A DNA stretch of 64,000 nt, from positions 1 through 64,000 of the forward strand of contig NIVC01003723.1 in NCBI GenBank assembly GCA_002269645.1, read 5' to 3'. The position numbers and the translations under genes are program-made. Shown one piece after another: positions 1 to 64,000 of the stretch; position 1 is the stretch's first letter, and every line of letters starts with the position of its first letter. Below the pieces are notes generated by a model. It had not been told where the DNA came from. It did not search any database and worked only from the letters and a program-made list of their open reading frames with translations. This stretch comes from Macrostomum lignano (Eukaryota).

Positions 1-128
1 AGGTTCGTTGAAATCTGTATAAATTCGCAACTCTTTACAGACCCACACAAAGCATCAAAGTTGTTCTTTTATCGAGGTCAAAAGGCAGAGGCTTTTATGC
101 TACATCATTACAGGAACTAAGAATTGCA

Positions 129-2089
129 ATGGTGCATCTGCGAAGGTAAGATTTTGCGGAGTAGCCTGGATTTTTTATTGGTGGCAGAGACGCATCTTTG
201 AGGCGCCAAACCTGCTGTGTAGGGAGCGCCAAACTTGCTGTGTAGGGGGGCGCCAAACTTGCTGTGTAGGGAGCGCCAAACTTGCTGTGTAGGGAGTATC
301 AAACCTGCTGTGTAGGGAGCGCCAAACTTGCTGTGTAGGGGGGCGCCAAACTTGCTGTGTAGGGGGGCGCCAAACTTGCTGTGTAGAGAGCGCCAAACTT
401 GCTGTGTAGGGAGCGCCAAACCTGCTGTGTAGGGGGCGCCAAACTTGCTGTGTGGGGGGGAGCGCCAAACTTGCTGTGTGGGGGGGGAGCGCCAAATCTG
501 CTGTGTAGGGAGCGCCAAACCTGCTGTGTAGGGGGCGCCAAACTTGCTGTGTGGGGGGGGAGCGCCAAACTTGCTGTGTGGAGGAGAGCGCCAAACCTGC
601 TGTGTGGGGAGCGCCAAACTTGCTGTGTGGGGGGGGAGCGCCAAACTTGCTGTGTGGGGAGCGCCAAACCTGCTGTGTGGGGAGCGCCAAATCTGCTGTG
701 TAGGGAGCGCCAAACTTGCTGTGTGGGGGGGAGCGCCAAACCTGCTGTGTAGCCAAACTTGCTGTGTAGGGGGGCGCCAAACACTTTATTATCATAACAT
801 ATTATGAAACATTTTGCAGGACTCTACTCGATATTAAAAAGCCGACTGTGCTGTTATTACTGAGCACGGTTTTGGTTGCTAACTTGAGCAGCTGTCAAGC
901 CATGGAGATTTCTTCTAATTCTGGTTTCCCGTCGAGCCGAACAGATTTTCAACGCTGGCTGACTGGTAACCTAGAAGCGGCTGGGGATTCTGTTCGGGGA
1001 TTTTAGTCATTGGAAACTGGGGGATTAGGGCGTTAGTAACTGGGGATTAGGGGATTAGTCACTAGGACTAGTGACTGGGGATTTGGGTATTAGGCACTAA
1101 GATTAGGGGATTAGAGACTGAGATTAGGGGATTAGTCACTAAGATTAGGGGATTGGTGACTGGGGATTAGGGATTAGTCACTAGGATTAAGGGATTAGTG
1201 ACTGGGGATTAGGGATTAATCACTAAGATTAGGGGATTAGTCACTAAGATTAGGGGATTAGTCACTAAGATTAGGGGATTAGTGAACTGGGGATTAGGGG
1301 ATTAGTAACTAAGACTAAGGGATTAGTGAACTGGGGATTAGGGGATTAGTAACTAAGATTAAGGGATTAGTGACTGGGGATTAGGAGATTAGTCACTAAG
1401 ATTAGGAGATTAGTGAACTGGGGATTAGGGGATTAGTAACTAAGATTTGTGACTGGGGATTTTTGGATTAGTCACTAAGATTAGGGGATTAGAGACTGGG
1501 GATTAGGGGATTAGTCACTAAGATTAGGGGATTAGTGACTGAGGATAAGAGGATTAGTCACTAAGATTAGGGGATTAGTCACTAAGATTAAGGGATTTGT
1601 GACTGGGGATTTTTGGATTTGTCACTAAGGTTAGGGGATTAGTGACTGGGGATTAGAGGATTAGTCACTAAGATTAGGGGATTGGTGTCTGTTATTAGAA
1701 GATTGAACAGAGATGGTTATTATAAACGAAGACATCAGTTCCTGTAATTAATTATTGACGATATACTATTAGTACTTATTAATGTACAAACAGCTGAAGC
1801 GCCTGGATCACCGATGCCATGGAAAATGAAGCGACGCCATGAAAAGCTGCACCGCAGGACAGCACCAATGTCCAGCTCGACTTTAACAGCCCCATTGCAA
1901 CCTCGTCTGCGCCTGCGCCTGTCGCATCTGGTGTACTTTCCATGCGCTTACGGAGGCCTGCCCTATCCCGTTGGCTGCGGCAAGTCCGGCCTGGGGCCGC
2001 GGGTGTTCGTGTCTAGGAAGCGGCGTCAGCTGGTGTGCGTGTGCCTGTGCCCCGCCAGCGCCGCTCTGCCTAATTGCAGCGTCGTTTAA
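129..2089 (+). CDS. Small secreted Cys-rich prepropeptide of unknown family (152 aa, 3 exons)
   Basis: Exons 129-145, 820-965 and 1794-2089 join through GT-AG sites in consistent phase (2, 1). Protein: MVHLRRTLLDIKKPTVLLLLSTVLVANLSSCQA (signal-peptide-like) MEISSNSGFPSSRTDFQRWLTAEAPGSPMPWKMKRR...YFPCAYGGLPYPVGCGKSGLGPRVFVSRKRRQLVCVCLCPASAALPNCSVV*. Codons are GC3-rich in the C-terminal half. An in-frame acceptor at 113 means an upstream exon outside the window cannot be excluded. Confidence 0.65.
203..781 (+). repeat. 27-32 bp minisatellite in intron 1 of the secreted-peptide gene
   Basis: Unit GCGCCAAACYTGCTGTGTRGGG(G)nA; source of the spurious ORFs at 117-807. Confidence 0.9.
1010..1690 (+). 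repeat. G-rich 19-20 bp minisatellite with alternating inverted cores (intron 2)
   Basis: GGGGATTAGTCACTAA alternates with GGGGATTAGTGACTGG. Confidence 0.85.
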
Positions 2090-3506
2090 ATTGACAACCA
2101 ATTTGAAATAATTATAGCATTGCAGCGATTATTAAAATTAAAGCGGTAAAATGTACGCACGTACAATGTACATGGCAAATATCTAAATATATATATGGAC
2201 TTTGACCAAAACCGCGAGAATCAGAAGGCCAAACAACTACAGTACGACTATTAAAGTACGACCATTAAAATTTGAAGGACTTTTGATTGGAGCTTTAATC
2301 AAAACATCTTAAATCGTGCTAACTTTGCTATTGCCTGCTATGAGTAGGGTATTAGTGAACTTATATAAAATAATTACAATTAGATTCAAAACTTTGGTAG
2401 TTATTAGTGGCTTTGCCTTCGACTAATTTATAGTAATTCATACGCTTTTTAAAGCAATATAAATGTATCACCCTTCACGATTGGCCCAGGGACATCTTTT
2501 GCGGAGTAAGCGTATAGTTGCATTACATTATAACAAAACACACACGTTTTTCAAACGTACTGGCCGTGTCGTTAAATAAACATTAGTTGAAATGCGAAGT
2601 CCAGTTAGAAAATAAATATGGTTCAGTCTTTACTGCATAGAGTAGAGAGTAGATTTACGACGTTAGTTGCACTGTTGAATAACTACAGTTTTTAATTAAA
2701 CCGAAAGCATTGTTTATTTAGGCACCATTTTCACAAGTAAGTAAATGAGAATTTTCATCAGCAGACTCGCTCGCATAGGAAATGAACTGCTATTTGTATG
2801 ATTAACGAGTCTGTAACTGTCTAACTGTTAAAAATGAAACGCGGGTTAACAGGTGGTGCGAAATACAAATGCAAGTTGGGTAGGGTAGGGAAAATAAACA
2901 CTCGAGCTTCGAGCGCTAAAAAGTGTCACTCATAAGTAGAGATTCTGCATTTTCTGACCTGCTGAATAGACCCAACAACCAGACACAGATAACAAATATT
3001 TGGTTTTCTCAAAATTGTGTGGCGATAAAAACTAATTACTAATGTACTTTTTAATGTGCGCACTTAATCTATTATTGTATTTATTTTATTTGGCCGCCGC
3101 GGCCCAGGCCTCCGGTAAAGGAAGAAACGTTTTGGGGTGGAGAGGGGGCTTCTCGGTATGTACATGCCTCACTGTACATTGAATTGGGAGTGGGGGGAAT
3201 CGGGGTTGGTTGGGTAAAAGAGAGAGGAACGAGGGGGATAGAGTTAGGTAAGACTTTTAGCTCGCAAACCCTAAACTAACCCTTATATATATCAGCACAT
3301 GGACCCATTCCAGACAGATTCTGTCAATGTTTTGCATCAGTCTATCTAACCAGCAAACTTGTTAACTAAATAAATCCTGCTTAAGGTTATATACACTGAA
3401 TATCGTGAAAGCTCTTGCACGTTTTCTATTGCAACCAAGCATCAAACAACGAATTACACTAGCTAATATATTAATTACCAAACGGTGAAACAAGCAGCAA
3501 CAAAGC

Positions 3507-6500
3507 ATGGAAATTTCGACGCACCAAGAGCCTTTTATTTATGTCAATGACAAACGATACGAGAGTAAGTATAACCACACTATGCGATTCTTGGGATTGC
3601 TTTTTTTACCAATAAATCGTTAGTTTTACAATCCACGGTCATGTAGTCACTCGCGATTGCGACCCCGAGATGAGTCTGAACGACTTTCTTCGCGACACGC
3701 TCAACTTGAAGGGCACCAAAGTGATGTGCCGCGAGGCCGGCTGCGGTTGTTGCACAGTGTGCGCCGTTTATAAACATCCAGCTACTGGCGAGATCGAGTC
3801 TAAACCGGTTAATTCGGTGAGCTAAATTTTTTGTGATTGTTGAATGTTGCCTGTGGACTATATTTGTTAGTTAGGATAGGGGAAGTCCTTGAATCTGAAG
3901 ATTGAAGAAACTAGCTGCTTGGCTAGAATCAAGGTTAAAACCTAATAAGGGAGGTTGGACATCCCGAATGATACATCATTCAGCGAAGAAAAGCACCTGG
4001 ACTACTAAAATAGAAGCCCTTGAACTACTGGAATAAAAGTCCCTGGCCTGAACTATGGGAATAGAAGTCCTTGTTGAACTACTGGAATAGAAGTCCTTGA
4101 ACTACTCGAATAGAAGTCCTTGAACTACTGGAATAGAAGTCCTTGTTGAACTACTGGAATAGAAGTCCTTGAACTACTGGAATAGAAGTCCTTGTTGAAC
4201 TACTGGAATAGAAGTCCTTGAACTACTGGAATAGAAGTCCTTGTTGAACTACTGGAATAGAAGTCCTTGAATTACTCGAATAGAAGTCCTTGAACTACTG
4301 GAATAGAAGTCCTTGAACTACTGGAATGGAAGTCCTTGTTGAACTACTGGAATAGAAGTCCCTGAACTAATGGATTAGAAGCCCCTGAACTGCTGGATTA
4401 GAAGCCCCTGAACTACTGGAATAGAAGTCCTTGAACTACTCGAATAGAAGTCCTTGAACTACTGGAATAGAAGTCCTTGAACTACTCGAATAGAAGTCCT
4501 TGAACTACTCGAATAGAAGTCCTTGAACTACTGGAATAGAAGTCCTTGAACTACTCGAATAGAAGTCCTTGAACTACTCGAATAGAAGTCCTTGAACTAC
4601 TCGAATAGAAGTCCTTGAACTACTCGAATAGAAGTCCTTTAACTACTCGAATAGAAGTCCTTGAACTACTCGAATAGAAGTCCTTGAACTACTCGAATAG
4701 AAATCCTTGAACTACTGGATTAGAAGTCCTTTAACTACTCGAATAGAAGTCCTTGAACTACTGGAATAGAAGTCCTTGAACTACTGGAATAGAAGTCCTT
4801 GAACTACTCGAATAGAAGTCCTTGAACTACTCGAATAGAAGTCCTTGAACTACTCGAATAGAAGTCCTTGAACTACTCGAATAGAAGTCCTTTAACTACT
4901 CGAATAGAAGTCCTTGAACTACTCGAATAGAAGTCCTTGAACTACTCGAATAGAAGTCCTTGAACTACTGGAATGGAAGTCCTTGTTGAACTACTGGAAT
5001 AGAAGTCCCTGAACTAATGGATTAGAAGCCCCTGAACTGCTGGATTAGAAGCCCCTGAACTACTGGAATAGAAGTCCTTGAACTACTCGAATAGAAGTCC
5101 TTGAACTACTGGAATAGAAGTCCTTGAACTACTCGAATAGAAGTCCTTGAACTACTCGAATAGAAGTCCTTGAACTACTGGAATAGAAGTCCTTGAACTA
5201 CTCGAATAGAAGTCCTTGAACTACTCGAATAGAAGTCCTTGAACTACTCGAATAGAAGTCCTTGAACTACTCGAATAGAAGTCCTTGAACTACTCGAATA
5301 GAAGTCCTTGAACTACTCGAATAGAAATCCTTGAACTACTGGATTAGAAGTCCTTTAACTACTTGAATAGAAGTCCTTGAACTACTGGAATAGAAGTCCT
5401 TGTTGAACTACTGGAATAGAAGTCCTTGAACTACTGGAATAGAAGTCATTGAACTACTCGAATAGAAATCCTTAAACTACTGGAATAGAAGTCCTTGAAT
5501 TACTCGAATAGAAGTCCTTGAACTACTGGAATAGAAGTCCTTGAATTACTCGAATAGGAGTCCTTGAACTACTGGAATAGAAGTCCTTGTTGAACTACTC
5601 GAATAGAACTTAGAAGTCCTTGAACTACTCGAATAGAAGTCCTTGAACTACCGGATTACCGGAATAGAAATCCCTGAACTACCGGAATAGAAGTCCTTAG
5701 CTATGGTAATGTTAGATTTTCAATATCACATGTGCCTCAGATGTAACATTGACCCCTTACCCCATTACAGTGTGTGACACCCTTGTACTCCGCCGCCGGC
5801 TGGCACATTGTCACCATTGAAGGCATCGGCGGCCGCAGCCAGTCCGCGGGCTACCACCCAATTCAGGCCAGCCTAGCCGACGGATTCGGCAGTCAGTGCG
5901 GCTACTGTTCGCCCGGCTTCGTCATGTCGGCCTACAGCCAGCTGAGAGACAATCCGAAGGCTACTAAATTAGAGGTTGAGCACTTTTTCGACGGCAATAT
6001 TTGCCGCTGCACCGGCTATAGGCCGATATTGGACTCGATGAAGAGCTTCGCTTGCGATGCCGGCAAAGCTGGAGGCTGTTTGGAGGTTGAGGCGAGTACG
6101 ATTATTGGTACTTTGATTGTCTATATGAGATTGTATTGTGGCATTTGGAGGTAATATTCCAATAAGACTTCAAATCCCAGATTCAAGATCCCAACCGGGA
6201 TCTCATCTTAACTCCATGGTCCCAGATCCCAACCTCTTGATCCCAGATCCCAACCTCTTGATCCCAGATCCCAACCTCTTGATCCCAGATCCCGACTTCT
6301 TGATACCAGATCCCAACCTCTTGATCCCAGATCCCAACCTCTTGATCCCAGATCCCAACCTCTTGATCCCAGATCCCAACCTCTTGATACCAGATCCCAC
6401 CCCGTGATCTCCAGATCCCAATCCCTTGATTCCAGATCCCAACCTCTTGATCCCAGATCCCAACCTCTTGATCCCAGATCCCAACCTCTTGATCCCAGAT

Positions 6501-9500
6501 CCCAACCTCTTGATCCCAGATCCCAACCTCTTGATACCAGATCCCACCCCGTGATCCCCAGATCCCAATCCCTTGATCCCAGATCCCGATCCCTTGATCC
6601 CAGATCCCAATCTCTTGATCCCAGATCCCAACCTCTTGATCCCAGATCTTAACTCCTTGATCCCAGTTCCCAGATCCTAGATTAGCAGCGCTAAAAATTC
6701 AACCCTAAAATTTGAGTTCAGATCCCGGATAAATGATTATGAAATTCCTAAAAATTCACTCCCAGCTTTATCTAAATAATTTCGAAAGCATTTATGCTAC
6801 TTAAAGTAGTTAACTTATTTTTAAAACAGAATAATTTTTATTTAATAAGCAATATTGATTGAAATGATAGCTATTGAAAATGCAGGATCTAGAGCGCGGC
6901 TGCTGCCGAAGCCAAGTTGGCAAAGTGCCAACCTCCGGCGTGGCGGCCATCGCTCGCGGTTGGAAAGGCCAGAAGTTCTACAATCCCGGCACACTGAAGG
7001 AGCTGCTGACTCTGCTTGGCAGACTGCGGAATGATAATTATCGATTGGTGTTTGGCAACACGTCTAGCGGCGTGTTTAAAGAGGACGCCATTGCTGATCA
7101 TTACGTGAATATTAGGAATGTTCCCGAACTGTATAAGATTGAGGTGAGCTTCGGTTTGTTGCTATTCATTTTTTAGTATCTTTCTCACAATATTTTTTTC
7201 GTTTTGCTAGTTTTTTTGAAAATTTTCGTATGTTTTTTTCTAAATTTCCTCATTCCCAATCCCAGAAACTCCCCATTTCCATAAATTTCTTCATTCATTC
7301 CCAGAAATTTCCTCTCCCAGAAATTCCCCATTCCCATAAATTTCCCATTTCCATAAATTTCTTCATTCATTCCCACGAATTTCCCATTCCCAGAAATTTC
7401 CTCTCCCAGAAATTCCCCATTTCCAGAAATTTCCTCCCAGAAATTCCCCATTCCCATAAATTTCCTCTCCAAGAAACTCCCCATTCCAATGAATTCCCCA
7501 TTCCCAAAAATTTCCTCTCCCAGAAATTCCCCATTCCCATAAATTTCCTCTCCAAGAAACTCCCCATTCCAATGAATTCCCCATTCCCAAAAATTTCCTC
7601 TCCCAGAAATTCCCCATTCCCAGAATTTCCCTATTCTTAAAAATTCCCCATTTCCAAAACTTTTCCCAATCCCAAAAAATCTCCCATTCCAAAATGCTTC
7701 CCCGTTTTTAAATAATTTCCTCAGTTCCCAAAAAATTATCCATTTCCAAAAAATTCCTCATTGCTAAGAATTTCCCAATTCCCGAAAATTTCCTCAACTC
7801 CAAAAATTCCCATTTTGGGAAACTTTATCATTCAGGAAAACTTATTTCCGAATATTTTCAATCGTACAAGTTATGAATATTATCAAGAAAATTGCTGCCT
7901 TGTTTATTTTCTCCACCAAACCACAGGAGACCGAGGCCAGCCTAGAGATCGGTTCCAATCTCACCCTGCACGACCTGCTAGTGCTATTCGCTCGCGTTGC
8001 CAATGACAACAAACAAGCCGGCAGGGCCTACCTGGGCCAGTTCTCCCGCCACCTGCAGCAGGTGGCCAATCAGGCAGTCCGTAGAAACGGTTGCTGGGCG
8101 GGCAATCTCATGCTCAAGTTGGCCCATCCCGAATTCCCCTCCGACCTGTTCGTGCTGATGGCCGCTTCCGGAGCCATTGTGAAAGTCGCCGACTCAATTG
8201 ACGGTGGAGCGGCTGTTCAAGAGTACACGATGACCGACTTTCTTCGGCAGGACATGCGCGGCCGGTCGTCACCTCGGCGCTCCTGCCGCTCTCTGGCGGC
8301 GTCGGGCAGCGGTTCGGCTCGTTCAAGATTACTCCCAGGGCTCTGGTGGGTTGGCCATTGTTGTTTGATTGCCTTGTTCGCTATGCACTCATTTCTGAAG
8401 ATTCTAAATTCTAAAGATCCCCATTCTAAATTCTAAAGATCCCCATTCTAAATTCTAAAGATCCCCATTCTAAAGATTCCCATTCCAATGATGCCCATTC
8501 TAAAGTCTAAAGATCCCCATTCTAAAGATCCCCATTCTAAAGATTCCCATTCCAATGATGCCCATTCTAAAGATCCCCATTCTAAAGTCTAAAGATCCCC
8601 ATTCTAAAGATCCCCATTCTAAAGATTCCCATTCCAATGATGCCCATTCTAAAGTCTAAAGATCCCCATTCTAAAGATCCCCATTCTAAAGATTCCCATT
8701 CCAATGATGCCCATTCTAAAGATCCCCATTCTAAAGATTCCCATTCCAATGATCCCCATTCTAAAGTCTAAAGATCCCCATTCTAAAGATCCCCATTCTA
8801 AAGATTCCCATTCCAATGATGCCCATTCTAAAGATCCCCATTCTAAAGATTCCCATTCCAATGATCCCCATTCTAAAGATCCCATTCTAAAGATCCCCAT
8901 TCCAATGATCCCCATTCTAAAGATCCCCATTCTAAAGATCCCCATTCCAATGATCCCCATTCTAAAGATCCCCATTCTAAAGATCCCCATTCTAAAGACC
9001 CCCATTCTAAAGATCCTCATTATAAAGATCCCCAATTCAAAGATCTCCATTTTAACGATCCCCATTCCAAAGATCCCCATTTCATAGATCCCCATTTCAA
9101 AGATCCCCATTCCAAAGATCATGATTCTAAAGATCCCCATTTCAAAGATCCCCATTCCTAAGATCCTCATTCTAAAGATCCACACACCAAATATTTAAAA
9201 TCTCAGAACGCCCACGCCTACCTCAACGCCGCGTTCAACGTCTCCGTGGACTCAGCCAACGGCTACACAGTCACTGATCGGCCCAGAATTGTCTACGGCG
9301 GCGTGTGTGACAAGTTTGTAAGCGCAGATTAAAAAAACACTGATTTTCATGGCTTATGACTAGGAATTTATTTAGTAATGTTAATTTTTCTTTCAGAATC
9401 ACGCTGTTAAAACTGAGAACTATTTGCAGAATAAGAGCCTTATTGATCAGGAGACTGTTAACGGTGAGATTGTCATTCAGGTTGTTAAAAAATCATATTT

Positions 9501-12500
9501 TATTTTCACACTCAAAACGTCCCATCATTCACTCTTTCAAATGCTTATCCACGCTCTTACTCACTCACTCACTCGCTCGTTCACTCACTCACTCGCTCAC
9601 ACTCACTCACTCACTCACTCACTCACTCACTCACTCACTTACTCACTCACTCACTCACTCACTCGCTCACTCACTCACTCACTCACTCACTCACTTACTC
9701 ACTCACTCACTCACTCGCTCACTCACTCTACAATCACTCACTCACTCGCTCGCTCACTCACTCACTCACTCATTCACTCACTCACTCACTTACTCACTCA
9801 CTCACTCGCTCACTCACTCACTCACTTACTCACTCACTCACTCGCTCACTCACTCACTCACTCACTCATTCACTCACTCACTCACTTACTCACTCACTCA
9901 CTCGCTCACTCACTCACTCACTTACTCACTCACTCACTCGCTCACTCACTCACTCACTCACTCATTCACTCACTCACTCATTCACTCACTCACTCACTTA
10001 CTCACTCACTCACTTACTCACTCACTCACTCACTCACTCACTCACTCACTCACTCACTCGCTCGCTCACTCACTCACTCACTCATCCGCCCCCACGCCCG
10101 CAGGCGCCATCAAGGTGCTGGAATCGGAGCTGAACCCGGCCGAAGAGGCCACCTGGTCCAGTCCGCAGCACCGCCGCTCGCTAGCCAGCAACCTGCTGTA
10201 CAAGTTCATCCTCGGCGTCGCCTCCGCCGCCCTGCCAGCCGCGGACAGCAGCGGAGCTCAAGTTTTCGTGCGTCGAGTCCAGTCAGCTGAGCAGGACTTC
10301 GAGCAGGAGCCGAGCGAGTTGCCGTCGGCGCCGCTAGGGCGAGCCTGCCCCAAGCCCGAGGCCCGAGGACAGACTGCTGGAGAGGCTCAGTACGTCAACG
10401 ATGCTCCTAGTAGGAGCAATGAGCTGTTTGGCGCGTTCGTACTCGCCCAGGAGGCTCCGGCTAAGCTGAAGGGATTCGGCACCGAGGAGGCTGAGGTGAG
10501 CGGCGTTGCGGTAGGGGTGGTAGCATGTGAAATTTGACACTTGATAGATGTCTTGAAATCCTGAGAATCCCAAAAATTGTTGATATATGAGTACGCTATG
10601 CCACAAAAAACCTCAAAATAAAGGATAAAAGATCAAAGGGTAGCATCCTGCAGTGAAAGTGGAACCTTGGGTAGATGTCTCTATTGGAGGGATAGTGGGC
10701 ACTGAACACCCTGGGGTAGAGGTCTCTAGAGGAGGGATAGCGGGCACTAACCAGCCCTGGGGTAGAGGTCTCTAGATGAGGGATAGCGGGCACTGAACAC
10801 CCTGGGGTAGAGGTCTCTAGATGAGGGATAGCGGGCACTGAACACCCTGGGGTAGAGGTCTCTAGATGAGGGATAGCGGGCACTGAACACCCTGGGGTAG
10901 AGGTCTCTAGATGAGGGATAGCGGGCACTGAACACCCTGGGGTAGAGGTCTCTAGATGAGGGATAGCGGGCACTGAACACCCTGGGGTAGAGGTCTCTAG
11001 ATGAGGGATAGCGGGCACTGAACACCCTAGGGTAGAGGTCTCTAGATGAGGGATAGCGGGCACTGAACACCCTGGGGTAGAGGTCTCTAGATGAGGGATA
11101 GCGGGCACTGAACACCCTGGGTAGAGGTCTCTAGATGAGGGATAGCGGGCACTGAACACCCTAGGGTAGAGGTCTCTAGATGAGGGATAGCGGGCACTGA
11201 ACACCCTGGGTAGAGTTCTCTATTGGAGGGATAGCGGGCACTGAACACCCTGGGGTAGAGTTCTCTATTGGAGGGATAGCGGGCACTGAACACCCTGGGT
11301 AGAGGTCTCTAGAGTGGGATAACGGGCACTGGGTTAGAGGTCTCTAAGAGTGGGATAACGGGCGCAGAGTCACAGACGAGTTTGGGTTAACGGCCGCACC
11401 GTAATGCTCTGACTCAAATGATCAACTTTCAGCAAGTGCCAGGCTACGACCGATTGATCACGGCTAAGGATCTGGAAGGTCGTTACGACAATAATTACGT
11501 TTCGGCTCTGATTCCGCCCCAGTTTGCGTGAGTCGTAATATAGGCACGCACTAAAATGCCTAAAAGTACATTCTTAATCTGTCATCATTAAGAGTCTCTC
11601 AGTAATCATTGTGAGAGTCTCTCCATCGTCATCATTATGAGAGTCTCTCCTTCATCGTTGTGAGAGTCTCCATCATCATTGCGAGAGTCTCTCCTTCATC
11701 ATCTTCAGTCTCCTGCATCATCGTGAGAGTCTCCTGCATCATAGTCTTAAGTCTCCTGCACCATTGTGAGTCTCTCCTTCATCGTTGTGAGAGTCTCTCC
11801 ATCATCATTGTGAGTGTTCTTCATAATTGTGAGAGTCTCCTGCATCATCGTGAAAGTCTCCTGCATCATTGTGAGAGTCTCCTGCATCATCGTGAAAGTC
11901 TCCTGCATCATCGTGAGAGTCTCCTGCATCATTGTGAGAGAGTCTCCTGCATCATTTTGAGAGTCTCCTGCATCATCGTGAGAGTCTCCTGCATCATTTT
12001 GAGAGTCTCCTGAATCATTTTGAGAGTCTCCTGCATCATTTTGAGAGTCTCCTGCATCATCGTGAGAGTCTCCTGCATCATCGTGAAAGTCTCCTGCATC
12101 ATTGTGAGAGTCTCCTGCATCATTGTGAGAGAGTCTCCTGCATCATTGTGAGAGTCTCCTGCATCATCGTGAGAGTCTCCTGCATCATTGTGAGAGTCTC
12201 CTGCATCATTGTGAGAGTCTCACTGCATCATTGTGAGAGTCTCCTGCATCATTGTGAGAGAGTCTCCTGCATCATCGTGAGAGTCTCCTGCATCATTGTG
12301 AGAGTCTCCTGCATCATTTTGAGAGTCTCCTGCATCATTGTGAGAGAGTCCCTGCATCATTGTGAGAGAGTCCCTGCATCATTGTGAGAGAGTCTCCTGC
12401 ATCATTGTGAGAGTCTCCTGCATCATTGTGAGAGTCTCCTGCATCATTGTGAGAGTCTCCTGCATCATCGTGAGAGTCTCCTGCATCATTGTGAGAGTCT

Positions 12501-15500
12501 CCTGCATCATTGTGAGAGTCTCCTGCATCATTGTGAGAGAGTCTCCTGCATCATTTTGAGAGTCTCCTGCATCATCGTGAGAGTCTCCTGCATCATTGTG
12601 AGAGAGTCTCCTGCATCATCGTGAGAGTCTCCTGAATCACCGTGAGAGTCTCTCCTCCATCAGTGCGCCCATTTACACAGTCTAAACTCTATATAATTGC
12701 ACTGCAGACAAACTGAGGAAATCTTGGTCACCACAGAGGTTCGCTACGCCGGCCAGCCGCTGGCCATAGTGCTCGCCAAAAGTCAGCGAGCTGCTGACAG
12801 AGCCGCCGCCCTGGTCACGGTTGACCTTGAACAGACTGGCGAGCCAATCACTAGCGTTGCTGAAGCTGTTGCCAAGGCCTCGGTTGTCATGGAGCCGCCC
12901 GTGGAGACTGTTGGCTCCGAGGATGTGGCGAAAGAGTTGGATAGTCAGCCTTGCCGGATTGAAGGCCAAATCGTTGTTAATGAGCAGGTTGGCTTTTCTC
13001 ATTCTTTTTGGTTTTATAGAGCCTTATAATTGCTAGGAATCGCCATTCACCGGCCTTAGAATCGCCATTCACCAGCCTTAGGAATCGCCTTTCACTAACT
13101 CTTGAAAAATCGCCATTCACCACCTTTAAGAATTTCCATTCACCACTTTAAGAATCGCCATTCACCACTCTAAGAATCGCCATTCACCACTTTAAGAATC
13201 GCCATTCACCACTTTAAGAATCGCCATTCACCACTCTAAGAATCGCCATTCACCACTTTAAGAATTTCCCATTCACCACTCTAAGAATCGCCCAATCACC
13301 TTTCTTAGAATCGCCCATTCACCACTTTAAGAATCGCCATTCACCACTCTAAGAATCGCCCAATCACCTTTCTTAGAATCGCCCATTCACCACTTTAAGA
13401 ATCGCCATTCACCACTCTAAGAATCACCATTCACAACTCTAAGAATCGCCATTCACCACATTTAAAAATCCCCATTTACCACCTCTAAGAATTGCCATTC
13501 ACTACCTTTAAGAATTGCCATTCACCACCTTAAGAAACACCATTGACTAACCTAAAAAATCGCCATTTACCACCCTAAGAATCGCCATTCACATTCCTGA
13601 GGATAGCTCGTTCACCATCTTAAGAATCGTCCATTCACCACCTCTAAGAATCGCCATTTACTACCTTCAGAATAAGAATCGCCATTCACCATCCTAAGAA
13701 TCGTTATTCACCATCCTAAGAATCGCGATTCAACACCTTAAGAATCGCCGTTCACTACAACGTGAAGCCACTCTATGGCCCAACCATTCCCAAACCGCAG
13801 GCGCACTTCTTCATGGAGTCCCTGACCGCCAGCGTGACGCCATGCGAGGAGGGCCTGCTGATCTCGGTGCCGCACCAGTGGGCGGACGCCCTGGTCATGA
13901 CCCTTCGCCGCGTGCTCCGCCGTCCGGCCAACGAGCTCCGAGTTGTGACACCCCGAATCGGCGGCGGGTTCGGTGGCAAGCTGATCATGTCGGATCTGAT
14001 CGCCTGCGCCACCTGTGTCGCCGCCGACATTGCCCAGCAACCGGTGCGGATGTACCTGACTCTGGCCTCCAACATGCAGCTGGCGATGAAGCGGCCCGGC
14101 ATGCTGCTGCGATACAAGGGCGCCGTCAATGCTGAGGGCAAACTTAGGGCGGCTGACTGGGAGATCAATAATGAAGTTGGCTATACCGTTAATATGCAGG
14201 TGAACATTGGGGATTTTTAACTTGAGATTTAAGCAGTTTTGAACTCCATCAATTCATTTTAGGATTCCGATTCCATGAAGTTTTTGGGATTTCAGATCCC
14301 ATAATGTTTTTGAGATTTCAGATTCCATACTGTTTTTGAGATTTCAGATTCCATAATGTTTTTGGGATTTCAGATTCCATAATGTTTTTGGGATTTCAGA
14401 TTCCATAATGTTTTTTGGATTTCAAATCCCATGAAGTTTTTGGGATTTCAGATCCCATGAAATTTTTGTGATTTAAGTTTCCATGGAGTATCTGGGATTT
14501 CAGATCCCATGAAGTTTTTGGGATTTCCCATTCCATGAAGTTTTTGGGATTTTAGATCCCATGAAGTTGTTGGGATTTCAGATCCCATTGAAGTTTTTGG
14601 GATTTCAGATCCCATGAAGTCGTTGGGATTTCAGATCCCATTGAAGTTTTTGGGATTTCAGATCCCATGAAGTCGTTGGGATTTCAGATCCAATGAAGTC
14701 GTTGGGATTTCAGATCCCATGAAGTCGTTGGCATTTCCGATCCCATGAAGTCGTTGGGATTTCCGATCCCATGAAGTTTTTGGGATTTGCGCTGCCGTGC
14801 AATTGTTATTCTAAGAAATCTATAAACTCCGATCCCATCGTTGTGGGGATTTAAATATCTAAGGATCTTATAAGAGATTATTAGTCTTTTAAACTATTCT
14901 CGAAGCAAGCTCCCACCCCTTAAAATTCTCCCCAGACCATGATCGCAGACGAGCTCAAGCACACCTTGGACATGGGGCTACCGGTGCCCAAACTACTCCT
15001 TTCGCATCCGTCACATGCGCACGGACAAACCCGAGAGCACGTTTGTTCGCGGCCCGGGACCGGCTGTGAGCTCTCTAGCCAACCTGCTGCTCATGGACCA
15101 CCTGGCATTCGAGGCCGGCATGGACCCCATTGAGTTCAAGTTCAACAATCTCTACAAGGATGGAGACGTAATGTTGCCTTGGTTGCTCATTAATTACCAG
15201 GCTTAGTCTAGGAACAAAGGATCAGTGATTCTGGGATTGGGATCAGTGATTCTCAGATTGGGATCAGTGATTCTCAGATTGGGATCAGTGATTCTCAGAT
15301 TGGGATCAGTGATTCTCAGATAATGATTAGGGATTTTGAGATTGGGATCAGTGATTCTCAGATTGGGATCAGTGATTCTCAGATTGGAATCAGTGATTCT
15401 CAGATTGGAATCAGTGATTCTCAGATTGGAATCAGTGATTCTCAGATTGGAATCAGTGATTGTGAGATTGGGATCAGTGATTGTGAGATTGGGATCAGTG

Positions 15501-18500
15501 ATTCTCAGAATGGGATCAGTGATTGTGAGATTGGGATCAGTAATTCTGAGATTGGGATCAGTGATTCTCAGATTGGGATTAGTGATTCTCAGATTGGGAT
15601 CAGTGATTCTCAGATAATGATTAGGGATTTTGAGATTGGGATCAGTGATTCTCAGATTGGGATCAGAGATTCTCAGATTGGGATCAGTGATTCTCAGATT
15701 GGAATCAGTGATTCTCAGATTGAAATCAGTGATTGTGAGATTGGGATCAGTGATTGTGAGATTGGGATCAGTGATTCTCAGAATGGGATCAGTGATTGTG
15801 AGATTGGGATCAGTGATTCTCAGATTGGGATCAGTGATTCTCAGATTGGGATTAGTGATTCTCAGATTGGGATCAGTGATTCTCAGATAATGATTAAGGA
15901 TTTTGAGATTGGGATCAGTGATTCTCAGATTGGGATCAGAGATTCTCAGATTGGGATAAGTGATTCTCAGATTGGAATCAGTGATTGTGAGATTGGGATC
16001 AGTGATTGTGAGATTGGGATCAGTGATTCTCAGAATGGGATCAGTGATTGTGAGATTGGGATCAGTAATTCTGAGATTGGGATCAGTGATTCTCAGATTG
16101 GGATTAGTGATTCTCAGATTGGGATCAGTGATTCTCAGATAATGATTAGGGATTTTGAGATTGGGATCAGTGATTCTCAGATTGGGATCAGAGATTCTCA
16201 GATTGGGATCAGTGATTCTCAGATTGGAATCAGTGATTCTCAGATTGAAATCAGTGATTGTGAGATTGGGATCAGTGATTGTGAGATTGGGATCAGTGAT
16301 TCTCAGAATGGGATCAGTGATTGTGAGATTGGGATCAGTGATTCTCAGATTGGGATCAGTGATTCTCAGATTGGGATTAGTGATTCTCAGATTGGGATCA
16401 GTGATTCTCAGATAATGATTAAGGATTTTGAGATTGGGATCAGTGATTCACAGATTGGGATCAGAGATTCTCAGATTGGGATAAGTGATTCTCAGATTGG
16501 AATCAGTGATTGTGAGATTGGGATCAGTGATTGTGAGATTGGGATCAGTGATTCTCAGAATGGGATCAGTGATTGTGAGATTGGGATCAGTGATTCTCAG
16601 ATCGGGATCAGAGAATAACTCTTAAGACACAAAATCAACGAAACTACTAATCTGAAAACTTCTAAACCAAAAGCTTACTAATCTTGCCTTCCAGTTCGAC
16701 ATCCTGGGCAACAAACGGGAGGGCGACAATTTCCAGCGGATGTGGAGCGAGCTGCTGCAGCTGGCCGATATTGAAGCCAGGCGAAAGGAAATTGAAGAAT
16801 TTAATAAGGTGAAAGAGCTGGTGTTGTGTCTATTGTTGGGTATTATCTATTCTGTGTCTATTGTTGTTTATCTGTTGTTGCACTCCTTTTATACCGAATG
16901 CCACTTCTATTATACAGAATGTCACTCCAGTTATACAGAATGTCACTCCTGTTATAAATAATGTCACTCCTGTTATACAAATGTCACTCCTGTTGTAAGT
17001 AATATCACTCCTGTTGTACAGAATATCACTCCTATTATACAAAATGTCACTCCTGTTATACAGAATGTCACTCCTGTTATACAGAATGTCACTCCTATTA
17101 TACAGAATGTCACTCCTATTATACAGAATGCCACTACTGTTATACAGAATGTCACTCCAGTTATACAGAATGTCACTCCTGTTATACAGAATGTCACTCC
17201 TGTTATACAGAATGTCACTCCTGTTATACAGAATGTCACTCCTATTATACAGAATGTCACTCCTATTATACAGAATGCCACTACTGTTATACAGAATGTC
17301 ACTCCAGTTATACAGAATGTCACTCCTGTTATACAGAATGTCACTCCTGTTATACAGAATGTCACTCCTGTTATACAGAATGCCACTACTGTTATACAGA
17401 ATGTCACTCCTGTTGTACAGAATGTCACTCCTTGCTCACCCCAGGCCAACACATTTCGCAAGCGCGGCCTGGACATGACTGCTGTGTCCTATCAGATCGG
17501 CTACGATCGCGGGCGGCCCTCGCAGGTGTACCTGACTGTCCAGGGCTCCGACGGCAGCGTCACCCTGACCCACAGCGGTGCCGAGATGGGTCAGGGCCTC
17601 GGGGTCAAGTGCGCCCAAGCTGTAGCCGCCAAGCTCAATATCGACCTGACTCTGATCAAACTCAAGCCCACGGATAGTCACGTGACGCCTAATAATGACG
17701 TCACCGGGGGCAGCTCGACTAGCGAGTGGAACTGCCAGGCAGCGGTGAACGCCGCGGAGCAGATCAACCAGCGGCTGGAGACGCTCAGGGCTGCCAATCC
17801 ACAGGACTCTTGGCCGGCTCTGGTGGGCAAGGCTGTGTCCGCCGGGATCTGCTTGGCCGCAATGGGAGTGTGAGGATTTTGGGGTTGGGATTTTAGATTG
17901 TGGGATTGGGATTTTAGATTGTGGGATTGGGATTCTAAATTGTGGGATTGGGATTCTAGATTGTGGGATTGGGATTCTAGATTGTGGGATTGGGATTCTA
18001 GATTGTGGGATTGGGATTTTAGATTGTGGGATTGGGATTTTAGATTGTGGGATTGGGATTTTAGATTGTGGGATTGGGATTCTAAATTGTGGGATTGGGA
18101 TTCTAGATTGTGGGATTGGGATTCTAGATTGTGGGATTGGGATTCTAGATTGTGGGGTTGGGATTTTAGATTGTGGGATTGGGATTCTAGATTTTAGGAT
18201 TGGGATTCTAGATTTTAGGATTGGGATTCTAGATTTTAGGATTGGGATTCTAGATTTTAGGATTGGGATTCTAGATTTTAGGATTGGGATTCTAGATTTT
18301 AGGATTGGGATTCTAGATTTTAGGATTGGGATTCTAGATTTTAGGATTAGGATTCTAGATTTTGGGGTTGGAATTTCAAATTGTGGGATTGGGACTTTAG
18401 ACTTTGGTTCGGAATTTTAGATTGTGGGATTGGGATTCCACAATCTCAATTCTATATAGAGATTTTATATCACCTAGCTTAATGGAGTCAACTGGTTCAG

Positions 18501-19457
18501 AGATGTTGAACTTGAAATCTCAAACCAACCCTGTCGCAGGTTCACGGCAGACAACGCCGGTCGCAAGGCCGGTCGCTACTGCAGCACCGGGGTCGGCGCC
18601 GTGGAAGCCGAGGTCGACGTCCTCACGGGCCTCTACGAGATCCGCCGAGTGGACATCACCATGGACGTGGGCCGGTCCATCAACCCAGGGGTGGACATTG
18701 GCCAGATTGAAGGCGCCTTCGTCATGGGCATGGGCTACTACCTGATGGAGCGGACCGTCTATGATGCCGATTCTGGGCGGAACCTCACCGACTCCACCTG
18801 GGAGTACAAGGTGCCGCAGGCGGCCGATACGCCTAGGGATTTCCGGGTGCACATTTTGAAGGTGAATAGGCTTGTGCTGTGTCGGGATTTCTATATCTTA
18901 TTCCAAAACTCCAAGATCCCCAATCTCAAAACGCAGAGATCTTCCGATTCCAAAAGTGAAATATCCCAAATCCCAAAAATGAAATATCCCAAATCCCAAA
19001 ACTCAAAGATCCCCAATCAACCAATCAACTGAAAGATCCTAAATCCCCAAACTGAAATATCCTAATCCAAAAACTCAAAAATCCCCAATCACAAAACTGA
19101 AATATCCCCAATCCTGAAGCTCAAAGATCCCCAATCCCGAAACTCAAAGATCCCAATCTCAAAACTAAACCAAAACTGAAATATCCCCAATCCCAAGACT
19201 CAGATCCCACCCACCAATGCTTTCCCCAGAGCACCAGCAACCCGGCAGCCGCCATGAGCACGAAGGCCATCGGCGAGCCGCCGATCTGCCTGGCGCCGTT
19301 GTGCGTCACAGCCATCAAGCGCGCCGTGGAGGCCTATCGTGAGGCCCGGGGCAAGCCGAGGCGCCATCTGACGTTCGACATGCCGCTGACGCCCGAGCGG
19401 GTGCTCATGCTGTGCGAGACCTCCGAGCAGGACCGACTCGTGGCTCGAGAAACCTGA
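3507..19457 (+). CDS. Aldehyde oxidase/xanthine dehydrogenase family molybdoflavoenzyme (invertebrate AOX-like), about 1296 aa, 16 exons, two apparent 1-nt frameshifts
   Basis: Exons 3507-3564, 3647-3816, 5771-6091, 6886-7143, 7927-8345, 9207-9317, 9397-9463, 10104-10495, 11433-11527, 12708-12987, 13801-14199, 14936-15167, 16695-16808, 17445-17869, 18540-18861, 19230-19457. Motifs: 2Fe-2S CREAGCGCCTV and QCGYCSPG...CRCTGY; FAD domain LVFGNTSSG and FKITPRALNAHAYLNAAF; Moco domain RIGGGFGGK, EMGQG, GQIEGAF and KAIGEPP (catalytic Glu). Frame changes are needed at about 8265 and about 14975. Confidence 0.93.
4005..5700 (+). repeat. 23-bp minisatellite, AOX intron 2
   Basis: Unit GAACTACTSGAATAGAAGTCCTT; a block of about 647 bp is duplicated (4321/4968). 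Confidence 0.92.
6170..6680 (+). repeat. 21-bp minisatellite, AOX intron 3
   Basis: Unit CCCAGATCCCAACCTCTTGAT. Confidence 0.9.
7230..7810 (+). repeat. Degenerate AAATTCCCCATTCCC minisatellite, AOX intron 4
   Basis: Recurring ATTCCC and AAATTTCCTC motifs. Confidence 0.8.
8400..9180 (+). repeat. 15-bp minisatellite, AOX intron 5
   Basis: Unit AAGATCCCCATTCTA. Confidence 0.9.
9550..10085 (+). repeat. (CACT)n microsatellite, AOX intron 7
   Basis: Pure TCAC tetramer run ending about 15 nt before the acceptor at 10103. Confidence 0.95.
10680..11340 (+). repeat. 45-bp minisatellite, AOX intron 8
   Basis: Unit CCCTGGGGTAGAGGTCTCTAGATGAGGGATAGCGGGCACTGAACA; very homogeneous, no spacers. Confidence 0.92.
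11590..12660 (+). repeat. 21-23 bp minisatellite, AOX intron 9
   Basis: Unit GTGAGAGTCTCCTGCATCATT. Confidence 0.92.
13035..13750 (+). repeat. 22-bp minisatellite, AOX intron 10
   Basis: Unit TAAGAATCGCCATTCACCACTT. Confidence 0.9.
14230..14790 (+). repeat. 26-27 bp minisatellite, AOX intron 11
   Basis: Unit GGGATTTCAGATCCCATGAAGTTTTT with an internal GGGAT/ATCCC inverted repeat. Confidence 0.88.
15215..16615 (+). repeat. 21-bp minisatellite with a 525-bp higher-order period, AOX intron 12
   Basis: Unit GATTGGGATCAGTGATTCTCA; the variant pattern recurs at 15630/16155. Confidence 0.92.
16880..17432 (+). repeat. 21-bp minisatellite, AOX intron 13
   Basis: Unit ATACAGAATGTCACTCCTGTT. Confidence 0.92.
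17875..18440 (+). repeat. 21-bp minisatellite, AOX intron 14
   Basis: Unit TTGTGGGATTGGGATTCTAGA. Confidence 0.92.
18900..19205 (+). repeat. Degenerate ATCCCAAA minisatellite, AOX intron 15
   Basis: Related to the array at 27355-27700 (AATCCCAAAACTCAAAGATCCC). Confidence 0.75.
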
Positions 19458-19464
19458 TTGATTT

Positions 19465-19690
19465 GATTTGACAACTGATCCTGACATACTGACAACTGAT
19501 CCTGACATACTGACAACTGATCCTGACACTACTGACAACTGATCCTGACACTTCTGACAACTGATCCTGACACTTCTGACAACTGATCCTGATATACTGA
19601 CAACTGATCCTGACATGCTGACAACTGATCCTGACATGCTGACAACTGATCCTGACACTACTGACAACTGATCCTGACAAATCCCTATTC
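19465..19690 (+). repeat. 21-bp minisatellite immediately 3' of the AOX stop codon
   Basis: Unit CTGACAACTGATCCTGACATA. Confidence 0.9.
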
Positions 19691-20059
19691 CTGACATTAG
19701 TTTTCTTCATACCATTTATTCTGGTGACCGGTTTTCTCGCAACTTCGATGCTTTTCTTTAAATTAGAAATATTTACAATAGTAACTTTATAAATCATAAA
19801 TATCAACATCTAACGAGACCAATGCTAGCGTTCGAGCACGAATTATCTATCTATGAATATTTTAAAAACGTAAGAAATATTTGTTTCTTTATTATTCTGT
19901 TCTGTTACCCTAATTGTTCAAAAAATATACGTTCATAAAAGTCAATACAAGGCTTAATCTACTAAATTCAGATATTCCTTGTCTGACGCGAATTGTACCT
20001 GAAAAAAGTCGCTGTTCGAGGGAACTGGGGACAATTTGACCAGCTAATTTTCATGCACC

Positions 20060-21000
20060 GTGTCTGCTCTGTGTCTATCCGCTGTGTCTCACCCTCTCTC
20101 ACCCTCTATCCGCTGTGTCTCACCCTCTATCCGCTGTGTCTCACCCTCTCTCCGCTGTGTCTCGCCCTCTTATCTGATGCGGCTCACCCTCTATCCGCTG
20201 TGGCTCACCCTCTATCCGCTGTGTCTCACCCTCTATCCGCTGTGTCTCACCCTCTATCCGCTGTGGCTCACCCTCTATCCGCTGTGGCTCACCCTCTATC
20301 CGCTGTGTCTCACCCTCTATCCGCTGTGTCTCACCCTCTATCCGCTGTGGCTCACCCTCTCTCCGCTGTGTCTCACCCTCTATTCACTGTGTCTCACCCT
20401 CTATCCGCTGTGTCTCACCCTCTATTCACTGTGTCTCACCCTCTATCCGCTGTGGCTCACCCTCTATCCGCTGTGTCTCACCCTCTATCCGCTGTGTCTC
20501 ACCCTCTATCCGCTGTGTCTCACCCTCTTATCTGATGTGGCTCACCCTCTATCCGCTGTGTCTCACCCTCTCTCCGCTATGTCTCACCCTCTATCCGCTG
20601 TGTCTCACCCTCTCTCCGCTGTGTCTCACCCTCTATCCGCTGTGTCTCACCCTCTATCCGCTGTGTCTCACCCTCTATCCGCTGTGTCTCACCCTCTATC
20701 AGCTGTGTCTCACCCTCTATCCGTTGTGTCTCACCCCTCTCTCCGCTGTGTCTCACCCTATATCAGCTGTGTCTCACCCCTCTATCAGCTGTGTCTCACC
20801 CTCCTATCTGATGTGGCTCACCTTCTATCCGCTGTGTCTCACCCTCTATCCGCTGTGTCTCACCCTCTATCCGCTGTGTCTCACCCTCTATCCGCTGTGT
20901 CTCACCCTCTATCCGCTGTGTCTCACCTTCTATCCGCTGTGTCTCACCCTCTATCCGCTGTCTCACCCTCTATCCGCTGTGTCTCACCCTCTATCCGCTG
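20060..21000 (+). repeat. 21-bp minisatellite (copy 1)
   Basis: Unit CCGCTGTGTCTCACCCTCTAT; the same family recurs at 26555-26900. Confidence 0.92.
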
Positions 21001-21689
21001 TCTTCCCTACAGTATTGCAAACCGCGTATTTAACAATAAACATTAAAAAGCTTTAATTGTCAAACTTACAATCAGAGTTTTTAATTACCAAAATCTTACA
21101 TGATCGCATTTTTTGAAGCTAGGAATTCGAAAACTAGATACTATATTATTTATATTAACTTCTGCCTATTTAAATAACGGCCTAAAAGATAAAAATTTTG
21201 AGCAGAGACTTACGAGTAATTAATGACGCCAATACAAATTGATGTAATGCGTTTTACATCGTTATTCGTTACTAATTCGTTAGTAGTCATTGTGCTGTCT
21301 TGACCGGGTGCCCTTGAATTTAGTAACGCAATGGTGCAGCTTAAGGATATCCCATTTAAATTACTATAATATATAATGTTACACTATACACCTATTATTT
21401 ACGAGTATATGGGTGATTTCAATATTACTATATGCATCAAATTAAGAATTTTCGCCGATCGGGAGGCGAATCGCAAGTGTAGATGTTTTATTCTGACAAT
21501 GGTAATAATACAAGCTGTACGTGCAGAAACACACAAACCCGTACACATATTGGTGTTACAATAGGAAGCAAGCAATTGAAGTAAGGGTTGTGATGATTAA
21601 AAGTAAAGTCAAAAGCAATATTTAGCATGGGCTCAATGCTGTTGCTATATATAGAATTTTATTTACTTCATTTTTTTACAAAATTTTCT

Positions 21690-24150
21690 ATTGTGGGTTC
21701 ACTATGTAAGAGTGAAGCTGCAGAACAATAGAAAATTGTATTTGAGTACAAATCTGAAGTTGAGAAGCAGCCTGAAATGAAGACCTCCGCGTCGTTGCGG
21801 TAGCCGCGAGCCACCAGGCGGAGTTCTGCAGGCGAGCACGCGGAGGATGGTCGGAATGACCATAGCAGAGAACTCCGTCCTCGACAATTAGAGCATTCCG
21901 GGCCGCTTTGAACGGTCTCTCAGCTGGGGAGCTGCTCGACCATATTTGTTGGTGACGACTCGCTTTGTGACATCCATCAGCAGCCTCTCCCTCTGGGTTT
22001 CGGCCTTGAGCTCCTGCCATGGGATTACAGCCTCTGCTGTCCGGTGGATAACGCTGTCGAGCTGCTGCTCTGCACCCTGGTTCTCGAAGCTGTCACCATT
22101 AAAGTCTAGCCGTTACAGCGCATCGTCATGCGGGATTGACTCGCCCTTCGTGTAGACGATATGGTAGTCGAAAGTCATTAGTTTTATGGCCCACTGAAGC
22201 AGCCTGGCGTTTGCGACTTTCGGCATTTGGCGTCTCGGAGCCAAAGCTGAACTCCAGCGGGCGGTGATCGGTTCTTAGAGTAAATCAAGATCCCAGCAGG
22301 AACAAGGATAACTAAAGTAGTCTTTGAGCATGAATTACTTGGCACGCTTCAGGACCCAGACGACTTGCGAGTGCCTCTCTTGCTATGTTTGAGTAGCGCG
22401 CCCGATCGATGGTGCTCAGTCGCCTGCTGAAATACATTATTGGGTGACCATCTTGTGACGGAATCTGACGAGCGTCGTTTCCTTGCGCTTGTTGTACGGC
22501 TTGATGGAGAATGTCCTTGATCAGCGAGAATGTTGCTTGCGAAGCAGGACCCCCGTTGAACTCAGCTGCTCGGGCGCCCAGCTGATTGAGCGGCTCGACG
22601 ATATCAAAGTAGCTCCTGATGAACCGCTCAAATAATTTCGCGAGTCCTAGGAAAGATTCTAACTGCTTCGTGTCCTTGAGTGGTTTTACCGAGCAGATTT
22701 TCACCACCAGGTCCGGGTCCGGCGTGATTCCGGCGGCGCTAATCTTGTAGCCAAGGAACGAAAGGGGGTGTCAACTTAAGGCTCTAGAATGGAACCCAAA
22801 GAAAGGCTCCAGACCAAACCGACTGGAATCGATAACTGGTCGGACCAGGTGACTAGAATCGCCGAGACATCCCATCCGGGTCCCTTTCCTTGGGGTCCCA
22901 GGGGATAAAGGGGGTAAAATGGGGATCTCTTGTCAACTTAAGGCTCTAGAATGGAACCCAAAGAAAGGCTCCAGACCAAACCGACTGGAATCGATAACTG
23001 GTCGGACCAGGTGACTAGAATCGCCGAGACATCCCATCCGGGTCCCTTTCCTTGGGGTCCCAGGGGATAAAGGGGGTAAAATGGGGATCTCTTGTCAACT
23101 TAAGGCTCTAGAATGGAACCTAAAGAAAGGCTCCAGACCAAACCGACTGGAATCGATAACTGGTCGGACCAGGTGACTAGAATCGCCGAGACATCCCATC
23201 CGGTCTCTTCCTTTGGGTCGTTACGACAGTTGCTAGCTGCACAGTTGGTGTTAGCTCATGGGATGTGCTTTGGTGCCGTAAAAGTAGCGTAGAGACCGCC
23301 TAGAGTTAACGGTGCGGTTGAAAACTTCTGCAAAGAGATGCTGAAGATACGATTATCCGGAACCTGAAGATACGATTATCCGGAACTCCTATGGGAAGCT
23401 CCTCCGTGCTAGTCAGGCAACTACCTCACGTACGAGTGTAAATTCGCTTAGGCAATGACGCTGCAGCTGCAACTCTGGCAGAATGCACTGTAGCAACTCG
23501 TTCATACAGTGTTGCTGTCTTGGTGCACTGCTGCGGATAGCTTCGACAAGTTGATCTACGCTTGCTGGTCCAGTCGCCATAGACGTCATCAGGTTGGTCA
23601 TTGCAGTATTCACTGCCCCACCTCTGACCGGCTGAAAGAGCTGGACTTTGCTGCTGATGCAGTGAAGCAGTGCAACAACAATTGCGTTGCACTGCTGACC
23701 ATGGTTTTGAAGATCAAAGAGTCTTGAAGACTGAGGCTTGGATCGTGAGCTGCTGCTGGCTGACTGAAACTCCTCTTGCTGGCCGCTAGACTGTTGCTCA
23801 GTAGGCTTTCGCTGCTGTGGCAAAGCATTTTCTCTGGCATAAAGAATGGCAACAAGGCCGCGTAGAAGAGCGGAATCAACAAAGCGAAGGCTAACACCAG
23901 ACCTTCGATAGCTATCTTGGTGGTAAGCGTAGCAGCCCAGGAGCTTGAGCACTGCCATTACACGACTTCCAGCTTTTGCAGACGAGTAGCAGCCATGAAA
24001 AAGTTGCAATCCTGGATCTCTAAAACCAAAGCGATTTTCCGCTGCTGTGTCACACACTCTGAGAATCACGCGGTAGGATTCCGAATTGTGGCGCTAGAAA
24101 ACGACAGCTAGAAAAATCCAAGACGGATGCCACCAGTAGTAATTAAAAAT
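21690..24150 (-). mobile_element. Degenerate, internally deleted Ty3/gypsy LTR retrotransposon (gag, RT end, RNase H, integrase Zn-region fragments)
   Basis: Minus strand: PBS-like TGGTGGCA (24135-24128); gag-like LEIQDCNFFMAATRLQKL; RT C-terminus LSFLGYKISAAGITPDP; RNase H HPIMYFSRRLS...YSNIAREALA and QWAIKLMTFDYHIVYTKGESIPHDDAL*RL; then LIVEDGVLCYG. Contains stops and frameshifts. Confidence 0.85.
22769..23229 (+). repeat. 162-bp tandem repeat (about 2.7 copies) with LTR-like TGTC...GACA termini
   Basis: Units start at 22770, 22932 and 23094 (GTCAACTTAAGGCTCTAGAATGG...). The block begins TGTCAAC and ends GTTACGACA, and lies between the gag and RT fragments. Confidence 0.8.
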
Positions 24151-26043
24151 TACACAGAGAGCCGTTTTTTCCATTACGAATCAATGGGTAAGTAAGGTAC
24201 CGAACCAACCGCTAGTGCTTTCTACAGAAATTGCAACTATTCTATCCACATTTCCATTCACAAAGAACGAAAGAAAAGATCTTTTTCATCAACCAACAAC
24301 CTCTCAACAGAAACACGATCTCTATCCGATGTATAGGCTAGGCAGGATAGCTGCGTTAGAAGAATCGAGGCAAGCAAATAAGTGTCGCAAGCCCGAGTTC
24401 CTTCCTAGACAATTTCATGCGAACGCTTACCACACACATCGAAGAGAGGGGCACGACTATAGCTGCGAGGAAAACGCAGACAAAAGCTTGAAAACCGAGA
24501 GCGAAAAGCCGAACGTTCACCCCCCCCCTCGCGAGAGTATGTACATCAAACCCAAATTTGAGGGGTGGGGTGTTGGGAGACGTGGCCTACGTTAGAAATC
24601 GGATTCCAACTGGACTAGTTCGCGCAAATGGGCTGCCTTCTTTACAAGAATGCCGAAGCCACGGAGCGCAAGTGCGCAACGCTAGGGCCATCGAGACCGA
24701 GAGCCTGCAATCCAGCCAGGAAAAAACAAGCGAAGCTCTTAAGTCCGTAGCCATTGCCTTTGACCGCACCGAGTCGTCAATCGCGCTATTAAGAAAGCCT
24801 GCTATACTGCAGCCATACTGATCTATAAATTTGTTAAGTTTTCGAGATGCCACAAGTAAGATACTCGTACTTTAAAGAAAATATGTCCAATTTTTAATTC
24901 CAAACTTATTCTTGAATTTTGCGTCAAAAATCCAGGAGCGGTACCGACTCGCCGGTCATTCGGTACATTCGGTTTATTTTAGCTATAAAAGAAATATACA
25001 AGAAACTAAAAAAACAGCGTACGTACAACAGTTGTTATTCAAAGCATACTCTACTAAATTACATCAATAGTCCAAAGTTTTAAGTATCGATTCAAACCTC
25101 AGCTTTTCTTCACTTAATTGTCCATCGTCAAATCAAAGTATTCCACCGACTTTATCTGAGCACTTCCTCCCTCGTGGATATTCAAAGCGATAGCCGTTAC
25201 TCCCGATCTGAACTATCTCCACACGAACATGTCCTTGTTTAAGGCATCCGATCGTGCATTCGTAGCCTGGTGGGGGTGTTAAATACCCCGTTTCTTCTTG
25301 CTGCAAGAAGTAGAAAGGCAGGACGTTACTGCAAGATCTTTTAAAGATTGTTTTGTTAAACACAAAGTCAAATATCTGCTTACCTTCTTTGACATATCGC
25401 TCTGCTAACGCTTTTCTTTCTTTCGACTTGTCCATTGCTACTATTGTTATTCAAAAAAATATTTTTCAAGAACGCGGCAAAGTTGGAATTGTTGGACTCC
25501 ATCTCTTCTCCTTTTATATACAAATTGTTTACACAGTGCCAGGGAATCCTCTTTGGTTGCTTCGCTTCCCCAGGAAGCGACACTCACTCTGGCCACCCCC
25601 TCCGCTGTACAAGGTTAAGTCTCGTTTTTCGAGCTGTGTGGGAAGAAGGGTCCAGTCCACAGACCACTAAGTATAACTAGACTGCGCATGTGGGGCAAGA
25701 AATGTGTGCCTCTTTCCAAGTAGGAAAAATGGCACCCCAGCTCCCACCCCCTCACGATCGATATTTTTGGCGTCCCTTCCCTTCCTACCCCTTGCAGTCA
25801 TTGGGCCCGCTGTATTAATTGTTGTCTTTTGCCATGGAACACGGATTGCTAACCATTTAACCAACTTTATGTGCAACTAGCAATTTAACAGTTTAAATTC
25901 AGTATTACTCGTATTTTACGATTTATTTATTAAAAACTAAAAAAACCGTACAAAAACGCTGGCAGACAAAATAAGACTCTTCGAGCTGATAGCATAGAAG
26001 CAATAATAAAAGTAGATGAATAGCTCACCTGGTTCCGAATAGA

Positions 26044-26523
26044 CTATAAATTAAGAAATATCGCTGCTCGAAGTAGTATCTGCCTCCTTCCGGGTCTTCT
26101 ACCTGCGCGAAAAAGTTCTTTAGCTTTAGCCTAGTTTTTTCATTCTGATATTTATGAAGAGCATGGCCATGACTCGAATTAAATGGAGCTTGTGCGACTC
26201 GATGCAGTGCTGCTCGCGGATGCCGAATTCGAGTCAAGCTCAGGGAACAGAACAGCTACGTCACTGGAGAATTGGCTGTTATAGCTGACACGTCGAATAA
26301 CAGACTCAGCACTGAGCAGCACACGGAAGACATCGCTGCTGGGAAAAATCAAGCCGCCAGTTCCTTCCTTCTTCAAAACATTCTTCAAGGCAACAAGTGA
26401 GCAAGGGGCACGAAAAGCTGGTGGCGTCTCGGAGCTGGCAGTCAGAGCTGACCTGCACAGAGCACATTCGACAACTTTCAACATGCTTTGCACAACTGCT
26501 CCGGCAATATAGTACACAATAGA
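26044..26523 (-). pseudogene. THAP9/P-element-like transposase C-terminal fragment, frameshifted
   Basis: SIVYYIAGAVV...CALCRSAL...GGLIFPSSDVFRVL, then in another frame SHKLHLIRVMAMLFINIRMKKL, then GRRQILLRAAIFLNL*. This is the motif order seen in P/THAP9 transposase C-termini. Acceptor TTTTCCAG at 26524. Confidence 0.7.
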
Positions 26524-26554
26524 CTGGAAAATCTCACAATTAGATGCATTCATA

Positions 26555-26900
26555 CAGTGTCTCACCCTCTCTCCGCTGTGTCTCACCCTCTAACCGCTGT
26601 GTCTCACCCTCTATTCACTGTGTCTCACCCTCTATTCACTGTGTCTCATCCTCTATCCACTGTGTCTCACCCTCTATCCGCTGTGTCTCACCCCTTATCC
26701 ACTGTGTCTGACCCTCTATCCACTGTGTCTCACCCTCTATCCACTGTGTCTCACCCTCTATTCACTGTGTCTCACCCTCTATCCACTGTGTCTCACCCTC
26801 TATCCACTGTGTCTCACCCTCTATCCACTGTGTCTCACCCTCTATCCACTGTGTCTCACCCTCTATCCACTGTGTCTCACCCTCTATTTGCTGTGTCTCA
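26555..26900 (+). repeat. 21-bp minisatellite (copy 2)
   Basis: Unit CCACTGTGTCTCACCCTCTAT. Confidence 0.92.
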
Positions 26901-27213
26901 CACTCCTATAAAGTTTTCCTACTGCTTTGTCGCACCTCCAATCATGCCCGTGTATGCTTCCACAGTTTTGCAATCGTTTTAAAAACAGATTAAATAAAAG
27001 CGGCACCCGGTCAAAGTAAGTTTCCTCTAGTAATTTGAGAAGTATTTAATTTCATTAAGTATATTTTTCATAATATTATTTTGCAATGAAATTTTCACAA
27101 CAGCATTATAACAGCATTAGTAACATTTAATAATCTTATTCTAACATACGGAAAAAACTACAGTAAATAAACCAAACACTAGAGCCAAAATCCAAATTTG
27201 AAACTGTTCAATA

Positions 27214-30200
27214 TTACTTCTCAACTCCGTTCACTGTCACGACTATGTTTCGAGAACCTGCGATGGGGCAAATTGGGGTTGATAACGCGAGTGTTGCGAG
27301 CAGTATGACACCAAAAAGTAACAGTCAGACTGAAGCTGAAAGTTTCATTAACAATCAATCCCAAAACTCAAAGATCCCCAATCCCAAAACTGAAAGATCC
27401 CTAATCACAAAACTAAAAGATCCCTAATCCCAAAACTCAAAGATCCCCAATCCCAAAACTCAAAGATCCCCAATCCCAAAACTCAAAGATCCCCAATCCC
27501 AAAACTCAAAGATCCCTAATCCCAAAACTAAAAGATCCCTAATCCCAAAACTCAAAGATCCCCAATCCCAAAACTGAAAGATCCCCAAATCCCAAAACTC
27601 AACGATCATGATTCCAAAACAGAAAGATCCCAATGCTAACTTATTGATACCAATCCTAAAACTCAAAGATCTCCGATTCCAAAAATCAAAGATACCAAAG
27701 ATCCCAGTGAAAAGCAGATTAGCGAGGCCAGACACAAAGCAGACTCACTTTTATGATTCCTGTGCTCGCACAACCAAATACCCTGCCAGGTGCCCAGGCA
27801 CATCTGGCCATTGCTGATGGGTATGGTGAGGCTGCAGCCAAGGATGGCAGCTTTGGCGTGCGCGGGCATGTCGTCGGGGCCTTCGCACGAGTGCTGATAG
27901 CGCTGGTCCTGGAGCGAATGAGTGCATGGGTTGATGACAGGGTCTCTAGATTAATAACAGGGTCTCTAGATTGATAACAGGGTCTCTAGATTGATAACAG
28001 GGTCTCTAGATTGATAATAGGGCCTCTAGATTGATAACACAGGATCTCTAGATTGATAACACAGGATCTCTGGATTGATAACACAGGATCTCTAGATTGA
28101 TAACACAGGATATCTAGATTGATAACACAGGATCTCTAGATTGATAACACAGGATCTCTAGATTGATAACACAGGATCTCTAGATTGATAACACAGGATA
28201 TCTAGATTGATAACACAGGATCTCTAGATTGATAACACATGATCTCTAGATTGATAATAGGGCCTCTAGATTGATAACACAGGATCTCTAGATTGATAAT
28301 AGGGCCTCTAGATTGATAACACAGGATCTCTAGATTGATAATAGGGCCTCTAGATTGATAACAGGGTCTCTAGATTGATAACAGGGTCTCTAGATTGATA
28401 ACAGGGTCTCTAGATTGATAACAGGGTCTCTAGATTGATAACAGGGTCTCTAGATTGATAATAGGGCCTCTAGATTGATAACACAGGATCTCTAGATTGC
28501 TAACAGGGTCTCCAAATTGATAACACAGGATCTCTAGATTGATAACACAGGATCTCTAGATTGATAACGGAATCGCTAGATTGCTAACAGGGTCTCCAAA
28601 TTGATAACACAGGATCTCTAGATTGATAACACAGGATCTCTAGATTGATAACGGAATCGCTAGATTGCTAACAGGGTCTCCAAATTGATAACACAGGATC
28701 TCTAGATTGATAACACAGGATCTCTAGATTGATAACACAGGGTCTCCAAATTGATAACACAGGATCTCTAGATTGATAACACAGGATCTCCAGATTGATA
28801 ACACAGGATCTCTAGATTGATAACACAGGATCTCTAGATTGATAACACAGGATCTCCAAATTGATAACACAGGATCTCCAAATTGATAACACAGGATCTC
28901 TAGATTGATAACACAGGATCTCTAGATTGATAACACAGGATCTCCAAATTGATAACACAGGATCTCCAAATTGATAACACAGGATCTCTAGATTGATAAC
29001 ACAGGATCTCCAAATTGATAACACAGGATCTCCAAATTGATAACACAGGATCTCTAGATTGATAACACAAGATCTCTAGATTGATAACACAGGATCTCCA
29101 GATTGATAACACAGGATCTCTAGATTGATAACACAGGATCTCTAGATTGATAACACAGGATCTCCAAATTGATAACACAGGATCTCTAGATTGATAACGG
29201 AATCGCTAGATTGCTAACAGGATCTCCAAATTGATAACACAGGATCTCTAGATTGATAACACAGGATCTCCAAATTGATAACACAGGATCTCCAAATTGA
29301 TAACACAGGATCTCTAGATTGATAACACAAGATCTCTAGATTGATAACACAGGATCTCTAGATTGATAACACAGGATCTCTAGATTGATAACACAGGATC
29401 TCTAGATTGATAACACAGGATCTCTAGATTGATAACACAGGATCTCTAGATTGATAACGGAATCGCTAGATTGCTAACAGGGTCTCCAAATTGATAACAC
29501 AGGATCTCTAGATTGATAACACAGGGTCTCCAAATTGATAACACAGGGTCTCCAAATTGATAACACAGGGTCTCCAAATTGATAACACAGGATCTCTAGA
29601 TTGATAACACAGGGTCTCCAAATTGATAACACAGGATCTCTAGATTGATAACACAGGGTCTCCAAATTGATAACACAGGATCTCCAAATTGATAACACAG
29701 GATCTCTAGATTGATAACACAGGGTCTCCAAATTGATAACACAGGGTCTCCAGATTGATAACACAGGATCTCTAGATTGATAACACAGGGTCTCCAAATT
29801 GATAACACAGGGTCTCCAGATTGATAACACAGGGTCTCCAAATTGATAACACAGGGTCTCCAAATTGATAACACAGGGTCTCCAAATTGATAACACAGGG
29901 TCTCCAAATTGATAACACAGGGTCTCCAAATTGATAACACAGGGTCTCCAGATTGATAACACAGGATCTCTAGATTGATAACACAGGATCTCCAGATTGA
30001 TAACACAGGATCTCTAGATTGATAACAGGGTCTCTAGATTGATAACACAGGATCTCTAGATTGATAACAGGGTCTCCAAATTGATAACACAGGGTCTCCA
30101 AATTGATAACACAGGGTCTCCAAATTGATAACACAGGGTCTCCAAATTGATAACAGGGTCTCCAAATTGATAACACAGGGTCTCCAAATTGATAACACAG

Positions 30201-33200
30201 GGTCTCCAAATTGATAACACAGGATCTCTAGATTGATAACACAGGATCTCTAGATTGATAACACAGGATCTCCAGATTGATAACACAGGATCTCTAGATT
30301 GATAACACAGGATCTCCAGATTGATAACACAGGGTCTCCAAATTGATAACACAGGGTCTCCAAATTAATAACACAGGATCTCTAGATTGATAACACAGGA
30401 TCTCCAGATTGATAACACAGGATCTCTAGATTGATAACAGGGTCTCTAGATTGATAACACAGGATCTCTAGATTGATAACAGGGTCTCTAGATTGATAAC
30501 ACAGGGTCTCCAAATTGATAACACAGGATCTCCAAATTGATAACACAGGATCTCCAAATTGATAACACAGGATCTCCAAATTGATAACACAGGATCTCCA
30601 AATTGATAACACAGGATCTCCAAATTGATAACACAGAATCTCTAGATTGATAACACAGGATCTCTGGATTGATAACACAGGGTCTCCAAATTGATAACAC
30701 AGGGTCTCTAGATTGATAACACAGGGTCTCCAAATTGATAACACAGGGTCTCCAAATTGATAACACAGGGTCTCTAGATTGATAACACAGGGTCTCTAAA
30801 TTGATAACACAGGATCTCTAGATTGATAACACAGGGTCTCCAAATTGATAACACAGGATCTCTAGATTGATAACAGGGTCTCTAGATTGATAACACAGGA
30901 TCTCTAGATTGATAACACAGGATCTCTAGATTGATAACACAGGATCTCTAGATTGATAACGGAATCGCTAGATTGCTAACAGGGTCTCCAAATTGATAAC
31001 ACAGGATCTCTAGATTAATAACACAGGATCTCTAGATTGATAACACAGGATCTCTAGATTGATAACGGAATCGCTAGATTGCTAACAGGGTCTCCAAATT
31101 GATAACACAGGATCTCCAGATTGATAACACAGGATCTCTAGATTGATAACACAGGATCTCCAAATTGATAACACAGGATCTCTAGATTGATAACACAGGA
31201 TCTCTAGATTGATAACACAGGATCTCCAAATTGATAACACAGGATCTCCAAATTGATAACACAGGATCTCTAGATTGATAACACAGGATCTCTAGATTGA
31301 TAACACAGGATCTCTAGATTGATAACACAGGATCTCTAGATTGATAACACAGGATCTCTAGATTGATAACACAGGATCTCCAAATTGATAACACAGGATC
31401 TCTAGATTGATAACACAGGATCTCTAGATTGATAACACAGGATCTCTAGATTGATAACACAGGATCTCTAGATTGATAACACAGGATCTCTAGATTGATA
31501 ACACAGGATCTCCAAATTGATAACACAGGATCTCCAAATTGATAACACAGGATCTCTAGATTGATAACACAGGATCTCCAGATTGATAACACAGGATCTC
31601 CAGATTGATAACACAGGATCTCTAGATTGATAACACAGGATCTCTAGATTGATAACACAGGATCTCCAAATTGATAACACAGGATCTCTAGATTGATAAC
31701 ACAGGGTCTCCAAATTGATAACACAGGATCTCCAAATTGATAACACAGGATCTCCAAATTGATAACACAGGATCTCCAAATTGATAACACAGGATCTCTA
31801 GATTGCTAACAGGGTCTCCAAATTGATAACACAGGATCTCTAGATTGCTAACAGGGTCTCCAAATTGATAACACAGGATCTCTAGATTGATAACACAGGA
31901 TCTCTAGATTGCTAACAGGGTCTCCAAATTGATAACACAGGATCTCTAGATTGATAACACAGGGTCTCCAAATTGATAACACAGGATCTCTAGATTGATA
32001 ACAGGGTCTCTAGATTGCTAACAGGGTCTCCAAATTAATAACACAGGATCTCTAGATTGATAACAGGGTCTCCAAATTGATAACACAGGATCTCTAGATT
32101 GCTAACAGGGTCTCCAAATTGATAACACAGGATCTCTAGATTGATAACAGGGTCTCTAGATTGCTAACAGGGTCTCCAAATTGATAACACAGGATCTCTA
32201 GATTGATAACACAGGATCTCTAGATTGATAACACAGGATCTCTAGATTGATAGCACAGGGTCTCTAGATTGCTAACACAGGATCTCTAGATTGATAACAC
32301 AGGATCTCTAGATTGATAACACAGGATCTCCAGATTGATAACACAGGATCTCTAGATTGATAACACAGGGTCTCCAAATTGATAACACAGGATCTCTAGA
32401 TTGATAACACAGGGTCTCTAGATTGATAACACAGGATCTCTAGATTGATAACACAGGATCTCCAGATTGATAACACAGGGTCTCTAGATTGATAACACAG
32501 GATCTCTAGATTGATAACACAGGATCTCTAGATTGATAACACAGGGTCTCCAAATTGATAACACAGGATCTCCAAATTGATAACACAGGATCTCTAGATT
32601 GATAACACAGGATCTCTAGATTGATAACACAGGATCTCCAAATTGATAACACAGGATCTCTAGATTGCTAACACAGGATCTCTAGATTGATAACACAGGA
32701 TCTCTAGATTGATAACACAGGATCTCTAGATTGATAACACAGGATCTCTAGATTGATAACACAGGGTCTCTAGATTGATAACACAGGATCTCTAGATTAA
32801 TAACACAGGGTCTCCAAATTGATAACACAGGATCTCTAGATTGATAACACAGGATCTCTAGATTAATAACACAGGATCTCTAGATTGATAACACAGGATC
32901 TCTAGATTGATAACACAGGATCTCTAGATTGATAACACAGGGTCTCTAGATTGATAACAGGGTCTCCAGAAAGGATTTGAAACAACTAGTTCAGTTGTAA
33001 AGAAGGAAGAGTAGAAAGCTTTTTACTTACCTCTGGTACAAGACGATTCAATATCATTTCCATATCAGTTCTAAAAGTTAGAAAATATAAAAAAATCAGG
33101 CACTATCCAACACCACAAACCAAAAGTACACAATATACTCACTTAACGGATGCATCCCAGGACTAAAATTGGAATGATGAGAAATGTACTTTAATAAACA

Positions 33201-33579
33201 TTGACGTGTTATAGATTTTCAGTTTTCAGGAACCTCAGGCCACCAGAAGTGCATTTGGCCCCTATCTTTAAGCGTAAAAAAGATTGATTGACTTACTTCG
33301 TTCAAGCACAAACTTGCAGAGGTATGCTGAACTGAAAGTACAGCGTGAAAGTTGATAATGACAGGTCATGAAATGCTTGAAATACTTTAGTATATTGAAA
33401 TAGTTTCAATATTATGAGAACGATCAACTCACGCAACAAGTTGACGGTTCCAATTTTGATTTTAGCAATCTCTGGTACAGACTTGATTAGATCCGTGATG
33501 TAGTGACAGCCTCGAGATTTGCCTGACACCTTCAGCACCGTCTGGTACCAGACTGTAGCACCGCTGACTGCGGCGGAGA
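27214..33579 (-). CDS. yjbQ: YjbQ/UPF0047 family protein (secondary thiamine-phosphate synthase-like)
   Basis: Exons (minus strand) about 33579-33433, 33331-33297, 33162-33143, 33070-33031, 27908-27749 and 27257-27214 join in phase. They give ...WYQTVLKVSGKSRGCHYITD...LLLQHTSASLCLNESWDASVKTDMEMILNRLVPEDQRYQHSCEGPDDMPAHAK...LGTWQGIWLCEHRNHKSSRNIVVTVNGVEK*, which has the diagnostic UPF0047 motifs (HTSASL, EGxDDMPAH, GTWQGI). The start exon is uncertain (possibly 34192-34172 plus 34115-34106). Confidence 0.92.
27355..27700 (+). repeat. 21-22 bp minisatellite, last yjbQ intron
   Basis: Unit AATCCCAAAACTCAAAGATCCC(C). Confidence 0.85.
27945..32970 (+). repeat. 5-kb 20-22 bp satellite filling one yjbQ intron
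   Basis: Unit TCTAGATTGATAACACAGGATC with a CCAAATT variant; source of the spurious LSIWRSCVINLE ORFs. Confidence 0.95.
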
Positions 33580-33719
33580 CTTTCGATGAGTTTGACAGAA
33601 ATAGTGCCGTCTTGCTTTAGTTGCTTGTATTACTGGTATCTTTAAAACTTGTCGTTCTTAATTTTTAATATCGCTTTGTTTTAGTTTTTGTATAAAACAC
33701 AGGGTCTCTGGGGGAAGTG

Positions 33720-34095
33720 GACTGTCAGGAGAGACTGAGAAATGTCAGGAAAGGCTTAAAGATGCGGGAAAGGCTTAGAAATGTCAGGAAAGGCTTAGAG
33801 ACATCAGGAGAGGCTTAGAGATGTCAGGAGAGGCTTAGAGATGTCAGAAGAGGCTTAGAGATGTCAGGAGAGGCTCAGAGATGTCAGGAGAGACTTAGAG
33901 ATGTCAGGAGAGGCTTAGAGATGTCAGGAGAGACTTAGAGATGTCAGAAATGCTTAGAGGTGTCAAGACAGGCTGAGAAACGTCAGGACAGACTTAAAAA
34001 TGTCAGGAAAGGCTGAGAGGTGTCAGGAGAGGCTTATAGATAACAGGAGAGTTCTAGAGATGTCAAGAAAATCTTACAGATGTCAGGAGAGGCTT
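33720..34095 (+). repeat. 20-bp minisatellite near the yjbQ 5' end
   Basis: Unit GAGATGTCAGGAGAGGCTTA. Confidence 0.85.
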
Positions 34096-34920
34096 GTAAT
34101 ATTACCTAAATAACGCTGTAAACTGTCTTTGCGACAAAAATGATTTAATTCGAAAAAAACAGGAAACTCACAATCTCACAATATGACAACATTTATGATG
34201 ATTTGGCCACACGCGATGAACTGCGCATGGCGGTGCTCCAATAATATACATCAGTAGCAGTAGCATATATATTTCAACCACATATCAATATTACAAGTAG
34301 ACAAAGCTTTATTTCAAGCAGTTGAAGCAAAAATAGGGATTATACTTGTACTATTAATTTTCTGAAACACTCACGAGGCTCTAAATTAATTTAATATCTT
34401 TAATGACCCAAGCGAACTTACCAAACACCGGATACTGTATGTATTACATTCTCTGGAAGGCATATCGTATAATAATTGTACATTATTAAGATGGACCCTA
34501 AACTGCAGCAGACAATGCGTCTCGTGCTGTACATTAAACGCCCAAAACCGAAGAAGGAAGGTTGCATAACAAATATAACAAAATACACGGCAAAATAATC
34601 ATGCATAGGGAAAGAGCGGAGAGACAGAGGGACATTTTGAAAGCTGAAAGAAACTCAATTAAAATCAAACACTTAAAGCTGGATAAAACAAATATTTGAT
34701 TTGAAACAACATACTACTCAATATCGATTTTTATCGAGTAGTTAATAGGTATTTTTATAGCAAAATATATGCACCGAGTTTTGGCATTGAAGAGTCAACT
34801 GAATACGCATCAAGCATCAGGGAGAGGAGAGAGAGAGAAGATGGGGAGGAGAGGAGAGAGAGGAGAGATGCTCCCGCACACCTCCACCCAGTGGAAGTAG
34901 CTACAGTACTGGGTTGCTAG

Positions 34921-35118
34921 GGGGGGGGGCCGTAGCCCAGCGGTAGCGCAGCTGCTCTGGTGTGCCGCGACCCAGGCTCGATTCCAAGTGCAGCCACATT
35001 AATTTGGGGCTGAATTGGAATCTCGGCTTGGCTCGCTCGTGCAATTAACGGCCTTGAGAGCCAACCCCCCCCCCCCCCAAGGCGCAGTGAAGTGTACATG
35101 CCTAACAATAAATAAAGT
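34921..35118 (+). mobile_element. tRNA-derived SINE-like element
   Basis: Pol III A box TAGCCCAGCGG (34933-34943) and B box GGCTCGATTCC (34975-34985), followed by a non-tRNA body and an A-rich tail (AATAAATAAAG). No complete cloverleaf. Confidence 0.6.
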
Positions 35119-35717
35119 TAGGGCCGCTGTACACTCCTGTGGAGTGTGTGCCTGCGTAACGTATCCGCGCGCTTGTATGCCTGCTCAGGGGAGTCGGCGG
35201 AATGGGCAGTAATGCCTCTCGCCGGTTGTGTGCCAATGACGCTTAAATTGCGCCAGGGTGCACACAACCCCCCTGCCTCTAATAAAAAAAACTGGGTTGC
35301 TATCACCGATATGTATCGTTAATAAGTTTATACACTCCGGAGTGAAAATTGGACTTTTTAGACTTGACAACAAAGGCTGGGGGACAATGAAATAATTAAA
35401 GATACAACAGAAAGCACGCAAAAAATTAATTTAACCGTAAAAGCCTCAAAGTCATGCAGCAGAGAAGGCACAGATACTAGAATGTTTAAATATGGTACTA
35501 GCGAAAGATGCGTTTATCTACTCCGTTTTCAGTAGCATAACTAGAATTTTTGTGTTTTTTTAAACTTGGACTTTCTATAACCAGACTCATGCAACTTGGC
35601 ATACTTCAGCATATACTTCAGCAGTGTTTTCCTATTCAATTGTGTAAACTGAGCAAAAGTACTTATTCTAGAATCTGTGCAGAAAATCAACAAAGTTAGT
35701 AACAATATACATGTAGG

Positions 35718-38700
35718 TCACAGATCTGGTTGACTCGAATCGGTTGGCCGCAGAGCCACAACGGTGCCAGCGGCGACTGTAACGCCCCGGTCTCTGAGCA
35801 TGAACTTGCCTAACTCTCTACTATTAGTATAGACGTCGAGGCATAGCGGCCGGTCCAATTGTAGTTCAACTTCGGCGCAGCAATTGCTGAGTATGTAGCG
35901 CGGATGCCGGCGCTCCAGCTGACCAGTGGATTTGTTAATCTGGGCTAGTAGGCGGATTATCGTGACCGGGACTGACACGGCTTGCTGGTGGAATATTGCT
36001 TGGTAGCCCTGGATAGATAATAGTCGGTAAAGTAATTATAAACTATAAATCACCGCTTTGTAAAAATACGTGATTTGCCAACCTCTCCGGAGGGGGGATT
36101 GGAATCTAGTCCACTATACTAAATCTTATCAATTCAGAAATACGTGATTTGCCAACCTCCCCAGAGGGGGGATTGGAATCTAGTCCACTATACTAAATCT
36201 TATCAATGCAGAAATACGTGATTTGCCAACCTCTCCGGAGGGGGGATTGGAATCTAGTCCACTATACTAAATCTTATCAATTCAGAAATACGTGATTTGC
36301 CAACCTCCCCAGAGGGGGGATTGGAATCTAGTCCACTATACTAAATCTTATCAATGCAGAAATACGTGATTTGCCAACCTCTCCGGAGGGGGGTTGGAAT
36401 CTAGTCTAATATACTAAAGTTGAGTTTGTTTGTTTGTTTGTTTGCTTGTAACAGAAAATCTTGCGAACGGAATGACCGATTTTCTCCGTTTTTGCACCAT
36501 TAGATGGCAAATTGTCCGGAATCGGTACACGTATTTTTAATAAGCAATCCAAATTAAAGAGGCCTCTCAATTGTCAGAAAACAGGTTTTTGCCCATCTCG
36601 CTAATGTATTTTTTCGGCAGTGAGAGCTTGCAAACGGTTTTGGCCATAGATTATAATGCTAATAGCTGTAGGCTGCTTGGTTTTTATGTAGCCCACTGCT
36701 TCCTTTCCTTCTTTCTTTTCTAAATTTGATGTTATCAAAACGATGAGAGCTAGCCTAGAGGTGAACAAACTGAACTGCTAAATGCAGCGACGATGGTTCG
36801 AATTTTCATAGAGTATAATTTTTTTAATTAAAGCTTTTCAACGTCAGGAAAACTAAAAGACTTTTTAAAAAGAAGCGTCATGTAAAAATCATAGAAGCGT
36901 CATGTAAACAATCATAGAAGCGTCATGTAAACAATCATTGAAGCGTCAATTAAAAATCATTGAAGCGTCATTTAAAAATCATAAAAGCGTTATTTAAAAA
37001 AATCATAAAAGCGTCATGTAAAAAATCGTAGAAGCGCCATGTAAACAATCATAGAAGCGTCATGTAAAAAATCATAGAAGCGTCATGTAAAAAATCATAG
37101 AAGCGTCATGTAAACAATCATAGAAGCATCATGTAAAAAATCATTGAAGCGTCATTTACAAATCATAGAAGCGTCATGTAAACAATCATATAAGCGTCAT
37201 GTAAACAATCATAGAAGCGTCATGTAAACAATCATAGAAGCGTCATGTAAAAAATCATAGAAGCGTCATGTAAAAAATCATAGAAGCGTCATGTAAACAA
37301 TCATAGAAGCATCATGTAAAAAATCATTGAAGCGTCATTTACAAATCATAGAAGCGTCATGTAAACAATCATAGAAGCGTCATGTAAACAATCATAGAAG
37401 CGTCACGTAAAAAATCGTAGAAGCGTCATGTAAACAATCATAGAAGCGTCATGTAAAAAGTCATAGAAGCGTCATGTAAAAAATCATAGTAGCGTCATGT
37501 AAAAAATCATAGAAGCGTCATGTAAAAAATCGTAGAAGCGCCATGTAAACAATCATATAAGCGTCATGTAAACAATCATAGAAGCGTCATTTAAAAAATT
37601 AAGAAGCATCAGGGTACAATAAAAGAAGCGTCATGTCAGACATGAAGGGTGTCATGTAAAAATTTAATGCAGCTATAATGCTGTGCTGGGGAGAAAAACT
37701 GAGACGTAAAGGCTCTCAGAGAATAACTGAGATTACGGGGGGGGGGTTCTGAGATGTCAAAGCAAAAGTCAGAAGCTACTTCAAAGTTCATGTACTTTAC
37801 TCAATTTTTTATTGCATTCTTTGTTGGCTCGCCACGGGGGGGCGCTGATAGAAGAAGATTCATGTAAAAAATAAAAGTAGCACTATGTATACATAAAAGA
37901 AAAGTCTTGTCGAAGTTAAAAGATTCATTTGGGAATTGCTACAATGTCAAAGCTTGGTGGAAATTGTTATAGTGCTGTGATTCTTAAAGAAGGAATCACT
38001 AAAATGTCAAGGCTTAGGGGAGAAGAATTGCTGAGATTTCAAGGCTTTAGGTTGGGTTAAAGTTAGGTTTAGGTCAGGTGTGGGTTGAGGGTTATATTTT
38101 TATCGGGTTTCAAGGTTAACAGAATAACAGGGGATTTTTTAGATTTCAAGGTTTATGGGGGCCATCGCTGACATGTCAAGGCTTACGGGGGGAATAGCTG
38201 AGATGTCAAGGCTCACGGGGGTATAAATGAGATTTCAAGGCTAAAGTCAGAAGCTACATGAAGTTTATTGAAAACTTTTTATTACATTATTTGATGCCTC
38301 CTCAGGGGAGGGATCGCTGATAAAAAAAGCGTAATGTAAAAAATAAAAGAAGCTTCATGTCGAAGTTAAGAGATTCATTTGGGAATCCCTACGATGTCGA
38401 GGCTTGCAGGGAATCGCTATAATGCTGTAGTGCTATAATGACTCTTAGAGAGAATTACTGAAATTTCAATGCTTTAGGGTTAGGTTAGGGTTAGGGTTAG
38501 GGTTAGGGTTAGGGTAGGCTAGGGTTAGGGTTAGAAGGTTGACAGATATTTTTAGATTTCCAAGGCTTATTGGGGGCATTGCTGAGATGTCAAGGGGGGA
38601 AGTTGATATGTTAAAGCTTGTGGGGGGGGGAATTACTGGCATGTCAAGGCTTACAAGGTTTGACAGGAGATTTTTTAAGATTTCAAGGATACATGTAGCT

Positions 38701-41700
38701 TATTAAAAAAACGTGTATTGCATTTTTTTGGCTCCCCAACGGGGGGCGTAGATTGCTAGTCCACTATACTAAATCTTTTCAATTCAGAAATACGTGATTT
38801 GCCAACCTCTTCGGAGGGGGGGGGTTGGAATCTAGTCCACTATACTAAATCTTATCAATTCAGAAATACGTGATTTGCCAACATCTCCGGAGGGGGGATT
38901 GGAATCTAGTCCACTATACTGAATCTTATCAATTCAGAAATACGTGATTTGCCAACCTCTCCGGAGGGGGGATTGGAATCTAGTTCACTATACTAAATCT
39001 TATCAATTCAGAAATACGTGATTTGCCAACCTCTCCGGAGGGAGGATTGGAATCTAGTTCACTATACTAAATCTTATCAATTCAGAAATACGTGATTTGC
39101 CAACCTCTCCGGAGGGGGGATTGGAATCTAGTCCACTATACTAAATCTTATCAATGCAGAAATACGTGATTTGCCAACCTCTCCGGAGGGGGGATTGGAT
39201 TCTAGTCCACTATACTAAATCTTATCAATTCAGAAATACGTGATTTGCCAACCTCTCCGGAGGGGGGATTGGAATCTAGTTCACTATACTAAATCTTATC
39301 AATGCAGAAATACGTGATTTGCCAACCTCTCCGGAGGGGGGATTGGAATCTAGTCCACTATACTAAATCTTATCAATGCAGAAATACGTGATTTGCCAAC
39401 CTCTCCGGAGGGGGGGTTGGAATCTAGTCCACTATACTAAATCTTATCAATTCAGAAATACGTGATTTGCCAACCTCTCCGGAGGGGGGTTGGAATCTAG
39501 TCCACTATACTAAATCTTATCAATTCTGAAATACGTGATTTGCCAACCTCTCCGGAGGGGGGGTTGGAATCTAGTCCACTATACTAAATCTTATCAATTC
39601 AGAAATACGTGATTTGCCAACCTCTCCGGAGGGGGGATTGGAATCTAGTCCACTATACTAAATCTTATCAATTCAGAAATACGTGATTTGCCAACCTCTC
39701 CGGAGGGGGGATTGGAATCTAGTCCACTATACTAAATCTTATCAATGCAGAAATACGTGATTTGCCAACCTCTCCGGAGGGGGGATTGGAATCTAGTCCA
39801 CTATACTAAATCTTATCAATGCAGAAATACGTGATTTGCCAACCTCTCCGGAGGGGGGGGGGTTGGAATCTAGTCCACTATACTAAATCTTATCAATTCA
39901 GAAATACGTGATTTGCCAACCTCTCCGGAGGGGGGTTGGAATCTAGTCCAGAATACTAAAATATGAAGAGAATACATTTTTCTTCTGTGAAAATCATCAA
40001 AATTGTTATCAAAAGTCATCAAAATTGTCTTTAATAAGATTCTACTATTTATCGACTTACTTTATGTCTGAAGCTTTTGTTAACCATGTATATTAAAACC
40101 TGTAAACATGTATATTAGTATAATGTATATTATATTAAGATAAGAAAACAAAGAAAAATTCACCTTAGTAACCGGCTGGCTAACATTTATCAGAAGCAGT
40201 TTAGCTCTCAGCCGATTAGTACACGGACAGGGCATGGTCACGGAGGACAGCACCGACCCGGGCCCGAAGTGAGCCGGATCGACGCCACCCCCGGAAACGC
40301 TGATAGTGCCGGAATCGCCGGCAAAGATGGCCGAACCAGCAGCCGCGGAAGCATCCTGACCGCTAGATGTCACAGCTTTAACTGTTATCCGTTGATTAGC
40401 AGGCAATAACAATAATTTATGACCTGGAGCCGCGTAGCCCGACAGTGCGTTGCCGAAGCAGGTCACCGCGCCGGAGCCGCCGGTGCCGCGACCGCCGGTG
40501 GATACCTCCGAGATGTAGAAGCGTAGCGGCTTGTCCACCGATCGGGGTGGCGGAGTTAAACGATCGATCAGGTCAACCAGTGTTGGTCCTGATGCGTACC
40601 TTTTGGGGTGGCGATTAGAAATTATGGGAAGTATTAATCATATTTGTTAATCATATCAACATAGCTTGTTCAGATTATTATTTGTCTCCAGTGCAATATG
40701 TGATTTGACTAGAAAGCAGACTACTTACTGAATCTACTGGCTCAACTTACCAAATAGATTATTCAATAGTATATACTAACTGAACTGAATCTATAAACCA
40801 GATTAACGAATACAAAACCCTGGCTACCGAATCAACAAATCAGGCTACCGAAACTACCAAGCGACTCACCAGGGACACAGTTCAGCTGACAAGGGCTTAT
40901 TGAGATTGGCCCCCTCCAGGCCAGACACGGGACAATAGCTAACGCAGTCCGGCTTAAACCCAACGGATTTCAAATAGACGCCAAGTTTGTCGCGAATTTC
41001 AGCGAATCGAGTCTCGGACCATTTGGCCGTGTCCATCTTGTTGATGGCCACCACCAGCTGGCCGATGCCCAGACCCCTGGCTAGCAGGGCATGCTCTCGG
41101 GTCTGGCCGCCCTGGTCGAAGCCGCTTTCAAATTCGCCTCTGGTGGCGTTGATCACCAGCAGGGCGGCGTCCGCGGCCATGGCGCCGCTGATCATGTTCG
41201 GTATGAAGTCCTTGTGACCGGGGCAATCTAGAAGATTAACTAGCCGGTGAGGCGTGCTCAGCTGACTACGAGCGACGTCCATTGTGACGCCGCGTTGGCG
41301 CTCCTCCTCGCTTTCGTCTAGGACCCAGGCGAATTGGAAGCTGGGCTTGCCGGCTTTGCGGCACTCCTTTAATGCATTTGGCAAGGGGAAGGCGATACTA
41401 AGAGTGAGGATAATAGGGGTCTGAGTGGCTCGCCCAGCAACTGAGGATCTGGGAGGCTGGCCCAGCAACTGAGGATCTGGGAGGCTGGCCCAGCAACTGA
41501 GGATCTGGGAGGCTGGCCCAGCAACTGAGGATCTGGGAGGCTGGCCCAGCAACTGAGGATCTGGGAGGCTGGCCCAGCAACTGAGGATCTGGGAGGCTGG
41601 CCCAGCAACTGAGAATCTGGGAGGCTGGCCCAGCAACTGAGAATCTGGGAGGCTGGCCCAGCAACTGAGGATCTGGGAGGCTGGCCCAGCAACTGAGAAT

Positions 41701-42477
41701 CTGGGAGGCTGGCCCAGCAACCGAGGATCTGGGAGTTCAGGAAGTTTCAGCCAGGAACTCAAAGACAGAAATTCTAACCACAAACTTTACATATCAAGCT
41801 CCAATACAACAGCTAGCAGTAAGAATGAGTATAATTGTCAGCCTCACCTGTTCATACCGGTGAATAACTTTCTGACTAACTGCGCCCAGCAGATACAACA
41901 AGTGGCCAATTAGCGTACTTTTACCGGCGTCCACGTGACCAATAATCACTAAATTAATCATGGCCCGGTCGCCCAAGCCAGCGCAATACCGTTTGTAGGC
42001 CTCCGCCGCCGAAGCTTCGGTCGAATCGCCGCCAGCAGAGTCAGGATCGGCGCCGTTTTTTCTAGGCGGCGCCGGGCTGGCGCTACGGGAGTTGCTGGCG
42101 CTATTAGCGGCCTGCTGCTGCTGCTGCTGCTGTTTAGTCGAGAGTAGCCGAGGCGAAGGCGAAGGGACGGATGGCGAGACGGCTACGGCGCCGGCAAAAC
42201 CAACTTTGACGCTGTGCGCCGGTCCAGCCGTAGCCACGTGAAGGCGCGCCATTTGTGGCGCCGGCGCCGATTGGGGTGGCTCCTCTTTGACGTCAGGCAG
42301 AGGAGGCTGGGTGATCCGGCCGCCCGTGTCCTTGTCCCGGACAAACAGGTAAGCGCTGGCGGTGGCCGGCGACACGCCGAAGGCCGGCTCGTCTTCGAAC
42401 GAGTGGCCGAACGATTCGTCTACGTCGTAGTCTTCGTCGTCGTTTAAAGCGATGTTTTTCACTCGACGACGGGACAT
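35718..42477 (-). CDS. HBS1L: HBS1-like translational GTPase (ribosome rescue, Pelota partner), about 617 aa, 4 exons
   Basis: Exons 42477-41848, 41366-40870, 40599-40164 and 36008-35718 in phase. HBS1 N-domain [17 protein letters not shown]...[11 protein letters not shown]; G1 [10 protein letters not shown]; [21 protein letters not shown]; DCPGHKDF; NKMD; C-terminal beta-barrel [16 protein letters not shown]. Confidence 0.95.
36405..38759 (+). mobile_element. Non-autonomous Helitron-like element (2.35 kb) nested in the 74-bp array
   Basis: 5' TCTAATATACTAAAG followed by (GTTT)n and AACGGAATGACCGATTT; 3' CCCCAACGGGG hairpin then TGCTAG|T. It joins exactly at unit boundaries with no TSD. Internally it has a 23-bp minisatellite (36870-37620) and degenerate 430-470 bp repeats. 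Confidence 0.65.
38474..38534 (+). repeat. Interstitial telomeric-type (TTAGGG)n, about 10 units
   Basis: TTAGGG TTAGG (TTAGGG)5 TAGGC TAGGG TTAGGG TTAG; a decayed copy lies at 38045-38095. Confidence 0.85.
41430..41735 (+). repeat. 28-bp minisatellite, HBS1L intron 1
   Basis: Unit GGCCCAGCAACTGAGGATCTGGGAGGCT. Confidence 0.92.
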
Positions 42478-42544
42478 GATGAGGCTGGCGAGGCTGAGGC
42501 TGGAAGCATGGAATAGAGCATAGTCGATGGGGTGGCTCAGAGAG

Positions 42545-42915
42545 ACTAAAAAACGGTAGGGAAAGATGAGACTAGAGTACAAAAGGGTGAGACTAGAGAA
42601 CAGGATGGTGAGACTAGAGAACACGATGGTGAGACTAGAGAACAGAAGGGTGAGACCAGAGTACAGGAGGGTGAGAACAGAGAACAGGACGGAGAGACTA
42701 GAGTATAGGAGGGTGAGACTAGAGTACAGGAGAGTGAGAACAGAGAACAGGAGAGTGAGACTAGAGAACAGGAGGGTGAGACTAGAGAACAGAAAGGTGA
42801 GACTAGAGAACAGAAAGGTGAGACTAGAGAACAGAAAGGTGAGACTAGAGAACAGAAAGGTGAGACTAGAGTACAGGAGGGTGATACTAGAGAACAGAAA
42901 GGTGAGACTAAAGAA
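42545..42915 (+). repeat. 21-bp purine-rich minisatellite upstream of the HBS1L ATG
   Basis: Unit GGTGAGACTAGAGAACAGRAR; pyrimidine-rich on the coding strand. Confidence 0.85.
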
Positions 42916-43144
42916 CAGGTGCGCAGGATTAAAAACACTACAAAGAGAACAATAACCAGAAATAAGATGAATATGCGCAACAGGCGCATTGGTTCCTGGA
43001 GTACTGAATCAAAGGTGGCATGACCCAGCCTAATAATACATTTTATTTGTCATTCACAATCGGTCGCTTTTGGGAGAAACAATGATCAGGGGTTTTCAAA
43101 GCTACTTATTATCGAGCCGTGCCAGAAAAGGTGGGATCATCGGA

Positions 43145-43345
43145 ATTAGACAGGGTTTCTAAGAATCGGTAGTTTATACCGAGTTTCTAAGAATCAGGAT
43201 TGGACAATGGCAGTTTCTAAGAATCGAGATTAGACAGGGTTTCTAAGAATCGGTAGTTTATACCCAGTTTCTAAGAATCAGGATAGGACAATGGCAGTTT
43301 CTAAGAATCGAGATTAGACAGGGTTTCTAAGAATTGGAATTAGAC
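43145..43345 (+). repeat. 84-bp tandem repeat built from TTTCTAAGAATC subunits
   Basis: Period about 84 bp (43153/43237). Confidence 0.75.
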
Positions 43346-43445
43346 CGAGACTTAATGTTTTGGATCGCGGGACTTCAAGATTTAGGACTATAAAGGAAAA
43401 GTATGTGGCATAACCAGTCGAACAAAAATGCCAGGAAAAGCTCAG

Positions 43446-46400
43446 TTAAGCTGCCTTCTTGGCCGACTTCCGTCTCAGCTTAGCGGGAGGCGGCGATTCA
43501 GATTCCTCGCTGCTGGCCACATCTTCCGGTTCGTCCACTTTGGCCGAGGCACTCGCCGCTTCCGGCTGTTCAGTTGGTTCGACATCACCATCCGACGAAG
43601 GCGGTAGCCAAACAATGCAACGGGTTGGCCGACAATTCGATTGCAAATCCAGACGGTGCAACAGGTTCAGAGTGCCGGCCTTCTGGTTCAGACTGGCCAG
43701 CACTATGCAGTTGGCGTCTCTGTAATTTAGTTATTATTATATAGATTTAGATTAGTAGCATTGATAATTCGATGATTTTCCTTGTATTGCTACTGTCAGT
43801 AGTTCAGTTTGGATATAATTAAGTTAAACTTTTTATACTTTTTAAAATACAGTATAAAACAGAGATTTCTTTGCTTTTTAGTAGCAAAACTGCAAAAGCC
43901 TAAATTTCAATTTTCACTAAATTAAAATGGTTCGCCTTTTTCGGTAGGTATCTATCTATATGGATTTAAAATTAGATTGAAAACCAATAGTCATTAAAGA
44001 AAAACAGATGAAAAGTTACTTTTAGCTTTTGAAATCCTAATTAGTTTAGTTTAAACTAAAACAGCTGCTTTTAGTTCCTAAAAACCTAAACAAAAACAGC
44101 TGTTTTAGTTCCTAAAAACCTAAACTAGAACAGCTACTTTGAGTTCATAAAAACCTAAACTAAAACAGCTACTTTATTAGTTCCTAAAAACCTAAACTAA
44201 AACAACTACTTTATTAGTTCCTAAAAACCTAAACTAGAACAGCTACTTTATTAGTTCCTAAAAACCTAAACTAGAACAGCTACTTTATTAGTTCCTAAAA
44301 ACCTAAACTAAAACAGCTACTTTTTTAGTTCCTAAAAAACTAAACTAAAACAACTACTTTATTAGTTCCTAAAAACCGTAACTAAAACAGCTACTTTTTT
44401 AGTTTCTAAAAACCGTAACTAAAACAGCTACTTTATTAGTTCCTAAAAACCTAAACTAAAACAGCTACTTTATTAGTTCCTAAAAACCTAAACTAAAACA
44501 ACTACTTTATTAGTTCCTAAAAACCTAAACTAGAACAGCTACTTTATTAGTTCCTAAAAACCTAAACTAAAACAGCTACTTTATTAGTTCCTAAAAACCT
44601 AAACTAAAACAGCTACTTTTTTAGTTCCTAAAAACCTAAACTAGAACAGCTACTTCATTAGTTCCTAAAAACCTAAACTAAAACAGCTACTTTATTAGTT
44701 CCTAAAAACCTAAACTAAAACAGCTACTTTATTAGTTCCTAAAAACCTAAACTAAAACAGCTACTTTATTAGTTCCTAAAAACCTAAACTAGAACAGCTA
44801 CTTTATTAGTTCCTAAAAACCTAAACTAAAACAGCTACTTTATTAGTTCCTAAAAACCTAAACTAAAACAGCTACTTTTTTAGTTCCTAAAAACCTAAAC
44901 TAGAACAGCTACTTCATTAGTTCCTAAAAACCTAAACTAAAACAGCTACTTTATTAGTTCCTAAAAACCTAAACTAAAACAACTACTTTATTAGTTCCTA
45001 AAAACCTAAACTAAAACAGCTGCTTTTAGTTCCTAAAAACCTAAACAAAAACAGCTGTTTTAGTTCATAAAAACCTAAACTAGAACAGCTACTTTATTAG
45101 TTCCTAAAAACCTAAACTAAAACAGCTACTTTATTAGTTCCTAAAAACCTAAACTAAAACAGCTACTTTTTTAGTTCCTAAAAACCTAAACTAAAACAGC
45201 TACTTTATTAGTTCCTAAAAAACTAAACTAAAACAACTACTTTATTAGTTCATAAAAACCTAAACTAAAACAGCTACTTTTTTACTTCCTAAAAACCTAA
45301 ACTAAAACAACTACTTTATTAGTTCCTAAAAACCTAAACTAAAAAAGCTACTTTATTAGTTCCTAAAAACCTAAACTAAAACAGCTACTTTTTTACTTCC
45401 TAAAAACCTAAACTAAAACAACTACTTTATTAGTTCCTAAAAACCTAAACTAAAAAAGCTACTTTATTAGTTCCTAAAAACCTAAACTAAAACAGCTACT
45501 TTATTAGTTCCTAAAAACCTAAACTAAAACAGCTACTTTTTAGCTCCTAAAAACCTTAACTAAAACATCTACTTTTAGTCCCTAGTTTTTAATTTTTAGG
45601 TACTAGAAAACCAAAACCGAAACTGGCAGCTAGCTTTGCCAGATATGCAAAAAAACACTTTAAAAATTTCTTCCCCATCATTAAACCTACCTGCCAGTAC
45701 ACACGGCAGCAAGCATTTGCCGGTTTTTCTGACCTTGACCAGCTGCGTCCAACCAAGCGGTCGCGTCCTTGACTCGACCGACCGCCTCCTTGAGCAGGTT
45801 GCCGTCAGCAATGCATTCTCCGCTAGTAGCTCTTAAGCAATTCAGCACACCGTCTGAGCGACCAACAAGCATCGCGGTTTTACACTTAAACGAAGGCCAA
45901 TCATCTGATGATAAAAATGAATCGTTGCTAATCCTAGCACAGGTGACGGCAACTCCAACAGAGCTGCTGATTTTATTGATTTCCCAGCTGTGTTGGCACT
46001 CGCAGGTGTCGATGTTGTGCCAGTCAATTGAGTCGCTGTACACCAGAGCGAACACAGTTGAACTGCACCATAGAATTGAGTCCGGCTGACGCTTCAGCTT
46101 CAGGGCGTAGCTGAGGGGTTGAGCATGATATTGTACAGTGAGCTGCTGTTTGCTATGACAAGTTGCTGTGGCATTGAGCTTCTCAGGGGCTGCTACCCCT
46201 TCTCTACCCCAGGGTTTCTCAAGTATGGCTGCTACCCCCTCCTCTACCCCCAGGGTTTCTCAATTATGGCTGCTACCCCCTTCTCTACCCCCAGGGTTTC
46301 TCAATTATGGCTGCTACCCCTCCTCTACCCCCAGGGTTTCTCAATTATGGCTGCTACCCCTTCTCTACCCCCAGGGTTTCTCAATTATGGCTGCTACCCC

Positions 46401-49400
46401 TCCTCTACCCCCAGGGTTTCTCAATTATGGCTGCTACCCCTCCTCTACCCCCAGGGTTTCTCAATTATGGCTGCTACCCCTCCTCTACCCCCAGGGTTTC
46501 TCAATTATGGCTGCTACCCCCTCCTCTACCCCAGGGTTTCTCAATTATGGCTGCTACCCCTCCTCTACCCCCAGGGTTTCTCAATTATGGCTGCTACCCC
46601 TCCTCTACCCAGGGTTTCTCAATTATGGCTGCTACCCCTCCTCTACCCCAGGGTTTCTCAATTATGGCTGCTACCCCTCCTCTACCCCAGGGTTTCTCAA
46701 TTATGGCTGCTACCCCTTCTCTACCCCAGGGTTTCTCAAGTATGGCTGCTACCCCTCCTCTACCCCAGGGTTTCTCAATTATGGCTGCTACCCCTTCTCT
46801 ACCCCAGGGTTTCTCAATTATGGCTGCTACCCCTCCTCTACCCCAGGGTTTCTCAATTATGGCTGCTACCCCTCCTCTACCCCAGGGTTTCTCAATTATG
46901 GCTGCTACCCCTCCTCTACCCCCAGGGTTTCTCAATTATGGCTGCTACCCCTCCTCTACCCCAGGGTTTCTCAATTATGGCTGCTACCCCTCCTCTACCC
47001 CAGGGTTTCTCAATTATGGCTGCTACCCCTTCTCTACCCCAGGGTTTCTCAATTATGGCTGCTACCCCTTCTCTACCCCAGGGTTTCTCAAGTATGGCTG
47101 CTACCCCTCCTCTACCCCAGGGTTTCTCAATTATGGCTGCTACCCCTCCTCTACCCCAGGGTTTCTCAAGTATGGCTGCTACCCCTTCTCTACCCCCAGG
47201 GTTTCTCAATTATGGCTGCTACCCCTCCTCTACCCCAGGGTTTCTCAATTATGGCTGCTACCCCCTCCTCTACCCCCAGGGTTTTTCAATTATGGCTGCT
47301 ACCCCCTTCTCTACCCCCAGGGTTTCTCAATTATGGCTGCTACCCCTCCTCTACCCCAGGGTTTCTCAATTATGGCTGCTACCCCTCCTCTACCCCCAGG
47401 GTTTCTCAATTATGGCTGCTACCCTCTTCTCTACCCCCAGGGTTTCTCAATTATGGCTGCTACCCCTCCTCTACCCCCAGGGTTTCTCAATTATGGCTGC
47501 TACCCCCTTCTCTACCCCCAGGGTTTCTCAATTATGGCTGCTACCCCTTCTCTACCCCAGGGTTTCTCAATTATGGCTGCTACCCCTTCTCTACCCCAGG
47601 GTTTCTCAATTATGGCTGCTACCCCTCCTCTACCCCAGGGTTTCTCAATTATGGCTGCTACCCCCTTCTCTACCCCAGGGTTTCTCAATTATGGCTGCTA
47701 CCCCTTCTCTACCCCAGGGTTTCTCAATTATGGCTGCTACCCCCTTCTCTACCCCAGGGTTTCTCAATTATGGCTGCTACCCCTCCTCTACCCCCAGGGT
47801 TCCTCAATTGTGGCTGCTACCCCCTCCTCTACCCCCAGGGTTCCTCAATTATGACTGCTACCCCCTCCTCTACCCCCAGGGTTCCTCAATTATGGCTGCT
47901 ACCCCCTCCTCTACCCCCAGGGTTCCTCAATTATGGCTGCTACCCCCTCCTCTACCCCCAGGGTTTTTCAATTGAATGAATGAGTGATTTTAATAAACGT
48001 GTCATACTCTATTGTTTTACATTTCCAATATAAACCTACATGTAATAAAAGTGTTTTCTATAGAATGAAGAACACATGCCAGATAAAACGAATGAATTTT
48101 AACCCAGGGTCATCAAGCTTGCGATAAACAGGAGAGCCAAGAAGATCAGAGCCCATTAGAACAGTTACAAGCTGTGTAAACATAGATAGAAAAACCCATG
48201 TTATAGAATATAGCTAGCTACTATCCGAAATGCACCTGTTTATAAATTTCTGCATCAAATTAAGATTAAACAAACTGCAAGTTCCAGTGCTAAAAAAATG
48301 TTTACTTTTAATATATAGCAAACCCAATGTCAGACCCTAGCGTCAATTTACTTTAAACTATAGAAATCTATTTTCTCACTCAACTTATCCACTAGATTCT
48401 TAGAACAGATCAAGAGCGTTTCTTAGAACAGGTCAAGGACGATTTTTAGAACAGGTCAAAGGCGAATCTTAGAACAGGTCAAGGATGATTCTTAGAACAG
48501 GTCAAGAGCGTTTCTTAGAACAGGTCAAGGACGATTTTTAGAACAGGTCAAAGGCGAATCTTAGAACAGGTCAAGGATGATTCTTAGAACAGGTCAATGA
48601 CGATTCTTAGAACAGGTCAATGACGATTCTTAGAACAGGTCAAAGGCGATTCTTAGAACAGGTCAAGGGCGAATCATAGAACAGGTCAAGGGCGATTATT
48701 AGAACAGGTCAAGGGCGATTCTTAGAACAGGTCAAAGGCGATTCTTAGAACAGGTCAAAGGCGATTCTTAGAACAGGTCAAAGGCGATTCTTAGAACAGG
48801 TCAAGGGCGATTCTTAGAACAGGTAAAAGGCGATTCTTAGAACAGGTCAAGGGCGATTATTAGAACAGGTCAAGGGCGATTCTTAGAACAGGTCAAAAGA
48901 ATTTGAACAGAATAACAAACCAAACAAGCCGGCACTCACGCCTGCCTTCCTCGTATGAGATTCCAGGCTCGCAGGGTGCAATCGTCCCCAATAGACAGAG
49001 CCAGCCGACCCGACTGGTGCACTCCCAGAGATCTGACGCCCTCCTTATGCCGACGCATTGTCCGAAGGCACTCCCAGCCGCGGCAAGACCAAATCGCTAA
49101 GCTCTTATCGCTGCTGCAGCTTAGCAGATGAGAATCGCCAAAGAATGCCAGATCCGTAACTCCGCCTTCGTGCTGCATCAACTGGCCCAGCTTGCGCAGG
49201 CTAGACAGATTGTACAGACTAATCTGTTCGTCTCGAGAGCCGCTGGCTAGCCGACCATTGGGAGACACAGCTAAGCAAGCTATCGCCTTCAGGTGCGCCG
49301 ACGCCTCGGTGAATAGAGGCCGAAGTGTACGCGAAAGCGACGAAGATTGATCAGACGGAGTGTCTGCTGACAGATTGCTGACTGAGTAACCGGCAAGGCC

Positions 49401-49436
49401 ACCCTCTAGGGTGCCGACCACCAGGACTGGGGCGGA
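43446..49436 (-). CDS. PAK1IP1: PAK1-interacting protein 1 / Mak11-like WD40 60S biogenesis factor, about 397 aa, 3 exons
   Basis: Exons 49436-48940, 46110-45691 and 43719-43446 in phase (2, 2). N-terminal VLVVGTLEG; WD40 repeats (LASGSRDEQISLYNL, HEGGVTDLAF, LSIGDDCTLRAWNLIRGRQAY); terminal RPTRCIVW then a basic tail KLRRKSAKKAA*. No in-frame ATG at the expected start (see findings). Confidence 0.85.
44040..45580 (+). repeat. 37-bp AT-rich minisatellite, PAK1IP1 intron 2
   Basis: Unit TTAGTTCCTAAAAACCTAAACTAAAACAGCTACTTTA. Confidence 0.93.
46190..47970 (+). repeat. 39-41 bp minisatellite, PAK1IP1 intron 1
   Basis: Unit CCCCAGGGTTTCTCAATTATGGCTGCTACCCCTCCTCTA; stop-free in all three + frames, giving false 515-618 aa ORFs. 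Confidence 0.95.
48400..48900 (+). repeat. 23-bp minisatellite, PAK1IP1 intron 1
   Basis: Unit TTCTTAGAACAGGTCAAAGGCGA. Confidence 0.9.
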
Positions 49437-49519
49437 CTTGTCACGTGACAGCAATTTTAGGAGCAATAAAATTAGTTTAATGGGAGATAATGCACTGCTG
49501 GATAAGGAGATTGACTTAG

Positions 49520-49680
49520 GAACAATTTTTTGAGAACACTATGCCATTCTGAGACTGTTTTGAGAACAATATTTCATTCTGAGACTGTTTTTGAGAACAA
49601 TATTTCATTCTGAGACTGTTTTTGAGAACACTATTCTATTCTGAGACTGTTTTTGAGAACACTATTCCATTCTGAGACTC
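49520..49680 (+). repeat. 31-bp minisatellite upstream of PAK1IP1
   Basis: Unit TGAGAACAMTATTYCATTCTGAGACTGTTTT. Confidence 0.8.
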
Positions 49681-50389
49681 AAGTGAATAAATAAACAGTA
49701 AAATAATAACAAACGCAGAACACGTTAATGAATGCCAAAACAGCTAGTAACTAAGGGATCATTATGCATATTTTGTATTTGTATAAATATTATTGGTAGA
49801 ATTAATGAAAAAAACTTGATTGCACCTCAATAAGCTACTACAGACTACTAATAATGTCTCAATATCAATAGAATACCAATAGAATAAGTGTAATATATAA
49901 TAAACATAAGGCTATAAATTCTAAGCAAAAAAACTCGAATGATTCCAATCGAATGTTTGGCGTAAAGAATACTAAAAAAGATTGTTTTATGAAAATATAT
50001 AAAATTGTCGATATATTGTTGAAAAAAAACTTGTCTGCAAAAAATCTAGAGGCACTACTTGTAACCTAATGGAGTATATAATGAAGATTGGTAATGCGTA
50101 CTGATCAAAGAGAACTACAATACCTATTGCACTCAATATCATAAAATTTATTGTAAACTGGAGATTCGTTGTTGCATATAAAAAAGGGATTGAAAACGTC
50201 TAGCAATGGCTAAAACTGCCAATAAATCACCATAAAATAGATGCGAGCCTATTCAATAATAGTATTGATATATATATGTGTATATAGTATGCACTGAATT
50301 GCTATGGCTATAAATATTATGTTGGATATACGATGGGCAGCCTTCACCAGACAGATGATTTGACAAATTGAATAGACAAACTGGAATAG

Positions 50390-50532
50390 GAGACAGAGAC
50401 AGACAGACAGAGACAGAGTCAGACAGACAGAGAGACAGACAGACAGTCAGACAGAGAGACAGACAGACAGACAGACAGAGAGACAGACAGACAGACAGAC
50501 AGACAGTCAGACAGACAGACAGACAGACAGTC

Positions 50533-50563
<31 letters not shown>

Positions 50564-50620
50564 GAGACAGACAGACAGACAGACAGACAGTCAGACAGAG
50601 AGACAGACAGACAGACAGAC

Positions 50621-50657
<37 letters not shown>

Positions 50658-50730
50658 GTCAGACAGACAGACAGTCAGACAGTCAGACAGACAGACAGAC
50701 AGTCAGACAGTCAGACAGACAGACAGACAA
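50390..50730 (+). repeat. (GACA)n microsatellite 3' of QDPR
   Basis: Long AGAC run beginning about 90 nt after the QDPR stop on the coding strand. Confidence 0.95.
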
Positions 50731-50815
50731 TCCAGAGCAGCTAACAGATATAGATAGTCAAAGCTCCCCATATGTCCATACTACTGTTAGTAGCAGCTGA
50801 CACGAAGCCCGCAGT

Positions 50816-52452
50816 CTAAGCCGGCAGCACTTCAGTCTTGAAGTCCTTAGTAACCAGGATGAGCAGGCTGCCGGACTGCGGCACGTCGGCGGCCCCGCTG
50901 ACCCAGTTGGCAAGCAGGTCGGCCACAAAGCTCAGCGGAGTCCACTCGCTGAGGCCGGCCTCGCCCATGGCCCGCCTGTTAGCCGGGGTGTCCAGCGTGA
51001 CGGGCAGGATAGCCAGGGCGCGGGCGCCACTGGGTAGGCCCGAGTTTTTCTCGGCAAGTGAGCGAACCTGAGGTAAAAATAGGCGAGGTTTGATACAAAA
51101 TGTGAATAAGAACACATTGAATCAATCGGAAAGATGAGATAAAGGTTGCGGATTGAAGAGAAGGAATCCGATCAAGAGAAGAAAATGAAGGGATTAAATG
51201 AAGGTCATGAAGCGATCCGATGAAAGGAATGAAGGGATCAGATGAATGGAATTAAGGGATCAGGTGAAGGGAATTAAGGGATCAGGTGAAGGGAATTAAG
51301 GGATCAGATGAATGAATGGAATGAAGGGATCAGATGAATGGAATTAAGGGATCAGATGAAGGGAATGAAGGGATCAGATGAATGAATGGAATGAAGGGAT
51401 CAGATGAATGAAATTAAGGGATCAGGTGAAGGGAATGAAGGGATCAGGTGAAGAGAATTAAGGGATCAGGTGAATGAAGGGAATGAAGGGATCAGATGAA
51501 GGGAATGAAGGGATCAGGTGAAGGGAATGAAGGGATCAGATGAAGGGAATGAAGGGATCAGATGAAGGGAATGAAGGGATCAGATGAATGAATGGAATGA
51601 AGGGATCAGGTGAAGGGAATGAAGGGATCAGATGAATGAATGGATCAAATGAAGGGAATGAAGGGATCAGATGAATGAATGGAATGAAGGGATCAGATGA
51701 ATGAATGGAATGAAGGGATCAGATGAAGGAAATAAAGGGATCGAATGGCAGGAAAGGAATAAAGGGATCGAATGGCAGGAAAGGAATAAAGGGATCGAAT
51801 GGCAGGAAAGGAATAAAGGGATCGAATGGCAGGAAAGGAATAAAGGGATCGAATGGCAGGAAAGGAATAAAGGAATCTGATGAAAGGTCATAAGGGATAA
51901 AGGGCACAAGTGGAATGAAGGGACTGGACTGAAATACTAAAAATGCAGTTGGCACACAGACAGACGAGGGCCGCTCACCAGATGATGCACGGCAGCCTTG
52001 GCCATGCCGTAGCCGATCATGCCGGGCGTCGGTCCCAACGCCGGCTGGGCGCCGGTGAGCAGCAGCAGAGAGTCCTTGGAGTCCAGCAGGTGCTTGGCGG
52101 CCAGAGAAGCGGCAATAACGCTAGTCCAGACCGACTGCTTCAGCACCAAGTCGCAGTTGGCGACGAAATTGTCGCTGCCGGCGTCTCCGCCGGCCCAGCC
52201 GCCGGCAACGCAGATCACGGCGTCGAGTTTAGCGCCGTCCAACACTTTGGCAACGTCGGTGACTACGGCGGCGTGTTGATCGGTTAGACTGCCGCTAGAA
52301 GGCGACACGGCTACGCTAGCATCGGCGTCGGGATTGTCAGCGCCGATGTCTACGCTGCACACCCAGCAGCCCAGCTGTTTGAATTTCATTACGCAGGCTG
52401 AGCCAAGGGCGCCGCGACCGCCGTACACGAGGATTCGTTTGGTTGAGGACAT
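50816..52452 (-). CDS. QDPR: Quinoid dihydropteridine reductase (SDR family), 241 aa, 2 exons
   Basis: Exons 52452-51979 and 51067-50816. Motifs YGGRGALG (Rossmann fold), DAVICVAGGWAGG, LKQSVWTS, TPGMIGYGMAKAAVHHL (YxxxK) and PVTLDTPANR are characteristic of DHPR. Confidence 0.96.
51170..51880 (+). repeat. Purine-rich minisatellites in the QDPR intron
   Basis: GAAGGGAATGAAGGGATCAGAT-type units followed by a 27-bp AAAGGGATCGAATGGCAGGAAAGGAAT unit. Confidence 0.88.
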
Positions 52453-52554
52453 GTTGCTTTTGGTTTGCTTGAATTGGGGGGAATCGCTGCTGTTAGTGCC
52501 GCCAATGCACTGCAATTAGGTTGATTGTAGGACTGTCACTGCCACCCATCATCA

Positions 52555-53400
52555 GTGTCACTCGCCTATCAGTCTGACACACTTACTCAGTGTCACTCCT
52601 CACTCACTCTGCCACCCCCACTCAGTGTCACTCCTCACTCACTCTGCCACCCCCACTCAGTGTCACTCCTACTCAGTGTCACTCCCACTCAGTGTCACTC
52701 CTCACTCACTCTGCCACCCCACTCAGTGTCACTCCTCACTCACTCTGTCACCCCCACTCAGTGTCACTCCTCACTCACTCTGCCACCCCCACTCAGTGTC
52801 ACTCCTCACTCACTCTGTCACTCCTACTCAGTGTCACTCCTCACTCACTCTGCCACCCCCACTCAGTGTCACTCCTCACTCACTCTGTCACCCCCACTCA
52901 GTGTCACTCCTCACTCACTCTGCCACCCCACTCAGTGTCACTCCTCACTCACTCTGCCACCCCTACTCAGTGTCACTCCTCACTCAGTCTGCCCCCCCCA
53001 CTCAGTGTCACTCCTCACTCACTCTGCCACCCCACTCAGTGTCACTCCTCACTCACTCTGCCCCCCCACTCAGTGTCACTCCTCACTCACTCTGCCACCC
53101 CTATTCAGTGTCACTCCTCACTCACTCTGCCCCCCCCACTCAGTGTCACTCCTCACTCACTCTGCCACCCCTATTCAGTGTCACTCCTCACTCACTCTGT
53201 CACTCCTACTCAGTGTCACTCCTCACTCACTCTGTCACTCCCACTCAGTGTCACTTCTCACTTACCCTGTCACTCCCACTCAGTGTCACTCCTCACTTGC
53301 CCTGTCACTCCTCACTCACTCTGTCACTCCTCACTTGCCCTGTAACTCCCACTCAGTGTCACTCCTCATTCACTCTGGTCACCCCTCACACACTCACTCT
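52555..53400 (+). repeat. About 35-bp CA/CT-rich minisatellite upstream of QDPR
   Basis: Unit CACTCAGTGTCACTCCTCACTCACTCTGCCACCCC. Confidence 0.9.
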
Positions 53401-54099
53401 GTCCGGTAAAAACTAGAAGAAATGATAAAAGTCAACGCATTCGACACGATTAAAATAGATAATGCAATTAGCCATATATATATATAATAATTAATGTATT
53501 ACCTGCAGATGAGTGGTCACAAATCAGACAATAAAAAATCTATATTACGCGCATTTCAGATTCATATCTACTATAGTGGACAACAGCTAACACGAAGGCG
53601 CATTGTTTAAATGTTAGCGCTAGAAGTTACTATTAAAACGAAAGTTGAAATCAGTAAAAATGATTGGAATTATAATTTTTAAACGAAATAAACGGTACAA
53701 TTGTTCAGCATGGCCATCTAGCAGACACAGCAGCACTAGCGAAATTTATTTTAATAATAATTATGCCTAAGTCGGGAACAAACCAATACAACTTCAAGGC
53801 GGACAACAGACAGAATAAAATATTCCAGAACTATAATGAGATAGTACTAAGGTGTCGGTTCATACTACTGGCACACTGGTGCAAAGTTACGCGCATATAA
53901 TTATAATTTAAACAATCATAATTGCAATTAAAAATTAAATTGAAATTCTACACTAAAATGGACAACCGGACAAATTGGATAGACCTGGCGAAAGGACACC
54001 TTTCTATGCACACGAAATCCTAGTGTAACCTCATCGCAACTGAAAGCACATTATAACAGGAATGGTGCACATTTATTAAAGCGCGCGGGGCCAGTGTAC

Positions 54100-54400
54100 A
54101 TTCGAGTGAGAGATTGGGGTGAGAGAGTCGCGTAGGGCTAGTCGGGAATAATGTACATCGGAGTGAGAGAGTGGGTGGGGGCTAGTCGGGATCAATGTAC
54201 ATTAGGGTGGGAGAGTGGGGCTGGTCGGGATCAATGTACATTGGGGTAAGAGAGTGGGGGCTGGTCGGGATCAATGTACATTGGGGTAAGAGAGTGGGGG
54301 CTGGTCGGGATCAATGTGCATTTGGGTAAGAGTGGGAGCTAGTAATGAGTAATGTACATTGGGGTGAACAATGAAAAATAGTCTGGGGACTAGTCGGTAA
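54100..54400 (+). repeat. About 39-bp degenerate tandem repeat
   Basis: Unit GGGCTGGTCGGGATCAATGTACATTGGGGTAAGAGAGT. Confidence 0.75.
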
Positions 54401-55681
54401 CAAAGTACATTAGCTGTACACTGGGAGAAATTAGAGTAAATTTGGTTTTTCGATGATTATTCATCACACGTGTTCACATAATGATGGATAACAGAAGAAT
54501 CTAAATAGTATTGCACGCTTGAAATATTTTTATAACTTGTGACACACACTCGCATACAATAGGGGCATATTTTCGTACACATAGATAAGTTCCTATACCT
54601 GTTTATAAAATATTGAAGTATGTAACGATAAAAAAGAAATCAAAAGGAAGGTAATTATGGAAGTTAAAAAACATCTATAGGTGAGATGATCGGATCATCT
54701 TTGTTTAAATTGTTTCAAGTTAATTTTGTTTGTTCGATTTAGTTGTAAATCTATAAATATACTAAATTTCATGCTATAAATTATTACCAGTAGACACATA
54801 ATGATTTTTGTAACCAAGGTAATTACTACTTGACTACCAATCACAGAAGCCGTTACATCAGTGAGTGATTCTTCACAACACATAAATGACCGGACAAAAA
54901 CACACCTTCTCTTCCTTGCTTGAGTCCGTCAACTCAGGGAGAATAAAAGCGCCAAAAAATGACTAATTACAAGGATCTTAAAATACAAGCAAAGTTTTTT
55001 AAATCAAATACTTTGACGTTTAATATTGGTCGGTCGGTCAGGTCAGCTTAGACACAAATCTATGGAATGAAGGAGAACAATCTGTAAGAACGATAGTGTA
55101 AGTTCACTCGACTGAAGCTACATGCATGCGCGTGAGTGCACCTGATAGTTAAAAAGCGGCTTTCCCGACTACTCCATCAATCAATTTCAAGCAAAAAGGA
55201 CACCTTTGACATTCAAAATATAACTGACAATATAGAAATTTATAATATTAATAATAATAAAATATTCGACGATCTGTGGACACTCGCGTCCCTTGATGAA
55301 TCAGAGTCGCATCTCTAGCAAAAGTTCAGCGCCAACACAACGATTCTTGGACGACTCTTTCGCGACTCTGTAACCATTCTGCACCTCACATGACGCATTT
55401 GTGATGCAAGTCGCCTCTCCGTCACATTGGATTCTTGTATTCTTGTAAAGGTATCGTTTTTAACGGGTGTGCCCTGGAGGTTAGTCAGACGCGTTTACCA
55501 ACTGAGCTGCTCTGCCAATGCACTCGTGGCATTATCCATTCAATCAACAGTAGCATCCAACGACATAGGCGCTAACAAAAAAAAGCAAAATAAAAAACAT
55601 AAATCAAGCCTACAACAATTAATCAGTAGGTGAATTTCACAAGAAATTAAAAACAAACAAGCATTGGCTGACAAAATGGAA

Positions 55682-58600
55682 TTAAAGCTTGTAGAATGTC
55701 TCCTCAACGTCATTGGCGGAGACTAATTGCTTTGATCGAACCACCAGTTCGGGATTTGCCAGAGCATCAGCCGGTGAGCAGTCGGCTAAGCCGGGATCAG
55801 CCACAGTTGTCAGGGTAGGAGCGCCAGAGCCGTGCTGGCGCCTGGCCTGCTGGCTGTGCAGGTAGCGAGCCGTACGCCTGGCAGGCATGCAGCTGTAGGC
55901 AGCCTGGGTGTCTTCCTCTGATAGGCTGCGGCGTGGGGTGGGGACTCTTGCGTGAGGCTCAAGCTACTCTAACTGAGGATCTGAGAGGCTGGCCCAGCGA
56001 CTGAGGATCTCGGAAGCAACTGAGGATCTGGGAGGGTCACCAAGCAACTGAGGATCTGGAGGGTCGCCAAGCAACTGAGGATCTGGGAGGGTTGCCAAGC
56101 AACTGAGGATCTGGAGGGTTGCCAAGCAACTGAGGATCTGGGAGGGTTGCCAAGCAACTGAGGATCTGGGAGGGTCGCCAAGCAACTGAGGATCTGGAGG
56201 GTTGCCAAGCAACTGAGGATCTGGGAGGGTTGCCAAGCAACTGAGGATCTGGAGGGTTGCCAAGCAACTGAGGATCTGGAGGGTTGCCAAGCAACTGAGG
56301 ATCTGGAGGGTTGCCAAGCAACTGAGGATCTGGAGGGTTGCCAAGCAACTGAGGATCTGGAGGGTTGCCAAGCAACTGAGGATCTGGAGGGTCGCCAAGC
56401 AACTGAGGATCTGGGAGGGTTGCCAAGCAACTGAGGATCTGGAGGGTTGCCAAGCAACTGAGGATCTGGAGGGTTGCCAAGCAACTGAGGATCTGGAGGG
56501 TTGCCAAGCAACTGAGGATCTGGGAGGCTGGCCCAGCAACTGAGGATCTGGAGGGTTGCCAAGCAACTGAGGATCTGGGAGGCTGGCCCAGCAACTGAGG
56601 ATCTGGGAGGCTGGCCAAGCAACTGAGGACCCCATCAAAGCTCTCATTAGTTTAACATTAGATAAAACAAGAAATCAATGTTGAAAGTAAAACCGACCAG
56701 CCCTACCTGCTCTCATTCTCCAATTTTTCAACGTTAGTCTTTAACTGCATAAATTTGAGATCAAATTTTCTCAAAAATTCGTTAGAATCCATCTCGCTAA
56801 AATCTCTGTCGCTAGCAAAAGTTTTCGACCTGGTGACGGATGAAGAAGAAGCCGATTTCATCGAGTGGTTTGGCTTAGCCGAACTGTTAGCAGCCGCAGC
56901 AGGCTGAGCAGGTGCCTCATCATCGGCCACAAACTGCTCAAAGCTGACTTCCGCCTCAACCACAGTCGAGGGCGGAGTCGGGTTCCTAGAGGAAGTGCCC
57001 GAGGCGGAACCGCTGCGACTGCCAGCTGCCGGCCCAGAAAGCTCGGGCACTTTGATGCTGGACTTCAACTGTAGACCATCGTTGCTCCACAAGCCGTTGA
57101 GTCTTTTCAGCTCTTCCACCTGAGTGGAAAATTAAGGTCATTGAGTTAGGCAGGCAACTAACAGCCAGAAAGGAGACAAATTAGGAAGTAAAATTCAGGG
57201 GCTGGCCATAGAGGCACACAGATATGCAAGAAAGTATAGATGTAATTGCGATTAATGTTCTGTACCAAAGGTCGACAAACGTTTTTATAAGGGCCAGATA
57301 AAGAATATACTTCATGGTCGCTGGTCAGATGAGAGTGGAAAGGAGAGAGAATGGATGAGAAATGAGAGAGAGAAGAGAGGGGGAGAGGTGAACCTTTGTG
57401 TAGGCCAGAGTTTCAAGTAGGCCAGATTACTATTGTGAAGTTTTAAAAGACCCAAGGGCCAAATAAAGAGGGGTTTTGTAGGCCTGGCCACATATAGCCT
57501 GCAGGCCAGACTTTGCCAACCCTTGTTCTATACAAATCATTTTGAATGTTAAGCTATTTAACATTGATAATGTATAAACAGAAAGGATATTTCCATTGCT
57601 AAAACTAAATACAAAAGTATAAAAATATAACTATAATTTAAACTTCTTACAATTTGAAACTTAAAGTTTTATGAACCATATCTTATTAATGTTTTATATA
57701 TTATAATAATAATGCCTCAACTTTAACTTTTGTTTGGCATTATAAATTTGGATCCCAGATGCGAATTCTAGCTAGATACTTTTTATTTCAATATACAATA
57801 TCCATATTTTTAATTCATATATTATCCAAAGTAATAAACTTTAAAAAATTGGGATTGCAAGAATTCTATCAGCTATCAAATTTGAAGCACCTATCTATAT
57901 AAGCCTAGAGCCTATATAAGCCTTAGTGCATTAAAAATATTGAATATATGTTCTAAAATTACTCATTTTATTTTATGTTTCCTAGAAAGCATTATTTCAA
58001 ATCTGCACTAAAAAATTATTTGTTTAAATGCTATGAACCACAAAAATATTTTTGTGACCAATCTTAGTTATAAACAGTAAAGAATTTTTGTATAAATAGA
58101 AGCCTAGAACAGGCCAAAAAATAATTATCTACAAGCTAGCAAATTCACTTAGCAAACTAATATAATTGTTCCATATTAAAATTGCTAATTGCAGTATTCA
58201 AGAGACTTATTCATTTCTTTAGAGTATCAAGTCCTATATTGGGAGTTTTGAAAACAATTGAAAGCAAGTATCGCCTAAGAGCAATAATTACTATAGAGTA
58301 GCAAAATTGCCTTACCTTTAAGGCAGGAGAAACTGCCTCAGGGCAGTGAAATTGCTTAGAAGCTGTAACCCTTTGATCCTGGGAATATCCAAGGCTGAGA
58401 GAAAACTACTGTAGGAGCCATACATGCCTAACACCCATCCAAACCAGATGGGTAAAATGGCCACTGGCCAAGGTAAGTTGTAAAATCAAAAATGTGAAAA
58501 ATGAAAAATTTGGAGAAGAAAGGAGAAAAGGAAAAGGAAAAAGGAAGAAGAGAGAAAAGGAAAGAGGAGAGAGAAAAAGAAAGAAGAAAAGAGAAAAAGG

Positions 58601-61600
58601 CAAGAAAAGTCATATAAAAAATAAAAATTAGGTTGTAATTGGGAGAAACTAAGTTGCAAATCTAGACAAAACTAAGTCACACCAGACAGGTGAAATAGGT
58701 CCTAGTCATTTTGTCAACTGGCGTTTTGTCAACTGGCCATTTTGTCAACTTGGTTTTATCACTGGTCGTTTCGTCAACTAGCCAATGAAGCAATTTCAAA
58801 CCTCAGTCACTTTATCAACTGGCCAACAAGAAGTGTTCCAACATTGTTCACTTCGTCAACTGCCAATAAACTATCCCCCGCAGCCACAAAAAGGTAAAAC
58901 TGAACCCTGAAATGACTAAGTCAACAGGCTAATTAATATTCATACCCTTCTGCAACATCTGCCAGCTTTCGATCAATGCGTCTCTGTTATATGCTTGTAC
59001 ATGTACTAACAAAATATAATGCCCTCATGTGTTTGAAACGTGTGCAGCACAACGGGGTTGACATCCCGTGTTACACATTTGTATATATTAAATTTTGAAT
59101 GCAGAAGTAATAAAGAAGTAGTACATGTAGTTGAGGAGTAACTGGACCAAAGATAATGCTGAAAGTAGCCGGGTCCTCTATTCGCAAAACATACATATAG
59201 AAAGCATTCCAAATCAAGCCATTACATACATGAATGTGTTCATGTATGAGGGAAGAGGGAGAAAATGTGTTCATGTATGACTGTGCAGCAGGTCACTTGG
59301 ACAGAACAGGTTGGCGTGGTGATATAAAAGCTGCATTGGTCACTCCTGTAGGCGATCTTAACTTGAAGGTGGCGTGCAGCAGGCCAGCATGCACTGCATC
59401 AACTTGTTGCTCAAGCAACTTCATCAGCATCCAGGTCTTGACAGTGTATAGCAAGATGGTCTCAATCACCGCCTTGCCTGGAACAATGCTGTCCTCTAGC
59501 GGTCAGCTATACATTAAGCTGGCCTCGGAACGCAGGACTCCCCTAGACTACATGTAAATATATTGTAATTCAAGCCAGTAGTGTCGGAACATATTTCAGA
59601 GTAGGTGGGGGCTCTTGATGGGAGGGCACATTGCATATAATTTCTTCTAATCTAAGGGCACCCAAACTTCTGCTGTTATATGAGTTTGTAGCAATATGAC
59701 ATAACAAGGCCAATATTCAATTCTGTGTTGGGGTAGCCAAAAGTCTAGCTGAAAATGCTTAAATTTTCAACTAATTCAAACATTGTGCAACTGTACTGCA
59801 CTCATTTCAAGGACTGCACTTAAGTGACTTCAGTGGTCCTTGACTAATTTATTTAGTATATAGTCATAGATTTCTCAAATGAATGAAAATTGCAAGGGCA
59901 AGACCAGTAATTTTCTGGATCTCTTGGCGCTGTCTCTATTCTTTTAGCTTTTATATCTTTCCTCTCATCTTCCTTTTTTTCTCCATTTTCTTTTCCCTTC
60001 CTTTCTCTCTTGATCCTCTCCTTTCCTCTCTCTTCTATTTTGTCTCTCCTCTCCTCTTGATCTATCCTCTCCTATTTCATCTCTCCTCTCAATTGTATAC
60101 TCTCTTATCCTTATTCCTTCGCCTCTCCTTTCTTCTACAAATATGCCAGCTTGTATTTTTCTTCTCCATTCCCTATCCTCTCTCCCTCCTTTGGCTTGCA
60201 ATCATCAGGGACTCCTGGGTGCATTTTGCTTAGGGGCCTAGCGAAGCAGACCTAGAAGGGCAGTCATTGCGCTAGGTTTTCAATCTGGCCCTTAAGGTAA
60301 AAAGTTTGTTGATCCTACATGTAAAACCACTAGGCTTAGGCATATGGCCAAGTCTTATGCAGCTACATGAGCAGGAATGCACGAATCAAAAGCACACCAC
60401 TGTGGTATTGCACCCAATATCGCCAATCGGTTTGCCCATCTGCCTATGCCTTTGCATCTGTCTACTTGTGTCTGCTTGTGCCTTCTTACAGTGCACTATA
60501 CATTTTAGTGTTAAGCATGACAAGGAGTGAAATACCTTATACGTGTACGGCATGATCGATTGATGAGCGTGTGTGAATTGTACAAATTATATACTCTGAT
60601 TAAAAGCATTATTGGATATCAAGATTCACTGTAGGGGCTTTGGCTGACTATGCACAACGGGGTGGAAGGGTGGGAAGGTGCACGTAGTCTACTAATTTTT
60701 GCGACTCCATATATAGAGGACTTCATAGCAGTCTTCGATGCGTTTTGATAGGAGAAATACCCATGTTTTGTAGTCGCATGTATGGTTGCATAACACAAAT
60801 ACTCAAGATTCATTAATGCTTGGATGTATATGGGTATGAGTGCGCATAGGGTGACGCATTTGCATAGAATATTTGCATCAAAACATTTTACCTAATGGAC
60901 ATGCAGTCTGGTATTGCAAAATTGTAAAATTTGTTTGTTTTTTTAAATAAGGCAATTAATAAAACAAGTCATCGATATAACAATAATTGTAAGCTATACA
61001 AGATATGCAGCTAAATCAGCTACATATATATATCATTCAAATAATCAAAATCTTAGTTACTTTATCAATAAGCAAATGGGAAAGACCTAGGCATTAGTCA
61101 CTTCATCAATATACATGCGCAACTGCTGGCCAACCTGGCCAATCTGGCCACCGTAAATTGTGGTGGACCAGAGGTAAGTCGCAAAAATGCTACCCCAAAA
61201 AATATGGACATAGTACTAATTAGATTCCAAGGCATTTAGGCCTGATAAGACAGTTATAGTTACTCCTGCCATTTACTTGTTAATTTTGCTTTAGGTTTTC
61301 TTCACAGGTAAGTTGCATTTTTGGTCAAAAAGTAAGTCGCATGGCCAGTGTAAATCAGGGGGGTTGCGCATGTATGCTTCATCAACTACCAGTAAAGTTG
61401 CCCCAATACTTTGGTCACTTTGTCAACTGAGTTGACAAAATGCCAGTTGATGAAATGACCATCACCTAGTGAAATTACACATTAACCAATAAAAATATAT
61501 AAACAAAGTACATTTATATGCTACCAATAAAAGTTAAGTAACAGCAATAAGATCATCTCAGAGGGAAGAAGAAGCCCTTAGCCCTGTAACATCTTAACGG

Positions 61601-61981
61601 TATCAGTGTGATCATTAGGCCTAAAGACAAAAGTTTAGCCCTTTGAGTTTGACAATTATTTAAAATAGATTAGTAAGTATTTATTATATAACTTACAAAA
61701 AATGCTCATGCCTAGGTTTCAAGTTCTTACTCTTAGGCCCTTAAGCATATTCCATATAATGCTGGCAAGCACTAAAAAAAGCAACAAAAAGAACTTACTG
61801 TTGTTTCATATTTAATTGCTAAAGACACAAGAGTGTCACTAGGTCTAACTTTGTGGAGTCTTGTCTTCTGAGATGTTGTTGAAGCACTTTTTGATGTTGC
61901 ACCATATGTTCGAATTTTCTTAACTGTATTTTTTGGGACAGTTGATCCAGAAGTAAACAATATATCTTTTTCATCAGCCAT
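55682..61981 (-). CDS. LysM-domain protein (LYSMD1/2-like), 3 exons
   Basis: Exons 61981-61799, 57119-56707 and about 55963-55682. The LysM domain HKVRPSDTLVSLAIKYETT|VEELKRLNGLWSNDGLQLKSSIKVP is split by intron 1; IRTYGAT upstream, SNEFLRKFD, and C-terminal VEETFYKL* resemble LYSMD1/2. The phase of the last junction is ambiguous. Confidence 0.85.
55970..56630 (+). repeat. 27-28 bp minisatellite, LysM-gene intron 2
   Basis: Unit GCCAAGCAACTGAGGATCTGG(G)AGGGTT; same family as HBS1L intron 1. Confidence 0.92.
57266..57525 (+). mobile_element. hAT-type MITE (MER58/Charlie-like), 260 bp
   Basis: Termini CAAAGGTCGACAAAC...CTTTGCCAACCCTTG resemble CAGGGGTCGGCAAAC TIRs; 8-bp TSD TTCTGTAC/TTCTATAC (1 mismatch). 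Confidence 0.75.
58697..61467. mobile_element. Non-autonomous TIR DNA element (about 2.8 kb) in LysM-gene intron 1
   Basis: Inverted repeats GTCATTTTGTCAACTGGCGTTTTGTCAACT (left) and AGTTGACAAAATGCCAGTTGATGAAATGAC (right); multiple subterminal TGTCAAC motifs; 8-bp TSD GGTGAAAT/AGTGAAAT. Confidence 0.65.
59250..59560 (-). mobile_element. RTE-clade LINE C-terminal fragment
   Basis: Minus frame KAVIETILLYTVKTWMLMKLLEQQVDAVHAGLLHATF...GVTNAAF resembles the RTE post-RT region (xVESILLYGxETW...LDGxxxxLLR...TN). Confidence 0.65.
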
Positions 61982-63169
61982 TTCTAAATCTAAACATCAC
62001 ATTGACAAAGGCAAAATATGATAATTGAATAGGCCTACACTGCAAGGTTTAACTTTAAAGATGAAATTCAATTATTTTTTGAAATAGTTAAACTTTAGTT
62101 TTAAGTCTTTAACAAGTCTTGTCACCGCTTTTCAATTTTTACAACCAAGACTTTCTTCAAATTCAATCTGGCCGAGTCCTAAATTTTATTTATCCTTAGA
62201 AACTGCATTTTAATTTTTTTGAAAGAATTTTTGGGAAATTTACTAGAGACTGATTAGTTTTTAAGAAGAGGGACGCAATATGTTCAGCGTGATCGAAAAA
62301 TGCAAGATTTAGGACAGCCACTGGAGAGGAGATGAGTGCTCTATTCTATCTCTAAGTGAATTCAATTTACATTAGGCCTAGCTAATTTCAGAGTAAAATT
62401 TTACACCATCCGTTTTTTCTGAATTTGTACACTTCAAGCTTAGGCTGCTTAGATTACTATGAAAACGAGAACAGACAGATTGACTGTGGTGTTAGCCGTT
62501 AGGTAAGGTACCATATTTATTTAATTAGATATCATGATGATAAACCAAGCGATTTAAAATCAGCTAACAAAATGGGTTTCTGCTAAAAAGACATTTAAAC
62601 AACATATCAACATTTTCGCGAGTTAAGTAGCATAAATGATAAAAATGGTTTACTTAGGCAGGCAAATTACTTTAAATATTTTATTCAAATTATTGTCGCT
62701 TTTTTGAGTAATTTACAATAGCTTGCTTTACTTTTTTAACAGCAGTTTGTTGAAGTACTTCGTTCTATTTACTATTTAAGGATATCCCGAGCGATATTCG
62801 AGATGGATATAAGTAAATAGCAAAAATCTGCTTTTAAAGCACTAAAAAACAGGAATTTTACAGAAAAAATAATTAACTAATGAGATTTTCCAGGTATAAA
62901 CAACCTTAAAATTGAGCTTGGCGCTTATGATTGAAATGATTTTGTATATTGTAATTCTCATAAAGCTGATGTTTCTTTATCTCGACAGTTTTAGGTTGAT
63001 ATTCGATTTTGAGTTCTATCACTTGCTCTCTGTCGCTAAAATTTTAAATTGAAAATCTTTACATACAACAAGAATAATACAACAAGAAAATAAAGTGATA
63101 TCAATTAAAGTTCGTTTTGTTACTTTATTCCATCCAATATAGTTTCATCAAATATATTGGCCATCCCTA

Positions 63170-64000
63170 AAGAAGAGCAACTCTAGCCGCCTCGACAACT
63201 TGCGTGGCATAGCCCTAGAGTGCAGCACTCTAGCCCAAGTCCTTACCATCCCTTCGAAACCGCATTCAACCCATCATCAACCAGATCGATCGAGGCTTTT
63301 CAATTTCAACATCCAGAGCTTGGCTTTCGACCTGGACGGTTCAACAGCAGAACAAGTCGCTGCGATCCGATGCATCATTGACACGTGCGAGACTCGCCAG
63401 ACTTGTCAATTATTTTTGTAGATTTCTGCAAAGCTTTTGACTCCGTCAGCCGAGCGGCCATTTGCCTGGCTCCTCCAGCAGCATGGAGTTCCTCAGCTGC
63501 TGGTTCAGGCGATCATGGACCTCTACAACTCGTCCAAGGCTTTTGTCCAGACTGACCATGGCCCTATAGCTGAATTTGCCACCACCTCCGGGGTCCTGCA
63601 AGGTGACACCCTATCATCACCGTTTCTATTCGTTATCCTGATCGACTACGTCATGCTGGCTCTGCGCGAAGAAGACGGCTATAATATGAAGTGTTGCATG
63701 CCTCGCCGCAGCTCCCGCTTTCCCTGTGTCAAGCTGACCTGCCTCGCCTACACCGAAGACTTACCTGCTGCAGTTCCGAAGCTGCGCAGAGGGTGCTGAG
63801 AGTCGACTGGCTGGAGGGGAAGCGCGTATGGCTCCACGTCAACTACAGCTAGCAAGACAATTAGGTGCTGCAATGCTGGCATTGCCAACTCTCCACCTCT
63901 GCAGCTCTACCCGGACGGCAACACCATTGCCCCGCAACCAGTTCAAGTATCTGGGTTTCCTGGTCACTGACCGCGGATGCCATTGTCAACAACCGCAAGC
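63170..64000 (+). mobile_element. 5'-truncated, frameshifted non-LTR (RTE-like) reverse transcriptase, runs off the window
   Basis: GFRPGR/STAEQVAAIRCII; FCKAFDSV; GVLQGDTLSSPFLF; LAYTED (degenerate YADD); several frameshifts. Confidence 0.85.

Follow-up and report, generated by a model that had tools for sequence, protein, structure and literature searches.

SL-AUG initiation, in which the last bases of a spliced leader (SL) form the start codon of the mRNA, has been known in Schistosoma mansoni since 2006, from Cheng, Cohen, Ndegwa and Davis in J Biol Chem 281:733; PAK1IP1 is, to our knowledge, not among the cases described. PAK1IP1, or Mak11 in yeast, is a WD40 factor of 60S ribosomal subunit biogenesis. 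A summary in PMC9851317 gives more than 40 S. mansoni cDNAs of the type of Cheng et al.

The PAK1IP1 gene of Macrostomum lignano, which is analysed here, resembles the S. mansoni SL-AUG mRNAs in that the SL ends in AUG, would stand in frame with a conserved open reading frame (ORF) and would be joined to a recipient without an initiator of its own. As with the slORFs of slORFfinder (PMC9851317), the ORF would exist only after SL addition and would have its stop and frame in common with the main ORF. Like the operons of C. elegans and M. lignano (PMC8629364), the gene belongs to a same-strand cluster with short repeat-adjusted spacers and shared unit names, and its 5' end is a probable acceptor site, as in the downstream genes of operons. 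There are also differences. Unlike S. mansoni, M. lignano is a free-living macrostomorph with a different SL of 35 nt; and whereas the slORFfinder cases were called from SL-containing reads and ribosome footprints, the PAK1IP1 case is built from genome and annotation. In contrast to C. elegans operons, M. lignano has a single SL and no specialised SL2 type, and in the case of PAK1IP1 this SL would also supply the Met codon. The mechanism is a known one, of which the gene is a probable new example. The understanding of the mechanism is unchanged. The example would extend a phenomenon recorded chiefly from parasites to a conserved housekeeping gene of an early-branching flatworm that is free-living.

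Gene model, orthology and gene cluster

The window, that is, the whole stretch of 64,000 nt that was analysed, is identical to NIVC01003723.1 of GCA_002269645.1 (assembly Mlig_3_7) of M. lignano. The genes of the cluster are as follows; a slash marks a splice junction here and below.

50816-52500, minus strand: dihydropteridine reductase, DHPR (BOX15_Mlig006864g3), same-strand upstream neighbour, with its unit name prefix in common with PAK1IP1 (g4)
49436-43446, minus strand: PAK1IP1 (BOX15_Mlig006864g4), three exons, from direct minus-strand reading
48940-49436, minus strand: PAK1IP1 exon 1, opening on codon 2 (TCC, Ser), donor GC/gtgagt, ATG-free before codon 87
45691-46110, minus strand: PAK1IP1 exon 2, acceptor cccctcag/C, donor AG/gtaggt
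43446-43719, minus strand: PAK1IP1 exon 3, with the stop codon TAA (43448-43446)
42475-42504, minus strand: start of HBS1L, the downstream same-strand gene, with a partial CDS from 42504 and a genomic ATG at 42477-42475

The spliced model (49436-48940, 46110-45691, 43719-43446) encodes 396 aa, or 397 aa with a donated Met, which agrees with the normal-length product of about 397 aa proposed in a preliminary description of this DNA. The M. lignano protein PAA50074.1, deposited as 'partial', is exactly the same 396-aa model without Met. A C-terminal frameshift was considered because two overlapping frames resembled the human protein, and it was dropped when the correct phase of exons 2 and 3 abolished the problem.

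By its sequence the gene is very probably a PAK1IP1 orthologue, as had been proposed. In BLASTP, worm residues 5-388 match human PAK1IP1 3-352 collinearly over the full length (E 3e-40), and the identity to proteins named p21-activated protein kinase-interacting protein 1 is 29-31%. The similarity also covers the non-repeat N-terminus and the basic C-terminal tail. In the multiple alignment the worm M-SAPV-LVVG lies over the mammalian ME-LVAG, and the invariant columns include L6 G9 E12 L15 G17 ... W344 L345. Like PAK1IP1 and yeast Mak11, the worm protein is a WD40 propeller (Pfam WD40 match 2.3e-21) whose C-terminal tail is basic; compared with PAK1IP1 it has two insertions (about 205-216 and 237-245), a tail that is shorter and an N-terminus longer by 3 residues. 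AlphaFold2 predicts an all-beta structure (pTM 0.74), with seven-bladed WD40 propellers as best Foldseek matches and with confident strands at residues 5-10 and 15-21 (pLDDT 82-89). Orthology points to a role of the worm protein in ribosome biogenesis. Other searches were less informative. A word-indexed protein search with exon 1 gave zero matches, which we account for by the clustering of M. lignano proteins under an HBS1L representative via a three-gene fusion model. When the full protein was searched exhaustively with HMMER, giant multi-WD40 proteins took all of the best 150 places, with no orthologue N-termini among them; the PDB sequence search returned generic or designed WD40 proteins only, with no human PAK1IP1 chain at E <1e-40, and Foldseek against PDB gave generic propellers.

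Genes numbered.g1,.g2 and so on are members of one transcriptional unit in the TBONE pipeline (PMC5730564), and in a second genomic copy of the cluster PAK1IP1 is Mlig010388g1 and HBS1L is Mlig010388g2. From the DHPR stop (50816) to 49436 there are 1379 nt, or about 890 nt when 333 and 153 nt of tandem repeats are subtracted; the spacer between PAK1IP1, with its stop at 43446, and HBS1L, which starts at 42504, has 941 nt, of which 543 nt are repeats. Operons of M. lignano were defined as same-strand neighbours with a repeat-adjusted spacer below 1 kb and with SL trans-splicing of the gene downstream (Ustyantsev & Berezikov 2021, PMC8629364). Both spacers of DHPR-PAK1IP1-HBS1L fall within the 1-kb limit, and the annotated boundary, together with the common unit names, suggests that the downstream gene may be trans-spliced. 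UniProt A0A1I8JGJ5 is a chimera of the same three genes. A difference between AAG and ATG among genomic copies does occur in this cluster, in the 5' region of DHPR.

The 5' end of PAK1IP1

Upstream of codon 2 the following elements were read.

49437-49438, minus strand: AG of the proposed SL trans-splice acceptor (gtgacaAG/TCC), next to the annotated CDS and mRNA 5' end at 49436
49439-49541, minus strand: presumed end of the outron, with no ATG in a frame that stays open as far as the TAG at 49541
49460-49475, minus strand: branch-point-like CTAAT (49475-49471) and T-rich tract TTTATTGCTCC (49470-49460), read from the sequence, with putative function
49481-49476: ATTAAA, read from the sequence
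49495-49499, minus strand: alternative acceptors ccAG/cAG/ within ccttatccAG/cAG, with AGs at 49499-49498 and 49496-49495
49515-49516, minus strand: the sole further phase-0 AG (cctaAG/TCA) in the open upstream frame
49527-49679, minus strand: 31-nt tandem repeat between DHPR and PAK1IP1, 5 copies, directly 5' of the acceptor
50147-50152, minus strand: AATAAA, putative poly(A) signal of the upstream gene, from sequence only

On the minus strand there is no ATG in any of the three frames from 49544 to 49259. The nearest upstream ATG in all frames is at 49547 (ATG GCA TAG), and the next one downstream, at 49258, is out of frame (ATG GTC GGC TAG). The PAK1IP1 frame is open in the 5' direction to the TAG at 49541-49539, with none of its 34 upstream codons being ATG, and the earliest in-frame ATG is codon 87 (49178). 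The preliminary description, which had reported no ATG in any frame between a strong acceptor at about 49498 and the conserved VLVVGTLEG, and a phase-0 AG directly before codon 2, was right: the acceptor is the pair at 49499-49498 and 49496-49495, and the AG at 49438-49437, within the AAG at 49439-49437, ends exactly on a codon boundary and is followed from 49436 by TCC GCC CCA GTC CTG GTG. The U-rich tract that it had placed before the acceptor is present but modest.

The ATG-free stretch was dropped as statistical evidence. The run is 286 nt long, gaps of at least that length cover 38% of this minisatellite-rich window, and the p value was about 0.02 by mononucleotide shuffle and about 0.19 by codon-order shuffle. 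It is significant instead for coinciding with two other features, the conserved start of the protein and the annotated 5' end of the mRNA. A phase-0 NAG codon close to an N-terminus is not rare.

The AAG holds the first AG 3' of the CTAAT and the T-rich tract. As an acceptor, gacAAG departs from the enriched trans-splice motif [T/C]TNCAG (PMC8629364); in the neighbouring HBS1L, two cis introns also end in AAG acceptors. The SL of M. lignano is CGGTCTCTTACTGCGAAGACTCAATTTATTGCATG (35 nt), after which the SL RNA gene continues with GTAAG (PMC8629364). It ends in ATG, as had been anticipated from flatworm SLs in general, and its 3' part is ...CAATTTATTGCATG. Other Macrostomum workers regard the final ATG of the SL as probably a start codon (PMC10468722), and the trans-spliced share of M. 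lignano genes is 30-39% (PMC8629364; PMC5730564). When the SL is joined to PAK1IP1 in silico, MSAPVLVVG... is read in frame (MSAPVLVVGTLEGG...). No SL RNA gene was found inside the window with the SL sequence at up to 3 mismatches or by an Rfam scan.

The GenBank CDS of PAK1IP1 is 5'-partial, begins exactly at 49436 and has no Met. TBONE cuts transcriptional units at mapped peaks of SL-trimmed reads and at poly(A) sites (PMC5730564). However, the annotated 5' ends of other genes of the cluster have no AG in front, and the two other PAK1IP1 copies are annotated from the AAG itself, preceded by 'ac' rather than AG, despite identical local sequence; their GenBank translations start with K. Therefore the boundary is fixed only to about +/-3 nt. 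The exact SL-exon junction probably lies at the AG 49438-49437. With the AAG start that the other copies have in the annotation, the SL would be in frame as well.

All three genomic copies contain gtgacAAG/TCC and are annotated as 5'-partial, and a genomic AUG for the conserved N-terminus is absent from the window copy and from copies L001 and L002 alike. Within codons 1-86, four of the six substitution events among the copies are synonymous, which suggests that these codons are translated; the 100 nt upstream of exon 1 have no coding-like substitution pattern, judged from 5 differences only. Outside the window copy, the region of the alternative acceptors reads tcTAGcAG in both copies. A further consensus ttgCAG, likewise in phase 0, is present in copy L001, 12 nt 5' of the proposed acceptor, and so the site used may differ among copies.

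We therefore give a probability of about 0.8 to the proposal, already made in the preliminary description, that the initiator AUG of PAK1IP1 is supplied by SL trans-splicing at the phase-0 AG 49438-49437; the SL ending in ATG, the annotated 5' end at 49436 and the three AAG copies support it. DHPR, PAK1IP1 and HBS1L would be transcribed in this order, at least partly, as a polycistronic precursor with PAK1IP1 in the middle. The precursor would be resolved by SL trans-splicing, with the SL joined to the AG 49438-49437 and a predicted junction ATG/TCCGCCCCAGTC. In the predicted mature mRNA (...UUGC AUG UCC GCC CCA GUC...) the last three SL bases would be the initiator codon, at which ribosomes would presumably start although its Kozak context would be weak, with U at both -3 and +4, and the product would be a 397-aa protein, M-SAPVLVVGTLEGG... 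Since the gene has no usable AUG, the full-length protein would depend on trans-splicing at the phase-0 site.

Alternative starts

An error of sequencing or assembly, with ATG as the real codon at 49439-49437, was one alternative in the preliminary description; it has in its favour that ATG and AAG differ by one base, and an AAG/ATG copy difference does exist in the 5' region of DHPR. It is effectively refuted, because gtgacAAGtcc is found in three independently assembled loci on different contigs, two of them outside the window. A cis-spliced 5' exon with an in-frame ATG, joined to the same or a nearby AG, is improbable in our view. Acceptors of parasitic flatworms are often common to cis- and trans-splicing (PMC12582326), a candidate exon end ATG/GTGATT lies at about 50233, and A0A1I8JGJ5 splices a DHPR exon onto ...SRDKSAPV. 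But that entry is the three-gene chimera, its acceptor in the window copy is not AG (ttgCTG/tca), and none of the three RNA-seq-guided gene models, all flagged 5'-partial, contains an upstream exon. Also, orthologues begin just 3 residues before the conserved strand of the worm, so an extra coding exon is unneeded.

The 34 open upstream codons contain near-cognate starts in the presumed outron (CTG 49451, TTG 49454 and TTG 49466), and the N-termini of orthologues tolerate a few additional residues; such a CUG or UUG could be used on a 5'-longer mRNA that is un-trans-spliced or trans-spliced at 49498. The annotated mature mRNA excludes these codons, the CTG at 49451 is CAG in copy L001, and coding-like substitutions are absent from the upstream 100 nt, with the 5 differences there as the whole basis. 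Moreover, when the SL is joined at 49498 in silico, an out-of-frame AUG and a 7-codon dead-end ORF (ATG CAG TGC ATT ATC TCC CAT TAA) precede the near-cognate codons, and we consider this start very unlikely. We judge no more favourably a truncated protein started at codon 87, or a protein 27 residues longer made with the SL at 49516-49515. Met87 is indeed the earliest in-frame genomic ATG, and cctaAG/TCA does place a phase-0 AG behind a pyrimidine run. However, codons 1-86 evolve mostly synonymously, and a protein begun at Met87 would lack about seven of the beta-strands in the structural model, which human PAK1IP1 has in common with the worm; no orthologue has an equivalent of the 27-aa N-terminal extension, which would be hydrophobic (LILLLLKLL) and is part of no annotated transcript. 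Met-initiated and alternative-start variants of PAK1IP1 had no exact match in the protein collection searched, and an SL-exon junction with a gap of 0-15 nt was, as expected, absent from the metagenome contigs scanned.

Possible consequences for expression and annotation

The proposed SL-donated start at 49438-49437 leads to a speculative and unlikely extension, that the choice of trans-splice site gates PAK1IP1 expression, with only the weak phase-0 AAG acceptor giving protein. The stronger-looking acceptors 60 nt upstream would lead to the 7-codon dead-end ORF and then to 236 nt free of AUG, and all three homeologous copies preserve the AAG arrangement. If gating were true, site choice or trans-splicing activity could regulate how much of a 60S-biogenesis factor is available, for instance in neoblasts; trans-spliced genes are reportedly over-represented there.

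The use of the present case is chiefly practical, in annotation. Such genes enter the databases as 'partial' or fused to their neighbours, as in A0A1I8JGJ5, and in an animal much used to study regeneration these models distort the proteome, orthology tables and scores of the BUSCO type. For trans-splicing flatworms a simple rule may be proposed: a 5'-partial CDS in phase 0 right behind an AG is to be read as SL-AUG plus ORF. With this rule, many gene models of M. lignano could be made complete. The case also bears on transgene design, in that a genomic PAK1IP1 fragment would remain untranslated unless it carried its outron with the acceptor or was given an ATG. Mlig006864, Mlig010388 and PAK1IP1 had no mention in the article supplements and full texts searched. 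The copies of the locus also differ in the 31-nt tandem repeat, whose core GTTCTCA[A/G]AA occurs, within about 6 kb of upstream sequence, 5 times in the window and 31 and 110 times in the other two genomic copies.

Gene model of PAK1IP1 and its missing start codon

The PAK1IP1 model without a Met was found, by exact-sequence look-up, to be GenBank PAA50074.1 (396 aa, 'hypothetical protein BOX15_Mlig006864g4, partial [Macrostomum lignano]'). The DNA of the record NIVC01003723.1 (GCA_002269645.1) is identical to the window in the same coordinates, and its annotated PAK1IP1 CDS starts exactly at 49436. On the minus strand the start region reads ...ctaattttattgctcctaaaattgctgtcacgtgacAAG/TCC GCC CCA GTC CTG GTG GTC GGC..., with AAG at 49439-49437 and TCC at 49436-49434. 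The phase-0 AG that the preliminary description had placed directly before codon 2 (49436) thus lies at 49438-49437, and the acceptor that it had put at about 49498 is also present.

Features of PAK1IP1 and its start region
49547, minus: ATG GCA TAG, nearest ATG 5' of the ATG-free run
49499-49495, minus: ccttatccAG/cAG, acceptor-like sequence
49436-48940, 46110-45691 and 43719-43446, minus: PAK1IP1 exons, with GT..AG introns filled with minisatellites
49258, minus: ATG GTC GGC TAG, out of the PAK1IP1 frame, 3' bound of the ATG-free run

It had been claimed that no ATG lies in any frame between the acceptor at about 49498 and VLVVG on this strand, and direct reading agrees: there is none in any of the three frames between 49547 and 49258. 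Upstream of TCC the PAK1IP1 frame is open for 34 codons, none of them ATG, back to a TAG at 49541, and the first in-frame genomic ATG is codon 87 (49178). By itself, this run is not statistically striking in a repeat-rich window; 38% of the window sequence falls in ATG-free gaps equally long, and p is about 0.02 with mononucleotide shuffling and about 0.19 with codon-order shuffling.

The spliced product is a WD40 protein of 396 aa; a Met in front would bring it to 397 aa, the length that had been expected. A human PAK1IP1 sequence served as the guide to its identity and is 100% identical to a database protein; the relatives of this guide carry the name p21-activated protein kinase-interacting protein 1 in a database search. 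Worm residues 5-388 match human residues 3-352 collinearly over the whole length (29% identity, E 3e-40). In a multiple alignment the mammalian ME-LVAGCYEQVLFGF falls under the worm M-SAPV-LVVGTLEGGLAGY, with L6, G9, E12, L15 and G17 invariant, and the AlphaFold2 model of the worm protein (pTM 0.74) has confident beta-strands at residues 5-10 and 15-21. Therefore, the conserved, structured part starts four residues past the proposed Met.

The annotation was built from a genome-guided transcriptome, for which reads with the spliced leader (SL) were first trimmed and then mapped; TBONE split 'transcriptional units' into genes at trans-splicing peaks and poly(A) sites, and TransDecoder called the ORFs (PMC5730564). 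Gene suffixes (.g1,.g2 etc.) denote members of one transcriptional unit. Other 5'-partial proteins of this annotation, for example HBS1L, extend 5' of the true Met to the transcript end, and so the annotated 5' end of an mRNA can be placed, within two bases, from residue 1 of its partial CDS. In the cluster these 5' ends are only an approximate guide: in L001 and L002, its two further genomic copies, PAK1IP1 is also annotated as 5'-partial, opening 'KSAPVLVIG' at the AAG, preceded by 'ac', with local sequence identical to the window. The SL AUG is in phase with either annotated start, TCC or AAG, and 49438-49437 is the only canonical AG within their reach.

Source of the initiator AUG

We consider that the initiator AUG of PAK1IP1 is donated by the SL, with a probability of about 0.8. 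The SL of M. lignano has 35 nt (CGGTCTCTTACTGCGAAGACTCAATTTATTGCATG) and is received by 30-39% of genes (PMC8629364, PMC5730564). As had been stated for flatworm leaders, it ends in AUG, and joining it in silico at AG 49438-49437 gives ATG TCC GCC..., that is, MSAPVLVVG... in frame, while joining at 49498 gives MQCIISH followed by a stop. The AG of gacAAG is the first past a CTAAT branch-like element and a T-rich run. The gacAAG acceptor departs from [T/C]TNCAG, the enriched trans-splice motif (PMC8629364); AAG acceptors serve two cis introns in HBS1L, the neighbouring gene. No SL-PAK1IP1 junction was found in a read, cDNA or transcript-derived protein by exact look-ups and literature and supplement searches. 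The predicted context of the SL AUG is weak (U at -3 and U at +4), and ribosomes scanning past it would first meet the 3-codon out-of-frame ORF at 49258 and then Met87.

The M. lignano DV1 line has duplicated chromosomes. Since L001 and L002 both read gtgacAAG/TCC, the one-off AAG-for-ATG error raised in the preliminary description is excluded, and a base error at this AAG is hardly credible. Initiation at Met87 would be predicted to cost PAK1IP1 about seven strands, and an SL joined at the only other phase-0 AG (49516-49515) adds a hydrophobic extension of 27 residues without orthologue counterpart; we regard this pair of options as improbable, and near-cognate initiation on a longer mRNA as no more probable. 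A start supplied by an upstream cis exon is also unlikely, if slightly less so. Across the three copies, codons 1-86 show six substitution events, of which four are synonymous and one is a V/I exchange, a weak but consistent sign that these codons are translated. Five sites differ in the 100 nt upstream; one change in L001, ttgCTG to ttgCAG, creates a consensus acceptor in phase 0, where the SL would give M-SRDK-SAPV.

SL-AUG initiation is established in flatworms and has been known for two decades. Cheng et al. 2006, as cited in later papers (PMC9851317, PMC12582326, PMC5832876, PMC7653826), reported that the terminal AUG of the SL can be the initiator Met and that more than 40 Schistosoma mansoni cDNAs require it; authors working on other Macrostomum species regard the final ATG of the SL as a probable translation start (PMC10468722). 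What is new in PAK1IP1 is the gene and the species-level example only. It clearly shows how such genes come to be entered in databases as 'partial' or chimeric, as in UniProt A0A1I8JGJ5 (1225 aa, 'Dihydropteridine reductase'), which joins DHPR, PAK1IP1 and HBS1L.

Gene cluster, neighbours and repeats

DHPR (QDPR), PAK1IP1 and HBS1L form a head-to-tail row on a single strand (42475-52500, minus), also in L001 and L002. DHPR and PAK1IP1 are named Mlig006864g3 and Mlig006864g4, while PAK1IP1 and HBS1L of a second locus are Mlig010388g1 and Mlig010388g2. With the tandem repeats subtracted, about 890 nt and about 400 nt of spacer remain, both below the 1-kb operon criterion (PMC8629364). From these short spacers and the shared unit names, the cluster is probably an operon. 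DHPR would be its promoter-proximal gene, since the 10 kb 5' of it (52501-62500) hold no annotated gene on either strand. An ATTAAA lies at 49476-49481, some 40 nt 5' of the proposed trans-splice acceptor; should it serve the upstream gene as poly(A) signal, only about 20 nt would separate the two cistrons, and an alternative AATAAA is located at 50152-50147.

The HBS1L model in L001 (11116-11130) begins two bases past ttcccAG (ttcccAG/ct), which would fit an exact trans-splice site. There, the SL AUG would be out of frame and open a 16-codon uORF overlapping the real HBS1L ATG. In the window (42504-42515) the sequence is ttccATG/ct, so that this copy lacks the acceptor AG and has gained an out-of-frame ATG, with the model start unchanged. 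For DHPR, L002 (1895-1925) reads aattcATG/CAAGCC versus aattcAAG/CAAACC in the window (around 52470), and the ATG would add six in-frame residues. The annotated L002 CDS opens directly after aattcATG, which resembles the SL end; this start may be a false trans-splice call, the SL-like suffix having been mistaken for SL and trimmed.

The third PAK1IP1 copy, PAA66625.1 (208 aa, L002 6001-8621), loses its frame early in exon 2 (…KRQPD/LQFNCVRSG…) and meets a premature stop; the cause is either decay of the duplicate or an indel of the assembly. A 31-nt repeat (cagtctcagaatggaatagtgttctcaaaaa; window 49527-49679), just 5' of the PAK1IP1 acceptor, is very variable in copy number between genomic copies: its core GTTCTCA[A/G]AA occurs 5 times in the window, 31 times in L002 and 110 times in L001 within about 6 kb 5' of the CDS start. 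The window is rich in minisatellites with 15-45-nt units (53 TRF rows with a score of at least 200; for example 27937-32959, 44052-45575 and 46188-47973), one being a 5-kb array of 232 copies of a 22-mer. Both PAK1IP1 introns consist mostly of 37- and 39-nt arrays.
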